Origin: Lysobacterales bacterium
Lineage (GTDB): Bacteria; Pseudomonadota; Gammaproteobacteria; Xanthomonadales; SZUA-5
NCBI GenBank assembly: GCA_022844165.1
Contig: JALHMH010000008.1
Coordinates: 73,834 to 137,833 of the forward strand
Direction: 5' to 3'
DNA length: 64,000 nt
This document shows, one piece after another, positions 1 through 64,000 of the stretch (positions are counted from its first letter, which is position 1; every line of letters starts with the position of its first letter). The translations under genes were made by a program, and so were the position numbers. The notes under the pieces are model-generated. The model did not search any database, was not told where the DNA came from, and saw only the letters and a list, made by a program, of their open reading frames with translations.

Positions 1-2184
1 CGTCGCCATCGCGGCATCAAAACTCGGAAGTCCGGCGAGAAACGCTGCGCTGTCACCGTCGAGTAAAGCGTCCGGAACCAGACTCTCGACCGTCACCTGT
101 GAGAGTTCCAGTGCGACACCCATTTCGCGCGCCAGGATGACCAGCTTGCGCGCAACATCAAGGCCGGACAAATCGTCGCGCGGATCGGGCTCGGTATAGC
201 CTGCTTGTCTGGCCTCCAGCACCAGTGCCGAAAATGGCTGACTGCCATCGAAACGGTTGAACAAATACGCCAGGGTGCCGGAGAAGATTCCCTCGATGCG
301 TTCGATGCGATCGCCGGTGTCGATCAAGTCGCGCAATGTGCCGATCACTGGCAGGCCGGCGCCGACCGTGGCCTCGTAGCGCCAGCGAGCACTTTGGCGC
401 GCCGCATCCTGGATAGCGCGATAGCGCGCAAGCGGCCCTGCGCCGGCTTGTTTGTTGGGCGTCAGGACGTGGATGCCGGCTGCCAACCACTTGGCGTAGT
501 GTTCGGCGACGTCCGAACTGGCCGAACAATCGATGATCATCGCGTGCGGCAGATGCTCGGCGCGCACATGCCGGGCAAGGGCATCGAGATCGCACGACAG
601 GTCGCTGCGTTCGAGCGCCGCTTTCCAGTCGCTCAGATCCAGCGTCAACTCGTCCAGCACCATGCGTTTGCTGGCTGAAATCGCGCGCACGCGAAGGTCG
701 ATATTGTTGTCGCGCAACAGGCGCGGTTGGGCCATCCGGATTTGTGCAAGAAGGGCTTGCCCGACATGCCCCGGGCCAATGACCCCAATCGACAGGGTTT
801 GAGCCGAAAGATAAAAGCCGGCGTGCACGGCGCGCAGAGCGCGGGTCGCTTCGCCTTCCGCCAATGCAACCGAAATATTGCGCTCTGACGAACCTTGGGC
901 AATCGCGCGCACATTGACTTTGGCGCGCCCTAAAGCGTTGAACACCTGCGCGCAGATGCCCGGCGTGCCTGCCATGCCGTCGCCGACCACGGCAAGGACG
1001 CTGATGCCGCGTTCGCTGACGACCCGTTGAATGAGGCCTAGCGTGATCTCCCGGCCAAAGGCGTCGGCCAGTACTTCGCGCGCCCGATCGGCGTCGCCGG
1101 CATGGATGACGCAACAGATCGAATGTTCGCTGGAGCCCTGCGAAATCATGGTCACCGACACCTTAGCCGCGCGTAACGCTGCGAACACGCGTTCGGCGGT
1201 GCCCGGCACGCCAATCATGCCAGCGCCTTCGATGGTGATCAGTGCGAGGCCGCCGATCGTTGTGATGCCCTTGATCGGCGGTTCGCGCCCCCCGTCGTGA
1301 TCGATGCGCGTACCGGGGTGGCTCGCGTTAAAGGTGTTGCGGATATAAACCGGTATTGACTTGGCGGTTGCCGGTGCCATCGTTTGTGGGTGGATGACTT
1401 TGGCACCGAAATACGCGAGTTCGAACGCCTCGTCGTAGGAAACGTGGTCGAGCACTACAGCCTCGGGCACCCGCCTGGGATCGGCCGACAGGACACCATC
1501 GACATCGGTCCAGATGTGGATCTCGGCAGCATCGAAGAGCGCGCCAAAAATGCTTGCCGAGTAGTCGCTGCCGTTGCGGCCTAACGTAGTGATTCGATCG
1601 TTCTGATGGCGCCGCGCAACAAAGCCGGTAATAACATAGCGCTTCGATGGATGGTCATGCCGGAATCGCGCCAGCAATTTCTCGCTCGGCAACCAGTCGA
1701 CCCCAACGTGCAACTCGTTCGGTGTCACTCTCAACACATCGCGCGCATCGAGAAAAACGCCGGGTTGATCGAGTTCGTGAAAGTGTGCCGCGAGCAGCAT
1801 CGCCGACCAGACTTCTCCGAGGCCCTGCACAATTTCGACCATTTCTTCAGGCGCAGAACCAATCAGCTCCATCGTCCGCAGCAGATGCGCAAGATCCTCG
1901 AAACCGGTCCGATAGGCGCTCAGGATCTGGCCGGGGTCGGAAAGCAGTTCGCGCGCGGCGGTGTTGTGTTTGTTGTGCAGCGCGGTGAGTTTTTCCACCC
2001 AAATCGAATTCTTGGCACTGGCCAACTGCGTGAGCTCGATGAGCAGATCGGTCACGCCTTGCATCGCCGAAACGACAACGACCTGCTCAGTGTCGCCTCG
2101 AGCGATCATCAATTGCGCAACGTGTCGGTAGCGCTCGGCGCTGGCGACACTGCTGCCGCCGAACTTGTGGGCAATAAGGGGCAT
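1..2184 (-). CDS. thrA: Bifunctional aspartokinase/homoserine dehydrogenase (3' end runs off the window)
   Basis: Manual translation from ATG 2184 gives MPLIAHKFGGSSVA, then TTLGRNGSDYSA, IWTDVDGV, ACT-type segments (ISQGSSEHS) and YTEPDPRDDLSG near the window start. Absent from the ORF track because it has no stop in the window. Confidence 0.88.
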   Translation of the reverse strand, partial: MPLIAHKFGGSSVASAERYRHVAQLMIARGDTEQVVVVSAMQGVTDLLIELTQLASAKNSIWVEKLTALHNKHNTAARELLSDPGQILSAYRTGFEDLAHLLRTMELIGSAPEEMVEIVQGLGEVWSAMLLAAHFHELDQPGVFLDARDVLRVTPNELHVGVDWLPSEKLLARFRHDHPSKRYVITGFVARRHQNDRITTLGRNGSDYSASIFGALFDAAEIHIWTDVDGVLSADPRRVPEAVVLDHVSYDEAFELAYFGAKVIHPQTMAPATAKSIPVYIRNTFNASHPGTRIDHDGGREPPIKGITTIGGLALITIEGAGMIGVPGTAERVFAALRAAKVSVTMISQGSSEHSICCVIHAGDADRAREVLADAFGREITLGLIQRVVSERGISVLAVVGDGMAGTPGICAQVFNALGRAKVNVRAIAQGSSERNISVALAEGEATRALRAVHAGFYLSAQTLSIGVIGPGHVGQALLAQIRMAQPRLLRDNNIDLRVRAISASKRMVLDELTLDLSDWKAALERSDLSCDLDALARHVRAEHLPHAMIIDCSASSDVAEHYAKWLAAGIHVLTPNKQAGAGPLARYRAIQDAARQSARWRYEATVGAGLPVIGTLRDLIDTGDRIERIEGIFSGTLAYLFNRFDGSQPFSALVLEARQAGYTEPDPRDDLSGLDVARKLVILAREMGVALELSQVTVESLVPDALLDGDSAAFLAGLPSFDAAMAT

Positions 2185-2601
2185 GGGTTTCGATTGGTTG
2201 GATAGTGATGGTTGGTGGTTGGTGGCAAAGCTGCACGCAACCGCTGGGCCGAAAACTAGCAGTTTTCCAGAACGCAATGACTCGATCGCGATAATTGCAA
2301 GAATCCCGATGTCACGACCACACATCCCCGTGCACACTGAGCGCTCTAGAATCATCGACCACCAATCGATTCCGTGCGGTGGCGCTATTGACAGATGGGA
2401 AAGCCGCGTCGCCAAAGGGTGTTTTGCACAGCGCGCCAATCGGCCGAACTTTTGTTGCAGGATTGTCAAGGAGCTGTCTTGCCGAAACTGCAAACGTTTG
2501 ATTTATAAGCATTTTACCCAGTCGGCAAGGAACTGCCCAAGAGGCGAAAAAGGGCGTCCCGACGCGGTTTTTGCGGTCGTCAAGAGGCATGCTCCACAGG
2601 G

Positions 2602-2624
2602 TTATCCACAGGCAGTGTGGATAA
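2602..2624. promoter_or_regulatory. Inverted pair of perfect DnaA boxes
   Basis: TTATCCACA (2602-2610) and TGTGGATAA (2616-2624); a 7/9 box TGCTCCACA at 2590-2598. Confidence 0.7.
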
Positions 2625-2712
2625 GGAGGAAAGCGCCTTTGTTGGCAACCACTTAGCTCGAATTGCTGAAGCAGGCGTCAAGAATGGGCTGCAAGTGACG
2701 CATAAGGTCAGA

Positions 2713-4848
2713 TCACGAGAAATCGAGCGGGTCAACATCAATCGAATAGCGAAGTTTAATCTTCGATGCGCGCATCCGTGCAACGCGATCCCTGAGAGCC
2801 GAATGCAGCAGCGCTCGTTGCGTAGACAACACAATCAACTGGTATCGATATCGATCCTGACGTTTCCTGTTGGGGGCTGGCAGTGGTCCCACGATTTCGA
2901 CGCCGGCCATTGGCGGATGAACCAACTCGCCAAGAAAGGACTCGGCAACCTGAGCATCGCGATGTTCGGCGCGCAGTACGGCAGCATGTTGAAGCGGCGG
3001 CAATTCTGCTTGTGCGCGTTCCGCCAGCGCGGCTTGTGCGTATGCGCCGTAGCCTTGGGCAATCAGCATGGTCAGCATCGGGTGTTCGGGCAGGTGCGAT
3101 TGCAGCAGTACCTCGCCAGCGCGCGAAGCGCGTCCGGCGCGCCCAGCGACCTGCACCAGCAGCTGCGCCAAATGTTCGGCGGCGCGAAAATCCGGGCTCA
3201 TCAAGTGTTCGTCGACGCCGGCGATTACCACCAGCGACACGTCCGGCAAGTGGTGGCCCTTGGCCAACATCTGTGTGCCGACGATGAGCATCGGCTGGCC
3301 TCTCAGTACCGTCGCGATCGCATCCTCGAATGCATTCTTTCGCGCTGTCGTGTCGCGATCGAGTCGCAGCAATGGTGTTTGCGGAAAGTGTTCCGCAAGC
3401 GCGACTTCCAGCCGCTCGGTGCCGCTGCCCTGCGGCATCAGCGCCAGACCGTGGCACTGTGGACAGGATCGCGGTGCGCGGATCTGATAACCGCAGGTAT
3501 GGCAGCGCAACACGCCTTCCCCGCGGTGCCACGTCAGGGCGTGTTCGCATGCTTCGCAGTAACCGTGCCAGCCGCAATCGTGGCACATCATCGCTGGCGC
3601 ATAACCGCGGCGATTCTTGAAAACCAGCACTTGTCCGCCGGCATCGAGATGGCGGCGAATATGCACAAGCGACTCGGGCACGAGGCCATCGCGCAGCGAT
3701 CGCTGGCGCAGATCGATGGTGGTCCATGTGGGTGGCTTGGCGGAGCCGATTCGCACCGGCAGTTCGAGGCGCCTGAACTTTCCCGAAGCGACGTTGTGCA
3801 GCGATTCGAACGACGGCGTTGCGCTGCCGAGCAGCACCGGCGCACTCGCAGCCTGCGCGCGCAGCAAGGCGACATCGCGCGCGTGATAGCGAATGCCATC
3901 CTGCTGTTTGAACGAGGCATCATGTTCTTCATCGACAACGATCAGACCCAGCCGCGGTAGGGGCGTCCAAACGGCAGAGCGGGTGCCAACCACAACATCG
4001 ACCTCGCCCCGTGCAGCGGCGGCATAGGCGGCCGCACGTTCGCCGTCGCCGAGGCTCGAATGCAACGCCGCAACTCGTGCCGGTAAACGCTCCCGCACAC
4101 GCGCCAGCAGTTGCGGCGTCAATCCAATTTCCGGCACCAGCAACAAGCCTTGTTGGCCGGCGCACACGATATCGGCCAGGCGCTGCAAATAAACCTCGGT
4201 CTTGCCGCTGCCGGTGACACCATCGAGCAGACAAACATCAAAACCAAGTGAGGCCCGCAATGTGGTCAGCGCGCTGTTTTGCGCAATGCTCAGCGGCGGC
4301 GCTGGCGCGAGGATCGGCGGCGGCGAATATGGCGAGACCTCGGTGACACTGACGAGGCGCTTGTCGCTCCAGCGGCGCACGATGGCTCGCCAGGGACCAT
4401 GGATCGTGGCCAACTCTGCGCCGAATGCCGGCCCCGCCAGGAGGCGTTGCCAGAGCGCTTTGGCGTGCGCGCCGCGCATAGGGCCCGGCGCAGTGCGATC
4501 AATAAGCGCGATCAGCGTCTCGCGCTGCACGTCGATGGCTTCGGACCGCTTCAGTCCCGAGGGGAGTGCCGTTGCGATCAACTCACCCAGCGGCGCATGG
4601 TAATAGCGCGCCGCTCGCTCCAAGGTCTGCCACAAGATGGGATCGAACAGCGGTTCGCGATCGAGCACTTCGGCGATCGATTTTAAGTCGCCATCGTGCT
4701 CCTTGCCGATGGCCGCGACCACACCAATCACTTCGCGTTTGCCGAATGGCACGCGCACGCGACAGCCGACTGCTGGCGGGTCGCCGTCATAGCGATAATC
4801 GAACAGCCGGTCGAGCGGCACGGGAATAGCGATTTGCAAAATTGACAT
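2713..4848 (-). CDS. priA: Primosomal protein N' (replication restart helicase)
   Basis: GVTGSGKTEVY Walker A, DEEH, four CxxC zinc pairs, QVAGRAGR, C-terminal IDVDP; start taken at MSILQIAIPVP. Confidence 0.97.
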   Translation of the reverse strand: MSILQIAIPVPLDRLFDYRYDGDPPAVGCRVRVPFGKREVIGVVAAIGKEHDGDLKSIAEVLDREPLFDPILWQTLERAARYYHAPLGELIATALPSGLKRSEAIDVQRETLIALIDRTAPGPMRGAHAKALWQRLLAGPAFGAELATIHGPWRAIVRRWSDKRLVSVTEVSPYSPPPILAPAPPLSIAQNSALTTLRASLGFDVCLLDGVTGSGKTEVYLQRLADIVCAGQQGLLLVPEIGLTPQLLARVRERLPARVAALHSSLGDGERAAAYAAAARGEVDVVVGTRSAVWTPLPRLGLIVVDEEHDASFKQQDGIRYHARDVALLRAQAASAPVLLGSATPSFESLHNVASGKFRRLELPVRIGSAKPPTWTTIDLRQRSLRDGLVPESLVHIRRHLDAGGQVLVFKNRRGYAPAMMCHDCGWHGYCEACEHALTWHRGEGVLRCHTCGYQIRAPRSCPQCHGLALMPQGSGTERLEVALAEHFPQTPLLRLDRDTTARKNAFEDAIATVLRGQPMLIVGTQMLAKGHHLPDVSLVVIAGVDEHLMSPDFRAAEHLAQLLVQVAGRAGRASRAGEVLLQSHLPEHPMLTMLIAQGYGAYAQAALAERAQAELPPLQHAAVLRAEHRDAQVAESFLGELVHPPMAGVEIVGPLPAPNRKRQDRYRYQLIVLSTQRALLHSALRDRVARMRASKIKLRYSIDVDPLDFS

Positions 4849-5135
4849 GCGACGGGCGTCTCGTGGGTAGGCGAACGCTACGCTAAGAAGAACGGTCTCA
4901 GGGATTGAGAATAGATCCGCGCCTCGTCTGCAGGCGTTGGCTTGGGGCAGCAATCCAATGGCAGAGGGACACGATCAGCAACACGATAGGCAGTACCGTT
5001 GACCGAGGCGCATGTACACCTGAAAGCACGGGAACCGTGCGGTTTGCCTGAACTGCTCGCTGAAGCCGCTCGCCCAATCACGCCCTCCCGACGGCGGCGA
5101 ACGCTAACATGCGCATCAGAACTGAGTACATCATC

Positions 5136-5720
5136 ATGATCGATATTGACGCTGCTGCCACTTCGTACTTTCAGAAGCTCATTGCGCAACAGGGCATCAA
5201 AGACCTGAGCATTCGCCTTCGTGCATTGCATGCGGGCACGGCGAAGGGCGATTGCCGGCTGGAGTTCTGCGAGCCGAGTGAGGTGGAGAGCGACGATTGG
5301 CGCATCGACTGCGAGGGGTTTTCGCTGATCGTCGATAGCGCCAGCGAGCCGTTCTTGCGCGAGCTATCGATCAGCTATCAGCCGGATCGTACCGGTGGTC
5401 AACTCACGATCCGTGCGCCGCAGCTGAAGGGCAAGCCGCCGGAAGCAGGTGCGGGTGTGATCGAACGTGTGCAGTACGTTCTGGCCAGTGAAATCAATCC
5501 TGGTGTTGCCGCGCACGGTGGCAAGGTGAGCCTCGTCGAAGTGACATCCGAAGGGGTGGTGGTGCTGCAGTTCGGCGGCGGCTGTCACGGTTGTGGGCAA
5601 GTCGATGTCACGCTCAAACAGGGTATCGAGAAGACCTTGATGCAACGCGTGCCCGAAATCTCCGCCGTCCGCGATGCCACCGATCACTCCACAGGACATG
5701 CGCCGTACTTCAAGCGCTGA
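5136..5720 (+). CDS. nfuA: Fe-S cluster biogenesis protein NfuA
   Basis: Degenerate A-type N-domain plus NifU-C domain (INPGVAAHGG, GGCHGC, DATDH). Confidence 0.93.
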   Translation: MIDIDAAATSYFQKLIAQQGIKDLSIRLRALHAGTAKGDCRLEFCEPSEVESDDWRIDCEGFSLIVDSASEPFLRELSISYQPDRTGGQLTIRAPQLKGKPPEAGAGVIERVQYVLASEINPGVAAHGGKVSLVEVTSEGVVVLQFGGGCHGCGQVDVTLKQGIEKTLMQRVPEISAVRDATDHSTGHAPYFKR

Positions 5721-5726
5721 CGGCAC

Positions 5727-7115
5727 TCAGGCTTCACGCATGATCGAGCGGTAGTGGTTGCCCGCCTGGAGCGCGGCGAGCGTGCGAGAGGCCAATGTGT
5801 CGAGGTTCAGCGCCTGAACGTCGACCGTCGGTTTTCGCGGCTCGGCAAACGCCGGTGCAAAAAGGCCGCGTTCGCGAGCGATACGCCAGGCGGCGACGAA
5901 GTGCGTGCCGTCCCAACGGGGTGCCAGATCGAAATCATTGCGTTGCCAGGGCTCGTACGGCAGCGAGTCGGCCCCCGGTAACTCGGCAACGAGCGCCGCA
6001 CTCCAGCGGGCACTCTGACTCGAAACTGCCGCATCGATGAATCCCAGTTCGCGCGCCACTTCGGCCACGGGTCCGATCAAATCCGATGGTTCAAAGTTGC
6101 CTTGAGTCTCGCCATGCAATGGCAGATCGACGCGCAGACAGGGCGTTTCGGTATCGAAGGGATCGGCAGCCATCGACTCACATGGCGCATGCAGACGGAT
6201 GATTGGCCGACCCTGGCCTTCCGTTTTCAAGCACACATGCAACACGCCATCCCGCACCGGTTGAAAGCGCTTTGCCGCTGCGCAAGGCGTTGGCGCCTCT
6301 TGCCATTCGCCAACCTCAAGCGTCGCACGGATGACGGCAAAACGCTCATCGGGACCAGCGTCGGCCACGCGAACGCAAGATGGCAATCCATAAGCGATGA
6401 GCGCATCGATCTGTCGCAACAGCAGACTCGATTGCCATCGAATCAATGTTGTTGGCACGGTGAGGCCGGCATATCGTGAGGCATGTTCATTGCAAAACGC
6501 AGCGCGATAGGCGCGGTGGTAATCGGCGCCTGCGCGGAGCGTATCCAGAGCCATGTGGTGGATCACTTCGAGCGGCGGCAGCTCGCGCCGCAGTCGCGCT
6601 TCCGAGCTTTGTTCGAACCACGGGAAAAATGTGTAGATTTCGCGCGCGAAATGCCACAGCTCAGCCAAATGTGCGCCGCTGGCACGTGGCGACAGGTCTG
6701 GGAAATAGGCTTCCAGAATTCGTGCGCGCTCCGGCTCTTCAAAATGCGCGGCATTGTCCAAAACCAGATGCGCCAGCCGCTCCGGATAGCGTCGCGCAAA
6801 TTCCAGTGCGATCTGCGCGCCCGTAGCGCTGCCATAGAGCGCAAATCGTGTCAGGCCCAGCGCATCAGCCCACTCGCGCAATCCGTCGGCGTAATCGGCG
6901 ACGCTCTTTGGGTTCTTCGGATCCGCACTCGACAAGCCGTAGCCCGGTGTATCCGGCGCCAGCACAGTAAATCGATCCTCGAGCGCCTGCATCAGCGGCA
7001 ACATTGCTGCCGAGGACATTGGCGACGGATGCAATGCGACCACCACCGGACCGCGCCCACAGCGGCGGTAGTGAATGTGCCGCGATTCCAGTGCCGTGAA
7101 GTAGCGGCCGATCAC
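5727..7115 (-). CDS. Alpha/beta hydrolase with degenerate second domain
   Basis: LHPSP, APDTPGYGLS, GSATGA nucleophile elbow; overlaps the sufE stop by 4 nt. Confidence 0.8.
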   Translation of the reverse strand: MIGRYFTALESRHIHYRRCGRGPVVVALHPSPMSSAAMLPLMQALEDRFTVLAPDTPGYGLSSADPKNPKSVADYADGLREWADALGLTRFALYGSATGAQIALEFARRYPERLAHLVLDNAAHFEEPERARILEAYFPDLSPRASGAHLAELWHFAREIYTFFPWFEQSSEARLRRELPPLEVIHHMALDTLRAGADYHRAYRAAFCNEHASRYAGLTVPTTLIRWQSSLLLRQIDALIAYGLPSCVRVADAGPDERFAVIRATLEVGEWQEAPTPCAAAKRFQPVRDGVLHVCLKTEGQGRPIIRLHAPCESMAADPFDTETPCLRVDLPLHGETQGNFEPSDLIGPVAEVARELGFIDAAVSSQSARWSAALVAELPGADSLPYEPWQRNDFDLAPRWDGTHFVAAWRIARERGLFAPAFAEPRKPTVDVQALNLDTLASRTLAALQAGNHYRSIMREA

Positions 7116-7516
7116 GCAGCAGCCCGAGCGTAATCCCGGATCTTGGCGAGCACAGCCGACAAGCCGTTTTTTCGCGTTGGCGACAAGTGCGCCGAGAGTC
7201 CGATTTGCTCAATGAACTGCGGTTCCAGCCTGGCGACGTCGGCCGCTGGCCGGCCGCTGTAAACACGTAACACCAAGGCCAGCAATCCAGAGACGATTGC
7301 CGAGTCGCTTGCTGCCTTAAAGACCAGCGTGCCATTGGACTGCGCAGGCTTGAGCCACACCATCGATTGGCAACCAAGGACTCGGTATGCGTCGATGCGA
7401 TCCTCAGCGGGCAGCGCATCCAGTTTCTTGCCCAGATCAATCAGGTACTGATAGCGATCCGACCAGTCCGTGAACAGCGCGAACTCATCGACGATGGTCT
7501 GCTGAATTTCATCCAT
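7112..7516 (-). CDS. sufE: SufE-family sulfur acceptor
   Basis: DWSDRYQYLIDLG, GCQSMVW, SDSAIVSGL, LSPTRKNGL. Confidence 0.92.
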   Translation of the reverse strand: MDEIQQTIVDEFALFTDWSDRYQYLIDLGKKLDALPAEDRIDAYRVLGCQSMVWLKPAQSNGTLVFKAASDSAIVSGLLALVLRVYSGRPAADVARLEPQFIEQIGLSAHLSPTRKNGLSAVLAKIRDYARAAA

Positions 7517-7529
7517 TGTCGGTGTCCGT

Positions 7530-8828
7530 CTATAGCAACAAGCGTCGAATATCAGCCAGCTGTTGTGCAAAGTAGCTGGTGAATCGCGCGGCATCTGCGC
7601 CGTCGATAACGCGATGATCGTAGCTCAGGGACAGCGGCAACATCAGTCGTGGCGCAAATTCACTGCCGTTCCAGACCGGTTCCAGGGCACTCTTTGAGAC
7701 GCCCAAAATCGCCACTTCGGGTGCGTTGATGATCGGCGTAAAGGCATGGCCGCCAATGCCGCCCAGACTGGAGATCGAAAAACACCCGCCGGACATGTCT
7801 GCGGGCCCGAGCTTCTTGTCGCGCGCTTTGGCGGAAATCGTTGCCATTTCCCTGGCCAGATCCAAAAGCCCCTTTTTGTCGCAATCGCGAAGCACCGGCA
7901 CCACCAGTCCATCCGGTGTGTCGACCGCAATGCCAATGTGGAAATAGCGCTTCAATATGAGGATTTCGCCGCTCGCATCCAAAGACGCATTGAAGTTCGG
8001 GAAGCGTTTGAGCGCGGCTACGGCTGCCTTGATCAAGAACACCAAAGGTGTGACTTTGACGTCCTTTTGCTCATCCGCGAGGCGCTTGCGGAATGCTTCC
8101 ATCTCGGTGATGTCGGCTTTGTCGAACTGCGTAACGTGCGGAATGCGGATCCAATTTCGCGCAAGATTGGCGCCCGAAATCTTCTTGATGCGCGATAGCG
8201 GCTGCGATTCGACCGCACCGAATTTGCTGAAATCGACTTGCGGCCAGGGCAGTACATCGAAACCCAGGTTGCCACCTGCGGCGGTTTTCGCCGGTTCCGC
8301 CAATGTGCGTTTGACGAAGCCCTGGACGTCCTCCCTGGTGATGCGTCCCTTGCGGCCAGTGCCAGTAATCCGCGTCAAATCGACACCGAGTTCGCGAGCG
8401 AACAGGCGAATGGCCGGCGAAGCATGAGGGCGATCGCCGGGCTTGGGCTGCGCGGCGGTCGTCACCGGTGGCGTGACGCTGGTCGCTTTTGCTGGTGTCG
8501 ACGCCGGCGCGGCTGGCGGTAGGGCGACCGGTTCTGAAGGTGCCGCCGGCGTGACTGGAGCGACCGGGGCACTCGCAGCAGCACTTGCCGCAGCAGGTTC
8601 AATGATCGCGACCAGACTGCCCTCTTTCAGAGAATCGCCCAGTTTCACTTTCAATTCGCGAACGATACCCGCCACAGGCGAGGGTACTTCCATCGTCGCT
8701 TTGTCCGATTCCAGGGTCACAAGTCCCTGATCGAGTTTCACGGTATCGCCTGGTCTGACCAGGATTTCGATCACCGGCACATCCTGATAGTTGCCGATGT
8801 CCGGCACTTTGGCTTCGATTGTGGCCAT
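7530..8828 (-). CDS. aceF: Dihydrolipoamide acetyltransferase (PDH E2), single lipoyl domain
   Basis: LESDKATME lipoyl site, HASPAIR subunit-binding domain, SYDHRVIDGA catalytic motif. Confidence 0.95.
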   Translation of the reverse strand: MATIEAKVPDIGNYQDVPVIEILVRPGDTVKLDQGLVTLESDKATMEVPSPVAGIVRELKVKLGDSLKEGSLVAIIEPAAASAAASAPVAPVTPAAPSEPVALPPAAPASTPAKATSVTPPVTTAAQPKPGDRPHASPAIRLFARELGVDLTRITGTGRKGRITREDVQGFVKRTLAEPAKTAAGGNLGFDVLPWPQVDFSKFGAVESQPLSRIKKISGANLARNWIRIPHVTQFDKADITEMEAFRKRLADEQKDVKVTPLVFLIKAAVAALKRFPNFNASLDASGEILILKRYFHIGIAVDTPDGLVVPVLRDCDKKGLLDLAREMATISAKARDKKLGPADMSGGCFSISSLGGIGGHAFTPIINAPEVAILGVSKSALEPVWNGSEFAPRLMLPLSLSYDHRVIDGADAARFTSYFAQQLADIRRLLL

Positions 8829-9024
8829 TCGCGATCCCTTGAGAGCTTTGCGCCAGCCGCGATTGATAGCAGTAAGCCGGGTGCGAGTCGAGCTTGCCAG
8901 AGACAGACGCTTGCGACGGATCGCGAAACGAGCGGCCACGATAAACCCGACAAAGATGGAAGAATCGTCCGGGAGCGGTGTTTGGATCGATTTTTCGGAT
9001 TGGCTTTGATTTTGCAGCCCAAAA

Positions 9025-9579
9025 TCAAGGTGCTTCGACCCCTTGCGCGATGCGTGCCAGGGCGCGATTGACACGCATTCGAACAGCATCCGGTGTGTCG
9101 TCCAGCTCGGACGCGATTTCGTGAAAACTCATGCCGAACTCGAAGCGCATCAAGACCAGATTGCGCAAATCGGCGGGCAGCGATTGCAGTGTTTGTTCAT
9201 AGGCCAGCCAATCGTCGAGCGCTACCGTATCGGCGGGCAAGATCGCATGCGCCGCATCAAAGCCGATGTGGTCGATCGGCGCGCGGCCATGGCGTCGCAG
9301 CGCTTCTCGCAGCGCGTTGATCAGAACCGTGCGTAGGTAGGCGAAGAAGTCGCCGGGGCCGGTGGTTGAGATTCCGTCCAGTTTGTCGAGTACTTTGAGC
9401 CAGGTGAGCTGCACCAGATCCGACGTATCTTGTTCGTGGCGCAGCAGCTGTGGCACCCGGCCATGCGCAAAGCGCTGCAACAGAGGTTCAATACGGGCCA
9501 CCAGAAGTGCGCGGGCGCTGGTATCGCCGCTGCGCATCCGACCGAGCAGGAACTGGGTTGTGTGGGTGGCGTTGTTCAT
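9025..9579 (-). CDS. ECF sigma factor (DTSD region 2.2, no adjacent anti-sigma or kinase)
   Basis: sigma2 (DTSDLVQLTW, FFAYLRTVLIN) and sigma4 (GMSFHEIA, DAVRMRVNRAL). Confidence 0.88.
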   Translation of the reverse strand: MNNATHTTQFLLGRMRSGDTSARALLVARIEPLLQRFAHGRVPQLLRHEQDTSDLVQLTWLKVLDKLDGISTTGPGDFFAYLRTVLINALREALRRHGRAPIDHIGFDAAHAILPADTVALDDWLAYEQTLQSLPADLRNLVLMRFEFGMSFHEIASELDDTPDAVRMRVNRALARIAQGVEAP

Positions 9580-10145
9580 CGGTCTGCGTTGCCACGGCGG
9601 TGCCTGGCCTTGCTCACGGCGGCAGCCAGCTGGGAGGCTTCCCAGGCAAGAAACCGCCAGGCCAGATCGCTGAGGAGGGCAGCGACCAGGCCCACCAGCA
9701 CCCCACCGATCATCAGCGCGTTGGCGTAAAACATGGCCGTTGGCCACTCGGTCCCGATGTTCAGAGCGCTCATGAGAGACGCACCGGTCCAGCCGGTAAA
9801 TGCGTACACAGGTACGATCGTCAGTGGGTTGGTGACGAACTGCAGGGCTACCATGACCGTTACGTTGGCGCGCAATCCTAACGCGACAACGAATGCAATG
9901 AAGAATTGCACGCCATACAGCGGCAGCAGCGAAATAACCCATCCGGCGTAGAGCGCAGGCACGATCTGCGCGCGCTTGAACGACCAAAGATACGGGCGCG
10001 CTCGTGCGGCGTCGCCGAACCAGCGGATGACCGGGTAGCGATGCGCGTTGTCGCGCCTGGGCAGATGCTTGAGCAGACGGCGCAAACGCGCGCGGCGCCG
10101 ATTTCGGCGCTGCGTCAGCGAATCGAGATCATCGTTGTCAGACAT
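9576..10145 (-). CDS. DUF2062-family membrane protein
   Basis: LWSFKR, LPLYGVQ, FVTNPLTIVPVY motifs and hydrophobic helices. Confidence 0.8.
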   Translation of the reverse strand: MSDNDDLDSLTQRRNRRRARLRRLLKHLPRRDNAHRYPVIRWFGDAARARPYLWSFKRAQIVPALYAGWVISLLPLYGVQFFIAFVVALGLRANVTVMVALQFVTNPLTIVPVYAFTGWTGASLMSALNIGTEWPTAMFYANALMIGGVLVGLVAALLSDLAWRFLAWEASQLAAAVSKARHRRGNADR

Positions 10146-10524
10146 ACTGGATCAAGTCCCATCGATTACCGTACAAATCCTCAAACACGGCAACCACGCC
10201 GTAGCTCTTTGTGTCCGGGCCGCGCACAAAGTGCACGCCGTGACTCTGCAGGCGCGAGAACTCTCGGTAGAAGTCGGTCGTTTCAAGAAACAAGAACACA
10301 CGTCCGCCGCACTGATCGCCGACGAACCGCGCCTGCTCTTCGGTTGTCGCGCGTGCCAACACCAACGCAGCGCCGCCGCCGCGTGGGCCAACACGAACGA
10401 AACGTTTGTTCTGTTCCGGGACGGCGCGATCCTCGATCAATTCGAAGTCCATCGTATGACAGAAAAATTCAATTGCCTCGTCGTAGTCGCGGACCATCAG
10501 CGCCACATGCGCCAGTTTGTTCAT
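10138..10524 (-). CDS. VOC/glyoxalase-family protein
   Basis: HVALMVRDYDEAIEFF ... YGVVAVFEDLYGNRWDLIQ. Confidence 0.9.
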   Translation of the reverse strand: MNKLAHVALMVRDYDEAIEFFCHTMDFELIEDRAVPEQNKRFVRVGPRGGGAALVLARATTEEQARFVGDQCGGRVFLFLETTDFYREFSRLQSHGVHFVRGPDTKSYGVVAVFEDLYGNRWDLIQYV

Positions 10525-11021
10525 CGAGAGTCTCCGCGAAGTGCAGCCAGCCAGGCCGACTGCTTGCGTGCGAAGGTCCAACTGGCGTTGGCCGGGCTGG
10601 TCGATGGCAGTTTCAATACTTGAAGGTCTGGGCGCTGGGCCGCAATCGGGGCAAACCAATAGGCAGCTGTTGCCCCGTTCAACAGAATACGGCGAAGATT
10701 GTGATGCTCTTGGAGGAACGGTCCAAGCGGATTGATCACTGCGCTCGACCTGTCGATTTTGCTGTCGAGGCTTCCCAGGCGTCGACATTGTGCGAGCACG
10801 TCCCATAAGGCAATGCCATGTGCGACCAATGCGGCGCAGCGTTCGCTATAGGGTGCTGCGGCGGCAACGCCCGTGACTGTCGATGCGATCGACCAGAAGA
10901 CATTGCGTGGGTGTGCATAGTACTGGCCCGCGGTCAGCGAAGCTGCGCCCGGCATCGAACCGAGCACAAGGAGGTTCGCGGAAACATGCGACAGCGGCAA
11001 GAAAGACTGTATTGCGGACAT
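10521..11021 (-). CDS. DNA-deoxyinosine (hypoxanthine) glycosylase, UDG superfamily
   Basis: LGSMPG, QYYAHPRNVFW, LPSTSPANA motifs. Confidence 0.88.
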   Translation of the reverse strand: MSAIQSFLPLSHVSANLLVLGSMPGAASLTAGQYYAHPRNVFWSIASTVTGVAAAAPYSERCAALVAHGIALWDVLAQCRRLGSLDSKIDRSSAVINPLGPFLQEHHNLRRILLNGATAAYWFAPIAAQRPDLQVLKLPSTSPANASWTFARKQSAWLAALRGDSR

Positions 11022-11126
11022 GCTCGCCAAAGTCCGAATTCTGTCAAAAGGGCATGGACCGAAGTGTCGCTGGACACAAGGGTTTTCTGCAAGCGGCCTT
11101 TTTGATTTGGACGGGCGGAAGCGGGT

Positions 11127-11618
11127 TCAGTGGACCTTATGTAACGCGTCGAGAAGTACAGCGCAAGCGGTGCCCGCAGCCGCCGCCCACAACAGCGGAC
11201 TGCCCAGCAATCCGACCCCCGGTAGTAGTGTCAGAGCGTCTGAAGTGCGCAGAGAATCCACGAGTATCGGACCCGCAAAGACAGCCAGGCAAACCGTGGC
11301 GACAGCACCAGCAACACGGGTCACCCAGCGCTCGATATGCTCGTCGACTTGCGCATCGCGCACCGCGCGCGCAACTGCGGCTGCAAAATCGTCCGGCGGT
11401 TCGGAGCGCGGCATTTGTGTGAGTGCGTGAAACAAGAGACGGTACTCGCCGATCGTGTTGGTATCGGTGCAACCGCCACTGGATGCGGTTGGGGACAACG
11501 GATCAGGCTGTTGATCGCCAGGCAAAGCGCATCGCCCTGACGCATATCTGCGTAACAGCTCCAGTGCCCTTTCCTGTGCCAACCACTCGTTCTGATTCGG
11601 CTGCGATGGCTCGTTCAT
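11127..11618 (-). CDS. Putative membrane anti-sigma factor
   Basis: Coupled to the ECF upstream; PPDDFAAAV followed by two TM helices. Confidence 0.7.
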   Translation of the reverse strand: MNEPSQPNQNEWLAQERALELLRRYASGRCALPGDQQPDPLSPTASSGGCTDTNTIGEYRLLFHALTQMPRSEPPDDFAAAVARAVRDAQVDEHIERWVTRVAGAVATVCLAVFAGPILVDSLRTSDALTLLPGVGLLGSPLLWAAAAGTACAVLLDALHKVH

Positions 11619-12184
11619 GCGACTACTCCAATGGCCTGCTCCAGACACGCGCGCAATCGTTTGCGCGCGCGAAACAGGCTGTTCTTGACCGTTCCTTCGG
11701 GTAATCCCGTCATTTGGCTGATCTCGCCGATTCCCAACTCGTCGAAATGATAAAGACTGATCAGCGTTCGCTGCACGGGAGGTAGCGCTTCGACCGCGGC
11801 GGAAACGGCGGCGCCGAGCTCCGCATCGGCATAAGCATCGGCGAAGTCGAAGTCGTCGGCAATTCGCGTCAGCGGATCCTCCGACGAACTGTCTATGCGA
11901 TGATCGTCGTTGACAGGCAGCTGTTTTCGTTGCAAATGGCGGGTCGCCAGCGAGAATGCGATACGCCCGATCCAGGTCGCCAGCGAGCTGTCGTACCTGA
12001 ACTGCGACAGCTTTTGGTACACGCGAACGAAGACCTCCTGGCTGAGTTCGCGCGTGTCCTCCGGGTGCCGCACCATACGCTCGACCACATGCCAGACCAG
12101 CCGCTGGTGTTGCCGCACCAAACGATCGAACGCACCCGGGGCATATGCCAGTGCTGCTTCCACCAGAGTGCGGTCATCGTTCAT
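11615..12184 (-). CDS. ECF sigma factor (RpoE-like)
   Basis: AFDRLVRQHQ, SQEVFVRVY, GTVKNSLFRAR; start MNDDRTLV inside the long ORF. Confidence 0.92.
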   Translation of the reverse strand: MNDDRTLVEAALAYAPGAFDRLVRQHQRLVWHVVERMVRHPEDTRELSQEVFVRVYQKLSQFRYDSSLATWIGRIAFSLATRHLQRKQLPVNDDHRIDSSSEDPLTRIADDFDFADAYADAELGAAVSAAVEALPPVQRTLISLYHFDELGIGEISQMTGLPEGTVKNSLFRARKRLRACLEQAIGVVA

Positions 12185-12337
12185 GGAAAGATGGATACCA
12201 CGACCGCATCTTCGGTTGCAGTGCCGCCGCGAGTGAGCGTCATGCCGTGGGCGCTTTTTTGGTACCGCATGCAACCGTAGCCACCTTCCCCGTATCTGTC
12301 GGATGCAACGGGCAATTCGACCCGAGCCACGAGGAGC

Positions 12338-12667
12338 ATGGTTGTGAACCTGGAATTTTTGATCCCGATCGTTTTGTTCGTTTGTATCGCAGCGGCCGTC
12401 AAGTTCGTGATGGACGGCCGGGTGCGGCAACGATTGGCGCAGTCCGGCACATCGGAAGATCTGGTGCGAATGATGCTGGCGGCCGACGAAGTGAATCGTA
12501 AAGTGTCTTCTCTCAAATGGGGACTGGTGCTGGTTCTGATCGGAATCGCCTTTGGCATCATCGATATCGCAAACCTCGACGGCAACGATCCCGCCACCTT
12601 CGGCATCGTGATCGGCGCTGCCGGACTGGGTATGCTCGGATTTCATGCGCTGGCCAATCGCAAGTGA
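12338..12667 (+). CDS. Small membrane protein (DUF6249-like), divergent from the ECF
   Basis: AGGAG RBS; three TM helices with SLKWGLV. Confidence 0.75.
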   Translation: MVVNLEFLIPIVLFVCIAAAVKFVMDGRVRQRLAQSGTSEDLVRMMLAADEVNRKVSSLKWGLVLVLIGIAFGIIDIANLDGNDPATFGIVIGAAGLGMLGFHALANRK

Positions 12668-12706
12668 CGAGGGAACGATCTTGAACGACTGCCGTTCAAA
12701 TCGTCC

Positions 12707-13399
12707 ATGAGCGCGCCAGCAGGGGATGCCTGCGGAAATTCGCGATCCGTGACGAGCAACCAGGATGGCGTGCATCCGCGCTTGTTTGACGTGGTATCCC
12801 GCCATCGGAGGCATCAAGATCGGACGCCGATTCACCCGCGCGATGCGGCCGTGGTCGATCAGTGGTTGCAGTTTTCCAGCCCTTTTTCGGCCACGGCCTT
12901 CGATGCTGGCTGCGGCACCGGTGAGAGTACGTTGCAACTGGCGCAACGCCGGCCAGACCGGGCGGTGCTGGGTGTCGATCAATCGGCGCATCGTTTGTCG
13001 CGCATCGGGCGCCATGCGATGCGCAACGCGCTGCTGATTCGCGCCGATTGTTCGGGCGTATGGCGCGCGATGGAGCGGCGCGATGTCACAGTCGATGAGT
13101 TGTATCTGCTGTATCCCAACCCTTGGCCGAAAGCGCATCACTTGTTGCGGCGTTGGCATGCGCATCCGGTGTTCCCGGCGTTAGTAAAAAGCGCGCGAGT
13201 TATCGAGTTGCGGACCAACTGGCTGATCTATGCGGAGGAATTTGCCGCCGCGCTGGGGGTTTTTGGCATCGATGTCACGGTTGAGCCATACCTGGCGCAA
13301 GAGCCCATCAGCCCTTTCGAACGCAAATACCGCGACTCGCACCATCCGCTCTGGCGTCTAAAATCGAAGGAAGCCGCCTTGTCGCGAACAGGCGTATAG
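12707..13399 (+). CDS. trmB: TrmB-like SAM-dependent methyltransferase
   Basis: DAGCGTGE, LYPNPWPK, ELRTNW, SPFERKY. Confidence 0.75.
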   Translation: MSAPAGDACGNSRSVTSNQDGVHPRLFDVVSRHRRHQDRTPIHPRDAAVVDQWLQFSSPFSATAFDAGCGTGESTLQLAQRRPDRAVLGVDQSAHRLSRIGRHAMRNALLIRADCSGVWRAMERRDVTVDELYLLYPNPWPKAHHLLRRWHAHPVFPALVKSARVIELRTNWLIYAEEFAAALGVFGIDVTVEPYLAQEPISPFERKYRDSHHPLWRLKSKEAALSRTGV

Positions 13400-13426
13400 A
13401 CGTCTAAACGTCTAGCGGTTTAGAAT
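13398..13426 (+). promoter_or_regulatory. Tandem Met boxes (MetJ-type operator) overlapping the metB promoter
   Basis: AGACGTCT (8/8), AAACGTCT (7/8), AGCGGTTT (5/8) in 8-bp register, followed by a TAGAAT -10 at 13421-13426. Confidence 0.8.
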
Positions 13427-13456
13427 GCTTTCATCGATCGCCATGACGAGGGCAGC

Positions 13457-14641
13457 ATGAGCAACACTTCCACCACCACCAAAGCGGTTCGCGCCGGGAT
13501 CGATACCGATCGTGGTCACGGCGCAATCGTGCCGCCACTGGTGTTATCCAGCAACTTCTCGTTCGCGGGATTTGCGCAGCCGCGCCGCTACGACTACACA
13601 CGCTCCGGCAATCCAACGCGCGACACTCTGGCCGACGCTTTGGCGGAGCTGGAGGGTGGCTGCGGCGCGGTGGTCACGGCGACCGGGATGGCCGCGATAA
13701 CGTTGGCGCTGCAGTTGGTGCCTGAGGGTGGTCATCTGGTCGCGCCGCACGACTGTTATGGAGGAACCTGGCGGCTGTTCGATACTCTGGCGAACCGCGG
13801 GCGCTTTCGGCTCACGCTGGTCGATCAAGGCAATACCGCTGCGGTTGTGGCAGCGCTGGCAGACGGCGCCGATTTGTTTTGGATCGAAACCCCAAGCAAT
13901 CCGCTCTTGCGCGTTGTCGATATCGCGGCCTTGGCCGCTGCTGCCAAGGCTCATGGCACCATTGTTCTGGTCGACAACACTTTCTTATCCCCGGTTTGGC
14001 AACAGCCTTTGCAATTCGGCGCTGATCTGGTTTTGCATTCGACCACCAAATACTTGAATGGTCATAGCGACGTTGTCGGCGGCGCTATCGTCGCCGCAGG
14101 GCCAGAGCATCTGGAGACGCTCAAGTGGTGGAATAACTGCATGGGCCTGGCGGGTGCACCTTTCGACAGTTACCTGACACTGCGCGGTCTGCGTACGCTG
14201 TCGGCGCGGCTCCGGGTGCATGGCGAGAATGCGCAAGTGCTGGCGGAACTACTGGCCGCACATCCGGTCGTCGAGCACGTGCATTTTCCGGGCCTGACCG
14301 AGCATCCGCAGCACGATCTCGCGGCGCGCCAGCAGCGCGGTTTCGGCGCGATGATCAGCTTTGAGGTCGCCGGTGGTGAGCCCTCTGTTCGAGCACTGAT
14401 TGATGGCCTGAGGCACTTCTCGCTTGCCGAATCCTTGGGCGGTGTCGAGAGCCTGATCGCACATCCGGCGACGATGACGCATGCCTCCATGACGCCAGAA
14501 GCGCGCCAGGTTGCAGGCATCTCCGATCGGTTGTTGCGCCTGAGTGTTGGCATCGAGGAGGTGGGGGATCTTGCCCACGACCTGCGCCAGGCCCTGGACC
14601 GTGCCGCTGCGGCCCGGCCTGGGCTGAGGCGGGCCGCGTAA
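13457..14641 (+). CDS. metB: Cystathionine gamma-synthase
   Basis: YDYTRSGNPTR, ETPSNP, HSTTKYLNGHSD (PLP lysine), SLGGVESL, LRLSVGIE. Confidence 0.93.
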   Translation: MSNTSTTTKAVRAGIDTDRGHGAIVPPLVLSSNFSFAGFAQPRRYDYTRSGNPTRDTLADALAELEGGCGAVVTATGMAAITLALQLVPEGGHLVAPHDCYGGTWRLFDTLANRGRFRLTLVDQGNTAAVVAALADGADLFWIETPSNPLLRVVDIAALAAAAKAHGTIVLVDNTFLSPVWQQPLQFGADLVLHSTTKYLNGHSDVVGGAIVAAGPEHLETLKWWNNCMGLAGAPFDSYLTLRGLRTLSARLRVHGENAQVLAELLAAHPVVEHVHFPGLTEHPQHDLAARQQRGFGAMISFEVAGGEPSVRALIDGLRHFSLAESLGGVESLIAHPATMTHASMTPEARQVAGISDRLLRLSVGIEEVGDLAHDLRQALDRAAAARPGLRRAA

Positions 14642-15054
14642 GCCAGTGCGATTCCGGAGCAGCGCTTTGAACGCGCACCGCACAGGCTGGCGAACGGAAT
14701 CCGCGTTCAGTGTCGGCGAGCGCTGACAGCGAGCGGCTTGCGGCAATATTTTTGGCCGGGCTCGCGGAGAATATGCCTGTCGGCGATTCGTGCGGACCGA
14801 GATCGCGCACTCGCGCAAGCACGATCTGGGATTGGCGCAGTTGCTCAACGGCGAAACTTCACATATGAACCGGGTCAGCCCCCGGTTTTGAGCGACCGCG
14901 CAGCCGTCATTGACCTGATACTTCGCATTGAGCTCGATCAACAACCCGTCACGGTCGATGGATCGGTCGAAGTCCTCGCAGGGCGTCTCTCCCTTGCCAT
15001 CGCAGGCCGGGCCGATGATCCGCACCACGACCAATGGCAACTAAAGGCACTGCG

Positions 15055-15843
15055 TCATCGCGCCGTGTGATGCTGCACCCACCATTGCCCGGCGGTGCGC
15101 ACAACGAATGCGCGCCCGTTCGGTTCACCTGACGAGACCTCGCCATGGAACAAGACTTCAGCACCATCACCGTCGATGCGTACGCGGTCGACGACTGCAT
15201 TGCTCATGGCGAACGGGCGCCACAGCCTGAAATTCTCCCGATGCTCGGCGATCTTGTCAGCACTGCGTGGATCCTGATAGCCGGGTGGAAGAGAGAGTTT
15301 CCTGGCCAGATCGTAGTCGCCATTGGAGCGTGCCTTCAGCAGCGCCAGCAGAGCCTCGGCGGGCGCCGAATCGTTGGCGGCGGGCGACCCGGGAGTAGAG
15401 AGTGTGTCGCTGATCGGAACATCAATGACGAGATCGGATTGGGCATAGCGCCAAGTCGCCTGGACTCTGCCGGTATCGACAGATGCGGATAAGCGCCATC
15501 CGCCAATCGGGTTTCGGTCGTCTTCCATATCCGGCGTGCCAGCACTATCGAAGGCGCGAAATTCGCCATCAGGATGCAGCTCGAAAATCGCAGTTGCGTA
15601 TGAATGCCGCGCCTGATGTTCGTCGCGAATCACTCTCTTATTGACGATGCCGGCGTCGGCAATCGCGAAGCGATCGAAGCGATAGTCGCTGATCGCTACG
15701 TACAGCCGTTTCTCCTCGCGCCAGGCAATGGCATCCACCACGTCCCAATGGCGACCTGCATCGAAAAACGTCCCAGTGACGGAACCTGATTGGGCCAGCG
15801 CAGATGTTGCGATGGCGAACAGAACGACTGCGATCCGGAACAT
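15055..15843 (-). CDS. Secreted hypothetical protein
   Basis: Signal peptide MFRIAVVLFAIATSALA; globular ORF. Confidence 0.7.
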   Translation of the reverse strand: MFRIAVVLFAIATSALAQSGSVTGTFFDAGRHWDVVDAIAWREEKRLYVAISDYRFDRFAIADAGIVNKRVIRDEHQARHSYATAIFELHPDGEFRAFDSAGTPDMEDDRNPIGGWRLSASVDTGRVQATWRYAQSDLVIDVPISDTLSTPGSPAANDSAPAEALLALLKARSNGDYDLARKLSLPPGYQDPRSADKIAEHRENFRLWRPFAMSNAVVDRVRIDGDGAEVLFHGEVSSGEPNGRAFVVRTAGQWWVQHHTAR

Positions 15844-15925
15844 GCCTGACTCCCGCTCAAGTGATGTACTCAAATCACCTACGCATGATCGCAGCAAACC
15901 GGGTCACCAAGTCGCCAGCCGCGGG

Positions 15926-16846
15926 TTAGGCTGCCTGAGCGCTGGTGCGAACGAAATCCACGATCACCTGCGCCAATTCCTCGCCACAATCTTCCTGCAG
16001 AAAATGGCCACCGCCAATGAGCGTGGTATGGCGCTGCTGATTGCAGCCCGGGATCAGCTTCTGCAGAACAGCATCGGCGCCGCGTGTGATCGGATCGCCG
16101 TCGCTGAACGCAGTGAGAAAGGGTTTGTCGAATCGCATCAGCTGCGCCCACGCCTGGCGATTGGGCTCCGCGGCCGGGTCATCGGGACTTGCAGGCACGA
16201 GTGTCGGAAACGCGCGTGCACCGGCCTTGAAACGTTCGTCGGGGAACGGCGCATCGTAGGCGGCCTGTTCTGCCGCGGTCAGCGATTTGACGGTGCCCCT
16301 GGCGATGATTTGTCCTGTTGGGAACACCGGTACGGTTTGCGAGAACTCGCGCCACGCCAGGAAAGCTGCGCCGGGTTTGCTGTCGCCGGTTGGCAGGAAC
16401 GTATTCGCGGCGACCACGCGCGCAAAGCGTTCGGGCATGGCTGCGACCAGGCGCAGCCCAAGCAGGCCGCCCCAATCCTGGCAAACCAGTGTGATGGAAT
16501 TCAGATTGAGCGTGCAGACAAAGTGTGTGAGCCAGTCGACATGTCGTTGGTAGCTGTAATCGCTGCGCTCAGCGGGTTTGTCGGAGCGACCAAATCCCAC
16601 GAGATCCGGCGCGATGACCCGGTGACCCGCAGCCGCAACGATGGGAATCATCTTGCGATACAGATACGACCAACTAGGTTCGCCGTGCAGCATCAACACC
16701 GGTGCGGCGGCGGGCGGTCCCTCGTCCACATAGTGCATGCGCAGAGTTTGTTCGCCTTCGCCGGCCTGGATGTGGACAAAGTTCGGCGCGAAGGGAAACC
16801 CAGGCAGTTCGGAGAAGCAGACATCTGGCGTACGTAGCACTTGCAT
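15926..16846 (-). CDS. Haloalkane dehalogenase
   Basis: LHGEPSWSYLYR, QDWGG nucleophile, GHFLQED. Confidence 0.92.
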   Translation of the reverse strand: MQVLRTPDVCFSELPGFPFAPNFVHIQAGEGEQTLRMHYVDEGPPAAAPVLMLHGEPSWSYLYRKMIPIVAAAGHRVIAPDLVGFGRSDKPAERSDYSYQRHVDWLTHFVCTLNLNSITLVCQDWGGLLGLRLVAAMPERFARVVAANTFLPTGDSKPGAAFLAWREFSQTVPVFPTGQIIARGTVKSLTAAEQAAYDAPFPDERFKAGARAFPTLVPASPDDPAAEPNRQAWAQLMRFDKPFLTAFSDGDPITRGADAVLQKLIPGCNQQRHTTLIGGGHFLQEDCGEELAQVIVDFVRTSAQAA

Positions 16847-16981
16847 GGCGGGATCCTTCGACGGTGCGGCATCGGTGGGCGGATCATCGCTGCTTTCCTG
16901 ATATCAGAGTACTTGGGCACCAGGGTACTTTGCGGCTCACCAGCCGCGTATTGTGGCAACAACTTTGTAGCCATTCTTTCT

Positions 16982-18136
16982 ATGACTCGATACTTCGCGC
17001 CACTCGGCACATTGGTTCTCTGCGCTGTCGCTGGCGCAACTTTGCAGGCCGCAGTGCCGGAACTAGAGCGCTTCGATCAGCGCTTTCGTGAGGTATTGAT
17101 CGAACAATCCATCCCAGGTGGCGCTTACATCGTCGTTGGCAAAGGCCAGGTGCTAAGGTCGGGCGCACACGGTGTGCGACAGATCGGTCAGGTGGAGCCG
17201 GTGGATGTCGACACCGTGTTTCGTCTCGCCTCGGTGTCGAAAACCTTCGCCGGACCGCTGGCGCTCCAGCTGGTTGCCGAGCAACGGATCGATCTTGCCG
17301 ATTCGTTGGTCACGCAGCCGCCCGACTTTCGCTTGAAGCCCGCACTGATGAAACAACTGCGCGTCGAAGATTTGCTTGGGCAATCGACGGGGCTGGTGGC
17401 GAATGCCTACGACAATCTGCTCGATGACGGTCTGCCTTTGGCCAAGATTCTCCCGCAATTCCGCACACTGGAGCCGATTTGTGCGCCCGGTCGCTGTTAC
17501 AGCTACCAGAACATCGCTTTTGCGCAGATTGCGCCCATCCTGTCCAGGGCGGCCGGCACTTCTTACTCGGAGTTAGTCACGCAGCGTCTGTTCGATCCGC
17601 TGGGGATGCGCAGTGCGACGTTTGGACGAGACGCATTGCTGGCCGAAGCGAATGTCGCGCGACCGCATCGCCGCAGGGACGGCGTCTGGGTTCCTGCAGA
17701 GTTGAACGAAGCGTATTACCAATTGCCGGCGGCAGCAGGCATCAATGCCAGTGTCAACGATTTGAGCAAGTGGTTGCTTGCAATGCTGGGCAGCCATCCG
17801 GACGTATTACCGGCCGAGCTGATTGAGGCAACGACGCGCAAGCGCGTGCGTACGCCACGCGAACTCAAACGGCAATTATGGGCCGATCTGCTCAGCGATG
17901 CCCACTATGGTCTGGGTTGGCGCATCTACCAAATCGGCGAGGATGAGCTGTATTTGCACAGTGGTTGGGTCAGAGGTTACGTCACCGAGATCGCGTACTC
18001 GCGCAAGCACGATCTGGGACTGGCGCTGCTGCTGAACGGCGAAACTTTGCACATCAATCGAATCAGCACCTGGTTTTGGGCCACCACACACGGCCGCTCC
18101 GTGCCTGGCGACCCAATGCCGGCTGCTTCGAAGTGA
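16982..18136 (+). CDS. Serine hydrolase (beta-lactamase class C/AmpH-like)
   Basis: SVSK, YQN and HSG motifs; signal peptide. Confidence 0.9.
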   Translation: MTRYFAPLGTLVLCAVAGATLQAAVPELERFDQRFREVLIEQSIPGGAYIVVGKGQVLRSGAHGVRQIGQVEPVDVDTVFRLASVSKTFAGPLALQLVAEQRIDLADSLVTQPPDFRLKPALMKQLRVEDLLGQSTGLVANAYDNLLDDGLPLAKILPQFRTLEPICAPGRCYSYQNIAFAQIAPILSRAAGTSYSELVTQRLFDPLGMRSATFGRDALLAEANVARPHRRRDGVWVPAELNEAYYQLPAAAGINASVNDLSKWLLAMLGSHPDVLPAELIEATTRKRVRTPRELKRQLWADLLSDAHYGLGWRIYQIGEDELYLHSGWVRGYVTEIAYSRKHDLGLALLLNGETLHINRISTWFWATTHGRSVPGDPMPAASK

Positions 18137-18343
18137 GCGCAGGCCGAACGAGGAATCCGCTATGGGTTGGATAAAGACGGGTGGGATCAGGACAGCCTCG
18201 CCGGTACGGTTGCTGGAGCTGTTGATTACCCGGTCCGCCGCTTAAGCGGTTGCACTTTTTGCTTCGCTCTTGCTGTCAGCATTCAGGCAGCGCAAGCCTG
18301 ATCACACTCACTTTTCGCATTCGTCCGAGTTCACCCATGCGGG

Positions 18344-19213
18344 CTAAGGCATCCCGTCGTGCAATGCTTCCGCTTCGTCACGACCTTGCTGGCGAATCGC
18401 TGCGACTTGTCGCGCGTCTTCGATGGCGTCGAGGACTGCATCCACGTCGGCCGGACTTTCGTCGAAAACAAACGTGCCGGTCAGCTCAATATCCGGAGTG
18501 AGCGCGCCGGCCTCGAACAGCGCCCACATTTCTTCGCCGTAGTGCGTGAGCATCAGTTCCGGTGCGAAGCGGCTGAAGCTGGCGCGCAGGTTATGGACAT
18601 CGCGCAACAACATGTCACGCGCGGCATTGTTGCCAGCTGCGCTCACGACCTGCGGCAAATCGATAATGACCGGACCGGCGGCCTCGATCAGTACGTTGTA
18701 CTCGGATAAATCGCCATGGATCAGGCCCAGACACAACATACGCACCACATCGCGCATCAGCCGCGAGTGCCAGTCGAGCGCTTGCGCGTGAGTCAGCTCG
18801 ACTTCGCCCAGGCGTGGCGCTGGGTCGCCATGTTCGTCGGTGACCATCGACATCAGCAGTACGCCGTGGAAGTAACCGTGCGGCTTCGGCACCGACACAC
18901 CCGCGGCCGCAAGACGGTAGAGCGCATCGACTTCGGTGTTCTTCCACACCGCTTCTTGCTCCCGGCGGCCAAACTTGCTGCCGCGATGGATCGCCCGCGA
19001 TTGCCGGCTGCCGCGCACATTGCGGCCTTCCTGATATTGCACGCGCGCTTTGAAACTGCGCTGCGCCATATCCTTGTAGACCTTGGCGCACAGCCGGTTC
19101 GGCCCAGATCGCACGACAAAAACCGAGGCTTCCTTGCCACTTTTCAGCGGCAGCAGCACCTCATCGACAAGGCCATCGTCGACCAGCGGTTGCAGGCCTT
19201 TGGGTATTTTCAT
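18344..19213 (-). CDS. RIO1-family atypical protein kinase
   Basis: KSGKEASV, HGDLSEYN, IIDLPQ. Confidence 0.92.
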   Translation of the reverse strand: MKIPKGLQPLVDDGLVDEVLLPLKSGKEASVFVVRSGPNRLCAKVYKDMAQRSFKARVQYQEGRNVRGSRQSRAIHRGSKFGRREQEAVWKNTEVDALYRLAAAGVSVPKPHGYFHGVLLMSMVTDEHGDPAPRLGEVELTHAQALDWHSRLMRDVVRMLCLGLIHGDLSEYNVLIEAAGPVIIDLPQVVSAAGNNAARDMLLRDVHNLRASFSRFAPELMLTHYGEEMWALFEAGALTPDIELTGTFVFDESPADVDAVLDAIEDARQVAAIRQQGRDEAEALHDGMP

Positions 19214-19298
19214 CTGCAGTGACCGAAGAACTAAGCGCCCTAGTATGGCGCAAGCGTCCCCGAGAGCACCTTCAATTGCCAATGCACGCAGCTGAGCG

Positions 19299-22037
19299 TC
19301 ACTTCGCCAACCACCGATCAGCCAACCGCACGGCGTAGTGCCGTTCGCCACGCCGTGCCGCGACGATGTCTCGGGCCTGCTGTACTGCAAGGCGATCCAA
19401 GGTCGGGCCTTGCATGAGCCGTTCGAGCAACGTTGCGATTTCGGAAAGTCTGGTCGAGTCGTCGCGCGCAATGCGCTCATTGGCAGCGTGCAGCGCCGAG
19501 CGTGCGTTGTCGAGTTGTTGCTGTTCAATGGCGAGAGCGGCAATCGACAAGCACACGCTGGCGATGTCGCGTGGGGCCTTGGTTTCGACGGCCATGGTAC
19601 GTATCAGCTCAGCCATCGCGCTGGCATCCGGAGCAAGGCGTAGCCGTATGGCGACAAGCTCGAAGTAGCGCCAACGAGCGTTGCCCGCGATCTGGGGCGG
19701 CGGGTCTGGGCCGCCCGGTGGCAGAAGCTCGAGTGCGCGGGCAGCGCGACCGGTTTCGGCGAGCGCGATAGCGGCGTAACTGACGGCGTCCAGGTAGAGC
19801 GGATGCGCCTGGCCGACTTCGCGTTTCAGGTCCGCAAGCGCTCGTTGTGCCTCAGTTGCGGCATCTTCGTAGCGTTGTTGGCGATTCAGACTCATCGCGA
19901 GAAACGAACGCGAGCGAGCCGCCGCATAACTTTGCGGGCCGTAGTGCTGTTCGCGAATGCCAAGTACCTCGCGCCACAATGGTGTGGCATCCGCGCTGGG
20001 GTCACTTCGGGTGCGAATACGGGCAAGCTCTTCCAGGATTCTGGCCAGCTGAGGATGCTGGTTTGGATAGGCGCGCCGTGCGACGCTCGCGGCGCGCTCG
20101 GCAAAGGGCAGCGCTGCTGCGATATCGCCTTTGATGCGTAGAACGCCGGCGACCCGCATGGCAGCGTAAGCGGTCTCCGCATGGTCCTGTCCGAATCGTC
20201 GCTCGGAGAGCTGCAGCGCGCGACGCGCGAGGGTTTCGGCTTGCGCACGGTAGATTTGATCGTGCGAATAAGCGACCACGGCCTGAGTGAGTGCGCCGAT
20301 TTCCCGGTCGGCGTCTGGTGCCGTACGCGCGATCAGATCCAGCAACTCATCGGCCAGAGAGCGTGCGGTATCGCCATCGTCGCTATCGACGTTGGCGCCG
20401 ATCATCTCCATGAATTTGCCCATCAGCCAATCGTTGGGCGCGCCTTGCGCACGCGCTTGCGCAACTGCGCTGCGCAAGGCATCCAGCCCGTGCGCGCGGT
20501 TGCCAGGATCGAGTTGCGTGTGTACCGTGGCCAGATCGGCTTCGATGGCTGCGCTTTGCCAGATCGGTGCGTCGGCGATTTCAGGAACCAACGCCTGGGC
20601 GGCTTCGAAACTGCGGCGCGCTGCAGACCATTGACGCTGTCCTCCCTGGATGCGGGCCAGGGACAGCAACAGCGACAGCCGAGCGCCGGGCTCGGCATTG
20701 GTGTCGGCCAGCGCCTGCTCGGTGCCGCGGGCCAGCAGTTCAGCCGTGCTCGGAAGTTCGTCGCGCGGCGCTCCGGGCAGTTCGTTGGCGAACAGGTCCT
20801 CAAGAAACGACTGCACATACGCTGCACGCTGCGCCTCGCGGCGAGCGATGTGCGACTGTTGCCAGGCGCCGATCGCGCCGACCATGCTGGCCAGCAGGCC
20901 AATCGCGATTGCGCTGCTGGCGACACGATTTCGAGCGATGAGCTTGACCAGCCGATATCCGGCGCCCTCGCGTACGCGCACGGGCAAACCATCGAGCCAT
21001 GCCGACAGTTCTTCGGCGAGCGCTTGCGCATTGCCGTAGCGGCGCGCGGGATCGGCCTGCAGCGCGCGCGCGAGTACGGCATCGAGATCGCCACGCAGCT
21101 CACGCGTTCGCTGACGCACCGCTGGATCTTCAGTTCGCGCAACGACGCGCGAGGCAGGCAATAGCATCTCACCCTGGCGCTGCGGCCGCTGTCCGACCAG
21201 GAGTTCGTGCAACACCACCCCAAGGGCGTATACATCGCTCGCTGTACTGACCGGCTCTCCGCGCAGTTGCTCGGGTGCCGCATAGGCTGGCGTCAACGCG
21301 CGTCCCATGGCATGCGTCAGTTCGGTGCTGTCGCCGAAGCCGCTGTGATCCAGCAATTTGGCGATGCCAAAGTCGAGCAGCTTGGGTATGCCGGAGCGAT
21401 CGATCAGAATATTGGCAGGCTTGATATCGCGATGGACAATCAGCTGGGCTTGTGCAGCGGCGACCGCATCGCAAATCGCGCGCATCCAGAGAACGCGACC
21501 GCGCACGTCCAGCTTGCTGCGGTCGGCAGCGTCCAGCAGCGGCTGGCCATCGACGAACTCGATCACCAGAAACGGCTCGCCCGAGGCCGTCATACCGCTA
21601 TCGAGCAGTCGCGCGATGTTCGGGTGTTTCAGGCGCATCAAGATGTCGCGTTCGCGTCGCAAACGCTCGCCGAGCACGGCTTGCGACAGGTGGCTGCGGA
21701 TCAGCTTGAGCGCGACATCGATATGCGCTTCATTTTGTGCGAGCCATACCTCGCCCATCCCACCCGTGCCAAGCATTCGTTGCAACCGATAGCGCCCGAT
21801 CGTATCCCCGGGTGCGTGCGATGTGCCGAGATTGGGTTCCAGCCGTGCCCAGGGCCTGGCATCGAGCATCGGGTCGTCTTGCTCCGCCGCATGGATCAGT
21901 TGCCGCAGCTCCACTGCCAGGGTTGCGTCTTCGCCATCGAGCGTATCGAGCATTGCGTCCCGCTCGGACGACGTCGCATTCAGCGCTGCGTCGAGCAGCG
22001 CATCCAGTCGCCGCATTCGCCCGATATCCCGGTTCAT
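19299..22037 (-). CDS. Ser/Thr kinase with TM helix and C-terminal TPR-like sensor
   Basis: GTGGMG, VALK, HRDIKPAN, DFG, YAAPEQ, TM segment, helical repeats; coupled to the ECF by a 4-nt overlap. Confidence 0.93.
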   Translation of the reverse strand: MNRDIGRMRRLDALLDAALNATSSERDAMLDTLDGEDATLAVELRQLIHAAEQDDPMLDARPWARLEPNLGTSHAPGDTIGRYRLQRMLGTGGMGEVWLAQNEAHIDVALKLIRSHLSQAVLGERLRRERDILMRLKHPNIARLLDSGMTASGEPFLVIEFVDGQPLLDAADRSKLDVRGRVLWMRAICDAVAAAQAQLIVHRDIKPANILIDRSGIPKLLDFGIAKLLDHSGFGDSTELTHAMGRALTPAYAAPEQLRGEPVSTASDVYALGVVLHELLVGQRPQRQGEMLLPASRVVARTEDPAVRQRTRELRGDLDAVLARALQADPARRYGNAQALAEELSAWLDGLPVRVREGAGYRLVKLIARNRVASSAIAIGLLASMVGAIGAWQQSHIARREAQRAAYVQSFLEDLFANELPGAPRDELPSTAELLARGTEQALADTNAEPGARLSLLLSLARIQGGQRQWSAARRSFEAAQALVPEIADAPIWQSAAIEADLATVHTQLDPGNRAHGLDALRSAVAQARAQGAPNDWLMGKFMEMIGANVDSDDGDTARSLADELLDLIARTAPDADREIGALTQAVVAYSHDQIYRAQAETLARRALQLSERRFGQDHAETAYAAMRVAGVLRIKGDIAAALPFAERAASVARRAYPNQHPQLARILEELARIRTRSDPSADATPLWREVLGIREQHYGPQSYAAARSRSFLAMSLNRQQRYEDAATEAQRALADLKREVGQAHPLYLDAVSYAAIALAETGRAARALELLPPGGPDPPPQIAGNARWRYFELVAIRLRLAPDASAMAELIRTMAVETKAPRDIASVCLSIAALAIEQQQLDNARSALHAANERIARDDSTRLSEIATLLERLMQGPTLDRLAVQQARDIVAARRGERHYAVRLADRWLAK

Positions 22038-22543
22038 CGCGCAGCGCTGAGTTCGCCCAACCACGCTTTGGCGCGTTTCCAGTCGCGCTGCACCGTGCGC
22101 ACATCGACGTCCAGAATATCGGCCGTTTCTTCTTCGGTGTAGCCGGCAAAAAAGCGACACATGACCACTTCTGCGAGGCGCGGTTGGATCTCGGCGAGCG
22201 CCTTTAGCGTCTGGTCCATTTCGACCAGACGTTCGGCATCCAGCTCCGGTGCCAGCGCGACAGGGTCATGATCGTCCGTTGCCGCAGTCTGCCGGACGCT
22301 ACGGCGTCGCGCATCGTCGATCAGAATTTCGCGCATTGCTCGAGCTGCCAGCCCAAAGAAGTGCTTCCGATCCACCGCAACGGCGCTGCGTTCGCGGCTC
22401 AGCTTCAGGTACACCTCGTTGACCAGAGCTGTAGTCGCCAGCGTTTCGCCATGCGGCATACGCCGCCGCGCGGCATGCGCAAGGGTGCGCAGCTCATCGA
22501 TGAGCGGTGCCAATGTTGCGGGGTCGGAGTCGAAGAAGCTCAT
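22034..22543 (-). CDS. Kinase-associated ECF sigma factor (ECF43/EcfK-like)
   Basis: TLATTALVNEVYLKL, AARAMREILID, RTVQRDWKRAKAWL. Confidence 0.92.
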   Translation of the reverse strand: MSFFDSDPATLAPLIDELRTLAHAARRRMPHGETLATTALVNEVYLKLSRERSAVAVDRKHFFGLAARAMREILIDDARRRSVRQTAATDDHDPVALAPELDAERLVEMDQTLKALAEIQPRLAEVVMCRFFAGYTEEETADILDVDVRTVQRDWKRAKAWLGELSAAR

Positions 22544-22632
22544 AGCACGGAGAATAGTCGTCCTCTCAAAGCTTCCCAAACCTTACGTCGGCGTTGTGCA
22601 TATCAGCGCACAACACCATTGAAGGTTCGCGA

Positions 22633-23286
22633 TCAGCCGCGCACCATCGCCACCGTTATCCGCCGCTTTTCCGCTAGGCTCGTGCGGTGCAGGGCGTCCA
22701 GACGCGTCATCAGCGCTGCCAAGTCACGCGAGTGGTGGCGCAACAAGTACTCGATTGCGGCCGGCTCCAACGGGATTCCGGCATGCCTGGCCTGCAATTG
22801 CAGAATGTGCCGACGGTCGTCGTCACTGACGAGCGGCAACAGCAGTTGTTCGGCGCGCGCGAGGCGCGAGTGCAGATCGGGCAAACACGTTGGCAATGCC
22901 GTGCCGGCGCAGAGCACTGCTCGCCGCGCGTCGTGCTGGCGATTGAGCAGCGCGAACAGGGCCAACGCTGCGTCAATCTCACCAATGGCATCAACATCAT
23001 CAACGGCGATCAGCGCGCCATCGGCGTTGCGTAACCACTCGACCGCATCGGCGCGCCGCAGCGAAACGTAAAAGGCGCCAATGCCGTGTTCGCGCGCGCG
23101 CTCGCAGACCGCGTGCAACAAATGCGACTTACCGCTGAGCGACGGGCCCGTCAGCACAATCTGCGCTTCGCCCGGGCTGGCTGCGAACGCGATCAGGCGC
23201 TGCGCAACGATGTTGCCGGGCGCGGCGTAGTAGTTCTCGAAACCTGGAGCGCCGATGCCGGGCAGCGCGAGTGCGAGTTGATTCAC
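22633..23286 (-). CDS. hda: DnaA regulatory inactivator Hda
   Basis: N-terminal QLALAL clamp motif, GKSHLL, LPDLHSRL, RRIT; GTG start. Confidence 0.88.
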   Translation of the reverse strand: MNQLALALPGIGAPGFENYYAAPGNIVAQRLIAFAASPGEAQIVLTGPSLSGKSHLLHAVCERAREHGIGAFYVSLRRADAVEWLRNADGALIAVDDVDAIGEIDAALALFALLNRQHDARRAVLCAGTALPTCLPDLHSRLARAEQLLLPLVSDDDRRHILQLQARHAGIPLEPAAIEYLLRHHSRDLAALMTRLDALHRTSLAEKRRITVAMVRG

Positions 23287-24353
23287 GACGGCGGCGCAGC
23301 ATTGTCTTGATAGAGTCGGCTTTGCAGATACTGCTCGTGCAGATGACGCAGGATGACCATCAGCACTGCGGTGACGGGTAAAGCCAACAACACGCCGACA
23401 AAGCCAAACAATTGCCCGCCCGCGAGAATGGCGAAGATAACCGCCACCGGGTGCAGGCCGATGCGATCGCCTACCAGCCACGGCGTCAGCACAAAACCCT
23501 CGAGCGTCTGGCCGACGCCGAACACGATCAGAACGTACATCACGTGGACCAGATCGCGATGCTCCACCAGCGCCGCTATCACCGCGCCGCCGACGCCGAG
23601 AATGCCGCCCAGGTAAGGCACGAAACTCAGCAACCCGGCGCACATGCCGATCAGAAACGCCAGCTTGATGCCGGCAAGCCAAAGTCCGATCGAATAGATC
23701 AAACCGAGCGCCAGCATCACCGCCAACTGACCGCGTAAGAACGCGCTCAGCACCACGTTCGATTCGCGAGCGATTTGCGAGACCTTTGGCTCGATATGCC
23801 TTGGCAGCAGCTCGCGCACACGTTCGATCATGGTGTCCCAGTCGCGGAGAAAGTAAAACGTCACGACCGGAATCAACAGCAGGTTCATCGCGAATGCGAC
23901 GATCGCCAAACCGGACTTCGACACTTGCTCAAGCACGGTGGCTGCGATGCCGCCCGCTTGCTGCCAATGTTGCTGCAGGACTGCCATGATTTGGTCGGTG
24001 GAGAACACGTTTGGATCGACGCCGAGGCGGTCAACGAGAATCGGCATCAGTCGCTCGCGGACCCAGCTGATGTAAGCCGGCAGTTTTTCGATCAACAGCC
24101 GGATCTGGTCTTCCAACAACGGCACCAGCACCAGCGGCACCAGCAGCAGAATCAAGGTCATTGCCGTGAATACGATGCCCACGGATGCGCTGCGCGAGAG
24201 CTTCAGGCGTTCCAGTGCGTCGACGATAGGATCGCCCAGATACGCGAGCAGCGCAGCGACCGCAAATGGCGTCAATATAGGACCGAGCAGAAACAGAAAG
24301 AGCCCAACGACGGCCAAGATGGCGGCCAGCTGCGCGCGATAACTCCAAGTCAA
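23283..24353 (-). CDS. AI-2E family transporter
   Basis: PVVTFYFLRDW, FLRGQL, GLHPVAVIFAIL; TTG start overlaps the upstream stop. Confidence 0.9.
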   Translation of the reverse strand: MTWSYRAQLAAILAVVGLFLFLLGPILTPFAVAALLAYLGDPIVDALERLKLSRSASVGIVFTAMTLILLLVPLVLVPLLEDQIRLLIEKLPAYISWVRERLMPILVDRLGVDPNVFSTDQIMAVLQQHWQQAGGIAATVLEQVSKSGLAIVAFAMNLLLIPVVTFYFLRDWDTMIERVRELLPRHIEPKVSQIARESNVVLSAFLRGQLAVMLALGLIYSIGLWLAGIKLAFLIGMCAGLLSFVPYLGGILGVGGAVIAALVEHRDLVHVMYVLIVFGVGQTLEGFVLTPWLVGDRIGLHPVAVIFAILAGGQLFGFVGVLLALPVTAVLMVILRHLHEQYLQSRLYQDNAAPPS

Positions 24354-24910
24354 GTCAATTTCTCCTTCGTCAGACGCCGGGCCTTCTCGCGCCAGCGTCG
24401 CACATAGTCGATGCCGCTGGATACAAGAAATATGGCGGTCGCCACAAATGCTGCCTGTACCGCAAGCATTGGCACGTGCGCAGGATAGGCATTTGCGACC
24501 AACAACAGCAGAACCATTAATACTTGCGCCAACATGGTCATCTTGCCGAGCAACGTCGGCGCAGCGCGCAGGGGCGCATAGTTGAAATGAAAAGCGACAG
24601 CGCCCCAGACGATGACGATATCGCGCATCGCGATCAGCGCAAACAACCACAGTGGTAGATCGCCATGCCAGGCCAGCGCCGCGGTGGCGCACAGGATCAG
24701 GGTTTTATCGGCCAGTGGGTCCAGCCAGCCACCGAGGCGGCTGATCCAGCCGAATCGTTTGGCCAGGTAACCATCGATCGAGTCTGTCAGGCCAGCGGCA
24801 AGGAACAGCCAGAGCGCCATCTGCGCCTGTTCGTGCGCGATCAGCCACGCGATCGGCGGCGCCGCGAGCAGCCGCAGAAGCGTCAGGGTATTGGGCAGGT
24901 GGCGGAGCAT
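24350..24910 (-). CDS. CDP-alcohol phosphatidyltransferase
   Basis: PNTLTLLR and D-x-x-DG-x-x-A-x-R...G-x-x-LDP-x-x-DK. Confidence 0.92.
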   Translation of the reverse strand: MLRHLPNTLTLLRLLAAPPIAWLIAHEQAQMALWLFLAAGLTDSIDGYLAKRFGWISRLGGWLDPLADKTLILCATAALAWHGDLPLWLFALIAMRDIVIVWGAVAFHFNYAPLRAAPTLLGKMTMLAQVLMVLLLLVANAYPAHVPMLAVQAAFVATAIFLVSSGIDYVRRWREKARRLTKEKLT

Positions 24911-25023
24911 CGGGTTGCCGGTCACTCGTCAAAACAACCGGTGCGGTGCCGAATGGTCGCAAGCCACCGGAAGCTGCGGGCGCGGCCCTGCCGCGTCATC
25001 GGAGATTGTACGACCAAGAGCAC

Positions 25024-26025
25024 TCAGCGCAAATCGAGCACCACCTCACCGTCGATCGACTCGCCGGCGGCGGTCATGACATCGCCCAGGCCGACGATCG
25101 ACTTGAGCCGATCGCCACCGCCGGCAACGCTCATGTCCAGCGTCAGCGTATTTCCGGCAGCCGCGCTGGCGCGCAGATCGCGCACGATCGAAAGCGACGC
25201 CAGATAACTCTGAGCGCGCGCATAGGCGCCAGCATCGCCGATGTTGCGCACCACGGCGCGCACAGCCACCGGCGTCGAGTCGGCTGCGTCGAAGGCATAT
25301 CGCTGCGCAAGGCGATTGGCGGTTTCGTCGCCTGCGGCGCGCAGTGCTTCGAGCTGAGTCATACCGCTGACCTCGAAACTCTCGGTTTTTTCGCCATCGT
25401 TAAACGCGAATCGACCGATCACACCGCTGCTCGACGGAAACAAGCGGCCCGCCAACACACCAGGAACACCCGCGCGCGAAGCGATCTGGCGCAATACATC
25501 CACATCCCGTGCATCCAGGCTGCCGCTGGCGGCCGCGTCTTCATCCAGGCCTCGTTTCAGTAAGATCCCGCGTTCAGTGCCGCGACGCAGCAGCGGCTGC
25601 AACTCGCTTTCGGACAGGGCCGATCCCGAGTCGGCCCCGGCCACCCAGACCATCAATGTCGGCCGCTCGCGCGCCCACTGCGACAGCCCGCTCGACGATA
25701 ACAGCCGGGTGACTGCGCGCGGCTCGAAGCTGGCGACGTAGTACAGTTTGAGCTGCGGCACGGCGCCGCTGCGATCGACATCCTGGCGATAGTGGTAGGC
25801 CTGCACCAGCGAGCTTGGATCCTTCAGCGCGCTTGCGACCTGCGGGCGCTCCGCAGCGGATTGATCGCCCGAAACTTTGATCAGAACCTGCTTGAGCGCA
25901 CTGATATTCGCCGCCAATCGTTCCGCTTCGGACTGGTCGGCGACGGCAACCTCGCCGCTGTACAAATCGGCCAGCGCCGGTAGCGCAACCAGCATGCACA
26001 TCAGGAAAAAGGCGTATCGCAGCAT
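25024..26025 (-). CDS. DUF2066-family periplasmic protein
   Basis: Signal peptide, ALKQVLIKVSG, WARERP; usual synteny with AI-2E and hda. Confidence 0.82.
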   Translation of the reverse strand: MLRYAFFLMCMLVALPALADLYSGEVAVADQSEAERLAANISALKQVLIKVSGDQSAAERPQVASALKDPSSLVQAYHYRQDVDRSGAVPQLKLYYVASFEPRAVTRLLSSSGLSQWARERPTLMVWVAGADSGSALSESELQPLLRRGTERGILLKRGLDEDAAASGSLDARDVDVLRQIASRAGVPGVLAGRLFPSSSGVIGRFAFNDGEKTESFEVSGMTQLEALRAAGDETANRLAQRYAFDAADSTPVAVRAVVRNIGDAGAYARAQSYLASLSIVRDLRASAAAGNTLTLDMSVAGGGDRLKSIVGLGDVMTAAGESIDGEVVLDLR

Positions 26026-26245
26026 GTTGTCGAATCCATGGACCGATTCGCAGAGTATGCCGGTTTGCGTCCGGGTCGCGCGCGGCGGGAACCGTCGGGT
26101 GAAGCCGCAGACAAATCGCAGCCGGTGTGAGCCATGCACGATCGGCCGCCCACCCTGTGCGGATCGTCGGCGAATCCAGGTACGGCCTGCTCTTCGCGTA
26201 CGGGTTTTTGCCCCTTAAACATCGCCTTGCATTTATGCTCCGGGC

Positions 26246-29200
26246 ATGAACCCTACGCCTGCTTCCGTCGACGCCTTTCTCGCCCGCTGGTCGGTGCGAA
26301 GCGGCAGTGAGTTGGCAAACTACCAGTTGTTCCTGACCGAGCTGATTGCCCTGCTGGAACTACCGCGTCCCGATCCGGCCAGCGAGGACACGCGCGACAA
26401 CGCGTACGTGTTCGAGCGCCGCGTGCAGTTCGCGCATGGCGATGGCAGCAGCTCGCTGGGGCGCATTGATCTGTATCGCCGCGGTCATTTCGTCTGCGAG
26501 GCGAAGAAAGTCAAAGCTGGCGCGCACACAAAGGGCTTCGATCTGGCGCTGATGCGGGCGCGTTCGCAGGCCGAGGAATATGCTCGGGCGCTGCCTGCGG
26601 AGGAAGGGCGGCCGCCGTTCCTGCTGGTCGTCGATGTCGGCCATACGATCGATTTGTACGCCGAGTTCTCGCGCTCCGGTGCCACCTATACGCCTTTCCC
26701 CGATCCCTCCTCGCATCGCATTCGCCTGCCCGATTTGCATCGGCCCGACGTGCTGGAGCGCTTGCGTGCGATCTGGCTGGATCCGCTGTCGCTCGATCCC
26801 TCGCGCGTCTCGGCGCGGGTCACGCGCGCCATCGCCGCCGATCTGGCGGAATTGGCGCGTTCGCTGGAAGCCACGGGCCTGGACGCCGAAACCGTGGCCG
26901 GCTTCCTGACGCGCTGCCTGTTTACGCTATTTGCCGAGGATGTGGAGCTGTTGCCCACCGGCAGCTTCACGGGGCTTTTGGCCGAATGCGAGCGCCATCC
27001 GGCACAGTTTGTGCCGCTGCTCACCGAGTTGTGGCGGGCGATGGATGTCGGCGGTTTTTCGGTGGCGCTGCGCGCCGATTTGCTGCGCTTCAACGGCAAG
27101 CTCTTCAAGCAGCCGCTGGTGTTGGCGCTCAGCCGCGAACAAATCGAGTTGCTGACGCGCGCGGCGAAGCACGACTGGAAACACGTTGAACCGGCGATCT
27201 TCGGCACGCTGCTCGAACGCGCGCTCGATCCCACCGAGCGGCACGCGCTCGGCGCGCACTACACGCCGCGCGCGTACGTGGAGCGCCTGGTGCTGCCAGC
27301 GGTGATCGAGCCGCTGCGCGCCGACTGGAACACCGCGCAAGCGGCGGCGCTCACGCTGCTGGCGGAGGGCGACGCCAAAGGCGCCATCGCCACGGTACGC
27401 ACCTTCCATCATCAGTTGTGCAGCGTGCGCGTGCTCGATCCGGCCTGCGGCAGCGGTAACTTTCTCTATGTCACGCTGGAGCACTTGAAGCGCCTGGAAG
27501 GCGAGGTGCTCAATCGCCTCACAGAACTCGGCGACACCCAGGGCCTGCTCGATTTGTCCGGTGTCAGCGTCGATCCGCATCAGTTCCTGGGCATCGAGTT
27601 GAATCCGCGCGCAGCGGCGATTGCCGAGATGGTGCTGTGGATCGGCTATCTGCAATGGCACTTCCGCACCCGCGGCCACGTCGCGCCGCCGCAGCCGGTG
27701 CTGAAGGATTTCCACAACATCGAATGCCGCGACGCCGTGCTCGCCCACGATGGCGCCGAGTTCGTGTTGGATGAGTCGGGCAAACCCGTCACCCGCTGGG
27801 ACGGCCGCACGATGAAGCCGCACCCCGTCACCGGCGAACCCGTCCCCGACGACACCGCCCGCGTGCCGCTGTATCGCTACCAGAACCCGCGCAAAGCGCA
27901 GTGGCCCGAGGCGGATTTTGTGGTGGGGAATCCGCCGTTTATTGGTAGCAAGCGCATGCGAGAGGCGCTCGGCGATGGATACGTCGATGCGCTACAAGCG
28001 GCGTTTCCTGAGGTGCCCGAAAGCACAGACTTGGTGATGCGCTGGTGGCATCACGCTGCTTGTCTTGTGCGTGATGGCAGAATTAGGCGGTTCGGCTTAA
28101 TCGCTACTAACAGTTTGCGCCAGTCATACGTTCGGCGGGCAGTCGAACCTCACCTGCTTGGTGACCCCCCGCTCAGCTTGATTTTTGCCGTCCCGGATCA
28201 TCCGTGGGTGGATAGTGCGGATGGAGCAGCCGTTCGCATATCAATGACTGTGGGTATTCGCGGCAGCGAACCAGGGAGACTAGTCAAGGTTAACGAGGAC
28301 AGGACAACTCCGAACCAGGACAGCGAAGATCTTGTGTCATCGGTAGAGAGTCGCACGGGAAAGATCCACCCAGATCTCTCGATTGGTGCCGACCTCACCA
28401 CCGTGGCGACTCTCGCAGCAAACTCGCAAATATGCTCCGTGGGCATGAAGACAATAGGCGAGGCATTTCAGATCGGGTACGAGAGGGCTAAGCAAATCGG
28501 CCTTGGCACGAGCGAAGAAATTGGGTGTTACATTCGCCCGTACCTGAATGGGCGCGATTGGGTGAGCAAGAGCCGCGGGATTTGGCTCGTGGACTTCTTC
28601 GGCCTAGAAGCAGAAGAAGTTCGCGATCGATTCCCTGCGGCTTACCAGCACTTGCTCGACAATGCCAAGCCGATGCGTGAGCAAAACCGGAACTCGGTGT
28701 TTCGTGATCGATGGTGGGTCATCGGTCATCCGCGGCAACAGTTCCGGGCGGCCATGGTGGGCTGTCGGAAGTACATCGTTACGGTCGAAACTCAGAAACA
28801 CCGATTCTTTGGATTCGTGGACGAAGCTGTGACTCCGGACAGCACGCTGGTGACGTTCGCGTTGGAAGATCCGTATCTATTGGGCCTGCTATCGGCTCGT
28901 TCGCACGTCACTTGGGCATTAGCAGCAGGTGGAACACTCGAAGACCGACCGCGCTACAACAAAACCCGCTGCTTCGAGACCTTCCCGTTTCCGTCTTTCG
29001 ACAATCCGAATACCGCCAGCCACCAATCCCGAATCCGTACCCTGGCCGAAGACCTAGACGCCCACCGCAAACGCCAACAAGCCGCGCATCCAGAACTCAC
29101 GCTCACCGGCATGTACAACGTGCTGGAGAAACTCAAATCCGGCGAGGCGCTGAGTGCGAAGGAGAAGCTGATCCACGAGCAGGGCCTGGTGTCGGTGCTC

Positions 29201-29734
29201 AAACAACTGCACGACGATCTCGATTTCGCGGTGCTCGCCGCGTACGGCTGGGAGGATCTCGCGCCGCTGATGCAGGCGGTCAACGGCAATGCCGCGCACC
29301 CGGAGGGCCGCAGCCGCGACGAGGCAGTGCGCGAGTTGGACGAAGTGCTGCTCGAACGCCTCGTGGCGCTCAACGCCGAACGCGCCGCCGAAGAAGCGCG
29401 CGGCCATATCCGCTGGCTGCGCCCCGAGTTTCAGAATCCCGGCGCGGCTGCTCCAACCCAGGTCGAGATCGACACCGCGGACGAGACGAGCGATGAGACC
29501 ATCACCGCCGCTGCGATTACACGCCGGCCGTGGCCCAAAGACATCATCGAGCAGATCAAGAGCATCGCCGACACCGTCGCGCAATCGCCGGTGCCGCTCA
29601 CCGAAGCTGCCATCGCCGAGCGCTACACTGGCCGCGGTCGCTGGCGCGAACGCCTACCGCGCATTCTCGAAACCCTGCTCGCACTGGGCAACCTCAAGCA
29701 TGCCCACGGCACCTATCGCCGCTCGGCGGTCTGA
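26246..29734 (+). CDS. MmeI-like type IIL restriction-modification enzyme (endonuclease + m6A MTase + TRD)
   Basis: RIDLY...EAK nuclease motif, IFGTLLE, GAHYTP, DPACGSGNF (motif I), NPPF (motif IV), RYNKTRCFETFPFP. Confidence 0.9.
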   Translation: MNPTPASVDAFLARWSVRSGSELANYQLFLTELIALLELPRPDPASEDTRDNAYVFERRVQFAHGDGSSSLGRIDLYRRGHFVCEAKKVKAGAHTKGFDLALMRARSQAEEYARALPAEEGRPPFLLVVDVGHTIDLYAEFSRSGATYTPFPDPSSHRIRLPDLHRPDVLERLRAIWLDPLSLDPSRVSARVTRAIAADLAELARSLEATGLDAETVAGFLTRCLFTLFAEDVELLPTGSFTGLLAECERHPAQFVPLLTELWRAMDVGGFSVALRADLLRFNGKLFKQPLVLALSREQIELLTRAAKHDWKHVEPAIFGTLLERALDPTERHALGAHYTPRAYVERLVLPAVIEPLRADWNTAQAAALTLLAEGDAKGAIATVRTFHHQLCSVRVLDPACGSGNFLYVTLEHLKRLEGEVLNRLTELGDTQGLLDLSGVSVDPHQFLGIELNPRAAAIAEMVLWIGYLQWHFRTRGHVAPPQPVLKDFHNIECRDAVLAHDGAEFVLDESGKPVTRWDGRTMKPHPVTGEPVPDDTARVPLYRYQNPRKAQWPEADFVVGNPPFIGSKRMREALGDGYVDALQAAFPEVPESTDLVMRWWHHAACLVRDGRIRRFGLIATNSLRQSYVRRAVEPHLLGDPPLSLIFAVPDHPWVDSADGAAVRISMTVGIRGSEPGRLVKVNEDRTTPNQDSEDLVSSVESRTGKIHPDLSIGADLTTVATLAANSQICSVGMKTIGEAFQIGYERAKQIGLGTSEEIGCYIRPYLNGRDWVSKSRGIWLVDFFGLEAEEVRDRFPAAYQHLLDNAKPMREQNRNSVFRDRWWVIGHPRQQFRAAMVGCRKYIVTVETQKHRFFGFVDEAVTPDSTLVTFALEDPYLLGLLSARSHVTWALAAGGTLEDRPRYNKTRCFETFPFPSFDNPNTASHQSRIRTLAEDLDAHRKRQQAAHPELTLTGMYNVLEKLKSGEALSAKEKLIHEQGLVSVLKQLHDDLDFAVLAAYGWEDLAPLMQAVNGNAAHPEGRSRDEAVRELDEVLLERLVALNAERAAEEARGHIRWLRPEFQNPGAAAPTQVEIDTADETSDETITAAAITRRPWPKDIIEQIKSIADTVAQSPVPLTEAAIAERYTGRGRWRERLPRILETLLALGNLKHAHGTYRRSAV

Positions 29735-29739
29735 GGCGA

Positions 29740-29879
29740 CACCGGAGTTCTTGACAGAGCGAGATCTGGACAATTGAGTCGAATTTTCTTCGAAGCGACT
29801 TTGGCTTTTGCAGCCCCTTAAGCTACGGGGTGAGACTCGGCGCTGACACGCCGCAGGCGTGTGCCAAGTCAAACGCCCA
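29740..29879 (-). repeat. Dispersed ~140-bp intergenic repeat, copy 1
   Basis: Reverse complement aligns to 59992-60128 (GGCACACGCCTGCGGCGTGTC...GCTGCAAAAGCCAAAG...GAAAATT.GACTCA). Confidence 0.85.
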
Positions 29880-29931
29880 GCGGCTGCGCCGCTGGGCCGG
29901 AAATGCGAAGCGCGGTTGTGGCGAGCGATTT

Positions 29932-30014
29932 CGCCTTTTCAGGGCTCTGCTGCAACGGTGCGATCCGACCCAGGGCTTGCGCCCTGGGCTATTGCCTTAC
30001 GCCCCTGCGGGGCT
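29932..30014. repeat. REP-like triple hairpin
   Basis: CGCCTTTTCAGGGCT ... ACCCAGGGCTTGCGCCCTGGGCT ... CGCCCCTGCGGGGCT between convergent genes. Confidence 0.65.
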
Positions 30015-30078
30015 TGCCATTGCGCGCCTGTATCGTTCAGCGAGACATCGAATTCCTCGCCACCGGGCAGCGCACAGT

Positions 30079-32814
30079 TCAACGCGACCTGGCCAGCTCC
30101 GCGCGCAGCCAACGGCCATCGGCGCCGGCGTTTTGAATGAGCTCGCGCGCCATCGCGAGTGCTTCCGTGCGCGCCGCGCCTTCGCTGCGCATGCCGCGCG
30201 CGTAGTGCCAATGCGCGCGCGCCAGCGGCGATAACTCATCGATATCCGGGTACTTCTCGAGCAGCGCATCGACGCGTTCGGCATCGCCCGGTGCGCCCCG
30301 TTTGGCGAGCGTGGCCATGAGTTGAATCGCCGCTGCAATACGCGTGGAGTTGCGTGGCGGCAGTTGCATGTCCAGTTGCTCGTCGCCCGCAGTGAGCAGG
30401 TCCACGGCGCGATCCAAATGCCCGGCCAGACGCTCGGACGTGCCCTCGTTGACGTCTTGAAAAGCGAGCTCCAGTTTTGCGCTGGGCCCGAGCGCCGCGT
30501 AGCCGGCGCGTGCTCGTTCGCGCGTCGCGCGCGACTCGCTGTGACGCCCGAGCGCGGCAAGGGCGTTTGCCATGGCTGCCAGGCGCAACCACGTTTGAAT
30601 GTGCTGCGGACCCTGGCGCTGCTCGGTGAACTGGTGCGCCTGCGCGAACCAGTCCAGGGCTTCTTCGGGCTGGTCGCGGTCCATTGCCAACATACCCAAC
30701 ATGAAGAGGCTCTCGCCCAATTCGGCATATCTCCCCTTGGCCTGGATCGCGCGCGCGGCGTCGGTGAGTGTGCGGGCTTGCTCGAGTTGCCCGAGCTGTC
30801 GGTACACCGAGCCCAGGCGCTGCAGCGCTGCCGCATAGCGCGGGTGATTCTCGCCAACTTCGATGCGCAATATGTCGCGCATACGTTGGTAGTGCACCAG
30901 GGCTTTGTCGTAATGGAAGGTGTTACGCTCGATATCGCCGAGATTGAGCAGCGGAAAGAGCAGAATGGCATGGTTCGCGCCGCGCGCCTTTTCCAGAATG
31001 CGCAGCGCACGTTCGCCGTTCTGACGGGCCTCATCGTATTGGTTCATGCGTGCCAGAAAGCCCGCAAGATTCGACAGGCGCAGTGCCGTATCGGCATGTT
31101 CCGGGCCACGGATCTTCTCGAAGCTGGCGATGACCTGACGCATCAGTTCGACCGCTTCGGCGTAACGCGTCTGCGCAAAGCGGACGCGTGCGAGTTGCGC
31201 GTCGAGACCGGCGATCTTCAGATCGTGATCGCCTGCGGCCTGCGCGTAGATGGCGCGGGCCCGAGCGATGTCGGCCTCAGTCTCGGCGAAGCGTCCGAGC
31301 TGAAATCGCGCAGCAACGCGGGTCATCAACGCATCTGCCAGGCGCGGATCGGCGCCATAGCGTTGCTCGCGGAACGCGATGATTGCGTTGATGCGCGTCA
31401 GTTCTGGATCGTTGCCGCCCAGGCTGATTTCCAGGTCGGCCAGATCGCCAACAACGGCATCGCGTAGCTCTTCGTCGCCGGCAAGTTCGCGCTCCGCGCT
31501 GTCGATGCCGGTGCGCACGAGCTCAAGCGGCGTTCGCGCTTTTTCGCCACTTCGGTTGATGCCGTCGCTTTCGCCAAAGATCTGAATCACGAAGTCCTTG
31601 ACCTTGTGCGCTCGCTCGGACTCCGCTTTAGCGCGCGCAGCCTCGGTCCGTGCAATCTGCGCTTGCTGCTCGGCGCGCCGCGCCTCGATCAGCGCCAGTG
31701 CGCTGCCGGCGATCAGCGCAACCGCCGCCAACAAGGCGAAGGCGGCGGCATACCGATGGCGGGCCAGGAATTTGGCCAACAGATAGCGTCGCGTCGGGCG
31801 CCGCGCTTGCACCGGTTCTTTGCGTAAAAAACGGTCGATGTCGTCGCTCAAGGCCATCACGCTGGCGTAACGTCGTTGCGGTTCGGCGCGCAGCGCGCCA
31901 GCCACGATGGCATCGAGATCGCCACGCAGCGTCTGCGCGGGGTAGGGAAGGCCCACGCCAGCGGCCTGGCTCACGCGCTGCGACTCTTCGGTATCGATTG
32001 ATGCAACCAGCGCCAATGCGGACCCGGTGCGGCTTTCCGGCAGTCGTCCTGCGACCAGCTCGAACAACATCAGGCCCAGCGCATACACATCCGTCGCAGT
32101 CGACACCGGTTCGTTGCGCAACTGCTCGGGTGCTGCATAAGCGGGCGTCATCGACGCGAGCGTGGACTCGTGCTGCGTCTCGTCCAGGAGCTTGGCGATA
32201 CCGAAGTCCAGGAGTTTCGGCTCATGGTCGGGATTGACCAGAACATTGCTCGGTTTGAGATCGCGATGCACGATCAAATGACGATGCGCAAAAGCCACCG
32301 CAGCACAGATTTTTTGGAACAGACGCAATCGTTCGATCAGGCTGCGGCCGTTTGCCCACTGCGTGAGGACAACGCCCGGCACGTATTCGATCGCCATCCA
32401 CGGTGCACCGCGTTCATCGACACCCGCATCGATAAAACGCGCAATGCCAGGATGCTCAAGGCGCGCCAGGATCTGCCGTTCGGCGCGCAGTTTTGCGCGA
32501 AAACGCTCGGTGTCGACGCGCAGGCGTTTGATCGCTACGTGCTGAATCACCGCGCCATCGCGGCGTTCGCCCAGCCACACCTCGCCCATGCCCCCGCTGC
32601 CGATGCTGCGGATGCAAAGCCAGGGACCCAATTGCTGATTGCCAGCTGCGGACGGCGCAGCAGAACTCAAACCTTCGGCGACCCGCGCAAACGCCAGCAA
32701 GCGCTGCACTTCCGGCAGTGCGCGCAACGCTTCGGGCAGGCTCTCCGGATCGATCGGCTCACCCGCGCCGATGCGCTCAACCAATTGTTCAAAGGTGATC
32801 GTTGTTTGCGTCAT
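30079..32814 (-). CDS. Ser/Thr kinase with TM and TPR repeats (no adjacent ECF)
   Basis: GSGGMG, VAIK, HRDLKPSN, DFG, YAAPEQ; kinesin-light-chain-like TPRs (GPEHADTA, GENHPRYA). Confidence 0.93.
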   Translation of the reverse strand: MTQTTITFEQLVERIGAGEPIDPESLPEALRALPEVQRLLAFARVAEGLSSAAPSAAGNQQLGPWLCIRSIGSGGMGEVWLGERRDGAVIQHVAIKRLRVDTERFRAKLRAERQILARLEHPGIARFIDAGVDERGAPWMAIEYVPGVVLTQWANGRSLIERLRLFQKICAAVAFAHRHLIVHRDLKPSNVLVNPDHEPKLLDFGIAKLLDETQHESTLASMTPAYAAPEQLRNEPVSTATDVYALGLMLFELVAGRLPESRTGSALALVASIDTEESQRVSQAAGVGLPYPAQTLRGDLDAIVAGALRAEPQRRYASVMALSDDIDRFLRKEPVQARRPTRRYLLAKFLARHRYAAAFALLAAVALIAGSALALIEARRAEQQAQIARTEAARAKAESERAHKVKDFVIQIFGESDGINRSGEKARTPLELVRTGIDSAERELAGDEELRDAVVGDLADLEISLGGNDPELTRINAIIAFREQRYGADPRLADALMTRVAARFQLGRFAETEADIARARAIYAQAAGDHDLKIAGLDAQLARVRFAQTRYAEAVELMRQVIASFEKIRGPEHADTALRLSNLAGFLARMNQYDEARQNGERALRILEKARGANHAILLFPLLNLGDIERNTFHYDKALVHYQRMRDILRIEVGENHPRYAAALQRLGSVYRQLGQLEQARTLTDAARAIQAKGRYAELGESLFMLGMLAMDRDQPEEALDWFAQAHQFTEQRQGPQHIQTWLRLAAMANALAALGRHSESRATRERARAGYAALGPSAKLELAFQDVNEGTSERLAGHLDRAVDLLTAGDEQLDMQLPPRNSTRIAAAIQLMATLAKRGAPGDAERVDALLEKYPDIDELSPLARAHWHYARGMRSEGAARTEALAMARELIQNAGADGRWLRAELARSR

Positions 32815-32908
32815 GGCTGAACGATGTCAATCTTGATTCGGGCCTGTGAGTATTCGGACGTCAAGTCGAATCATGAACGCCCACACAGTTGCGCCAGTCC
32901 GCGACCGC

Positions 32909-34903
32909 TCAATCGCCGATGCCGAGTTTCTTGCGAATCGCGGCGGTGTTGTAGCGCCGATCGCCACGGATGACGGTCGATACTTTGCGCAGGTCGCTGA
33001 TGTCGACGGAAGGGTCGCCATCGACAAGAATCATGTCGGCGACCATCCCGGGGGCGATTTTGCCGTACCGATCACTTTCGCCCATGACCCTCGCGGCATC
33101 CCAGCTGGCGATGCGCAGTGCGTCGGCTGGGGGAATGCCTGCGCTGACGTACAGCTCCAGTTCTCGCTGTAGCGCCCAAACCGGCGTGGCATCTGTGCCC
33201 GCCACGATTTGCACGCCAGCACGATGCACCACGCCGACAATATCGATCATGCGCTGATACGACAGTTTGTAATGCCGATCGTTGCTGGCATCGGTGGGTA
33301 AACCGCCCGTCGCGGCGCGGATCGCGCGTTGCCAGGTGGGTGGCAGGCTGCTGATGCTGGTGGTGAAGGTTGGCCCCATTCTGCCGGGGCGATCCAGGAA
33401 CAAACCCTCGAATGTCACCAGGGTAGGATCGATGACTGTGCCCTTGTCCTTCATCAGCGCAATCAGGCGGCGCACCGGCGAGCCGGTCAATGCAACGCCA
33501 TATGCATTCTGTGCGACCACCGTAAAGCGCTGCGGTGTGCGCGTGTCGACGGTTGGGCCCGCCAGGAAATTGAGAAACAGAAAGTTCGCATGCTGCAATT
33601 CATCGGCGCCCTGAGCAATGAACTGTTCCGCATTCATGCCCTGCGGAACGTGGCCTGAGAGCCTCAGTCCGCGTGCCTTTGCCGTTTGCGAAATGATCGG
33701 CACGAGTTCAGGCTTCAGCGAACTGTAGACCTTGATTTGGCGATACCCTGCGTCGGCGTAGTCATTGACCGCCTTGATCGCTTCCGCCTCGGTATCGGCA
33801 AACACTTTGGTCGGGCCAGCGTAGGGACCGCGACCATCGATGAAACCAGCTCGTACGATACGCGGACCAACATCCTCGCCGTCTTCGATGGCGCGTTCGA
33901 GTGCGTCGAGTGCGGATTGTTCGTTGGCCATGTCGCGCACGCTGGTCACACCGCTCATCAGGTGCAGCATCCCATCCGAACCGGCGCTGATGTGCACGTG
34001 CATATCCCAGAGGCCCGGCATCAGGAACTGCCCCTTCGCATCCAGAATCTCTGCCTTGGGTGGGGCCTCGATGTTCGGGCCCACGGCAGCAATCTTGCCA
34101 TCGGCGATGAGCACGGATTGCGGATGGCTGACAGTCTTGTGCTCGGCATCGAAAACGCGCGCATTGGCGATCAGGAGGGGTCGACGGATCCACAGCGTCA
34201 GATCTTGAGCTCGCACCTTTGCCAGCCGAGCCTCTTCGCTGCGCTGTCGCTCTCCGATCGTCTCAAGCGCATCTTCATAACCCTCGCGCACAAGTGAAAA
34301 CCAGGGCGACCAAGACGCGAACATCTCCTGATCGCCGTCCAGCCAGATCAGTGCCGGCATCATGTCCAGACCTTCGATGGCATACAGCGCAACACGCCTC
34401 CGCTGCTTGCCTGAGCCAACCTTGGTATCGCCAATCTTGCGCACGTGCGCCTGTCCGGAAGGCAACAGCGGCAAAGGCTGCTGGCTGTTGGCTAATGCGG
34501 CACGGGCCAACATGGCCAGGTCTTCGGGTGTCCCTTCGAGCGACAGGTAAAACGCATCCAGTTGATCGCTTGATTCGTCTTCCGCCGAGTTTCTCCATTG
34601 CGCGCGGGTATCGTCGCGATGAAACGACTCGTCGACCGGCGATTTCATGTAGCTGACCCCGCGGATGCGGAGCGAGCGCTGCAGGCCGCGTTCGTCGACG
34701 CGGTACTCGCCGTCGAGATTCGGGCCGCGGCCGCGATCATTGAACTCGTAGTGCACGACGCGCGTCAGCGGATCGGGCCGCTCGATCAGCATATGGCCCG
34801 ATGCTTTGCCCATGGTCAGCATGGTGTAGCGCTGATTTTCTGCCAATGCGCGCGTTGATGTGAGCGTCAGAGTGGCGGCCAGCAGGAACCATGCAGCGCG
34901 CAT
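32909..34903 (-). CDS. Secreted amidohydrolase-family protein
   Basis: Signal peptide, PGLWDMHVH, GVTSVRD, AGTDA, ADMILVDGDP. Confidence 0.9.
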   Translation of the reverse strand: MRAAWFLLAATLTLTSTRALAENQRYTMLTMGKASGHMLIERPDPLTRVVHYEFNDRGRGPNLDGEYRVDERGLQRSLRIRGVSYMKSPVDESFHRDDTRAQWRNSAEDESSDQLDAFYLSLEGTPEDLAMLARAALANSQQPLPLLPSGQAHVRKIGDTKVGSGKQRRRVALYAIEGLDMMPALIWLDGDQEMFASWSPWFSLVREGYEDALETIGERQRSEEARLAKVRAQDLTLWIRRPLLIANARVFDAEHKTVSHPQSVLIADGKIAAVGPNIEAPPKAEILDAKGQFLMPGLWDMHVHISAGSDGMLHLMSGVTSVRDMANEQSALDALERAIEDGEDVGPRIVRAGFIDGRGPYAGPTKVFADTEAEAIKAVNDYADAGYRQIKVYSSLKPELVPIISQTAKARGLRLSGHVPQGMNAEQFIAQGADELQHANFLFLNFLAGPTVDTRTPQRFTVVAQNAYGVALTGSPVRRLIALMKDKGTVIDPTLVTFEGLFLDRPGRMGPTFTTSISSLPPTWQRAIRAATGGLPTDASNDRHYKLSYQRMIDIVGVVHRAGVQIVAGTDATPVWALQRELELYVSAGIPPADALRIASWDAARVMGESDRYGKIAPGMVADMILVDGDPSVDISDLRKVSTVIRGDRRYNTAAIRKKLGIGD

Positions 34904-34967
34904 AACGATCCTTGATCGAAAAGACACGCTGCAAGATCGGCGCGCGCGGCTGGCGCGTCAAGTGCCT

Positions 34968-35972
34968 TCAAGGCGCACAGTCGACGTTGGCGCACACGGT
35001 GACGCGGACCTGGCCCCGATCCTCGTAGGCGAAGACGGGGCGACCATCGGTGCGCAGTGCGAGCGACGGATTGTCCCCGCGCTCCGGTGCCGGATCGGGT
35101 GTGCGCAGCGTGGTCGTTGCGCAAGCGACATCGGCGCACACGCGCAGCGAAATGCCATTCACGCTGCGATAGGCGACCCTGGGATAGCCGTCGGCGGCGA
35201 ACGCGATATCCGTTCCGGTATCGGCGTTTCCAGTGCCCAGGACAACCGAAGTGCCGGTCTGGCAGATGCCCAAACCGCCTGCGCAACGAAGCACTCGGAT
35301 GGTGCCGGTTTGGTCGCGATACGCCAGCGTGCCGATGCCATCTGGCGCCATCGCTGAGGATAGCCCGCCGTAGATGCCGACAGCCAATCGGTAGGTTTCA
35401 TCCACCGAGCACGCGTTGTTCAAGCAAACCACTGCTTCGAGATCAACTACGTTTGCGGAGAAACTCAGCGGCAAGCCTGTAGCGCTGACGATAGCGGCCA
35501 GCGGTGCGACGATTTCCCCGTCGGCCCTCAATCCGTGCCAGGTCGAACTCGTACAACCGCGATCTACGCAATCTTCGCCGGTGATCCGGAAGGCGATCTC
35601 ACTGTGGACGAACCATGGAAGCTCGGACGAACGAAGGACCAGGGCGACGCCCGAACCTGCATTGAACGAACCAACATCGACGGCCCGCAAACTGCCGTTG
35701 GCGCAGGTTTCGTCGCTACAGTCGAAGCCGTACAAGTCTTCGCCGATCGCGTCGCGATAGGCGATCAACGCGGTGTCGTCGGCGCGCAATACCAGATCGA
35801 TAGACCCCTCGAAGGCTGCGCCGACCGCATCGATGGTCCGCACGATGGCGGTGGCGCAGGTTGCATCACCGCAGGTTGCCAGCTTGATCTCATCGGTGTC
35901 GGCGTCATAGAACGCGGTCACTGGCCGCCCGTCGCTGCGCAACACCAGCTTTGGCCACAGCCCCGAATCGTC
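34968..35972 (-). pseudogene. 5'-truncated beta-propeller-like repeat protein
   Basis: Repeats of L-x-x-DG-x-P-x-x-A-Y/F...C-x-D-x-x-C; starts mid-repeat with no signal peptide or RBS. Confidence 0.65.
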
Positions 35973-36105
35973 ACCAAGTCTGGTGCCCGTGTTAGCAGCA
36001 TGTGCAGAACGGCGTATGCCTGGGGACGAAGCGCGCGCTGCCCCTCAGGTGTTGAAAGTCGTTCGCAGGCTGTATCGAGCTCATACGCATCAAGTTCGTC
36101 CGTGA
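35970..36105 (-). pseudogene. N-terminal fragment of a CadC/OmpR-type winged-helix regulator
   Basis: YELDTACERLSTPEGQRALRPQAYAVLHMLLTRAPDLVT resembles the start of a wHTH domain and then breaks off. Confidence 0.55.
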
Positions 36106-36235
36106 ATGAGCAAAAGCACAAACGCATCGCGGCATCCTGGGCTGTCAGTCTTTAGATGCTCACGCGAAATCCGGAAAAACTTCGCCACTCCCGAAGCGAT
36201 CTTGCGAGCGTTGTAACCGCTTTTGCCATGGCAAC

Positions 36236-37660
36236 CTACTCGAACCCATTGCTGAGCAGGTCTTGCTGGACGCCGAGTCGAATCAGTCGGACGCGGCCGT
36301 TGGCGAGGCTGTCGGTCAGCAGCAGCGGGCGTCCGGCGGCATCGACGGTGATGTCGAATATCCGTGGTGTGTCGAGCCCATCGAGTCGCGGGCAGAAGTC
36401 GTAGTCGCACGCGCCGCGGCGATCGAGTCGCGAGACCAACATCCGGTTGTCTTGCGGCGTGCCGCCGTTGAGTTCGGCAACGCCGCCCAGCAGCACTCGT
36501 CCGCCGGGTGTGGCGTACAGGCTCTTGATCTCGGTGGTCAGCGCCGGATTGGTGGTCGTCACCGAGCGAAATCCACCCGGTCCGAATTCGGCTGCGAGCG
36601 GACCTTCTTCTCTTAGTGCGACGATATGGCCGTTGCCGAACGTGGCCGAGTCCTGCACGGCGACGAAAATCCGGTTTGTCGCCGCGACGATCGCGCTCGC
36701 AAGGCTGTTGTTGGCGACGCCGATCTGTGCGGCGGTCAGCAGATGCTGGAAGCCGGCGCTGTTGCCGCAGCTCGATGCATCGGCGCAGAAGCTGCCGTCG
36801 GTAACGCCGGTGCTGGTCAGCCGGGCGATGCCGAAGGTCTTCACGCCGTCGCGGGTCCAATCGCCGAGGACCACCAGCCGGCCGCTTGGGTCCAGCGTCG
36901 AGCGCGCGAAAAATGCCAGGCCGGTGCCGGGAAAACTCACGCTGGCATAACCCGCGAATCCGTAGCTGGTATCGATCGTGCCGTTCTCGGCGTTGACACG
37001 GAGCACGCCCACCGAGCGCTCGCCGCTGGCGCCGCGGCGGTCGGCGACAACGTAAAGCAGCTCGCCGATGGCGTGCAAGCCGTAGACCGTGCCGCCGGTG
37101 GTTCCGCCGAAGTCTTCGAATCGATAGCCGGCGCAACCGCCGGCCGCAAAATTCGGATCGAGCTGGGCGGTTGGGGTGATGCTGCACAAGCGCAAGCGTG
37201 GGCTGCCATTGAACTGATCGCTTCCGAGAACGAAGATCCGATCGAATACGGTGATCGTTGGGCCGACGTTGCGCTGCCAGCGCGTGTAGGCGAAATGGAC
37301 CACCGAATCCATGCTCACGGCCGTAACCGCTTTGCCGATGCCGAAGGAGCCATAGGTGGTGTCCAGCAGGCCACTGTTGGTGAATCGCGCGGTCGCCACC
37401 GCTCTCGACACGCCGGTGACCGGGTCCGGGTTGTATGCGGTCATGACCCAATAGCGCGGTGCTTCGAATATCGTGCGTCCTGGTACTTCAACGACTTTCC
37501 GGCCGATGCCGACCGAGCCGGGCAGGGTGTCGAATTGCAGGGAGAAATCGTGGATCCCGTTGGCGTTCGGGCCGAACTGGATATCGAAACTGCCATCGTC
37601 GGCCATCGCCGTCGCAACGCAAAACGCGAACCAGAGGCCTACGCAAAAACGAATGATCAT
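36236..37660 (-). CDS. Secreted delta-60-like repeat protein with C-terminal DLLSNGFE
   Basis: Signal peptide; repeats GLLDTTYG, QLDPNFAAGG, GTIDTSYG, GVTDGSF. Confidence 0.85.
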   Translation of the reverse strand: MIIRFCVGLWFAFCVATAMADDGSFDIQFGPNANGIHDFSLQFDTLPGSVGIGRKVVEVPGRTIFEAPRYWVMTAYNPDPVTGVSRAVATARFTNSGLLDTTYGSFGIGKAVTAVSMDSVVHFAYTRWQRNVGPTITVFDRIFVLGSDQFNGSPRLRLCSITPTAQLDPNFAAGGCAGYRFEDFGGTTGGTVYGLHAIGELLYVVADRRGASGERSVGVLRVNAENGTIDTSYGFAGYASVSFPGTGLAFFARSTLDPSGRLVVLGDWTRDGVKTFGIARLTSTGVTDGSFCADASSCGNSAGFQHLLTAAQIGVANNSLASAIVAATNRIFVAVQDSATFGNGHIVALREEGPLAAEFGPGGFRSVTTTNPALTTEIKSLYATPGGRVLLGGVAELNGGTPQDNRMLVSRLDRRGACDYDFCPRLDGLDTPRIFDITVDAAGRPLLLTDSLANGRVRLIRLGVQQDLLSNGFE

Positions 37661-37793
37661 GATCGGGGACCGTGCCGTGAAGGGTACTGTCCGCTCTCGT
37701 AATCGGGCGCCGAAGACTGACATCGCCGTTCGGACGCCGCGGTCGCTCCGATATGATGACCGCCGCCAGGCGAGCGCCACGCACGGGATGCAA

Positions 37794-38315
37794 ATGACGG
37801 ACGCCACACTGCAGGCATTGGTCTATCGCGAGCTCAAGCAGCTCGCTCGACGCGCGCTCAAGCCCTTTGCGATGCACGAGACGCTCAATACCACTGCTCT
37901 GGCGCATGAGGCCTACGTCAAGCTCGCGCAGCACGCCGCGCGGCATGCGATGGCGCCGGAGCATCTTCGCGCCCTGGTGGCGCGTACCATGCGCCAATTG
38001 CTGGTCGATCGAGCGCGCCGCCGGTTCAGCGAAAAACACGGTGCGACTGCGTTGGCGCCGCCGGCATCAGCGGAGCCGGGCGATCTGCAGTTCGACGGCC
38101 AACCGATCGACATCGTGCTGGTCGATGACCTGCTGGTACAGCTCGCCGCGCTCGATCGCCGCCAGGCGGAGATCGTGGAGCAGCATGTGTTCGGCGGCAT
38201 GAGCTTTGCCGAGATCGCGAACCTGCATCAGCTGACCGAGCGCACCATTTTTCGCGATTGGCGCAAGGCGCGGGCATTCCTGATCGCACGAATGGATGGT
38301 CTGGCGTCGCCGTGA
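37794..38315 (+). CDS. Kinase-associated ECF sigma factor (ECF43/EcfK-like)
   Basis: VYRELKQLA, TLNTTALAHEAYVKL, RTIFRDWRKARAFL; alternative ATG at 37788. Confidence 0.92.
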   Translation: MTDATLQALVYRELKQLARRALKPFAMHETLNTTALAHEAYVKLAQHAARHAMAPEHLRALVARTMRQLLVDRARRRFSEKHGATALAPPASAEPGDLQFDGQPIDIVLVDDLLVQLAALDRRQAEIVEQHVFGGMSFAEIANLHQLTERTIFRDWRKARAFLIARMDGLASP

Positions 38316-38377
38316 GGCCAGCCGATTGTCAGTGTTTCTCCCCCGGCGTCGAGAAGGGGACTATTTGAGGTCTGCCC

Positions 38378-41314
38378 ATGGACATTAGCGCGGCCCGGCT
38401 GGCAAACATCGGCGAACACTTCGACGCGCTGCTCGATCTCGATGCGGCCGGTCGCGAGGCTTATCTGCGCGATCTAAACGCCGACCCGGCATTGGTGCGG
38501 GAACTTCGCGCGATGCTGGCGGCGGACGCGCAGCCGCTGGATCTGGCGGCCGCCGTGGCGCAAGCGTATGCCGATGTGACGCAACCGATCGGCACGGCGG
38601 AGGACGCGAATCCCGATCCCGCACAGTTCGGCCCGTGGATCGTCCGCGGCGTTCTTGGGCGAGGCGGCATGGGTGTGGTGTATGAAGTCGAGCGCGAGTT
38701 CGAGGGTTCGTGGCAACGAGCGGCGCTGAAGCGCATTCGTGGCGGCGTGGATCGAAGCTCGGCGCTCGCGAGATTCGCCATGGAGCGCAGCATTCTGTTG
38801 CGCCTGCAGCATCGCAACATCGCCGCATTCCTCGACGCGGGCGCTGAGGCCGACGGCACGCCGTGGCTGGTGATGGAACGTATCGATGGTGTTCCGCTGC
38901 TCGATTGGTGCGCACAACGCCAGTGCGGGATCAAGGAACGCGTGCGATTGTTCGCCCAGCTCTGCGAAGCGGTGCAGTTCGCACATCAACACTCGGTGGT
39001 GCATCGCGATATCAAGCCGGGCAACGTACTGGTCGACACGACCGGCACGGTGAAACTGCTGGACTTCGGCATCGCCAAGTTTCTGGGTGAGGCATCGCAT
39101 AGCGTGCTCGCGGTGACAATCGACGGGCCGATGACGCCGCAGTACGCTTCGCCCGAACAACTGCGCGGCCAGCCGGCCAGCACGCTGACCGATGTCTACG
39201 GACTCGGCACCGTTCTCTACGAACTGTTGTCCGGCCAACGGCCGTACGCGCGCGCTGGCGACAGCGCGCCCATGGCCTGCGCCCGTGTCTTGAGCGATGA
39301 GCCCTGTCGTCCTCCCAGTGTTGTTGTGCGCGAGACGCGCGAACTTGGCGGCAGCGTCGATTCGCGCGGGCTGCGTGGCGATCTGGACGCCATCGCGCTG
39401 CGGGCGCTCGCCCGCGAAACCGATCGCCGTTTTGGCAGTGTCGACGCTCTGCTCGACGATCTGCGCCGCTATTTGTCCGGGCATCCGGTTCGCACCCGCG
39501 GTAACGCCTGGCACTATGTGTTCGGTCGCTTCCTGAGCCGGCATCGGGCGGCCTCCGCCGCGGCCGGCGTCGTATTGTTTGCGCTGATAGCCACCAGCAT
39601 CGTTTCCTGGCAAGCGGCCGAGAAGGCGCGTCTGGAAGCCGAACGAGCGGAAGCCGCGCACGCTTTTTTGCTGTCGCTGTTCGACGCTGCCGATCCGATG
39701 CGCGAGGGCTTCAAACTGTCGGCGCTCGATATCGTCTCCGCTGGCGCGCAACGCCTGGCGTCTGGTTATGCCGAACAGCCCGAAGCGCGGGCCGAAGCGG
39801 CACTGACCATCGGCACCATTTTAGGTCGACTGGGTGACGCGAAAGGGGCGGTGGAGCAGCTGGCCTGGGAAGATACGGTGAGCTTGCCGGGCAGCGAGCG
39901 TCGGGCGGGCGATCGTTTGACCTTTCTTGCGCTCGCGCAGTTGCAACTGGGCGAACTGGCGGCAGCCGAAAGCGCCGCCAAGCGCGCACTCGACATCGGC
40001 ACCGCAGCGGATCGACCGATGGCCACGGCGCGGGCGCTGAGCCTGCTCAGCGAGATCGCTCGCCAACGCGGCGATCGACAAACGGCCGTGGCGTTGGGGG
40101 CGCGCGCGGCGTCGTTCGCGCGTCGCAACGAGGCGTTGCCGGAGGCGGTCGATGTCTTGTTCCAATACACCAATGTGCTGCGCGAGAGCGACGACATCGG
40201 CGCGGCAAGAGACGTTGCAGAAGAGGCTATCGCCATCTGCGCGACAGCACCGGTCGCCTGCGGTTATCGATTGCCGAAAGCGCGCATTCAACTGGCGCCG
40301 CTGCAACTCAAGGTGGGCGATATCGATGGCGCCCGAATCGGGCTGGAAACCGCGCTCGCCGAAGCCGAGCAGTGGCTACCGCCCTCGCACCCGATCCGCA
40401 TCGACGCGCTGTCCCTGCTGGCGCGAATCGAGGGTGATCTTGGGCAGCACGAAACCGCCATCGAACACGCCAAAGAAGCGGTCGACCTGCAGCGCAGGAT
40501 CGGCAGCAAAAGCGTTCTCCTGGGCGGTTATCTCAATGCACTGGGCGGGCGCTATTCGGCGGCCGGTCGCGAGCACGATGCGCTCGCCAGTTATCGCGAA
40601 TCGGTGGCGCATTTCGAAGCCATCGGTCAATCCGATCACCCCTACGCGCTGGCGGCGCTCGGCAATCGTGGTTCCGTATTGGCCAGGCTGGCGCAGTATC
40701 CCGACGCCTTGGCCGATTCGGCCGCCGCGTACTCGGCCTCGCAGCGCGTCTCCGGTCCGGAAGCGCTCACCACCTTGGCCAAGGGCGTGCAGCTGATGCG
40801 AATTCGCGCCCAGGCCGGCGAAAAGGATCTTGCCCGCGAACTCGCGCAAACGCTTGCCCAATCGTTGATCCGGCAGCGGCAGCAGGCGCCGATGCTGGTC
40901 GATCTCGCCATCCCAGTGAGCGTATTGCTCGCTGGCGAGGACGAGCACCAGGCGGTGCTGGACCTGTCCGGCCTGGCTCTCGAAGGGCTGCGTTCGCGAT
41001 CGCAACCGCAACCTCTTCGAGAGAGCGAGGTGCTCAGGCGCCAGGCCGACGCGCTGCGCCAGATCGGACAGTTGCCGGCCGCCATCGCCAGCGCAAACGA
41101 GGCGCTCGAACTGGCGCTGGCCGCCGATCCCGATGGCAGCGACCAGCGCACGCCTGCCGCACGGATCGCGCTGGCGCAATGTCTGGCCCAATCGGGCAAC
41201 TTGCCGCGCGCCCGCGAGTTGCTGAGAACCGCCATCGCCGAACTGCGCGCCACCGAAGATGGCGACAGCCCAAGAATCGCCGCCGCGACGGCGTTGCTGG
41301 ATTCGATACGGTAG
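38378..41314 (+). CDS. Ser/Thr kinase with TM and TPR sensor
   Basis: GRGGMG, AALK, HRDIKPGN, DFG, YASPEQ, TM, TPR-like repeats. Confidence 0.93.
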   Translation: MDISAARLANIGEHFDALLDLDAAGREAYLRDLNADPALVRELRAMLAADAQPLDLAAAVAQAYADVTQPIGTAEDANPDPAQFGPWIVRGVLGRGGMGVVYEVEREFEGSWQRAALKRIRGGVDRSSALARFAMERSILLRLQHRNIAAFLDAGAEADGTPWLVMERIDGVPLLDWCAQRQCGIKERVRLFAQLCEAVQFAHQHSVVHRDIKPGNVLVDTTGTVKLLDFGIAKFLGEASHSVLAVTIDGPMTPQYASPEQLRGQPASTLTDVYGLGTVLYELLSGQRPYARAGDSAPMACARVLSDEPCRPPSVVVRETRELGGSVDSRGLRGDLDAIALRALARETDRRFGSVDALLDDLRRYLSGHPVRTRGNAWHYVFGRFLSRHRAASAAAGVVLFALIATSIVSWQAAEKARLEAERAEAAHAFLLSLFDAADPMREGFKLSALDIVSAGAQRLASGYAEQPEARAEAALTIGTILGRLGDAKGAVEQLAWEDTVSLPGSERRAGDRLTFLALAQLQLGELAAAESAAKRALDIGTAADRPMATARALSLLSEIARQRGDRQTAVALGARAASFARRNEALPEAVDVLFQYTNVLRESDDIGAARDVAEEAIAICATAPVACGYRLPKARIQLAPLQLKVGDIDGARIGLETALAEAEQWLPPSHPIRIDALSLLARIEGDLGQHETAIEHAKEAVDLQRRIGSKSVLLGGYLNALGGRYSAAGREHDALASYRESVAHFEAIGQSDHPYALAALGNRGSVLARLAQYPDALADSAAAYSASQRVSGPEALTTLAKGVQLMRIRAQAGEKDLARELAQTLAQSLIRQRQQAPMLVDLAIPVSVLLAGEDEHQAVLDLSGLALEGLRSRSQPQPLRESEVLRRQADALRQIGQLPAAIASANEALELALAADPDGSDQRTPAARIALAQCLAQSGNLPRARELLRTAIAELRATEDGDSPRIAAATALLDSIR

Positions 41315-41515
41315 ATTTCCGCGTCATGAGTGTTGTAGCTGAATCGTGATCCCTTCGTGGAACCGGTGCTTTTCGTCGCCAGGGCAGGCGGCGATGGTAG
41401 CGCAGGTACTGCGACAAATCGGCATCCCCCATTCATGGGACGACACTCAGCAGCGCCGATTGGACAATTTTCCTGTTGCTTTACGCGACGCTTCCTATCC
41501 CTGCTGAGAACAACG

Positions 41516-43489
41516 ATGACCGTGTTATCGATGCTGCGCCGTGGCGCATTGTGCCTGTGTTTTCTCGTATCCATCCCCGGCCAGTCGCATGCCGCGGTCG
41601 ACGAACTGCCCACGCAGGTGCTGGCGTCCATCGCCGCGCGTGAGTACCACGCGAGCGTGCATGCCAACGAACTTCAAGCGCCGAACCGAGCGCAGGGTTT
41701 TCGCACCAGGTTCCGCGACCACGGGGTCGAGCTTGTCGACCGGGATCAGGCGGCGCAGCCGCTGCTTCGCCTGAGCCTCGTGCAATGGGGCCGAGTCGAT
41801 CGCCTGCAGTCGGCCGAACTTGGCGTTCTCATTGCGGATGGGGTTCGCGTCGAACGCCGCAGCAAGTCGCTGACCGAGTGGTATATCAACTCCTCGGACG
41901 GCCTCGAACACGGCTTCGATCTTGCCCACTCGCCGCCCGGTCGCGGCGAACTTGAGTTTCATCTGCAGAGCGATCGTCCAGCGCATCTGGTGCACGCCGA
42001 TCTGATCGAATTCGGCAGTGGCGACGACAAGCTGCGCTATAGCAAACTCAAGGTATGGGACGCTGACGGCCGAATCTTGCCGGCGCACATGCGCGTGAGT
42101 GGTACGCATCGTGTGGTGATCCGTGTCGACGATGCCGGCGCACGCTATCCGGTCACGATCGACCCGCTGCTGCAGCGCGCTGCCGACATCGTCCGCTCCG
42201 GAACCCAGAGCGGCGCTCAATTTGGGGTTCGCATTGCCAACGCCGGCGACGTGAACAACGACGGGATAGACGATTTGGTCGTCGGTGCCTTCCTCTGGGA
42301 CAACGGCCAAACCGACACCGGCGCGGCGTTCGTTTACACCGGTCCGAGTTTCAATAACCCCGTCTTACTGAGCCTGACCCAAGCGGGGGCCGCTTTCGGC
42401 GGCGGCGTCGGCGGTGCCGGCGATTTGAACAACGATGGTTTCGACGATGTCGTGATCGGCTCACCAAGCTTCGATGGCGCCGCAGGCACCAACTCGGGCG
42501 CGGCCTTCGTGTACTTCGGTGGTTCGGGCGCCTTCGATCCCACGGCCGATGCGACCATCAGCTCGCCGTTGTCGGGGGCGAACATGGGCTCTGCGGTGCG
42601 CGGCGTGGGCGATGTGAACGGCGACGGGATCGATGATCTTGCGGTCGGTTTGTCGCGTTACAACCCCGGCGGCAGCCCCGACCAGGGCGCGGTCTTCATC
42701 TACTACGGCAGCACTAATTTCAACTCGACATCGGATGCGTTGCTCACCCTCAACCAGATGTCCGTCAATGCGGGCGCCGCGCTTGCCGGTGGCGATGTCA
42801 ACGACGACGGAGTCTCCGACGTGATCGTTGGAGCGCCAGGTTATGAGTCAACGAGCGCTCTGGTCAATGAAGGCGCGGCGCTGGTGTTCTTCGGGGGCTC
42901 CGGCGCGATCGACACGACGGTCGATGCCATTCTGCGCACAGCCCGGGCCAACGCCGCAGGCGGTAGTTCGGTCGCGACGGGCGACTTCAATGGCGACAAT
43001 ATCGATGACGTGATCTCCGGTGCCCCTCTGAATTCCGTAGCGATCAGCGAAGGCGGGACGGCGCAAATCTGGTTCGGTGGAACCGGTCCCTTCAATACCC
43101 TGGTCGATGTCACGTTTTTCGGCAATGCGGACTCTGAGGACCTCGGTCGTAGCGTCGCCGCCTTGCCCGACTTCAACGGCGACAACCGAGACGAGATTGT
43201 GGTTGGCGCGCCCGGTGCTGCCAACGCCAGCGGGCTGATCAGCGGCGCAGTCAAGCTCTACTTCTCCGCACCGAACGGATTCTCCTCCAACCCCAGCCTG
43301 GTGCTGCTCGGCACACAGACCAGCGACATTTTCGGCACCACAGTGGCGACCGGACGCTTCAACAGCGACGCCCTGTACGACGTCGGCGTTGGCGAGCCTG
43401 GCGTCGACATCAGTCCGGGCGCAAACAATGGTGCCTTCCGTCTCTATTTTGGCCAGAGCAACGATGTCTTTCGAAACGGATTCGAGTAA
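41516..43489 (+). CDS. Secreted FG-GAP (integrin-alpha-like) repeat protein with C-terminal DVFRNGFE
   Basis: Signal peptide, N-domain ending YPVTIDP, about seven GDxNxDGxDDxxxG repeats. Confidence 0.9.
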   Translation: MTVLSMLRRGALCLCFLVSIPGQSHAAVDELPTQVLASIAAREYHASVHANELQAPNRAQGFRTRFRDHGVELVDRDQAAQPLLRLSLVQWGRVDRLQSAELGVLIADGVRVERRSKSLTEWYINSSDGLEHGFDLAHSPPGRGELEFHLQSDRPAHLVHADLIEFGSGDDKLRYSKLKVWDADGRILPAHMRVSGTHRVVIRVDDAGARYPVTIDPLLQRAADIVRSGTQSGAQFGVRIANAGDVNNDGIDDLVVGAFLWDNGQTDTGAAFVYTGPSFNNPVLLSLTQAGAAFGGGVGGAGDLNNDGFDDVVIGSPSFDGAAGTNSGAAFVYFGGSGAFDPTADATISSPLSGANMGSAVRGVGDVNGDGIDDLAVGLSRYNPGGSPDQGAVFIYYGSTNFNSTSDALLTLNQMSVNAGAALAGGDVNDDGVSDVIVGAPGYESTSALVNEGAALVFFGGSGAIDTTVDAILRTARANAAGGSSVATGDFNGDNIDDVISGAPLNSVAISEGGTAQIWFGGTGPFNTLVDVTFFGNADSEDLGRSVAALPDFNGDNRDEIVVGAPGAANASGLISGAVKLYFSAPNGFSSNPSLVLLGTQTSDIFGTTVATGRFNSDALYDVGVGEPGVDISPGANNGAFRLYFGQSNDVFRNGFE

Positions 43490-43565
43490 GTGCGCCGGTG
43501 AAACCGGCGGAGTGCCAGGATGAGAGTCTTCGCCAACAAAGGTGGGATCGAACATCGATTCGGTC

Positions 43566-45059
43566 TCAGCGCGACCCACGGAGCGATTCGTGCGGCCCGC
43601 CGTGTTTACCCTTTGCAGGTGCTCTGTCGGCGCTCATTCTCAGCTCCAGCACGGCGGCCGGCAGGCGTGCGCGCCAGCCCTTTTTGCTGGCGCGCAACTC
43701 GTAGAGTCCGAACGGTGTGACCAGGGCGGCGCGGGTCAGAGTACCGTCGTCGCTGAGGCTGACGATCAGCAGCTTGCCGCCGGGCCAGGCGCGGGCGGTG
43801 GCGAAGGTCGCCGTCAGCGCCGGGTCTGGGTTGAGTATCCCGACGCAACGCCCATTTTCCAGCTCGAATTGCAGCGCGCCTCTGATTTTCGCCTCACCCA
43901 AAGTGCCCTGATAGCGCTGTGCTGGCAGTGGACAACTGCGCTGAACCAAGCGTTTGGGCTGCGGGCGAAATGGCGCTGCGAGCAGCATCGCCGAGCGCTC
44001 GATAGAAGAGACCCAGATGGCATTGGACATCAGACTGACCGCGGCGCGTTCGTCCGGCCAAAGCACCAACCCGGCGCGAGCACCTTCGGCGATACCAGCG
44101 TGATGTGCGATGGCAGCGCCATCCTCGTCGTGGCCGATGCGCCAGCCCAGGCCTACCTGATAATCGCGCTCGCCTGCCAATGTTCCGTCGTTGAGAGCAA
44201 AAGGCTCGCGCATTGCCATCCAGGTATTGGGCGAGACGATCTTGCCTTGCATCAATCTCCCCGCAAAACTGGCGGTTGCCGTGGGCGCTGCCGCCATTCC
44301 GCCGCCGGGTACGGTGTAGCTCATGTCATCGCCTGGCAGCAGGACCGGCGCATCACCATCGATGTTGTACAGCCGCGATACCTGCGCGCCCTTGCCGCTG
44401 GTGTCTTGCAGTACGTCCAGCCCTTGGGTCAGTTCGCGCTGGACGTAGTCGATGTAACTTGTGCCGACCGCTGCCTCGACCACGGCACCGATGAGTGTGT
44501 AGCCCCACGACGAGTATTCGTAACGCGCGCCCGGTTCAGCCCCGAGCGGGCGATCAAAAAACCAACGAACCGCAGCGCGAGCGTTACCGAAGTTCCGTTG
44601 ACCCAGCGCCTGATCGGCATCGATGTAGTGATCCAGTCCCGAAGCGTGGGCCGCGAGTTGGCGCAGGCTGATCTGCGGCCAGCGCGAACCCAGCCAGGGA
44701 AGATGGTCTGCAACGGGTGCATCGAGGTTGAGTTTTCCCTGTTCGGCCAGGCGCGCAATGGCCGTGGCGGCAAAGACTTTCGATACACTCGCCAGGCGAA
44801 ACACGGTGTTGGCCTCGACCGGTAGTCGCGCCTCCCGATCGCGCCAGCCTGCGCATCCGGCCCACACAACCTGGTCGTCCAGCCATATCGCTGCGCCCAT
44901 TCCCGGCACGCCACTGACATCGACCAGGGCCTGCAGCATGCGCTGCGAGCTGCGCCCAGCGGCGCTCGTTTCGCCGTCGCAGGAAGTGCTCTTTGCCGGG
45001 TGCGAGACGCAGAACGAGAACGACAACAGCAAACCGATATGAAATTTCTTGAACAACAT
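43566..45059 (-). CDS. Serine hydrolase (beta-lactamase-related)
   Basis: SVSK, YSS and HAG motifs; signal peptide. Confidence 0.88.
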   Translation of the reverse strand: MLFKKFHIGLLLSFSFCVSHPAKSTSCDGETSAAGRSSQRMLQALVDVSGVPGMGAAIWLDDQVVWAGCAGWRDREARLPVEANTVFRLASVSKVFAATAIARLAEQGKLNLDAPVADHLPWLGSRWPQISLRQLAAHASGLDHYIDADQALGQRNFGNARAAVRWFFDRPLGAEPGARYEYSSWGYTLIGAVVEAAVGTSYIDYVQRELTQGLDVLQDTSGKGAQVSRLYNIDGDAPVLLPGDDMSYTVPGGGMAAAPTATASFAGRLMQGKIVSPNTWMAMREPFALNDGTLAGERDYQVGLGWRIGHDEDGAAIAHHAGIAEGARAGLVLWPDERAAVSLMSNAIWVSSIERSAMLLAAPFRPQPKRLVQRSCPLPAQRYQGTLGEAKIRGALQFELENGRCVGILNPDPALTATFATARAWPGGKLLIVSLSDDGTLTRAALVTPFGLYELRASKKGWRARLPAAVLELRMSADRAPAKGKHGGPHESLRGSR

Positions 45060-45177
45060 GAGTGTGCTCCTCGACCTTTGAGGAGCCGCACTGTAATCGC
45101 ATCAAACCGGCTTGTAGCGAGCAACGCCGTGGGTCGTGCTCGTATTGCGCCGGGACGGTTGGAACCGTGAGTTGTGG

Positions 45178-45903
45178 CTATCCGCGACGCGCGTGCAGCG
45201 ATGCCAGCAGTGCATCGATGTAGCTGCGACTGACGCGCACTGGCGTGCCGTCGTCGAGTTGCAATATCGCATCGCGATTGCTCAGTGGTTTGAGTTCTGC
45301 GATGCAGTCGATGCGCACGATGGCCGACCGGTGGACGCGCACGAAAGATCGTGAGTCCAGCAATTGCGATAGCTCGTGCAGGGTTTGTCGGAGTGGGTGC
45401 GCGCTGTCTGCAGTGTGGAGCGTGGCGTAGTCGCCATCGGCTTCGATCCAACGGATGTCAGCCGTCGCCACGTAGCGCTCACGGCGCCCAACACGGACTG
45501 CAAATCGTCGTGGTGCTGCCGAAGCTTGCGTCGGCGTCCCGAGTTGCCATTGCCAGCGTTGTGTGGCGCGTGCCAATGCTTCGGCGAAGCGCAAGGGATC
45601 GATGGGTTTAAGCAGATAATCGACGGCACCCAGCTCGAAGGCACGTACGGCGAAAGCACTGTGCGCCGTCAGCAGAATGGCCAGCGGACGCACCGCGGGT
45701 GGCAACGCGGCAAGCACCGCCAACCCATCCATGCCCGGCATCGACACATCCAGAAATGCCAGATCCGTGGGCGTTGCGCGTAGCCCCTCCAATGCGGACA
45801 CACCGTCGGTGTACTCAACGACTGCCCGGAGACCTGCCGCAAACAGCTGTGTCAAAATGGCCTTCCGTGCCGGCGCTTCATCGTCGATCACAGCGATGCG
45901 CAT
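45178..45903 (-). CDS. LytTR-family response regulator
   Basis: IDDE, FLDVSMP, DYLLKP, FVRVHRS, VSRSY. Confidence 0.93.
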   Translation of the reverse strand: MRIAVIDDEAPARKAILTQLFAAGLRAVVEYTDGVSALEGLRATPTDLAFLDVSMPGMDGLAVLAALPPAVRPLAILLTAHSAFAVRAFELGAVDYLLKPIDPLRFAEALARATQRWQWQLGTPTQASAAPRRFAVRVGRRERYVATADIRWIEADGDYATLHTADSAHPLRQTLHELSQLLDSRSFVRVHRSAIVRIDCIAELKPLSNRDAILQLDDGTPVRVSRSYIDALLASLHARRG

Positions 45904-46955
45904 CACGCACTCCTGAGGTTCTGCAACGGAATGCGTAGGCGAACGCGGAACTGCGTGCCGTCGTTTAGCGCATGCAGTGATGCGTCGCTCCCGTAAAGTT
46001 GCGTCAGTCGTTTTTGCAGGTTGGCAATACCCAGGCCGCCACCGGTGGCTTTTGACCCCGGCTGCTCCGGCAGATCGTTGGCGATGTCGATCGACAGGCG
46101 GTCCTGTTCCCGCCAGATGCGGACGTGCAACTGCCCGGGCGCGCGACGCAGCGACAAGCCATGCCGAACGGCGTTCTCCAGCAACGGTTGCAGGCACAAT
46201 GTCGGGACGGAGCAATCGAGAAGTTCCTTGCCGAGCTGCCAATCCAGGCGTATGCGAGCGCCAAAGCGGGCCCGTTCGATGTCGAAATAGGACTCGGCGA
46301 GCGATACTTCCGCGGCCAGGCTTTGTGTGGGTTGGCCGCTCAACTCCAGTGTGGCGCGCAACAGATCGCCAAGCCGCGCGAGCATTTGCTGCGCGATTGC
46401 AGCGCGGCCGTCGCCGACTTCGGCAGAAATCGCATTCAATGTGTTGAACATAAAGTGCGGCTGCAGTTGCAGCTGCAGGGCGTGCAATTGCGCTTCCCGA
46501 GTCAATTGTTCGGCCAGTTGCAAACGGCGACGCGTTGCACGCAGGGCCCATGCATGGGCGATGGTGGCATGTAGCGTGGCGAAAGCCAGCAAGCCCAACC
46601 ACGGCGCTTCCAGCCCGCGCCACAACCAGTCCAGATCCAGCACCTGCCTGTGAGATTGCTGCGGCACAAAATGCACAAGCTTAGTAATCAGCACCATGGC
46701 GAATGTCAGTGGCAACAAGAGCAGCCAGGTTCGGCGCACGCTTAAACCGCGACGCCACCAGTGGCGTTGCAGCAGCGCCAGTGGTAGCAGCCATAGCAAC
46801 AGGTTCGTCAGGAATACGGTGCGAGACCAGCTCGCCGCGCCGTAGCCGTAAAGCGGTATCGCCAGAACGGCCATTATCGCTGCCAGCACACCGCCGGCTG
46901 CGATAGGCAGCCACAAGGGTGGCTGTTCGAATGTCGGATCTGACTCGGCGCGCAT
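45903..46955 (-). CDS. LytS-type sensor histidine kinase
   Basis: QLQPHFMFNTLN, LQPLLENAVRHG, GLGIANL; N-terminal TM helices; TGATG coupling. Confidence 0.92.
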   Translation of the reverse strand: MRAESDPTFEQPPLWLPIAAGGVLAAIMAVLAIPLYGYGAASWSRTVFLTNLLLWLLPLALLQRHWWRRGLSVRRTWLLLLPLTFAMVLITKLVHFVPQQSHRQVLDLDWLWRGLEAPWLGLLAFATLHATIAHAWALRATRRRLQLAEQLTREAQLHALQLQLQPHFMFNTLNAISAEVGDGRAAIAQQMLARLGDLLRATLELSGQPTQSLAAEVSLAESYFDIERARFGARIRLDWQLGKELLDCSVPTLCLQPLLENAVRHGLSLRRAPGQLHVRIWREQDRLSIDIANDLPEQPGSKATGGGLGIANLQKRLTQLYGSDASLHALNDGTQFRVRLRIPLQNLRSA

Positions 46956-47088
46956 GCCGCAACTATCGGCGATTCGGCGTTTCGCTGCGAGCAGGGGTGA
47001 CTTTCGTGCGGTGAACCGGTACACCGTCGCGTTCAGTTGGTGGGTTCTTGCGGCGATCGGAGTGAGTGGCACGCGTCCCGTTTCAGGA

Positions 47089-47334
47089 CGCACCGCACGC
47101 GAACAGGCATCGATGGTTTTGGGCTGCAAACCCTTGAGTTTGAGGTGCTTCAGGTGGCACTGATACAGCGCACAAAGCGCTCACGATCTTGCTCGCAGGA
47201 CAAGCCTGTCAAGGTAGTCATTCCTCACGGTTGAAGGCACAATCACTCCCCCGGTCCGCGAAGGAATGCCCGTGAAGGTTACGCCGCAATCCTCATCCCG
47301 AAGACCACTTCTCCGCGTAGCGGCTTCGTTCAAC
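47089..47334 (-). mobile_element. 5'-end remnant (copy A) of the tyrosine-recombinase/IS91-like element
   Basis: Near-identical reverse complement of about 54112-54357, including the recombinase start (HLKHLKLKGLQPKTI); ends GCGGCTTCGTTCAAC on +. Confidence 0.9.
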
Positions 47335-47348
47335 TTTGCGTGTTAGAG

Positions 47349-47792
47349 ATGAAGAGGATGCGCGTACTGTGCAGTGACAACTTCTACCACGACGGCCGCG
47401 GTCCAACGTTGGTCCGTGTTCACTTGGCGGATGGGTCCGCGCACATCGAGGCGATCGACTATCAGCTACCCGATTCGGACGGCGGTCCGGAATTCAGTCG
47501 GCATCTGCTGTTCAGTCGCGCACAGGTGTACATGTTCACGCCCGAAGAGGTGGAGAACTACATGACTGCGCAGTCAGACTGGAGCAAGTCAGATCGTGGC
47601 GCGCTCGTTTCACTCGGCAAAAGCAGCTGGTTGTCATCGTTCAGTCAGCGGCACCTCGAGCGCTGTGAACACTATCGGGCGATGTTCTATGACGAGTTCT
47701 TGGACATTATCTGCGAGGGAATCACCAGCGAGCCCGGGTACTTCATCTCTAACAAAACCATGCAGCCGACGGGCCAGGGCGCGCGCGGCTGA
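47349..47792 (+). CDS. Cassette-encoded hypothetical protein
   Basis: ATG directly after GTTAGAG; ORF reads into the attC. Confidence 0.8.
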   Translation: MKRMRVLCSDNFYHDGRGPTLVRVHLADGSAHIEAIDYQLPDSDGGPEFSRHLLFSRAQVYMFTPEEVENYMTAQSDWSKSDRGALVSLGKSSWLSSFSQRHLERCEHYRAMFYDEFLDIICEGITSEPGYFISNKTMQPTGQGARG

Positions 47793-47807
47793 TGGTTGTC
47801 GTTGGGC
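47747..47807 (+). other. attC site
   Basis: CTCTAAC-5nt-CATGCAGC...GCTGATG-6nt-GTTGGGC. Confidence 0.88.
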
Positions 47808-47860
47808 CCCGCATGCTAGTTCTCGGTAACTCGTCCCATGCTTATTAGGAGTGAATTTGA

Positions 47861-48134
47861 GTGAACGTCTCGGAAAGCGCTCGCTTAGCTATTATGGCCT
47901 CTTTGGAAAATGCTCCATCAGGCTCCTTGCCTGTCTTGGTGGTCGGCTATCGCTATCACGAAGACCAACGCATTCCTTTTGTGGAAATTGAGTTTTATCC
48001 GCCGAAGAGCATTAGCGAGGATTCCTGCAGGTGATGGATTGACCTTTTATGAGGTACTCCCTGATTCCAGCGAATTGATTCGTGATAGAACGCTTCTGTT
48101 TCAGGACGGCAGTTTTCTTCTTTCCACGCAGTAA
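47861..48134 (+). pseudogene. Probable frameshifted cassette gene
   Basis: AGGAG + GTG start (VNVSESARLAIM...) stops at 48034; an overlapping frame continues GDGLTFYEV...STQ to 48134. Confidence 0.45.
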
Positions 48135-48173
48135 GAAGAAAATTTGGTTGAATGGCTGGCAGATTGAAAATGA

Positions 48174-48256
48174 ACTTAACGCTTGTTGGCAACCTGCCAA
48201 AGGTGCGAAGGCGACAGTACCTGCCTCCACGGTCAGGGTTAGCTCGAACGTTGGGC
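48174..48256 (+). other. Degenerate attC
   Basis: Clear right half GGTTAGC-TCGAAC-GTTGGGC; left half ACTTAAC pairs poorly. Confidence 0.55.
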
Positions 48257-48504
48257 TGCGGATTGAGCGTGCGGCTTGATCGCGCTTTGGTCACATCGCG
48301 CAGCGCGTCACCAGCGGCTTATTGCGCTCATCCAGTGGGCGACTTCGCCGCAGCATTCCAGACAACAGCGTCGCGCCATGCCGCGACCCACGGGACACGT
48401 CGCTCTTGTGGGTCGCGCTACAGCGCGACGCTCTTTTCTGTTCCGGTCGGGCAGCGTTTGCCAAACTGTCGACGTCAGGTGCCTAAGTGCACCAAAACAC
48501 CGTA

Positions 48505-48588
48505 GCCCAACAGCAAGCTCAATCGGACCGACGCTCTGCTGGGTTGCTTCGACCAATCATCCCTAAGCGGCGGCCGCTTAGCTCGAAC
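48505..48588 (+). other. attC lacking its R' box
   Basis: GCCCAAC-AGCAA-GCTCAATC...GCTTAGC-TCGAAC, followed by TGGACG instead of GTTRRRY. Confidence 0.7.
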
Positions 48589-48749
48589 TGGACGACTTCT
48601 CGAATCGACTACGATTCGGGTCTCTTTACCGTTCATGCTACCGCGCAGTCCACCATGGCCTACGCGGCGCGACAGTCGGGGGTGCGAGCCAGCTCGGTGG
48701 AGGTCCGGTTAGGGGAAATCTGGGCCACCCTTGCGGATAGTCGATGCTC

Positions 48750-49016
48750 CTAACCAGCGTGGAGTTCCTCCCGGATGATCCGCCTCAGCGTGCGCTCAAG
48801 CGTCCCTTCACTCTCTGCGATGTGCCCACGAAGCACCTCATTGATAAGGGTCTGGTAGTTGCCGCCGCCCACGACGCGACCGCGAAACCACGCCAAAACA
48901 TCTGCATCCAGGCGGATTGTGATGCGTTCTTTCCCCAGGCTCTCGGCCTGCAAGCGCGCAAGCGCTGGGACATCCTTGATGGACCTGGCTCCCGAAAAAT
49001 CGTATTCGTCGCGCAT
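48750..49016 (-). CDS. brnA: BrnA-family antitoxin
   Basis: EYDFS, KERITIRLDADVLAWFR, YQTLINEVLR. Confidence 0.9.
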   Translation of the reverse strand: MRDEYDFSGARSIKDVPALARLQAESLGKERITIRLDADVLAWFRGRVVGGGNYQTLINEVLRGHIAESEGTLERTLRRIIREELHAG

Positions 49017-49018
49017 AT

Positions 49019-49297
49019 TTAGCTCACCAACTCTCGATAGTGACGCGCTTCGCCAGGGCTGGCACTGCGCGCCGAAATGATTCGGACTACGTCTTCATCG
49101 CGCTCGGTCCAGACCACGAGCAGAACCGACCCGATGAATCCGCAACCGAGTGTCACGAACCGAGCTTCTTCTTCTGCATCAGGGTCTTCCCGCGTGATGC
49201 TCAGCGGATCAAGCAACGCTCCGATGGCGTCGGCAAAGTCAACATCGTGACGCTTGATGTTGGCAGCACGCTTTGATTCATCCCACTCGAAGTTCAT
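49019..49297 (-). CDS. brnT: BrnT-family RNase toxin
   Basis: FEWDESKRAANIKRHDVDF...RIISAR. Confidence 0.92.
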   Translation of the reverse strand: MNFEWDESKRAANIKRHDVDFADAIGALLDPLSITREDPDAEEEARFVTLGCGFIGSVLLVVWTERDEDVVRIISARSASPGEARHYRELVS

Positions 49298-49303
49298 GCC
49301 GCC

Positions 49304-49332
49304 AGTGTATGCACATCAAGCATACGACGCAA
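49304..49332 (-). promoter_or_regulatory. Sigma70 promoter and palindromic operator of brnTA
   Basis: Minus strand TTGCGT-17nt-TACACT-6nt-ATG; inverted repeat GTATGC-N7-GCATAC at 49307-49325. Confidence 0.65.
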
Positions 49333-49336
49333 GGGC

Positions 49337-50381
49337 GCGAAGCGCTGATCGCGCAGTATGGATCGCAATAGCAAGCGCATCAGCGGCGTGCGATGAGCGC
49401 CATTCTTACCTGCCGCAGCATACTCGGCTGCCTGGATTGGCGCTGCCCGGACTGCGCGGAGCGGCGCGAAACGCCGCGATCCTGCGGCCATCGCAATTGC
49501 CCGCAGTGTCAGAACCACACGACCACCGAATGGCTGGAGCGACAACGCGAGAAGCTGCTGCCCGTCGACTATTTCATGGTCACGTTTACGCTCCCTGCGG
49601 GGCTGCGAGCGCTGGCGCAAGCGCAGCCAAAGACGATGTACTCAGCCTTGTTCTGCGCCGCCTCCGAGACCCTCAAAGGCTTCGGCGAGCGCAAACTGCA
49701 CGCCGAACTCGGCCAGTGCGCGGTGCTGCACACGCACAACCGTCGACTCGATCTGCACCCGCACGTGCACATCGTCGTACCCGGCGGCGGCATCGACCGC
49801 AAACGCAAACAGTGGCGCAAGATTCAAGGCAGGTACTTGTTCAACACCTTCGCCCTCGCGCGCGTATTCCGCGCCAAAATGCTGCGCGCGCTTGAGCGTG
49901 CGGGCGTGTCGATACCGATCGGCTTGCCACCGAAGTGGGTGGTCGATTGCCGCAACGTCGGCCGCGGCGAACCGGCGCTTCGTTTCGTTTGCCTTGGCAA
50001 ACGAACGAATCAAAGACAGCTGTCGCGTTAACTCTATCGCGGCGTCATTCGCGAGCGCGATCTCGTGTCTTACGATGCGCAATCCGGCACTGTGACCTTC
50101 CGCTATATCGACGCCAGCACACAGCGGCCGGCGTATGCGAACTGCCCATCGCACAGTTCCTCTGGCATGTGCTGCAACACGTGTTGCCCATCGGTTTGCG
50201 TCGCGTGCGCGACGATGGGTTCCTGCACGGCAAAGCCAAAGCGCGACTGACGCTCGTGCAGCTGATCCTGCGCGTGCTCATCGCGCAGCGCGAACAAAAA
50301 CCCCGGCCGCCGCTATGCTGTCCGAAGTGCAAAACGCCGATGCGCTTGATTGGACCAATCTTGCGCAGGCCGGATGGATAA
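49337..50381 (+). pseudogene. IS91-family (HUH/Y2) transposase, disrupted
   Basis: Zn motif SCGHRNCPQCQ, YFMVTFTLP, HUH motif LHPHVH, LYRGVI, LQHVLP, RVRDDGFLH; in-frame stops and a frameshift. Confidence 0.9.
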
Positions 50382-50489
50382 ACCACCGATTGCGGATCGG
50401 CTTTTCGGTAAGCGTCCGACGCCGCACATCTAGATTCGGAGTTTTGTCTTCGCCAATCCTGTTCTCAACGCGACGTTGAGGCTAGATCG

Positions 50490-50678
50490 ATGCGAGGTGA
50501 GCGGTTGGGGGCGAGCGCGTGGTTTGCGCGGGTTTGGTTCTTTCAGCGTAGCGGCCTGAGTGCCCGAGCGTACTGCGCGGCGCAGGGCATTTCGTACTCG
50601 ACGTTCATGGGGTGGCGCTCGCGGCTGGTGCGCGAGCTGGCGGGTGGCCGTTTGCCGTTTCGGCGCTTCGTGCGATGA
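50490..50678 (+). CDS. tnpA: IS66 accessory protein TnpA
   Basis: HTH SGLSARAYCAAQGISYSTFMGW. Confidence 0.8.
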   Translation: MRGERLGASAWFARVWFFQRSGLSARAYCAAQGISYSTFMGWRSRLVRELAGGRLPFRRFVR

Positions 50679-51004
50679 CACCGACGCTGCCGTTGTTCGT
50701 GTGCGCTGAGGCGGTGGATTTTCGTCTCGGGATCGATGGTCTGGCGCTGCGGGTGCAGGCGAGTCTGGGTCCGCAGCGGGCGTTGAATGCTGCGCATGTG
50801 TTTTTCAATCGGGGGCGGGACAAGGTCAAGGTGCTGTGGTACGACCGGCACGGCTGGTGGTTGATGTACAAGCGCCTGGAGCGCGGTCGATTTGCCTCAA
50901 TACCGAGCGGCGCGCTGAGCGATGTTGAGCTGCGGTTGGTGCTCGAAGGCGTGGATTTATCGGTGCGTCGATTTGCCCCGGTACGCGGGGTGCGAGTGGC
51001 ATGA
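50675..51004 (+). CDS. tnpB: IS66 accessory protein TnpB
   Basis: VDFRLGIDGL, FFNRGRDKVKVLWYD, KRLERGRF. Confidence 0.92.
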   Translation: MTPTLPLFVCAEAVDFRLGIDGLALRVQASLGPQRALNAAHVFFNRGRDKVKVLWYDRHGWWLMYKRLERGRFASIPSGALSDVELRLVLEGVDLSVRRFAPVRGVRVA

Positions 51005-51078
51005 GAAGAGTATGGCTTTTTGCCGGCAATATGCTGATTTTGCTGGCTTTTTGCGTGGCGATTCGTAGTGTTTCTGAC

Positions 51079-52611
51079 ATGCAGATTGCCACCGACGATG
51101 CCCCAGTTCCTGCCGAAGTCCACCGCGCTGTGGTGGCCAAGCTTGAGGCGCTGACGATCGCATTCGAGAAACTTCAATTGCAGTTCCAAACGCTGCTCCG
51201 CCAGCGCTTCGGATCGAGCAGCGAGAACATCAAACAAATCCCACTGTTCGGCAGCATGGATGTCGAAGTTATCGAACAGGACAAGGTGTCGACGCCCGCG
51301 CCGCCGGCGAAGAAGGTCGTGGCGCGCGAGCGCGTGCTGTTGCCCAAAGACTTGCCAGTGATACGCGAAGTGATCGATGTGCCGGAGGCCGACAAGCTCG
51401 CGGCCGACGGCACGCCGAAGACGCAGATCGGCGAAGAGATCACGGTGAAGCTGGGCTATCGCCCGGCGGCATTCTTCAAGCGCGAGATCGTGCGGCCGAA
51501 GTACGCCGATCCGGCGGTGCCGGAGGCGGGCGTGACGATCGCTGCGCTGCCGCCGCAACTGCTCGATGGTTCGTTTCTTGACGCCACCTTAGGCGCTCAC
51601 CTGCTGGTCTCGAAATATGGCGATCACCTGCCGCTGTATCGCCTGGAAGACATCTACGCACGCGGCGGCGTGGCGCTGTCGCGCAGCACCTTGTGCGATT
51701 GGGTGATCGTGCTGACGGATCGCTGGCTGCGGCCGCTGGCGCAGGCGCTGAAGGTGCAACTGCTGCAGCAGAACGTGATCCATGTCGATGAGACGCCGCT
51801 GCCGCTGCAGCGCGATGGTCGGGTGGTCAAAGCGCGGCAATGGACCTACACCAGCCGCGATCCGAAGATCACGCTGTACGAGTTCACCGAGGACAAGGAA
51901 GGCGTGCACGTTCGCGAGTTCTTGCAAGGCTGGCGCGGGTATCTGCAAGCCGATGCCGCGAGCAATTACGATGCGCTATATCGCACGCGGCCTGAGGTGG
52001 TCGAAGTCGGATGCTGGGCGCATGCGCGGCGCAAGTTCTTCGATGTCGCAGCGGCAGCGGATAAGAACGCCAAGCCGGGCGAGAAGCCGCAGCGCATCCT
52101 CGCGCATGATGCGCTGGAGATGATCGGCGAGCTGTTCGCCATCGAACGCGCGGCCACTGAGGCGGGCGACGATCACAAACAGCGGCGAGCGCGGCGACGA
52201 TCGCAGGCGCAACCTGTCCTCGACAAGATCAAAGCCTGGTGCGAAGACAAACTTGCAGACGTCCTGCCGAAATCACCGACGGCGGGTGCGCTCAGCTATC
52301 TGCTCAAGCGCTGGGACGTGTTCACGCGTTACTTAGAAGACGGTCGCATCGCCATCGACAACAACGCCGCCGAGCGCGCATTGCGGCCGGTGACGATCGG
52401 TCGCAAGAACTGGCTATTCGCCGGTAGCAACCGCGGCGGCGACGCGTGCGCCATCGCCATGAGTTTGATCGCCACCGCCAAGGCACATGGCCACGATCCG
52501 CTCGCGTATCTCACCGATGTGCTGGCGCGATTGCCGACGCTGAAGGCCAAAGACATCGACAGCTTGCTGCCGATGAATTGGACAGCGCCAAAACAACCAA
52601 CGACTGCCTGA
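51079..52611 (+). CDS. tnpC: IS66 DDE transposase TnpC
   Basis: HLPLYR, HVDET, CWAHARRKF, IDNNAAERALR, GRKNWLF. Confidence 0.95.
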   Translation: MQIATDDAPVPAEVHRAVVAKLEALTIAFEKLQLQFQTLLRQRFGSSSENIKQIPLFGSMDVEVIEQDKVSTPAPPAKKVVARERVLLPKDLPVIREVIDVPEADKLAADGTPKTQIGEEITVKLGYRPAAFFKREIVRPKYADPAVPEAGVTIAALPPQLLDGSFLDATLGAHLLVSKYGDHLPLYRLEDIYARGGVALSRSTLCDWVIVLTDRWLRPLAQALKVQLLQQNVIHVDETPLPLQRDGRVVKARQWTYTSRDPKITLYEFTEDKEGVHVREFLQGWRGYLQADAASNYDALYRTRPEVVEVGCWAHARRKFFDVAAAADKNAKPGEKPQRILAHDALEMIGELFAIERAATEAGDDHKQRRARRRSQAQPVLDKIKAWCEDKLADVLPKSPTAGALSYLLKRWDVFTRYLEDGRIAIDNNAAERALRPVTIGRKNWLFAGSNRGGDACAIAMSLIATAKAHGHDPLAYLTDVLARLPTLKAKDIDSLLPMNWTAPKQPTTA

Positions 52612-52928
52612 TCCGGCGATGTTTGGCTAGATGTGCGGCGTCGGACGGATACGCTTTTCGCAACTCCAACAAGCCCACCGATCCGCAGCCCCGCGCACTG
52701 TTTGACGACAGCATCGAACACAGCGCCGGCCACTCATTTTGCAAAGGAGATTACGCAACGACTCGACGATTCAACCGCATCGCAAACGCACCGCTCAGCG
52801 CAGAGCACGGCTAAACTCGGCCAACGTTTATCGATGCGCCCACAGCCAATCGGCAACGCGCCAGACAACAGCCAAAGCGCGAAGATCTTTCCCCTATAAA
52901 GATGACACCAACCTGCGAGACCGGGCTT

Positions 52929-52981
52929 GTTCAACCCGGGATAGATCGCGGCTTCGCGCGATCTATCCCTATTCGTTAGGC
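52929..52981 (+). other. Element-borne attC-like terminal hairpin (copy B)
   Basis: GTTCAAC-CC-GGGATAGATCGCG-GCTTCG-CGCGATCTATCCC-TATTC-GTTAGGC. Confidence 0.75.
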
Positions 52982-53377
52982 CGCACTCGTGGCAGTGGAA
53001 GGCTGGAAGTAGATGTAGCGCCAGACTACCTGCCAGCCAGATGAGCCAAGTTCGAAGAAGAGTTGGTCTGTTCCTTCCTCCGACTTGGGTCCGCTCTCGC
53101 GCTGGTAGGTCATTCTCCAGTTAAACGTGTAGACAGCGCTTGTTTCCCAAGTCCTGAGCACGTGACTCGACTCTGAGTACTCGAGCACAGCAGCGTTGCT
53201 TGCGAACTCTCGATAGCTCTCGGCGCACTTCTCCCCACCAGCGGCAAACTCGACAAACCCTGGGCCAACTATGACCGCCTTTTGGTGAAAGCAGTCCTCC
53301 AGTCCGTCAAACTGCTTCGTCTTCCATGCGGCATCGATGATTCCAATTACCTTCCGTATAGCGGTCTCGTCTGGCAT
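52976..53377 (-). CDS. Cassette gene, NTF2/SnoaL-like protein
   Basis: GGAGGA RBS; NTF2-like pattern; stop lies within GCCTAAC. Confidence 0.8.
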   Translation of the reverse strand: MPDETAIRKVIGIIDAAWKTKQFDGLEDCFHQKAVIVGPGFVEFAAGGEKCAESYREFASNAAVLEYSESSHVLRTWETSAVYTFNWRMTYQRESGPKSEEGTDQLFFELGSSGWQVVWRYIYFQPSTATSAA

Positions 53378-53450
53378 CTTGGTCCTCCACGGGTTCAAGG
53401 CGCTTCGCCCGGATTCTGCTGCAGAAGAGGGGCAGTGCGGTTCCTGTGCG

Positions 53451-53585
53451 GCCTAACGTTGCGATAAGCGGTAGTTTTTCTGTTGCGCTTTTGAGTTACA
53501 CTCAATGAGCACCGCGAATTTAAAAGCGCAACAGAAAAACTATCCAGTGGAGCGAAGCGGAACGAGCTTGATCGCCTTGTTAGCG
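53451..53585 (-). other. Long AT-rich attC (135 bp)
   Basis: GCCTAAC...GTTAGCG on + with a long internal stem TAGTTTTTCTGTTGCGCTTTT / AAAAGCGCAACAGAAAAACTA. Confidence 0.9.
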
Positions 53586-53586
53586 A

Positions 53587-54021
53587 TTACCAAAATTTCC
53601 ACCATGATTTTTTCGCGTTGCCACTTCCAAAGCCTTCAGGGTGCTTCACGCCAGAATCACCGATTATTTCCCAAGACGCTTTTGAGTCAACATACATATG
53701 ATGAGCCACCTTTAGCTTTTCTTGGCCAACAGTAATGGTGCCCACAGGAATGTACATATTGCTTTCGTCATTCTCTCCAGGAAGCGCTGACCCACAAACA
53801 CTGCAAAAGTATGAATGCCAATCATGCTTGGGCTTTGACCAGTAAGTTATCTTGTCTTGGCCTCTTATCCAAGTGAACTTGTCGCGCCCGACTATCGACA
53901 CAGCGATTCCACCGCTACCGGTCGATTTGCGACAGATCGAACAATGGCAGATGAACACGTCCGAAATTTCGGTATCTACTTTGTACGCAACAGCTCCGCA
54001 GTTACATTCTCCCTCAATCAC
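53587..54021 (-). CDS. Cassette gene, GFA family (CENP-V/Mss4-like Zn protein)
   Basis: GECNCG, CHCSICRK, FCSVCGS. Confidence 0.9.
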   Translation of the reverse strand: MIEGECNCGAVAYKVDTEISDVFICHCSICRKSTGSGGIAVSIVGRDKFTWIRGQDKITYWSKPKHDWHSYFCSVCGSALPGENDESNMYIPVGTITVGQEKLKVAHHMYVDSKASWEIIGDSGVKHPEGFGSGNAKKSWWKFW

Positions 54022-54045
54022 GTTTTGACTCCTCTTCGTGTGCCC

Positions 54046-54118
54046 CGCTAACGCTGGAGCTAAGCGGCCACATCAATCGCGAAGCGATTGATTGGTCCGC
54101 TTGAGCGAACTGTTGAAC
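54046..54118 (-). other. attC body whose R'' box is supplied by the element's 5' end
   Basis: Minus strand GTTCAAC-AGTTC-GCTCAAGC...GCTTAGC-TCCAGC-GTTAGCG. Confidence 0.9.
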
Positions 54119-54224
54119 GAAGCCGCTACGCGGAGAAGTGGTCTTCGGGATGAGGATTGCGGCGTAATCTTCACGGGCATTCCTTCGCGGACCGGGGGAG
54201 TGATTGTGCCTTCAACCGTGAGGA

Positions 54225-55385
54225 ATGACTACCATGACAGGCTTGTCCGACGAACAAGATCGTGCGCGCTTTGATGCGCTGTATCAGTGCCACCTGAAGC
54301 ACCTCAAACTCAAGGGTTTGCAGCCCAAAACCATCGAAGCTTATTCGCGTGCGGTGCGGCGTGCGGGGGCGTATTTCGGGTATCGCATCGAAGCGCTCAG
54401 CGAGCCGCAGTTACGCGACTACTTCACCGAGCTGATCGGCTCGCATTCCTGGAGCACGGTTAAGCTCGATCTTTACGGCTTGCAGTTCTTTACCCAGCAC
54501 GTGCTGAAGCAACCGTGGACAGCACCGGGATTGATCAAGCCGCCTAACACGTTGTTGAGAAACGCACTTCCTGTGCGTTTCTCAAGTCGCGAGTCCGGCA
54601 CATGTCCGGACTCGCTCTGCATGGATCAAGCACTTACGTGCTTGACCCATGTGCGAACCATCCATGGTTCGCGCCCGCAGGCTGTTTCTCAACAGCCTGC
54701 TAAGTCGCAACGTCTGCCGAACATTGTCAGCGTCGCTGAGGCGTCGCGGATTTTCGCCGCCACGCGCGTGCTGAGCTACCGGGTGTTTTTCTTTACGCTC
54801 TACAGCATGGGTCTGCGGCTCGGCGAAGGTCTGTGTTTGCAGATTGGCGATATCGACGCGGCGCGTTCTCGGGTCACATCCGCAACGCTAAGGGCCTCAA
54901 GGACCGACTGGTTCCGCTGCCGAACGCCACCTTGCAGTGGCTGCGCAGCTTCTGGCGCATCCATCGCAACCCGCGCTTGCTGTTTCCCAATCGCTCGCAA
55001 GGACGGCGTCATCCGCGAAGACGACATCCTGGCTTGCGAGGACGGTCACGTGCGCTTTCGCTACCGCAATGGCAAGACCGGTGCGCTCCAAGAGCGCAGC
55101 TTACCCGGTGCGCAGTTTCTCATGCTGATCCTGCAGCATGTGTTGCCCAGAGGCTTTCGCCGCGCGCGTAACTTCGGCTTCCTGCATCCCAATCGCAAAC
55201 GCCTCCTCGCGCTGCTCTCCGTGGTGTTGCCGTTCGTGCCACCGCACAGCGCAGCCATCAAACCGCGACCAGCCATCCGATGCGCCTGCTGTGGCGCCGC
55301 CATGGCCATCACCAGCACACGGCTCCACCGCTCGACCACGGCCGATGTCCTGGCAACACAATCAACGGCGAACTCGGCTATGTAA
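54225..55385 (+). pseudogene. Tyrosine recombinase N-half fused by deletion to the IS91-type transposase C-terminus
   Basis: SAM-like N-domain (KTIEAYSRAVRR), YSMGLRLGEG box I, shifted frame IRNAKGLKDRLVPLP...LLFPN, then GVIREDDIL...LQHVLPRGFRRARNFGFLH and CxxC. Confidence 0.88.
54548..54699. mobile_element. 152-bp MITE with CTAA target duplication
   Basis: 16-bp TIRs CACGTTGTTGAGAAAC / GTTTCTCAACAGCCTG (14/16); CTAA at 54544-54547 and 54700-54703; removal restores IKPPKSQRLP. Confidence 0.9.
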
Positions 55386-55615
55386 CCCCACTCGCCACCA
55401 CCGCTGCCATTGGAGATCGGCGCCAGAGAGCCAAGACCTGCACATGGCAGCAGCCCACGAAACGAGAGGCCAAATCAGCGCAAATCGCCCCACGTCGATC
55501 CCGCAACATCCAACCGCGACAATACCGCCACCCATGACATCGAATTCGACCGATGTCGCGACGACACCCTCCAAAAGCTATTTCCTTGGGCGCGACAGAC
55601 GCCACGCAGGGGCTC

Positions 55616-55670
55616 ATCTAACAAACGCTTCAGATCGCGGCTGCGTGCGATCTAAGCTTATTCGTTAGAC
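55616..55670 (+). other. Element-borne attC-like terminal hairpin (copy C)
   Basis: ATCTAAC-AAAC-GCTT(C)AGATCGC...GCGATCTAAGC-TTATTC-GTTAGAC; polarity is + although the array is -. Confidence 0.78.
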
Positions 55671-56050
55671 GTATGTTCAAAACGCACCGACACGTACTCC
55701 GCATTGTCCTCAAATATCTCCAATACGATGTGCCAGAGTGTTGCTCCTCGACAGGCCTCAGCTTCGGAAAGGTGGATTGCGACACTCTCCCGATTGTTTT
55801 CATGGCATGTCTCGAGCATATCCTTGTACCAAAGCACCGTGGCTCTATGACCCAATACCTCCGGCATTTGTTCGGAGTTCAATAAGACCAGAACGTATGG
55901 TTTTTGATCCGGCCAAGAAAGACAGTCATTAAGCGCGTCAAGACTACCCTTCCAATTGCCACCACAAGGCTTGATCAGCCCGTCATTCAATGCAGTAACA
56001 AACGAAGAAAAATCCCGAACTCCCTTACAATTCACCCTGTACTCGGTCAT
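55658..56050 (-). CDS. Cassette gene, barstar-family protein
   Basis: GSLDALNDCL motif; ATG 2 nt after GTTAGAC. Confidence 0.8.
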   Translation of the reverse strand: MTEYRVNCKGVRDFSSFVTALNDGLIKPCGGNWKGSLDALNDCLSWPDQKPYVLVLLNSEQMPEVLGHRATVLWYKDMLETCHENNRESVAIHLSEAEACRGATLWHIVLEIFEDNAEYVSVRFEHTSNE

Positions 56051-56052
56051 AC

Positions 56053-56143
56053 GTCTAACAACGAAGCTAACCGGCGCCGGGCCGGCAAGGTTTGGTTGAC
56101 GCCGCAGTGCCCACCCGGCGTCCGGTGGGGCGCCTAGTTAGGT
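56053..56143 (-). other. attC site
   Basis: Minus strand ACCTAAC-TAGGC-GCCCCACC...GGTTAGC-TTCGTT-GTTAGAC. Confidence 0.85.
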
Positions 56144-56155
56144 AGATAGCCCAGA

Positions 56156-56467
56156 CTACTCGTCCCATGTGTCCTCCACTAATCGAGTTGCGATTGAGTC
56201 CGGATACGGAATGCGCGTACCTAAGCGTTTCAACACGTCTTCGTAGTGCTGGAGTTGACCTTCGAGCGTTTGCGCGAATTCAAAGAATGTGAAGTATGCC
56301 TCTTCGTCACGCCGCTGTTTTGCGTCCGCCAAAGCATTTACCAGATGTCGGTGAAGAGAACTCAGAGAGTCTCCCTGCATTACGATCCCGGGAAAATGTC
56401 GTCCAGGCATCTGTACAATGCCGCTATTCGAGAAGTGCGAGAGAATCTTTGCGTATTCTTGAGGCAT
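56156..56467 (-). CDS. Cassette gene, small hypothetical protein (DUF6959-like)
   Basis: MPGRHFPGIVMQGDSL...YEDVL...PY; cassette starts at GTTAGGT (56484-56478). Confidence 0.78.
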   Translation of the reverse strand: MPQEYAKILSHFSNSGIVQMPGRHFPGIVMQGDSLSSLHRHLVNALADAKQRRDEEAYFTFFEFAQTLEGQLQHYEDVLKRLGTRIPYPDSIATRLVEDTWDE

Positions 56468-56815
56468 GGCGACTGGTACCTAACTAAAAATAGACGACAA
56501 CAAGGCTACCCTGCGGTGTCGTCTAGTCGCAAGCCTACCCACAGATGGCGTGCCATGGCTTCTGCAAGCCGCCAATAGCAAACCTAAAACTCTGCGGACA
56601 GATTTGCGGCACAGAAGCAACAACAACTTTCTCGACAGCCCGCGCGCCTGCGTAACCCAAAGCACCGGCCACATCGCTCAGTCTGTCGATCTCCACTGCG
56701 CAACGCAGCAATGGATACGAAAACGTCAACGAGCTGGCGGATCGGGTGTCAGTGACCGACACACATTGGCATCTGGTCGGGTCCGAGGCGCGCGGTTTGA
56801 CGTCGAGCGCCGGGC

Positions 56816-57208
56816 TTATTCCGGATCGCCGACGACGATGACGTCGAGATCCTCACCCATATTGTCCCCGGCGAATGCCCGGTACACCGGGAACCATGCG
56901 GATCCGCCGCCTTCCACGTTGATGCCGATCCAGAAATTGTAGCTCTGCGGATTGCCGTTGGGCTTTGCGGCGTCCAGGTTGAGCTGGCTGGTGGTCCAGT
57001 GGGTCATCGTGAATTTGCCATTGCCATCGGGATTGAACGCAATGGGTTTCCCGGTGAGTTGAACGGCCCCGGAGGGTGGCGAGCTTGACGGCAGGCCGAA
57101 GACAAAATTGCTCGCACTTATCGTGAAAGCGCCGCCCTCGGGCAGGTGCAGGGGCTGTGCGGAAGCCCTGCCAGCGCTGAGATCAACTTTGATATCGGGA
57201 TCGGTCAT
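56816..57208 (-). CDS. Small beta-rich hypothetical protein downstream of the kinase
   Basis: AGGAG RBS before MTDPDIKV; GC3-biased codons. Confidence 0.7.
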   Translation of the reverse strand: MTDPDIKVDLSAGRASAQPLHLPEGGAFTISASNFVFGLPSSSPPSGAVQLTGKPIAFNPDGNGKFTMTHWTTSQLNLDAAKPNGNPQSYNFWIGINVEGGGSAWFPVYRAFAGDNMGEDLDVIVVGDPE

Positions 57209-57328
57209 TTGGGGTTCTCCTTGAGGCTGCGGGAAATGCTGCATCGCTCTACGGGCAGGCGATCGGCTTGCACTCGGATCGGCCCTGCGGGCCGCCGAGC
57301 GGTTACTATCGCAGAAATCCCGGCATGC

Positions 57329-59863
57329 TCATCCAGGCGTCGACGATCGGTCGCCAGGGAGGCTTTCACGATCACCCTGCCGCATGGCTGCGATGTCTTT
57401 TTGCAGACGGAGCAGGGTTGGACTGGCTGGTTCAAGCAGACCTAGAACGGCTTCCTGTAGCAACAAGTAGCGCAGGCTGCCGCGGCGTCCTTCTGGAATC
57501 TTCGCGAGTGCGGCGCGCAGTGCGCTGCGCCGGCCTTCGGTCAGCACGCCCATCTGCTGCAGAATGGCTGCCAGTTCGCTTGCCCGCAGTAGTTGGTCGA
57601 TAGATGGCCGGTCGATGGCGTAGATGGCGTTCAGCGTTTGCTCCAACTGCGTCGTTGACGGCTTACCGGCAGCCGCACCTTGCCAGCGCAGCATCAGATC
57701 GACGGCCTGCAGCTCCGGCAAAGCGACGCCAGCGCACTCCTCGTGGTTCAAACACTGGGCAACCTGTGCGCGCCAGGGCACATACGCGGCTGGACCATCC
57801 TCTGCGATACGCGCGGCATGCAGAGCAGCACGCGCAACCCGATTTTCTGCAGACACGTTGCTGCCATCAATCTTCAGGCGGTCAAGCGCAAGTTCTAGTG
57901 CCGTCTGCATGTGTGTCCTGGCCAGAGCCAGTCGACCGAGATCGAGTGCCTGCAGTGCCGTCTGGTAGTGGATTTCTGCCTCGAAAACGAGTTTGGCGGC
58001 GTTGCCGTGCACGCCCGCATCGAAGTTGCTGATTGTCTCCAGGGCCTTCTGCTGGCTGGCCCAGGCGGCGTGACTTCGGCCAAGCTCGGAATACACCAGC
58101 GCCTTCCATGACCAGGCGTTGGCCAGTTCCATGCGGTTAGCTTCGGAACCGGCCTCCACCAGACGCTGCTTGATCGCGATGCACTCCTCAAAAAACGCCA
58201 GCGCCCGCTCCCAGCGATGGCGGCCGTGCTGGGTCTCGAGCGTCCCCAGGTTCAGCAGAGCATTGGCGAGTTGACGTTCGCCATCTTCCGGAGCATCCGA
58301 GTAGGCGATCACCTGACGCGCGTGCCACAGATGCTGCTGCCAGTGAGCCTCGGTTGCATCGAGGTCTTGCCGTTGGCGGCTGATGCGACCGAGGCGAAAC
58401 GCCACATCGCTGGCCACCGAATGGGTCTGAGGATCGCGGCTCGACAAGGCCCAGGGCCGCAACTGTTCCGCGGCCAGGCGCAAGCTTTGCTCCGCTGCCT
58501 CAAACTGATTGCGCGGCAGTTGTACGCCGGCAATCGTCCGGTAAGCGCGTGCGCGGCGCACGGCAGACTCCTCGTTGCCGTCGATCGGCTCCTTCGCCAA
58601 GTACGCCAGGGCTTCCTGGCCGACAGCATCCAGCAGATCGAGGCGGCCAATGGGGCGCAACCGATCATGCAGATCGCCAAGCATGAACTGCACCAGTCTC
58701 TCGGCGTCCTGGCGTCGTTGCTCGGCCAGACGCTGGGCGACCTCGGCGGCATCGCGACCGGCGCGCGCCTCTTCCATGCCATACAACGCCAGCACCATAC
58801 CCACCAGCAGCGCCAACAAGACCGCACCGCCGGCGACGCTGGCTAACGCGTTGCGGCGCAAGAAGCAACGCAGTGTGTAAAGCTTGCCACCGCCCATCGC
58901 CTGCACCGGTTCGCGTGCCAGCCAGCGCTGCAAATCCTCGGCCATCGCCGCCGCCGAGTCGTAACGCGCCTCGCGTGCCTCGGCCATGGCCTTAAGCGCG
59001 ATTGCGCGCAACTCCGGTGGCAACTGCGCCAGTTGCCGCGTACGGCTCGTGTCAAAACGCAGCGCCAGACTGCCAGCCAATTCGCCGCGCCAGTAGGTAG
59101 AGGTGCATTGCTCGGCGACCATCGTCAACCCGACCAACTGATAGAGGCACTCCGCAAGCACCGCGCCGAGCGCATAGACATCACTGCGCACGTCGATGCC
59201 TTCCGGGCCAGGACGTTTCTGTTCCGGCGACATATAGGCATCGGTGCCGGCAACGCGTGACGTGCGCGTGCCGGGCTGGCGGATCTTCTCGGTGCCGATG
59301 GCGATGCCGAAGTCGATGATCTTGGGCTGCGGCACGCCATCAGCCAGGTGCACCACAATATTGCGGGGTTTGATGTCGCGGTGAATCAGGCCGCGCTGAT
59401 GGGCGTGCGCGATGCCATGGCAAACTTCGATCAGCAGCCGTGCAAGCAGTTCTGGACTGGCTTTGTGCTGGCGCAGGAAAAGATGCAAGGGCTCGCCGGG
59501 GACGTACTCCATCGCAAAGAACAGCGAGCCATCGGGCAGTCGCCCGGCATCGTAGATCTGCGCCACAGCGCGATGGCTCAGTCGCGCCAAAGCCTGGCGC
59601 TCGATCTGGAAAAAGGCCTCGGCAAGCGGCTCCTGCAAGGCATCCAGCATGACCTTGATCGCCACTTCGCGGACAAAGGGATGCTGCTGCTCGGCCAGCC
59701 ATACCAGTCCCATGCCGCCTTGACCGAGCCGACGCCGGAGCACAAAAGGTCCCACCTTCTGACCCGCCGACCATTGGCCGGCCGATGACGGCATAGCCGA
59801 CCAGTCCTGCACCAGAGCATCGTTGTGCGTCCAGGCCGCTGTGGGTGCAGGCGTATTCGTCAT
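57329..59863 (-). CDS. Ser/Thr kinase with TM and TPR-like sensor (no adjacent ECF)
   Basis: GQGGMG, VAIK, HRDIKPRN, DFG, YMSPEQ, TM, FMLGDLHDRLRPIGRLDLL. Confidence 0.92.
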   Translation of the reverse strand: MTNTPAPTAAWTHNDALVQDWSAMPSSAGQWSAGQKVGPFVLRRRLGQGGMGLVWLAEQQHPFVREVAIKVMLDALQEPLAEAFFQIERQALARLSHRAVAQIYDAGRLPDGSLFFAMEYVPGEPLHLFLRQHKASPELLARLLIEVCHGIAHAHQRGLIHRDIKPRNIVVHLADGVPQPKIIDFGIAIGTEKIRQPGTRTSRVAGTDAYMSPEQKRPGPEGIDVRSDVYALGAVLAECLYQLVGLTMVAEQCTSTYWRGELAGSLALRFDTSRTRQLAQLPPELRAIALKAMAEAREARYDSAAAMAEDLQRWLAREPVQAMGGGKLYTLRCFLRRNALASVAGGAVLLALLVGMVLALYGMEEARAGRDAAEVAQRLAEQRRQDAERLVQFMLGDLHDRLRPIGRLDLLDAVGQEALAYLAKEPIDGNEESAVRRARAYRTIAGVQLPRNQFEAAEQSLRLAAEQLRPWALSSRDPQTHSVASDVAFRLGRISRQRQDLDATEAHWQQHLWHARQVIAYSDAPEDGERQLANALLNLGTLETQHGRHRWERALAFFEECIAIKQRLVEAGSEANRMELANAWSWKALVYSELGRSHAAWASQQKALETISNFDAGVHGNAAKLVFEAEIHYQTALQALDLGRLALARTHMQTALELALDRLKIDGSNVSAENRVARAALHAARIAEDGPAAYVPWRAQVAQCLNHEECAGVALPELQAVDLMLRWQGAAAGKPSTTQLEQTLNAIYAIDRPSIDQLLRASELAAILQQMGVLTEGRRSALRAALAKIPEGRRGSLRYLLLQEAVLGLLEPASPTLLRLQKDIAAMRQGDRESLPGDRSSTPG

Positions 59864-59991
59864 TACCAGATTGATGGGCGAAGGTCGAAGCTCTGGCGAT
59901 GATCGCTCAGGATCTACCAGAAATGCGCATCTCCCGAACTGGGACGCTCTATGCGAACGAAGAGGACAAGCCGCAGATCGAGCGTAGCGGG

Positions 59992-60312
59992 TGGGCGTTC
60001 GACTCGGCACACGCCTGCGGCGTGTCTGCGACGAGTCTCACCCCCATGACTCAAGGTGCTGCAAAAGCCAAAGCCGCTCCGCAGAAAATTTGACTCAAAA
60101 GTACAGATCCGGCTCCGTCAAGGACGCCAACGAGGCTTCGCCTCAGACCGACGAGCATTGCTGGCTTCGCCAGACAGCGTGCTTGCCACAACCCCCATCG
60201 AGCGCTGCGCGCTCAATCGCCCCCTTAATTTAAGGGGGCTTCAAAAGCCAAAGCCGCTTCGTAGAAAATTTGACTCATTTGTCGAGAGGAGTCTCCGTCA
60301 AGGACGCTGGTG
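59992..60312 (+). repeat. Dispersed repeat copy 2 (59992-60128) plus a tandem partial copy (60231-60312)
   Basis: CAAAAGCCAAAGCCGCT.CG.AGAAAATTTGACTCA and CTCCGTCAAGGACGC each occur twice; aligns to 29740-29879. Confidence 0.85.
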
Positions 60313-60327
60313 CGACGGGATCGAAGG

Positions 60328-62754
60328 TCAATTCTGTCTCAGCGCGACCGACGGAGCGATTCGTGCGGCCCTCCCGGCGGGAATCACGCAGGCGACGATT
60401 GCAATGGCCGACAACAGGCCGACGGAGCCCAACAGCAGCGGAACGTCGATGGCCTTGGCGCCAACGAACAGGTTGGCCACCAATTGCAGTACAAGTAGCG
60501 CCAGCGGCAGCGCCAAGAGGACGCCAATTCCGACCAGGCGCAGCCCGCGACGGCGAACCTCGCGTGCGATTTGCCCCGGCTCTGCGCCCAGTGCCTGACG
60601 CACACCAAACTCGCGCAACCTTGAATAAACGAATTGACTCAACAGACCGTAAAGTCCAAGCGATACCAGCAGCAGGCCGATGCCGCTCAGGCCGGCGACC
60701 ACAACACTGGCGATCCGCTGCGGAAACAGTGCCACCGCCGCTTGCTCGGCAAGGGCAAATACCTGTGGCGGCGGCAGGTTCGTGTCGATTCGTTCGACGG
60801 CCGTGGCCAGGGCGGCGGCAGCTTGTGCTGGTTGTAAGTCGCTGCGCAGCAACAGATTCAGGCCATTCATCGGATACTGGGCCAACGGCAACAACAGAAA
60901 GCCACGCTGCTCCTCGCCCAACGATGCGTAACGGCTGTCTTCGATGACGCCGACGACTGTCAGATCGCGGCGTTCGCCTGTTTCGCCATAGCTGAACCGA
61001 CGGCCGAGAGCATCGTCGTCGCCAAAAAGTTGCCCGGCCAGATGACGATTGATGATGGCGACCAGTGGCTTTCCTGCAACATCGTTGCTGTCGAAGTCGC
61101 GCCCGCGCAGCGGAATATCGAGCACGCGGGTGAATCCCGGCGAGACCACATTCGCATCCGGATAAATCCCATCGGGGGGCAGACCTTCGCCTTCGATATT
61201 GCCGAGCGACATGCTGGAGAGTGTGAGAGGGACCACCGCTGCCAGGGCGCCCTCGGTCACGCCCGGCAGGCCTCGTGCAGCTTGCAATAGTTGTTCGGCC
61301 GCTGGTCCGGCGCGTTCACTGGAATAACCGCTGGTGGCGAGGTCGAATGCGACCGTCAGAACCCCATCGATCCGGATGCCAGGGTCGATCGCCTCGGTCT
61401 GTTTGGTTGCGCTAAGGAGCGCGCCGCCGCCGACGATCAAGATCAGTGTGGCCGCCACCTGCAGGACCGACAGAACCTGTTGCGAACGTTGGCTGCGGAA
61501 TCGCTGTAGTTCACCCGCAATACGACTATGCGCGGCTCGCCACGCTGGAATGAGGCCGCAGGCGGTCGCCGTCGCCAGCGCCAGAAAAAATGCGAAACCG
61601 AGCACATTTCGGTCTGGTGTCATGTCGAAGTGCAACGGTAGTGGGATCGGTAGCGGAATCGCTACGAGGAGTCGAAGCCCTGACCAGGACAGGGCAACGC
61701 CCAGTGCAGTAGCCACTAAAGCCAGCAGGAACGCTTCGCTCAGCATCATCGACGTCAGATGCCAGCGGGAGGCGCCCAACGACAAACGTAAAGCCAATTC
61801 GGCCCGCCGTTCCTCAGCACGGGCCAAACTCAATCCTGCGACATTGATGCAGGCGACCAACAACAATGTGCCGACCAGCAGGCCGAGCACGCCGGCAAAA
61901 ACCAACAGGCCGCGCATCGCCGCTGCGGGCAGTGGACGCAGCGAGACGGCCGTCAGGCGAAGTGGAGAACGTTCGTCTTCGCCCAGCTCACGGCGAACGG
62001 TCGTCAGGCGTTCGCCGATGATCGCAAGTTCGGCATGCGTCTCGGCTAAAGTTCTACCTTCAGCCAAACGTGCGCCCATCATCAACCACTCCGCCAGGCG
62101 GTTATCGACCAGGTTTTCTGTGCTTGGGCGGATCAACGCGCGGCGCGTGAGCGGTAAAAAGAACTCCGGAGCAAGTCCCGCCATGTGGCCGCGAAACTCC
62201 GGCGCCGTGACACCGACGATGTTGAAAGCACTGCCGTTGATTGTCAGGGTGCGGCCAACGACATCGGCATCGCCGGCATACAAGCGTTGCCATGCGCCGT
62301 GAGATAGCACGGCTGCAGGTGTGCCGCCGTCCTGAGTCAGATCGGCGGGCAGAAGCATGCGGCCCAACTGCGCGCGTACACCCAGCGCCGCGAAGTAGCT
62401 GTCGCTGACCAGAAATCCAAAGCTGTTTCCAGCATTTGGCGCGCCTTCCGCTCGCACGGTCAGCGGCGCCATGCTCCAGCCGAACACATCGCGCAGTGTC
62501 TGAGACTGGGCGGCGATGTCGCGAAAATCTGGATACGACAGCGAGCTGAAGCCGCCACCGGGTCGGCCAATCTCCACTAACTCAGTGGCGGCCGCGATAC
62601 CCGGCAGCGGCCGCAACAAGCCGAGGTTGACCACCGAAAAAAGGGCTGTCAAAGCAGCGATCGCCACAGCCAGCGGTAGCAGTGCAAGCGCGCTCAACCA
62701 GGGATGGCGGGTCCACTCGCGAATGGCATTTGGGATCAAAGTCAGAGCGTGCAT
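60328..62754 (-). CDS. Duplicated ABC permease (ADOP/MacB-FtsX type), no adjacent ATPase
   Basis: SYPDFRDI, LLVACINVAGL, ELALRLSLGA, REFGVRQALGA, PSVALR. Confidence 0.9.
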   Translation of the reverse strand: MHALTLIPNAIREWTRHPWLSALALLPLAVAIAALTALFSVVNLGLLRPLPGIAAATELVEIGRPGGGFSSLSYPDFRDIAAQSQTLRDVFGWSMAPLTVRAEGAPNAGNSFGFLVSDSYFAALGVRAQLGRMLLPADLTQDGGTPAAVLSHGAWQRLYAGDADVVGRTLTINGSAFNIVGVTAPEFRGHMAGLAPEFFLPLTRRALIRPSTENLVDNRLAEWLMMGARLAEGRTLAETHAELAIIGERLTTVRRELGEDERSPLRLTAVSLRPLPAAAMRGLLVFAGVLGLLVGTLLLVACINVAGLSLARAEERRAELALRLSLGASRWHLTSMMLSEAFLLALVATALGVALSWSGLRLLVAIPLPIPLPLHFDMTPDRNVLGFAFFLALATATACGLIPAWRAAHSRIAGELQRFRSQRSQQVLSVLQVAATLILIVGGGALLSATKQTEAIDPGIRIDGVLTVAFDLATSGYSSERAGPAAEQLLQAARGLPGVTEGALAAVVPLTLSSMSLGNIEGEGLPPDGIYPDANVVSPGFTRVLDIPLRGRDFDSNDVAGKPLVAIINRHLAGQLFGDDDALGRRFSYGETGERRDLTVVGVIEDSRYASLGEEQRGFLLLPLAQYPMNGLNLLLRSDLQPAQAAAALATAVERIDTNLPPPQVFALAEQAAVALFPQRIASVVVAGLSGIGLLLVSLGLYGLLSQFVYSRLREFGVRQALGAEPGQIAREVRRRGLRLVGIGVLLALPLALLVLQLVANLFVGAKAIDVPLLLGSVGLLSAIAIVACVIPAGRAARIAPSVALRQN

Positions 62755-63051
62755 TGGTTCGTGCCATGCATGGGGAATTCGACGGAATGCACGGAATGTG
62801 CCAAAGACAAAGAGGGTTCCGAAGGCTGAAAAGCGATCTTCGGTATCGGAATCGTGTTCGGATGCGCACACATTTTTTCATCCTCGGACGGTCAGTCGTC
62901 GCGGCATTCGAGATTCTGTGGCGAGCGGCCAAGCCCGGTTCTCGCAAGATCTCATTTATCCGCGTGCAACTGATCCCGGCTCGGCGACACGTTTTCACCT
63001 CTGTGACGTGCTTTGCCGGCGCTCATTCTCAGTTCTCTGACTGTGGATGAG

Positions 63052-63909
63052 TCACTGGCAGCCGATGGCGCGCAGCAATGCCAGCAGCGATTCAAGATCG
63101 CTGCGATTGTGGCGGGCAATTTCCAACAGCGCATGTGTATGCCCGAAGCGCAGAAAGTCGCGCCAGGCGCGTGGCGCCTCGCTGCCTGGCAGATCGTCGA
63201 CGCGGTGTTTATTGAGCAGCAATCGCTCGACGGTTTGCAGGCGGCAGTTCGGCCAGACTTTGCGAAAGCGGCGGCGGACGGGATAGAGCAAGTCCCAGTG
63301 CACGAAGCCGGCAGCGCCGCTGTTCTCGCCGTGCAGGCGCTCAAGCGTGGCGAGCGCAGGAACGTCGAAACGCTTGCCGTTGTAGCTGACCAGCACCGGT
63401 CGATCCGCGCATTCGGCCAGCCATGCCCTGACCAGCGCGCATTCGCCATCGGGATCGCTCAGGATGAATTGCTTGAGCGTCCAACCATCGCACCAGCGCA
63501 GCACCCCGAGCATGAAGACTTTCAACCCGGCACCGCCATTCAAGCCGCTGGTCTCGGTGTCGAAGAACAGCAGCCTTTCGCGGGGCACCTCGTCGTCTGC
63601 GTGCCAATCGGGTTTCAGATTTTCGGGTAGATCGAGACGAAGCTTGAGTGCATGCAACTGGCCAAGTTTGCGCTCGATGAGCACCAGGCCCGGGGCAATC
63701 GTCTCGCCGGGCAATCGGCCATCGCCCCGTGGCGCGCTGGGGCGAGCTTCGTTTGCCAGCAGTTTCAGTCGTGCAATACGTTGGGCGATGTCGGAATCGG
63801 GTGGGGCAGGGCGCACATCACGGCCGCGGAGCAGGCCGAGGCGATGGGCGAGAGTGGCCGACGTTTGATTGGCATCTGTTGCAACAGGTTGATCGGCAAC
63901 TCCGGCCAT
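63052..63909 (-). CDS. YprB-like RNase H-fold (DEDD) exonuclease
   Basis: FFDTETSGL, SYNGKRFDVP, HWDLL, HNRSDL. Confidence 0.88.
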   Translation of the reverse strand: MAGVADQPVATDANQTSATLAHRLGLLRGRDVRPAPPDSDIAQRIARLKLLANEARPSAPRGDGRLPGETIAPGLVLIERKLGQLHALKLRLDLPENLKPDWHADDEVPRERLLFFDTETSGLNGGAGLKVFMLGVLRWCDGWTLKQFILSDPDGECALVRAWLAECADRPVLVSYNGKRFDVPALATLERLHGENSGAAGFVHWDLLYPVRRRFRKVWPNCRLQTVERLLLNKHRVDDLPGSEAPRAWRDFLRFGHTHALLEIARHNRSDLESLLALLRAIGCQ

Positions 63910-63924
63910 TTCGGTACTCCGTCT

Positions 63925-64000
63925 CGTGCCCCGTGCCCCGTGCCCCGTGCTCCGTGCTCCGTGCCCCGCGCCCCGCGCCCCGCGCCCCGCGCCCCGCGCC
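63925..64000. repeat. Heptamer tandem repeat CG(T/C)GC(C/T)C, about 11 units, runs off the window
   Basis: cgtgccc x3, cgtgctc x2, cgtgccc, then cgcgccc units. Confidence 0.92.

Follow-up and report, generated by a model that had tools for sequence, protein, structure and literature searches.

A short C-terminal GFE tail of secreted proteins, probably an undescribed address tag, is encoded more often than expected beside ECF43 sigma factor/kinase modules

The locus and its sigma factor/kinase pair

The window, i.e. the whole stretch of 64,000 nucleotides of a Lysobacterales bacterium that was analysed, contains a group of four genes between positions 36236 and 43489. A gene for a delta-60/DUF5122-like secreted beta-propeller protein (36236..37660, minus strand; 474 aa from its likely start; assigned by translation, Pfam and NCBIfam) is divergent from a gene for an ECF43-type sigma factor (37788..38315, plus strand; 175 aa from MQMTD), and an intergenic region of 127 bp (37661..37787, no strand assigned) separates the two. 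The next gene encodes a transmembrane Hanks Ser/Thr kinase (38378..41314, plus strand; 978 aa; Pkinase, TPR_12) and starts 63 bp past the stop of the sigma factor gene on the same strand. It is followed, 201 bp downstream and in the same orientation, by a gene for an FG-GAP secreted beta-propeller protein (41516..43489, plus strand; 657 aa).

The proteins of the two outer genes end in a common tail. The open reading frame 36236..37807 on the minus strand terminates with ...RLGVQQDLLSNGFE-stop, i.e. LLSNGFE-stop (tail codons 36239-36259, stop codon 36236-36238), and the open reading frame 41357..43489 on the plus strand with ...YFGQSNDVFRNGFE-stop, i.e. VFRNGFE-stop (tail codons 43466-43486). 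From the likely starts at 37660 (MIIRFCVGLWFAFCVATAMADD...) and 41516 (MTVLSMLRRGALCLCFLVSIPGQSHAAVDE...) both N-termini read as signal peptides, and the delta-60-like gene, which corresponds to gene call C8:110069-111493, is positive by the signal-peptide heuristic. A C-terminal hydrophobic anchor is absent from both inspected translations. The delta-60-like protein matches DUF5122 (PF17164; 37.7 bits, 2.5e-09) and scores 42.4 bits against delta_60_rpt (TIGR02608), which is under the cut-off of 76.5; the FG-GAP protein matches FG-GAP in six stretches (127.9 bits, 9.7e-38). In an AF2 model of the latter (mean pLDDT 77.6) residues 648-657 are below 50, which places the tail outside the propeller. 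Translation and gene order bear out the sequence-only reading of this locus, according to which two unrelated signal-peptide proteins with the same tail and no membrane anchor bracket the ECF and kinase genes, one divergent and the other downstream.

The sigma factor scores 132.4 bits against TIGR02999 (cut-off 126.15) and 95.2 bits against PF07638 (cut-off 21.1; 5.9e-27). Read directly, its region 2.2 has LNTTAL at the place of the ECF43 phospho-threonine motif (context ...HETLNTTALAHEAY...); an acidic DAED-like motif is absent from this region, and the phospho-acceptor threonine place of the QTTA consensus is present. This consensus is quoted for region 2.2 of ECF43 in PMC13147305. The model score above the cut-off, the adjacent Hanks kinase and the threonine motif in region 2.2 assign the protein to the ECF43 group.

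The protein kinase begins with about 90 aa of N-terminal extension, and its kinase domain occupies residues 91-294 (Pkinase, 1.5e-40). A single hydrophobic segment around residue 390, read as one transmembrane helix near residues 390-415, comes next, and residues ~425-978 (window positions 39650-41311; TPR_12 in five stretches) form the periplasmic TPR region. A PDZ domain was not found in the protein by Pfam. The order of extension, Hanks domain, single transmembrane helix and periplasmic TPRs is the PknS-type layout; a transmembrane segment, periplasmic TPRs and an N-terminal extension are what PMC13147305 gives for PknS, and the alignment of that paper included 343 Xanthomonadales members. 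The TPR region has only five relatives at E<=1e-20, and among 24 genomes searched (23 relatives and the window's own genome, G000) an ortholog of the TPR domain at E<=1e-30 was found only in G001, which belongs to the same genus.

Judged by sequence, the pair is an ECF43/PknS-type (EcfK/PknS) module and as such of an already known kind. In EcfK/PknS of Xanthomonas citri, a member of the same bacterial order, and in EcfP/PknT of Vibrio parahaemolyticus an ECF43 sigma factor is activated by a Hanks kinase. Common to these and the window pair are the TIGR02999/PF07638 sigma factor with Thr-Thr-Ala in region 2.2 and a neighbouring transmembrane Hanks kinase that has an N-terminal extension and TPRs in the periplasm. 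By analogy to its family, the window kinase would phosphorylate its own sigma factor. The difference lies in number and surroundings: G000 has about 49 such modules, a quarter of them beside genes for exoproteins with a GFE tail, whereas the available descriptions of EcfK/PknS and EcfP/PknT name T6SS or polymyxin resistance as targets and mention no secreted partner or tail.

The GFE tail in the genome, in homologues and in relatives

The genome G000 (4.68 Mb, 3800 called genes) was analysed with a codon-based gene caller and signal-peptide calls, both of which are our own heuristics. The tripeptide GFE ends 63 of the 3800 genes, and AAA, which ranks second among the C-terminal tripeptides, ends 23. 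The tail consensus is D-x-[LVI]-F-A-[NDS]-G-F-E-COOH. In the logo of the 63 tails the invariant G, F and E are preceded by N (38), D (14) or S (8) at -4, A (35) at -5, F (47) at -6, L/V/I (55) at -7 and D (29) at -9. The pattern [LIVMF]2-x-x-GFE was observed at 57 C-termini, compared with 0.05 expected from composition, and the DNA pattern for F-A-N-G-F-E-stop has 25 matches in G000 and none in the reversed control. The tail codons vary synonymously (TTC/TTT, GCC/GCG/GCA, AAC/AAT, GGN, GAA/GAG and all three stop codons), so the tail is conserved at the protein level. Both window proteins fit this class with D-L-L-S-N-G-F-E and D-V-F-R-N-G-F-E. Their common end is therefore not chance or a local coincidence; it is proteome-wide.

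By a lax rule 57 of 59 tail open reading frames have a signal-peptide-like N-terminus, and a second rule gives 42/63 tail genes in comparison to 1170/3800 genome-wide. The 40 tail proteins scanned with Pfam (of 63) include FG-GAP, DUF5122, S8, M12B, endonuclease I, CotH, beta-helix, BNR/sortilin, Ig/PKD and other families, and 15 of them have no family at all. Besides the 63 exact ends about 18 more proteins carry the motif 1-4 residues from the end. The motif occurs 99 times in G000: 57 times at the exact end, 18 times within 1-4 residues of it, five times after a signal peptide, four times at a distance of 6-60 residues to the C-terminus, and 15 times further internally. Two of the four are followed by short P/T/S-rich extensions, and several of the further-internal ones by P/T/S/G-rich linkers.

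PEP-CTERM/exosortase and the T9SS C-terminal domain resemble the tail in that a common, lineage-restricted end is found on unrelated signal-peptide proteins and at the same place in homologues. IPTL-CTERM is another C-terminal sorting domain. In contrast to PEP-CTERM and the T9SS domain, the GFE tail has only 7-9 residues and neither a transmembrane helix nor a basic cluster or folded domain; it ends in a free Glu and also occurs non-terminally, and a gene for a sorting enzyme was not found. A tripartite signal (PEP-CTERM, IPTL-CTERM, LPXTG, GlyGly-CTERM) was rejected, as the stop comes right after GFE and there is neither a hydrophobic stretch nor a match to an NCBIfam sorting domain. Likewise rejected was a T9SS C-terminal domain (~70-100 aa, PF18962/TIGR04183), PF18962 being found in none of the 42 scanned tail proteins (two from the window and 40 others).

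The sequence-only reading had proposed a pattern search of the proteome, in which the motif turned out not to be rare and to be enriched in signal-peptide proteins. Its interpretation of the tail as a putative sorting signal for export or surface attachment is supported in part, as far as unrelated folds with signal peptides and the place of the homologues' sorting domains are concerned, but the motif also occurs non-terminally, which would not be expected of a signal confined to the C-terminus. No description of the tail was found: profile searches matched no Pfam or NCBIfam model to it, and the motif strings were not found in the searched literature. No gene for an envelope receptor, machinery or sorting enzyme was found in this analysis.

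The pattern for F-A-N-G-F-E-stop is present in 30 of 39 relatives (reversed control 0). In a class-wide scan none of 250 other gammaproteobacterial genomes sampled exceeds two matches to the tail pattern, compared with 43 in G000 in that scan. The tail is a lineage-restricted class carried by relatives of the same order, which are water and soil bacteria. Among 120 homologues of the FG-GAP protein 27 end in GFE and five in GFE with a short extension. Orthologues at 57-98% identity retain the tail, either exactly as GFE or extended as GFEPFVPVGAE or GFEQGVP, and distant homologues end in T9SS C-terminal domain, PEP-CTERM-like, FlgD-Ig or dockerin-like sequences; PF18962 was found only in distant homologues of other phyla. 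In an Ahniella sp. MAG the orthologue is preceded by MoxR/DUF58-like genes and not by a kinase gene.

Tail genes beside ECF43/kinase modules

All 39 relatives have an expanded set of ECF43 genes, with 4-34 matches per genome. At the immediate flanks of the 49 modules of G000 12 of 95 genes are tail genes, compared with 1.6 expected (p=2.8e-8); at the second flanks the number is 4 of 94. If only signal-peptide-positive genes are counted, 9/38 flanks are tail genes, compared with 42/1170 genome-wide (p=3e-6). Looking from the tail genes at their neighbours (+-2 genes), only two paralogue families are enriched in G000, the kinases (11/40, p=6e-6) and the ECF sigma factors (8/23, p=1.8e-5), and protease or PDZ genes are not. 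This statistical link of tail genes to ECF43/kinase modules is the new element of the present analysis. It agrees in part with the earlier proposal that the cargo is tied to the kinase-ECF pair: tail genes are enriched at module flanks, but 51 of the 63 have no adjoining module, and about three quarters of the modules have no tail neighbour.

In other genomes, for which expectations are Poisson values or come from estimated tail frequencies, a tail stop lies within 7 kb of 18/53 ECF genes (7.8 expected). In G036, which belongs to another family, 7 of 42 flanks have exact tails and five more have near-variants; the p value of 3.5e-5 is an estimate from the estimated genome-wide tail frequency. 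In G033, a genome with only 15 such tails, a GFQ-tail gene immediately adjoins two of eight examined ECF loci. Together with G016 the enrichment recurs in three families of the order. There is no enrichment in G031 (1/9, 1.4 expected), and G028 and G032 encode 17 and 22 ECF proteins with no tail and one tail, respectively.

Many tail neighbours are read in the same direction as their module. On contig C32 there is a 4-nt overlap of the tail gene with the ECF start, on C9 the kinase stop overlaps the start of the tail gene, and at locus L125 of G033 the last position of the tail gene is 9080, next to an ECF open frame (stop-to-stop) that begins at 9081. On C45 an integrase lies between the tail gene and the kinase. 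The tail-adjacent kinases are scattered in the paralogue tree (eight changes, shuffled mean 7.4) and their neighbours are of unrelated folds; therefore the loci are not copies of one duplicated cassette. The scanned module-adjacent tail proteins are propellers, Ig-like or without a family, and none has a classical protease or nuclease exoenzyme domain. The one at C8:30594 has a region similar to di-haem cytochrome c peroxidases (MauG/RoxA).

A shared ECF promoter in 37661-37787 and 41315-41515, for which a search had been suggested, was not found. The divergent region and the region upstream of the FG-GAP gene have no k-mer of 8 or more in common, and the only k-mers shared by the two divergent reads of 37661..37787 come from the palindrome ATCATGATC. 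After correction, neither the upstream regions of tail genes nor those of ECF genes show an enriched k-mer.

Possible roles of tail and module

In the reading that we favour, and to which we give about half of our confidence, the tail is an address or retention tag and the EcfK/PknS-type module most likely controls the neighbouring tail-tagged exoprotein. The short unstructured tail would be read by an envelope component; an address or retention tag is most likely because the tail occurs on many unrelated folds and replaces T9SS, PEP-CTERM-like and dockerin ends. The kinase would phosphorylate the threonine in region 2.2 and so switch the sigma factor on, a step established for the family and transferred here to the window pair, and the module would most likely drive expression of the adjoining tail gene. 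Each module with its tail gene could then be a three-part cassette, as suggested by a single class of genes being enriched directly beside ~49 modules, often co-directional and sometimes overlapping. Taken together, the tail is probably an undescribed address tag tied to a signalling system. If so, a seven-residue, anchor-less tail on ~60-80 exoproteins per genome implies an undescribed envelope recognition step, and it would be a very small tag for protein targeting in such bacteria. ECF43 sigma factor/Hanks kinase pairs are abundant in Xanthomonadales-like bacteria, and the tail class beside them offers a concrete handle, in which the neighbour may be what the module controls or what it senses.

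As an input, the tail neighbour might be an extracytoplasmic co-sensor or ligand, which activates the kinase by docking on the periplasmic TPR with its tail or as a whole; we consider this unlikely. In the FecA-FecR-FecI system the gene for an envelope or secreted protein lies next to those for an ECF sigma factor and the membrane regulator of the latter, and the co-sensor would resemble such an outer-membrane transducer signalling to FecR/FecI, although the regulator here is a kinase and not an anti-sigma factor and the neighbours are not TonB-dependent transducers. A short C-terminal YxF peptide is read in the periplasm in the DegS/OMP stress signal; the window kinase differs from DegS in having no PDZ domain. 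Its sensor domain is a periplasmic TPR, a peptide-binding fold, and according to PMC13147305 it is an open question what activates PknS-type kinases and what their TPRs sense. The co-directional, tightly spaced neighbours (C32, C9, L125 of G033) and their lack of protease or nuclease domains among those scanned fit a sensory role as well. However, 33 paralogous kinases have only TPR scaffold residues in common in their periplasmic domains and no shared basic clamp, an invariant tail would give no specificity among about 46 kinases, 51/63 tail proteins have no neighbouring kinase, and if tail proteins leave the cell they cannot contact a periplasmic domain. That the GFE tail itself is the docking peptide by which secreted partners report to the TPRs of ECF43 receptor kinases is improbable. 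If true, the tail would be the first candidate class of ligands for a widespread pathway from kinase to sigma factor and a new minimal C-terminal tag in Gram-negatives, with seven residues and no membrane anchor.

It is similarly improbable that the motif marks proteins for processing or quality control (maturation, domain release, degron) by an envelope protease or PDZ protein. Such a mark would account for the motif after signal peptides and ahead of linkers, and about 22 of the 99 occurrences are indeed non-terminal, several before P/T/S/G-rich linkers; the 18 occurrences with 1-4 extra residues and the variable orthologue ends (GFE, GFEPFVPVGAE, GFEQGVP) point the same way. PDZ ligands include a class with an aromatic residue before an acidic C-terminus, and G000 encodes about 12 PDZ proteins, among them Prc-like, tricorn-like and DegP-like proteins and a GspC with PDZ. 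Yet at the 57 exact ends nothing is left to cleave, neither protease nor PDZ genes are enriched in the neighbourhood of tail genes, and a GspC-PDZ orthologue is present in the tail-less G028, G032, G027 and G038 and was not found with the G000 query in the tail-rich G031. Least credible to us, and very unlikely, is that there is no functional link at all, the tail being a neutral lineage habit at domain ends and its genes sharing variable regions with the modules. Both are large, fast-evolving paralogue sets, as seen from the TPR ortholog confined to G001, the synteny of FG-GAP and kinase genes is lost in the Ahniella sp. MAG, an integrase separates the two genes on C45, and no promoter motif was found upstream of tail or ECF genes. 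Regional clustering, however, leaves unexpected the drop from 12/95 at the first to 4/94 at the second flank, the enrichment recurs in G016, G036 and G033 from three families, and the tail is conserved at the protein level with G, F and E invariant and is retained by orthologues at 57-72% identity.

An ECF43/kinase module between two secreted proteins

The sequence-only reading had placed two proteins with a common NGFE end on either side of an ECF sigma factor and a kinase, and translation of both open reading frames confirmed their coordinates as well as their ends. The delta-60-like (D60-like) frame on the minus strand spans 36236..37807 with a likely start at 37660 (MIIRFCVGLWFAFCVATAMADD), and its C-terminus is GVQQDLLSNGFE. 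In Pfam and NCBIfam it shows DUF5122/delta-60 matches, the delta-60 match lying below its curated cut-off. The FG-GAP frame on the plus strand spans 41357..43489, starts most likely at 41516 (MTVLSMLRRGALCLCFLVSIPGQSHAAVDE), matches FG-GAP in Pfam and ends with GQSNDVFRNGFE. Read from their likeliest starts both proteins have signal-peptide-like N-termini, and a C-terminal hydrophobic segment is absent from both translations, so that signal-peptide-like starts without a C-terminal membrane anchor are found as proposed. The FG-GAP protein as modelled by AF2 (mean pLDDT 77.6, 13-row alignment) has pLDDT values below 50 at residues 648-657, beyond the last propeller strand; the tail is an appendage outside the fold.

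The sigma factor gene (37788-38315; TIGR02999/PF07638) exceeds the curated cut-off of TIGR02999. In ECF43 sigma factors a QTTA phospho-acceptor motif replaces acidic residues, according to PMC13147305 and PMC8999054, and the protein of the window reads LNTTAL at this place. The kinase gene (38378-41314) encodes 978 amino acids with Pkinase and TPR domains, comprising an extension of about 90 residues before the kinase domain, a single transmembrane segment around residue 390 and about 550 residues of periplasmic TPR sequence. The receptor kinase PknS of Xanthomonas citri is described with the same layout; according to PMC13147305 the signal that activates PknS is unknown. Due to the TIGR02999 match, the LNTTAL sequence and the PknS-like layout of the kinase, the pair is assigned to the known ECF43/PknS-type modules.

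Such modules are numerous in this genome, for which phmmer revealed 24 ECF and about 46 kinase paralogues. TIGR02999 matches (4 to 34 per genome) are present in all 39 relatives, including those poor in tails, and the module family therefore predates the tail and extends beyond it. The TPR domain of the kinase at 38378-41314 evolves fast; it has only five relatives at E<=1e-20, and among 24 genomes searched an orthologue was found only in the same genus. Three further paralogous transmembrane kinase-TPR genes are located on the minus strand of the window (19299-22543, which has its own ECF43 gene, 30079-32814 and 57329-59863), and no GFE-tail gene lies directly beside any of them. After the second come an amidohydrolase gene (32909-34927) and then a 325-codon frame (34968-35945, minus strand) next to the D60-like gene. 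Its product has no match in Pfam or NCBIfam and is built of repeats, each with a close cysteine pair (TCGDATCAT, DCSDETCANG, VCADVACATT), up to the C-terminus VCANVDCAP.

The stretch 36200-43500 is also represented by contigs of at least 90% identity in three DNA metagenomes (activated-carbon, freshwater and aquatic) and one soil RNA library, and the drinking-water metagenome runs X1, X3, X6 and X9 are listed with matches to it. Contigs of near-identical strains were found in four DNA metagenome runs, and a single contig of 2882 nt links the D60-like start with the ECF and kinase genes. Short contigs from the soil RNA library cover portions of the D60-like gene and of the kinase gene; since DNA carry-over is possible, they are no evidence of transcription or co-transcription.

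A sorting-like tail of restricted distribution

That the NGFE end might be a common sorting signal on unrelated folds was examined across the genome (4.68 Mb, 59 contigs), for which our own codon-likelihood gene caller gave 3800 genes at 89% coverage. The motif [LIVMF][LIVMF]xxGFE terminates 59 stop-to-stop frames of at least 100 codons, and 57 of these begin with a signal-peptide-like sequence by a lax rule. Among the called genes 63 end in GFE (NGFE 38, DGFE 14, SGFE 8), while AAA, the next commonest C-terminal tripeptide, ends 23. The logo of the 63 tails reads D(29)-x-[L31/V17/I7]-[F47/L11]-[A35]-[N38/D14/S8]-G-F-E. From the amino-acid composition 0.05 occurrences of the motif are expected at 3800 C-termini and 18 anywhere; 99 were observed in total. 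The motif is strongly although not exclusively terminal, since 57 occurrences are found at the exact end and others internally or behind a signal peptide: 18 lie 1-4 residues from the end, five directly behind the signal peptide, four between 6 and 60 residues before the C-terminus, and 15 deeper inside, several of them followed by Pro/Thr/Ser/Gly-rich linkers.

The proteome-wide search bears out that the tail sits on many unrelated architectures. Pfam matches of the 40 tail proteins scanned, out of the 63, include FG-GAP, DUF5122 propellers, S8 and M12B peptidases, endonuclease I, CotH with LTD, beta-helix/NosD, BNR/sortilin, He_PIG/Big/PKD, Calx-beta, LVIVD and DUF7452, and 15 of the 40 have no Pfam family at all. 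Genes with LFxNGFE right behind the signal peptide or between domains before P/T/S-rich linkers are located on contigs C7 (45785-46312), C17 (80260-81213) and C37 (10374-12179), and on C41 (24767-27022), C1 (104777-107656) and C17 (27890-30187). Outside the GFE class the second commonest C-terminal tetrapeptide is LVTG, which ends ten genes; these may be copies of a single mobile-element protein.

At the DNA level the pattern F-A-N-G-F-E-stop occurs in 30 of the 39 relatives, among them every one of the 22 from the same family, with a maximum of 26 matches per genome, and its reversed control gave none in any genome. Among the matches listed synonymous codons vary and each of the three stop codons occurs, so that selection acts on the peptide. 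Counts of F-x-[ND]-G-F-E-stop are highest in the relatives G036 (65), G016 (50) and G031 (45), followed by the genome studied here (43) and G025 (30); G026 has six, G033 four and G032 one, and G028, G023 and G034 have none. By the N-only pattern G025 and G033 would pass for tail-poor, which counts of the D and Q variants correct; G033 contains 11 matches of F-x-[ND]-G-F-Q-stop. None of 250 other genomes drawn evenly across the gammaproteobacterial class has more than two tail-pattern matches.

Close homologues of the FG-GAP protein are named Ahniella sp., Aquimonas sp., Lysobacteraceae/Lysobacterales and Xanthomonadales MAGs. Among the best 120 homologues 27 end in GFE and five in GFE with a short extension, and a few have NGYE, DSFE or NGFQ. 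Remote homologues (Bacteroidota, Ignavibacteria, Eisenbacteria and others) carry T9SS CTD (PF18962), FlgD-Ig (PF13860), dockerin-like or PEP-CTERM-like (TM-plus-Arg) ends, and the tail therefore takes the position of known sorting domains. In G033, which belongs to another family of the order, the tail has drifted to IFRDGFQ or VFANGFQ, and module neighbours of that genome also end in LFADRFGPGG, LFADDFDG, IFGDGLEEPPPPP or PEP-CTERM/IPTL-like TM-plus-Arg segments; the loci concerned are L125 (5937-9080; 12394-14814), L126 (7409-9175; 6046-7365) and L128 (12356-14767; 15587-17014). Tail and classical anchors appear to be exchanged there at the same kind of locus. A whole-word search of a literature collection with few subscription journals did not reveal the motif strings. 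The sorting-like tail is real, lineage-restricted and undescribed in the literature searched.

Tail genes as preferred neighbours of the modules

Tail-tagged exoprotein genes are preferred neighbours of ECF43/kinase modules, which is a new and reproducible observation. According to our own gene calls the genome contains 49 runs of ECF and/or kinase genes with 95 immediate flanks, of which 12 are GFE-tail genes versus 1.6 expected (hypergeometric p=2.8e-8). The testable part of the proposed link between NGFE cargo and kinase-ECF pairs is thus supported. Second flanks hold tail genes in 4 of 94 cases (p=0.07). Restricted to signal-peptide-positive genes, the tail is found in 9/38 flanks versus 42/1170 genome-wide (p=3e-6). 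Near-variants, LFADGFESP on contig C3 and LLIDSFE on C24, also flank modules. Conversely, when every paralogue family represented among the 209 genes within two positions of the 63 tail genes was considered, enrichment was confined to the kinase family (11 of 40 members, p=6e-6) and the ECF family (8 of 23, p=1.8e-5).

In 8 of 11 modules the order is co-directional, either tail-ECF-kinase or ECF-kinase-tail, with overlaps of 4 nt (C32) and 1 nt (C9) at tail/module junctions; the three divergent arrangements include the D60-like gene of the window. The eight tail-adjacent long kinases are spread over the paralogue tree (8 changes versus a shuffled mean of 7.4) and the folds of the neighbours are unrelated, so that the pattern is not a single cassette that was copied repeatedly.

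Judged by coordinates only, a tail stop lies no more than 7 kb from 18 of the 53 ECF genes above the cut-off in G016, G036 and G031, versus 7.8 expected (G016 9/23, G036 8/21), with no enrichment in G031 (1/9). In G036, which belongs to another family, 20 ECF loci inspected by sequence comprise 22 modules with 42 flanks. Seven flanks have exact GFE ends and five more the near-variants FADSFE, KNGFENP, CSGFEP, ANGFES and RDQFE; the p value of 3.5e-5 is an estimate, as is the genome-wide tail frequency behind it. In G033, where 8 of 28 ECF matches (those listed) were looked at, a GFQ-tail gene is directly adjacent in two of the eight loci, with 15 pattern-defined tails in 5.7 Mb.

The FG-GAP orthologue in L043, a locus of an Ahniella sp. 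MAG, has other neighbours and no kinase. At the loci L041 and L042 the contigs extend 1.3 kb and 3.8 kb upstream, and these stretches, too short for a judgement, show no ECF/kinase match. In L043 the orthologue (5238-7213) occupies two overlapping frames, 5238-6755 and 6701-7213, of which the second still ends in VFKNGFE; a frameshift in a long-read assembly is the probable cause.

Promoter and receptor searches, and possible readings

A shared ECF promoter was looked for upstream of the flanking genes and not recovered. Apart from one palindrome and a single 8-mer common to the D60-like and FG-GAP genes (CGGCGATG), the three upstream regions of the window have no common k-mer of at least 8 nt. 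Genome-wide, the 150-nt upstream stretches of the 63 tail genes and of the 24 ECF genes show no 6- or 7-mer enriched after Bonferroni correction (best GCCGTC, 8/24 ECF upstreams, corrected p about 0.56; GCGAAC, 9/24, about 0.8). The test is crude and would miss paralogue-specific promoters as well as -35/-10 motifs with gaps. When kinase TPR residues 425-978 were co-folded with the C-terminal 40 residues of the FG-GAP protein, the score was 0.01, below the mark of 0.32; the fold of the partner fragment itself was uncertain, and the score counts neither for nor against binding.

No tail receptor was found among the candidates examined. A common peptide clamp in the kinase sensors was rejected, as 33 paralogous periplasmic regions align at a conservation threshold of at least 60% only at an A/G/P/L scaffold, H671 and R946. 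GspC of the type II secretion system has a weak PDZ domain; its orthologue is present in tail-less genomes and was not found in the tail-rich G031, and this phyletic pattern gives no support for it as tail receptor.

We favour, at about even chances, that these loci are local cassettes in which the module would regulate its tail-tagged neighbour. That the tail-tagged neighbour acts as a co-sensor seems unlikely to us. Slightly less probable still is that the motif is a processing mark; its non-terminal occurrences suit a linear motif for recognition or processing no worse than a C-terminal signal of the classical kind. It is improbable that tail genes and modules have no functional link at all; the k-mer tests without a promoter motif and the absence of FG-GAP/kinase synteny from one Ahniella sp. 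MAG speak for it, whereas the enrichment beside modules recurs in G016, G036 and G033.

On contig C45 of the genome a phage-type integrase gene (8595-9557; PF00589, 8.6e-51) separates a tail gene (5644-8073) from a kinase gene (9554-11935), which hints that some tail/module loci are mobile or rearranged.

Follow-up and report, generated by a model that had tools for sequence, protein, structure and literature searches.

Three decayed copies of an IS91-family element

The window, i.e. the whole 64,000-nucleotide stretch of DNA analysed here, carries three decayed pieces of an IS91-family element in which a tyrosine recombinase (TR) gene lies upstream of a rolling-circle (Y2 HUH) transposase gene. 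The pieces, copies A, B, and C, are each antiparallel to a cassette array, and their TR and transposase fragments exceed the Pfam cut-offs.

Copy A (47089-47334, minus strand) is a 246-nt left-end remnant, truncated at 47089, with the terminal GTTGAAC, a small hairpin, the 5' UTR, and the first ~44 recombinase codons. It corresponds to 54112-54358 of copy C in inverted orientation (95.95% identity across 247 nt), and A and C form one lineage. The adjoining plus-strand cassette (47335-47807) contains a 150-aa ORF, for which a Pfam search returned no family, and an attC at 47747-47807, matched by our scanner on the plus strand as CTCTAAC-5-CATGCAGC...GCTGATG-6-GTTGGGC.

Copy B (plus strand) is 5'-truncated and lacks the left end and the recombinase gene. 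Its truncated side adjoins a minus-strand toxin-antitoxin pair at 48750-49297, BrnT (49019-49297; PF04365, 82.1 bits) and BrnA (48750-49016; PF14384, 51.5 bits). The first part (49300-50407) matches Zn_Tnp_IS91 (78.5 bits) and Y2_Tnp (67.9 and 26.1 bits); according to tblastn against an intact relative, the transposase of copy B persists as frameshifted pieces spanning approximately residues 7-357 of 379. Copy B is interrupted by a plus-strand IS66-family element (50408-52652; TnpB_IS66; DDE_Tnp_IS66, 302.8 bits) whose inverted ends can be read and whose target duplication is the 8-bp GCTTTTCG at 50400-50407 and 52653-52660; this octamer is single in the uninterrupted paralogue on contig C13. 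The second part (52653-52975), 98.5% identical with C13:1443-1108, carries the right end, composed of a GTTCAAC box, the hairpin AGATCGCG/CGCGATCT, and TATTCG (52929-52975). The terminus at 52975 reads ...AGATCGCGGCTTCGCGCGATCTATCCCTATTCG and is directly followed by TTAGGC.

Copy C (54112/3-55664, plus strand) begins with GTTGAACGAAGCCGCTACGCGG and ends with ...AGATCGCGGCTGCGTGCGATCTAAGCTTATTCG, followed by TTAGAC. It retains the left end, the N-part of the recombinase (from the ATG at 54225 to ~54991), the C-part of the transposase (55005-55385), and a right-end hairpin (55616-55664) that is the highest attC-scanner match in the window, in plus orientation. The recombinase part contains a 160-bp MITE at ~54544-54703, further copies of which occur across the genome. 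An internal deletion has fused the TR at residue ~206 with the transposase at residue ~255 (tblastn), and a single ORF accordingly matches both Phage_int_SAM_4 (51 bits) and Y2_Tnp (47.4 bits).

Copies A, B, and C are all dead, and no intact copy was found in the genome, whose four Y2_Tnp matches are all incomplete. They are decayed members of one IS91-family clade. Since the DNA of B and C aligns over 37 nt alone, at the hairpin, these two copies belong to two lineages; the sequence-only reading was right that they end in related hairpins, but they are not copies of one element. Its view that copy A runs against an array on the plus strand also stands, although the junction holds only GTTCAAC-TTTGCGT-GTTAGAG and not a full attC.

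Removal of copy C restores an attC site

In-script removal of 54113-55664 produced a 73-nt minus-strand site with no duplicated target, consisting of R'' GTCTAAC, a 5-nt spacer, L'' GCTCAAGC, L' GCTTAGC, a 6-nt spacer, and R' GTTAGCG, with L pairing of 7/7. The earlier proposal that deleting copy C recreates a canonical attC was thus borne out. At present, a scanner-matched hybrid attC (54046-54118, minus strand) occupies the junction: in its R'', GTTCAAC, the left end of copy C is read as reverse complement, and the remainder (5-nt spacer, GCTCAAGC...GCTTAGC, 6-nt spacer, GTTAGCG) is original.

The ORFs flanking copy C all lie on the minus strand and encode DUF4440, GFA, Barstar, and DUF6959 proteins. 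The DUF4440/SnoaL-like (52976-53398) and GFA (53587-54021) cassettes, assigned by Pfam, occupy 52976-54021 and are separated by a minus-strand scanner-matched attC (53451-53585). The Barstar cassette (55658-56050; PF01337, 33.2 bits) extends into the right end of copy C, where its stop codon lies 6 nt inward, and starts with GTTAGAC (56050-56056, minus-strand reading). The DUF6959 cassette (56156-56467; PF22281, 67.5 bits) and an attI-like 31-mer (56479-56509), together spanning 56156-56509, show where the minus-strand array begins. The 31-mer is identical at 29/31 positions to the stretch directly upstream of intI on contig C27 of the same genome; no intI gene was found beyond it at this locus.

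Conserved ends and gene pair of the element

The intact element is ~2.4 kb long and has four parts: left end, recombinase gene, Y2 HUH transposase gene, and right end. Against NF033538, 'IS91 family transposase', the transposase scores 361-367 bits (cut-off 125), and the recombinase has Phage_int_SAM_4 and Phage_integrase domains. Across 80 public contigs, a recombinase match lay directly upstream on the same strand at 70 of 80 loci. The left (terIS-like) end reads GTTGRAC-GAA-GCCGC..GCGG with a small hairpin; the right (oriIS-like) end comprises a GTYCAAC box, a spacer of 4-5 nt, a hairpin of 12 bp that has a single bulged C, and TTATTCG.

The element ends are near-identical and the flanks unlike in Burkholderiales, Rhodocyclaceae, Accumulibacter, Methylococcales, Halopseudomonas, Desulfobacterota, and Fimbriimonadaceae, showing that the hairpin belongs to the element and is independent of the cassette next to it, as had been predicted. 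In 23 right ends, 98.9% of the cells of the 12-bp helix were paired, against 27-44% in slid controls. Compensatory changes affect six of the 12 pairs (27 cells), and none of 500 shuffles reached the covariation score. Judged from such sequence comparison, the predicted right-end hairpin is real; read in the sense of the element, it is asymmetric in the manner of attC. Furthermore, a perfect reverse complement of the left-terminal 7-mer was present downstream of the transposase in 36/47 elements of the wider family (chance, ~4%), with all four central bases represented: GTTGGAC/GTCCAAC (12), GTTGAAC/GTTCAAC (16), GTTGCAC/GTGCAAC (6), and GTTGTAC/GTACAAC (2).

A 349-bp miniature copy has 33 nt at the left and 67 nt at the right in common with the adjacent full element and nothing more; a joint that skips 2347 was seen in contigs of 3 DNA runs, with a joint side of 26 letters only. 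The ends suffice in cis. Two head-to-tail copies, 95.9% identical, were found on one contig, and a right-end-to-left-end joint that goes back 2418 occurred in contigs of 3 DNA runs belonging to 3 studies. Head-to-tail joints of this kind in assembled contigs may reflect tandem copies rather than circles.

The element lies inverted in attC sites

The element was found in many bacterial phyla, backwards inside the attC sites of gene cassettes. Insertion occurs without target duplication, directly 5' of GTTR, with a strong preference for GTTRRRY, the complement of the attC R'' core. In the sense of the array, the entry point is on the top strand, directly 3' of or inside the R'' AAC, and the element is therefore always antiparallel to the cassettes. 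Both sides keep an attC-like site, the left one a hybrid and the right one the element's own hairpin. TT follows 32 of 33 right ends, TTAGGC being the commonest flank; one right flank is ATAGGG instead of GTT....

Using a home-made attC detector, not IntegronFinder, we found a canonical attC starting exactly at the left-end reverse complement (inverted sense) at 15/32 left junctions, compared with a null rate of 2.9% (89/3069). Only 2/32 junctions passed in direct sense, one of them through the element's own hairpin in tandem, and a relaxed test gave 16/31 (null, 2.2%). In 11/11 cases, a strict attC match in an element locus and the element itself were on opposite strands; the scanner background was 28 matches in 4.68 Mb. 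With the direction of the array defined by intI, the element was inverted in 5/5 cases (contig C27 of this genome, L038, L042, L041, and an E. coli IncC plasmid). IntI (TIGR02249) exceeded its cut-off in 10/10 host genomes tested versus 0/14 control genomes. Both attC targeting at the R'' core and the antiparallel orientation, as put forward from the window, are upheld by these counts.

The plasmid copy lies in a clinical E. coli, fully intact and recent-looking, within a class 1 resistance integron on the IncC plasmid, inverted in the aadA1 attC. Its flanks, joined across the element, give a 60-nt site following aadA1 with R pairing of 7/7 and L pairing of 7/7, which shares 50/60 positions with the attC of aadA2 in that integron. 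The right end of the plasmid copy has a spacing of exactly 5/6. As a separate observation, a Photobacterium plasmid carries a group II intron reverse transcriptase gene next to the element.

About half of the left junctions have no recognisable attC; TAAC is still present there, without a hairpin. At least 8 (L037, L039, L042, L043, L046, L047, L051, and L063) resemble ordinary DNA or other elements. The search for non-attC sites and random orientation thus gave a divided answer: attC loci show one orientation, but other sites are used as well. In distant clades with the same recombinase and box, an attC link was found in 1/30, which equals chance, and L107, a distant-clade copy adjoining intI, is in direct sense.

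The recombinase resembles integron integrases

The best NCBIfam model for the recombinase is integron integrase, at 87-156 bits, which is below the family cut-off. The protein is 29% identical to the IntI of this genome, has all catalytic residues, and lacks the extra segment of IntI. Given that R, K, HxxR, H, and Y are retained in the in-frame copy, the recombinase could itself perform the exchange. In 17/19 gene copies, the catalytic C-terminal half is out of frame (-1) behind an A7-A9 tract. The sequence-only reading was right that some members of the IS91 family have a tyrosine recombinase gene upstream; such members are listed in ISfinder. One named member is ISShvi3 (PMC9229058), and IS91-linked recombinases have already been placed beside IntI as its closest homologues, the 'Integron-like subgroup' (bioRxiv 10.1101/542381, available part).

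Comparison with known systems

The comparisons that follow draw on the available parts of the cited sources. The element resembles IS91, IS801, IS1294, and ISCR in its Y2 HUH transposase with an N-terminal zinc domain and in the lack of duplication (PMC13181058). IS91 itself inserts without duplication, with a target tetranucleotide (CTTG, GTTC, or GTCC) beside oriIS; terIS has a cleavage tetranucleotide and one subterminal palindrome, oriIS has palindromes, and circles with an oriIS-terIS junction arise in single- and double-stranded form (PMC13181058). The element likewise has an origin-side target tetranucleotide with palindrome(s), a far-end cleavage tetranucleotide with a small palindrome, and putative circle junctions. 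Unlike that family, which uses GTTC/CTTG anywhere and has nothing or orf121 upstream, it targets GTTR within attC cores and has an upstream tyrosine recombinase, and its 7-nt box before the origin hairpin complements the left terminus. With ISShvi3 and similar members it shares the two-gene layout and a recombinase near IntI without the IntI insertion; the R'' insertion point, fixed inversion, covarying attC-like end, and A-tract frameshift are not described in the available parts of PMC9229058 and 10.1101/542381.

Known attC invaders are the IS1111-attC insertion sequences and group IIC-attC introns (PMC9229058). The former also specifically invade cassette attC (PMC9229058; PMC11187229), but with an RNA-guided DEDD transposase (PMC11187229), whereas the element combines an HUH enzyme and a recombinase with a hairpin end made of DNA. 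The introns likewise target attC opposite to the cassettes (PMC9229058); being retroelements with a ribozyme and reverse transcriptase, they have no component in common with the element. Integron cassettes share the G|TTRRRY bounds, a terminal folded site with R/L boxes, an extrahelical base, and a recombinase related to that of the element, which differs in having its own mobility genes, in being inverted, in entering R'' and not R', and in occurring also outside arrays. IS200/IS605 elements, described here partly from general background and partly from PMC5027513 and PMC6006769, are similar in their HUH enzyme, subterminal hairpins, cleavage sites read by a short guide beside the hairpin, single-stranded DNA, and lagging-strand bias; their Y1 transposase is unrelated, and they have no recombinase.

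Proposed mechanism and alternative explanations

We consider it probable that the element represents an IS91-type clade with a preference for attC R'' cores that moves as IS91 does. The Y2 transposase would nick the right end, and one strand would be released or copied as a circle, as in IS91. In the circle, the left-terminal GTTGRAC could pair with the GTYCAAC box to complete an attC-like fold, and we infer that the target to which this single strand is joined is an attC in single-stranded or extruded form, with a YAAC-spacer-hairpin similar to the origin end of the element itself. Since the ends match the plain IS91 terIS/oriIS plan, the HUH transposase alone could cut and join. The recombinase probably binds the attC-like fold, and it may steer target choice, resolve tandem copies, or join in the exchange. 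For the fixed orientation, no structural basis for top over bottom attC strand was found, both sharing the YAAC-spacer-hairpin plan. An explanation by replication strand, tried in three genomes, was not upheld: one fits, one opposes (a non-attC site), and one has a flat skew.

A tentative alternative, which we hold to be possible but rather unlikely, is that the HUH enzyme solely makes the single-stranded circle and the element's tyrosine recombinase integrates it in the manner of IntI. The folded junction (element bottom strand) would recombine with the folded attC (array top strand) at AAC/GTT, and replication would resolve the product. Consistent with this are the Xer/IntI-like enzyme with its complete catalytic residues and its published kinship to IntI (10.1101/542381, available part), a right end on the attC plan (box, spacer, bulged base in the 5' arm, 6-nt 3' spacer), the 5/6 spacing of the plasmid copy, the covariation of box and left end across the family, a crossover inside the shared AAC/GTT as in integrons, and the choice of structured attC over the far commoner plain GTTRRRY words. 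However, the plain IS91 plan fits the ends too, and IS91 relatives need no recombinase (PMC13181058, available part); the non-attC sites offer TAAC and no hairpin; the enzyme lacks the IntI segment, scores under the family cut-off, and mostly has its catalytic half out of frame; and the distant clades show an attC link at chance level only. Given the IS91-like ends and the non-attC half of the sites, the original concept of a self-mobile cassette integrated by its recombinase is supported only in part: targeting, orientation, absence of duplication, and the element-borne hairpin hold, and confinement to attC does not.

It is improbable that attC is not truly targeted and that insertion occurs at any accessible GTTR(RRY) word pairing with the box. 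Copies would then build up in arrays because insertions there are harmless, and direct-sense copies would vanish because IntI excises them like cassettes. The many non-attC sites with TAAC agree with this, attC cores are by definition GTTRRRY/RYYYAAC, and the decay of all copies in this genome suggests long neutral residence. Against it, strict attC sites are rare in the background yet make up about half of the insertion sites, the insertion point is invariably the same core of the site, an intact copy with a recent look sits in a plasmid-borne class 1 integron, and all hosts tested have IntI.

IntI normally inserts cassettes in direct orientation. That the element is an ordinary cassette with odd cargo, moved by the host IntI and inverted by rare top-strand recombination, is very improbable: it starts with TTGRAC, ends with an attC-like site plus G as a cassette would, and resides in IntI-encoding hosts, but its orientation is always inverted, it also occupies non-attC sites, its ends are of IS91 type and are all that the miniature derivatives bear, and the same architecture occurs in clades without an integron link.

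For the IS91-type clade with its preference for R'' cores, part of that preference could reflect survival in a neutral haven. No earlier description of attC targeting by an IS91 element with a recombinase was found in the available parts of the literature searched.

Recombinase-plus-IS91 pieces among two cassette arrays

The source genome (4.68 Mb, 59 contigs) carries, at 47.0-56.5 kb of the window (contig C8, 73834-137833; G+C content, 61%), two short integron cassette arrays of opposite senses, among which lie three recombinase-plus-IS91 pieces, designated copies A, B, and C. A repeat search of the window with a minimum length of 200 returned no repeats because the copies differ by indels, and self-BLAST was used instead. 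Copy A (47089-47334) is inverted relative to 54112-54358, the beginning of copy C, with an identity of 95.95% over 247 nt. Copy C extends from 54112/3 to 55664 and contains one 386-aa ORF (54225-55385), in which Pfam recognizes a Phage_int_SAM_4 N-terminus and the C-terminal third of Y2_Tnp. Comparison with intact relatives revealed that this ORF fuses recombinase residues ~35-206 to transposase residues ~255-361, indicating an internal deletion of roughly 1 kb. A palindromic MITE of 160 bp lies inside the recombinase gene of copy C (~54544-54703); the genome has more than 50 further copies of it, 80-98% identical, on most contigs and in several cases at contig ends.

Copy B starts near 49300 inside the transposase gene and ends at 52975, so that its left end and recombinase gene are absent; it comprises frameshifted Zn_Tnp_IS91 and Y2_Tnp fragments (Pfam). 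It is split by an IS66-family element (50408-52652; TnpB_IS66 and DDE_Tnp_IS66) with an 8-bp duplication, GCTTTTCG (span, 50400-52660). A paralogous element on contig C13 has the uninterrupted GCTTTTCG (1429-1443), which represents the true empty site for IS66. The fragments in the window all scored over the cut-offs of their families (PF14319, 78.5 bits; PF04986, 67.9, 47.4, and 26.1 bits). Copies B and C had been regarded in the sequence-only reading as copies of one element; since their DNA alignment spans only 37 nt, at the terminal hairpin, they are two lineages.

The pieces are flanked by small cassette-like ORFs, including DUF4440, GFA, Barstar, and DUF6959 on the minus strand and a BrnT/BrnA pair. 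An attI-like 31-mer at 56479-56509 is identical at 29 of 31 positions to the stretch just upstream of intI on contig C27, which encodes the only full integron integrase of the genome (TIGR02249, 465 bits; cut-off, 265). Thus, the minus-strand array begins at an attI-like site from which the integrase gene is gone, and a second integron platform of this genome appears to have lost its integrase. More fragments of the element were found on contigs C13, C42, C3, C27, and C55, and no intact copy was present in the 59 contigs. In C13:1-1800, a single reversed cassette sits between two element remnants (right end, cassette, attC, left end). As the contig ends within the second of these, the element repeats break up the assembly. 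The window has further short repeats of 81-90% identity (29721-29889 and 59982-60156; 14796-14897 and 17984-18085; 43544-43601 and 60317-60374), some of which are near Ser/Thr kinase-TPR genes.

Removal of the element restores an attC site

A canonical attC is laid out as R'', a 5-nt spacer, and L'' with one extra base on one side, and L', a 6-nt spacer, and R' on the other. Copy C starts with GTTGAACGAAGCCGCTACGCGG and ends with ATCTAAC-AAAC-GCTT-C-AGATCGCG-loop-CGCGATCT-AAGC-TTATTC-G, which is followed by TTAGAC. Scripted excision of 54113-55664 left a 73-nt minus-strand site with no duplicated bases, consisting of R'' (GTCTAAC), a 5-nt spacer, L'' (GCTCAAGC), L' (GCTTAGC, 7/7 paired), a 6-nt spacer, and R' (GTTAGCG). 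The earlier proposal that deletion of copy C restores a canonical attC without target duplication is therefore borne out. The attC asymmetry lies on the minus strand in the sites of the array and on the plus strand in the terminal hairpin of the element. It follows that the element lies in inverted orientation and that its point of entry was the R'' core on the top strand of the array. This right-end hairpin was the top-ranked match in the window of a home-made pattern-plus-folding attC scanner, distinct from the IntegronFinder model. Two early versions of the scanner were dropped as too noisy for a genome of 61% G+C, and the statistic "best hairpin over all GTT ends," which favoured over-long folds, was left out of the counts.

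A search of 72,556 plasmids yielded one full copy of the element and, in a Shewanella plasmid, a 245-nt right end with 94.7% identity. The full copy, found by protein search, occupies 5018-7354 of an IncC conjugative plasmid of E. coli (NZ_LT985243.1), on the strand opposite to the cassettes. It is an intact member of the clade defined below, with genes annotated as "site-specific integrase" and "IS91 family transposase," and lies in a class 1 integron of the order intI1, aac(6')-Ib3, aadA2, cmlA1, aadA1, element, qacEdelta1-sul1. Joining the flanks across the element gave a 60-nt site directly after aadA1, with R and L each paired 7/7 and no repeated bases; it agrees at 50 of 60 positions with the attC of aadA2, which is uninterrupted in this integron. 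The spacers of the terminal hairpin of this copy are exactly 5 nt and 6 nt. No match to the plasmid element was found in 5,426 complete E. coli genomes.

Ends conserved with the element

Intact units are present in relatives from the same bacterial family, and their ends are the same. A transposase-alignment scan with one genome per species detected 80 loci, 70 of which had a recombinase ORF just upstream on the same strand. The attC-invading clade was defined by a transposase at least ~38% identical to that of an intact relative and by the left end GTTGRACGAAGCCGC; its hosts are Burkholderiales, Rhodocyclaceae, Accumulibacter, Methylococcales, Halopseudomonas, Desulfobacterota, and Fimbriimonadaceae. 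Across this clade the termini are near-invariant and the flanks are unrelated. The left end reads GTTGGACGAAGCCGCTACGCGGAG, with a palindrome, CCGC..GCGG, 10 nt from the terminus, and the right end reads GTCCAAC-AAAC-GGTT-C-AGATYGTG-loop-CACRATCT-AACC-TTATTC-G. When 23 right ends were aligned, 98.9% of the cells of the 12-bp helix were paired, and changes on both sides had occurred in 6 of the 12 pairs (27 cells). The observed covariation score was reached by none of 500 shuffles, and sliding the partner columns as a control lowered the pairing to 27-44%. With termini that are conserved and covarying next to unrelated flanks, the hairpin is tied to the element, as had been suggested, and does not follow the neighbouring cassette.

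The bulged base (column 16) was occupied in 22 of the 23 right ends (20 C, 2 A, and 1 gap; the letter of copy B was shifted by the alignment). The 3' spacer has 6 nt; on the 5' side, most copies have a spacer of 4 nt, against 5 nt in the plasmid copy. The edges of the element are also cassette-like (TTGRAC...hairpin...TTATTCG), that is, a TTRRRY start and an attC-type end plus G.

A 7-nt box, GTYCAAC, upstream of the right-end hairpin pairs with GTTGRAC at the head-to-tail junction and also with GTTAGGC-type flanks. In 36 of 47 elements of the wider family, the box is the exact complement of the left-terminal 7-mer (~4% expected by chance), and all four combinations of central bases in terminus and box were seen (GG/CC, 12; GA/TC, 16; GC/GC, 6; GT/AC, 2). 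This co-variation indicates that the box and the left terminus pair, either at a circle junction or as a cleavage guide; pairing of this box with GTTRRRY targets is possible as well.

Distant clades, mostly from Bacteroidota and with the left end GTTGNACTAAAYC, keep the recombinase, the box, and the hairpin; their ends came out ragged in BLAST between copy pairs. Only 1 of 30 of these elements passed the test for an attC at the junction, which equals chance. Given that the distant clades have the same architecture without the attC link, the architecture is the older trait and attC invasion is peculiar to one of the clades that share it. One distant-clade member (L107:844-4643; left end, GTTGAACTGAACCGC) is in direct sense, unlike the clade studied here, and ~450 nt separate it from the beginning of a gene for an integron integrase.

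Target sites and orientation

The left flank was assessed by a fixed-position test, in which the start of a canonical attC had to coincide with the reverse complement of the left terminus. Fifteen of 32 left junctions passed in inverted sense, compared with 89 of 3069 random AAC positions (2.9%). In direct sense, 2 of the 32 passed, one of them at a tandem junction, where the match is the hairpin of the element itself. Three of the 32 junctions are probably chance matches to the left-end pattern, and with a cleaner pattern and a relaxed test, 16 of 31 junctions passed (null, 2.2%). Four or five additional flanks had, as judged by eye, attC-like hairpins under the thresholds. On the right side, TT followed 32 of 33 right ends, most commonly as TTAGGC, the remaining flank being ATAGGG; with the terminal G counted, the 32 flanks read GTT followed by R or T and are GTTRRRY-like.

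All 11 strict attC matches in the element-bearing loci were on the strand opposite the element, the background of the strict scanner being 28 matches in the whole 4.68-Mb genome. Where intI fixes the direction of the array, the element was inverted in five of five cases (contig C27, three public loci [L038, L042, and L041], and the E. coli plasmid). An integron integrase over the family cut-off was encoded by all 10 host genomes tested and by none of 14 control genomes. Across genomes, the expectation of the sequence-only reading thus held for the enrichment of attC and for the inverted sense (15 of 15 strict junctions), but not for exclusive use of attC, since at least eight sites are not attC (L037, L039, L042, L043, L046, L047, L051, and L063). 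In all but one of these, TAAC is on the array-sense strand.

Entry through the lagging-strand template was considered as a source of the constant orientation and was not borne out by the GC skew in 120 kb around three chromosomal copies: one fits (+0.068, element on the minus strand), one is against (-0.048, element on the minus strand, at a non-attC site), and one is flat (+0.009).

A Photobacterium plasmid (L111:1810-3282) has a group II intron reverse transcriptase gene, annotated as ltrA, just upstream of the element, and the flanks of the Halopseudomonas element (L037:4579-4985) resemble, by eye, the interior of a maturase-type ORF.

Transposase and recombinase

The transposase of intact relatives scored 361-367 bits with NF033538 (cut-off, 125) and is a Y2 HUH protein with a zinc-binding N-terminus, that is, a standard IS91 enzyme. 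The recombinase has an Xer/IntI-type N-terminal domain and a catalytic domain. Its best NCBIfam model is that of the integron integrase, TIGR02249, with a match split in two and scores of 87-156 bits, below the cut-off of 265. It shares 29% identity with IntI of the source genome and has 37 gap positions opposite the extra segment of IntI. With this score and without the extra segment, it is not IntI proper. The likeness to IntI minus the extra segment agrees with a preprint in which recombinases "found in IS91 and IS3 transposons" are given as the closest homologues of IntI, lacking its insertion (bioRxiv 10.1101/542381).

The recombinase gene contains a tract of A7-A9 (CTAAAAAAAAGATCAC) between its LDRGGVQ and PHSLRH motifs, just before the catalytic HxxR/Y half (e.g., at 5695-5710 of the public locus L031). 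Among 19 gene copies, the catalytic half was in the -1 frame in 12, in frame in 2, and otherwise shifted in 5, and both in-frame copies had a broken A tract. The in-frame recombinase of Accumulibacter retains R, K, HxxR, H, and Y. From this distribution of frames, the A tract may be a site of programmed slippage or a mutable on/off (contingency) switch.

Signs of activity

In Methylococcales, a 349-bp miniature (L036:2385-2733) has only 33 nt on the left and 67 nt on the right in common with a nearby full element, around an unrelated AT-rich core; it lies between attC sites, one cassette away from the full copy. Another contig carries two head-to-tail copies, 95.9% identical, with the junction ...TAATCG|TTGGACGAAGCC. 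At the Accumulibacter locus, contigs assembled from three DNA runs of three studies contained a joint that runs from the right end into the left end ("goes back 2418"), with a side of 53 letters and a depth of 95-197. Contigs of these runs also contained a joint at which the first ~26 nt run directly into the final ~55 nt ("skips 2347"), to be read with caution as its side is only 26 letters. No joint was seen at this locus in the assembled contigs of an RNA run. The right-to-left joints represent tandem copies or circles, which look the same in contigs.

Comparison with IS91 elements and integron cassettes

The ends of the element were compared with those described for IS91, IS801, and IS1294 (PMC13181058). 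There, insertion causes no duplication, with the target tetranucleotide CTTG, GTTC, or GTCC beside oriIS; terIS has a cleavage tetranucleotide, CTCG or GTTC, and one subterminal palindrome; oriIS has one or two palindromes; and the circles are single- and double-stranded with an oriIS-terIS junction. The element shares with this family GTTG and the CCGC..GCGG hairpin on the left, a covarying hairpin on the right, GTTR beside the right hairpin, and the lack of target-site duplication, as read from copy C and the plasmid copy. Its target word is GTTA or GTTG rather than GTTC, a variant specificity, and the 7-nt box upstream of the hairpin is additional to the IS91 plan. Considering this fit to the IS91 end plan, what was called its own attC is also an IS91 origin end. 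In contrast to an integron gene cassette, the element is inverted in all of the strict attC junctions, with the crossover in R'' and not in R'. A DEDD transposase of the IS1111-attC type was absent, as only Y2_Tnp/IS91 and tyrosine-recombinase domains were found.

Discussion

The likeliest course of movement is single-strand transposition of the IS91 type. The transposase would cut adjacent to YAAC, both at the origin end of the element and in the target, and the top strand of attC, with its YAAC, spacer, and hairpin, would serve as a target by resembling the origin end. The part of the recombinase would be to bind the attC-like fold and to act in target choice, in the resolution of tandems, or in the exchange itself. 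Integration by the recombinase, as first put forward in the sequence-only reading, remains a serious rival, because the enzyme is complete and resembles IntI, and the substrate before it resembles attC. Neither integration by the recombinase nor IS91-type transposition accounts for the constant choice of the top strand, the bottom strand having the same plan. Alternatively, direct-sense copies might arise and be removed by IntI excision.

That some IS91 members have a recombinase and that this recombinase is akin to IntI is already known. Our full-text search of largely open-access articles found no account of insertion at R'' or of the fixed inverted sense, although an earlier description may exist elsewhere. 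Within the same scope, no account was found of an attC-like end with covariation, of the pairing of box and terminus, or of the shift at the A tract.

A broader reading, which we put forward as speculative and rather unlikely, is that an attC homologue, made up of the box that pairs with the left terminus, a spacer, and a bulged hairpin, lies at the circle junction throughout the recombinase-plus-IS91 family and that the recombinase of this family is a sister of IntI, coupling the production of single-stranded DNA by HUH enzymes to a recombinase of folded strands. The integron would then have taken its IntI/attC pair from such an element, or such an element would have taken its own pair from the integron, and the invading clade would exploit this shared ancestry, parasitising arrays via the strand left unused by IntI.

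To our knowledge, the attC-homing mobile elements known so far are of two kinds only, the IS1111-attC group and the group IIC-attC introns. The element would be a third kind of attC invader, mechanistically unrelated to the other two; it spans at least five phyla and was seen once in a class 1 integron of clinical type, carried by a conjugative plasmid of E. coli. In annotation, such elements and their miniatures are likely to be miscalled as cassettes or extra attC sites. After insertion, an attC is left as two halves, both attC-like but on opposite strands; this should change the cassettes that IntI can excise, and the element adds repeats that permit homologous rearrangement of arrays. With an attC-like end and an IntI-like recombinase in one unit, both the role of the recombinase in rolling-circle transposition of the IS91 type and the origin of the single-strand recombination system of integrons become approachable at the bench.
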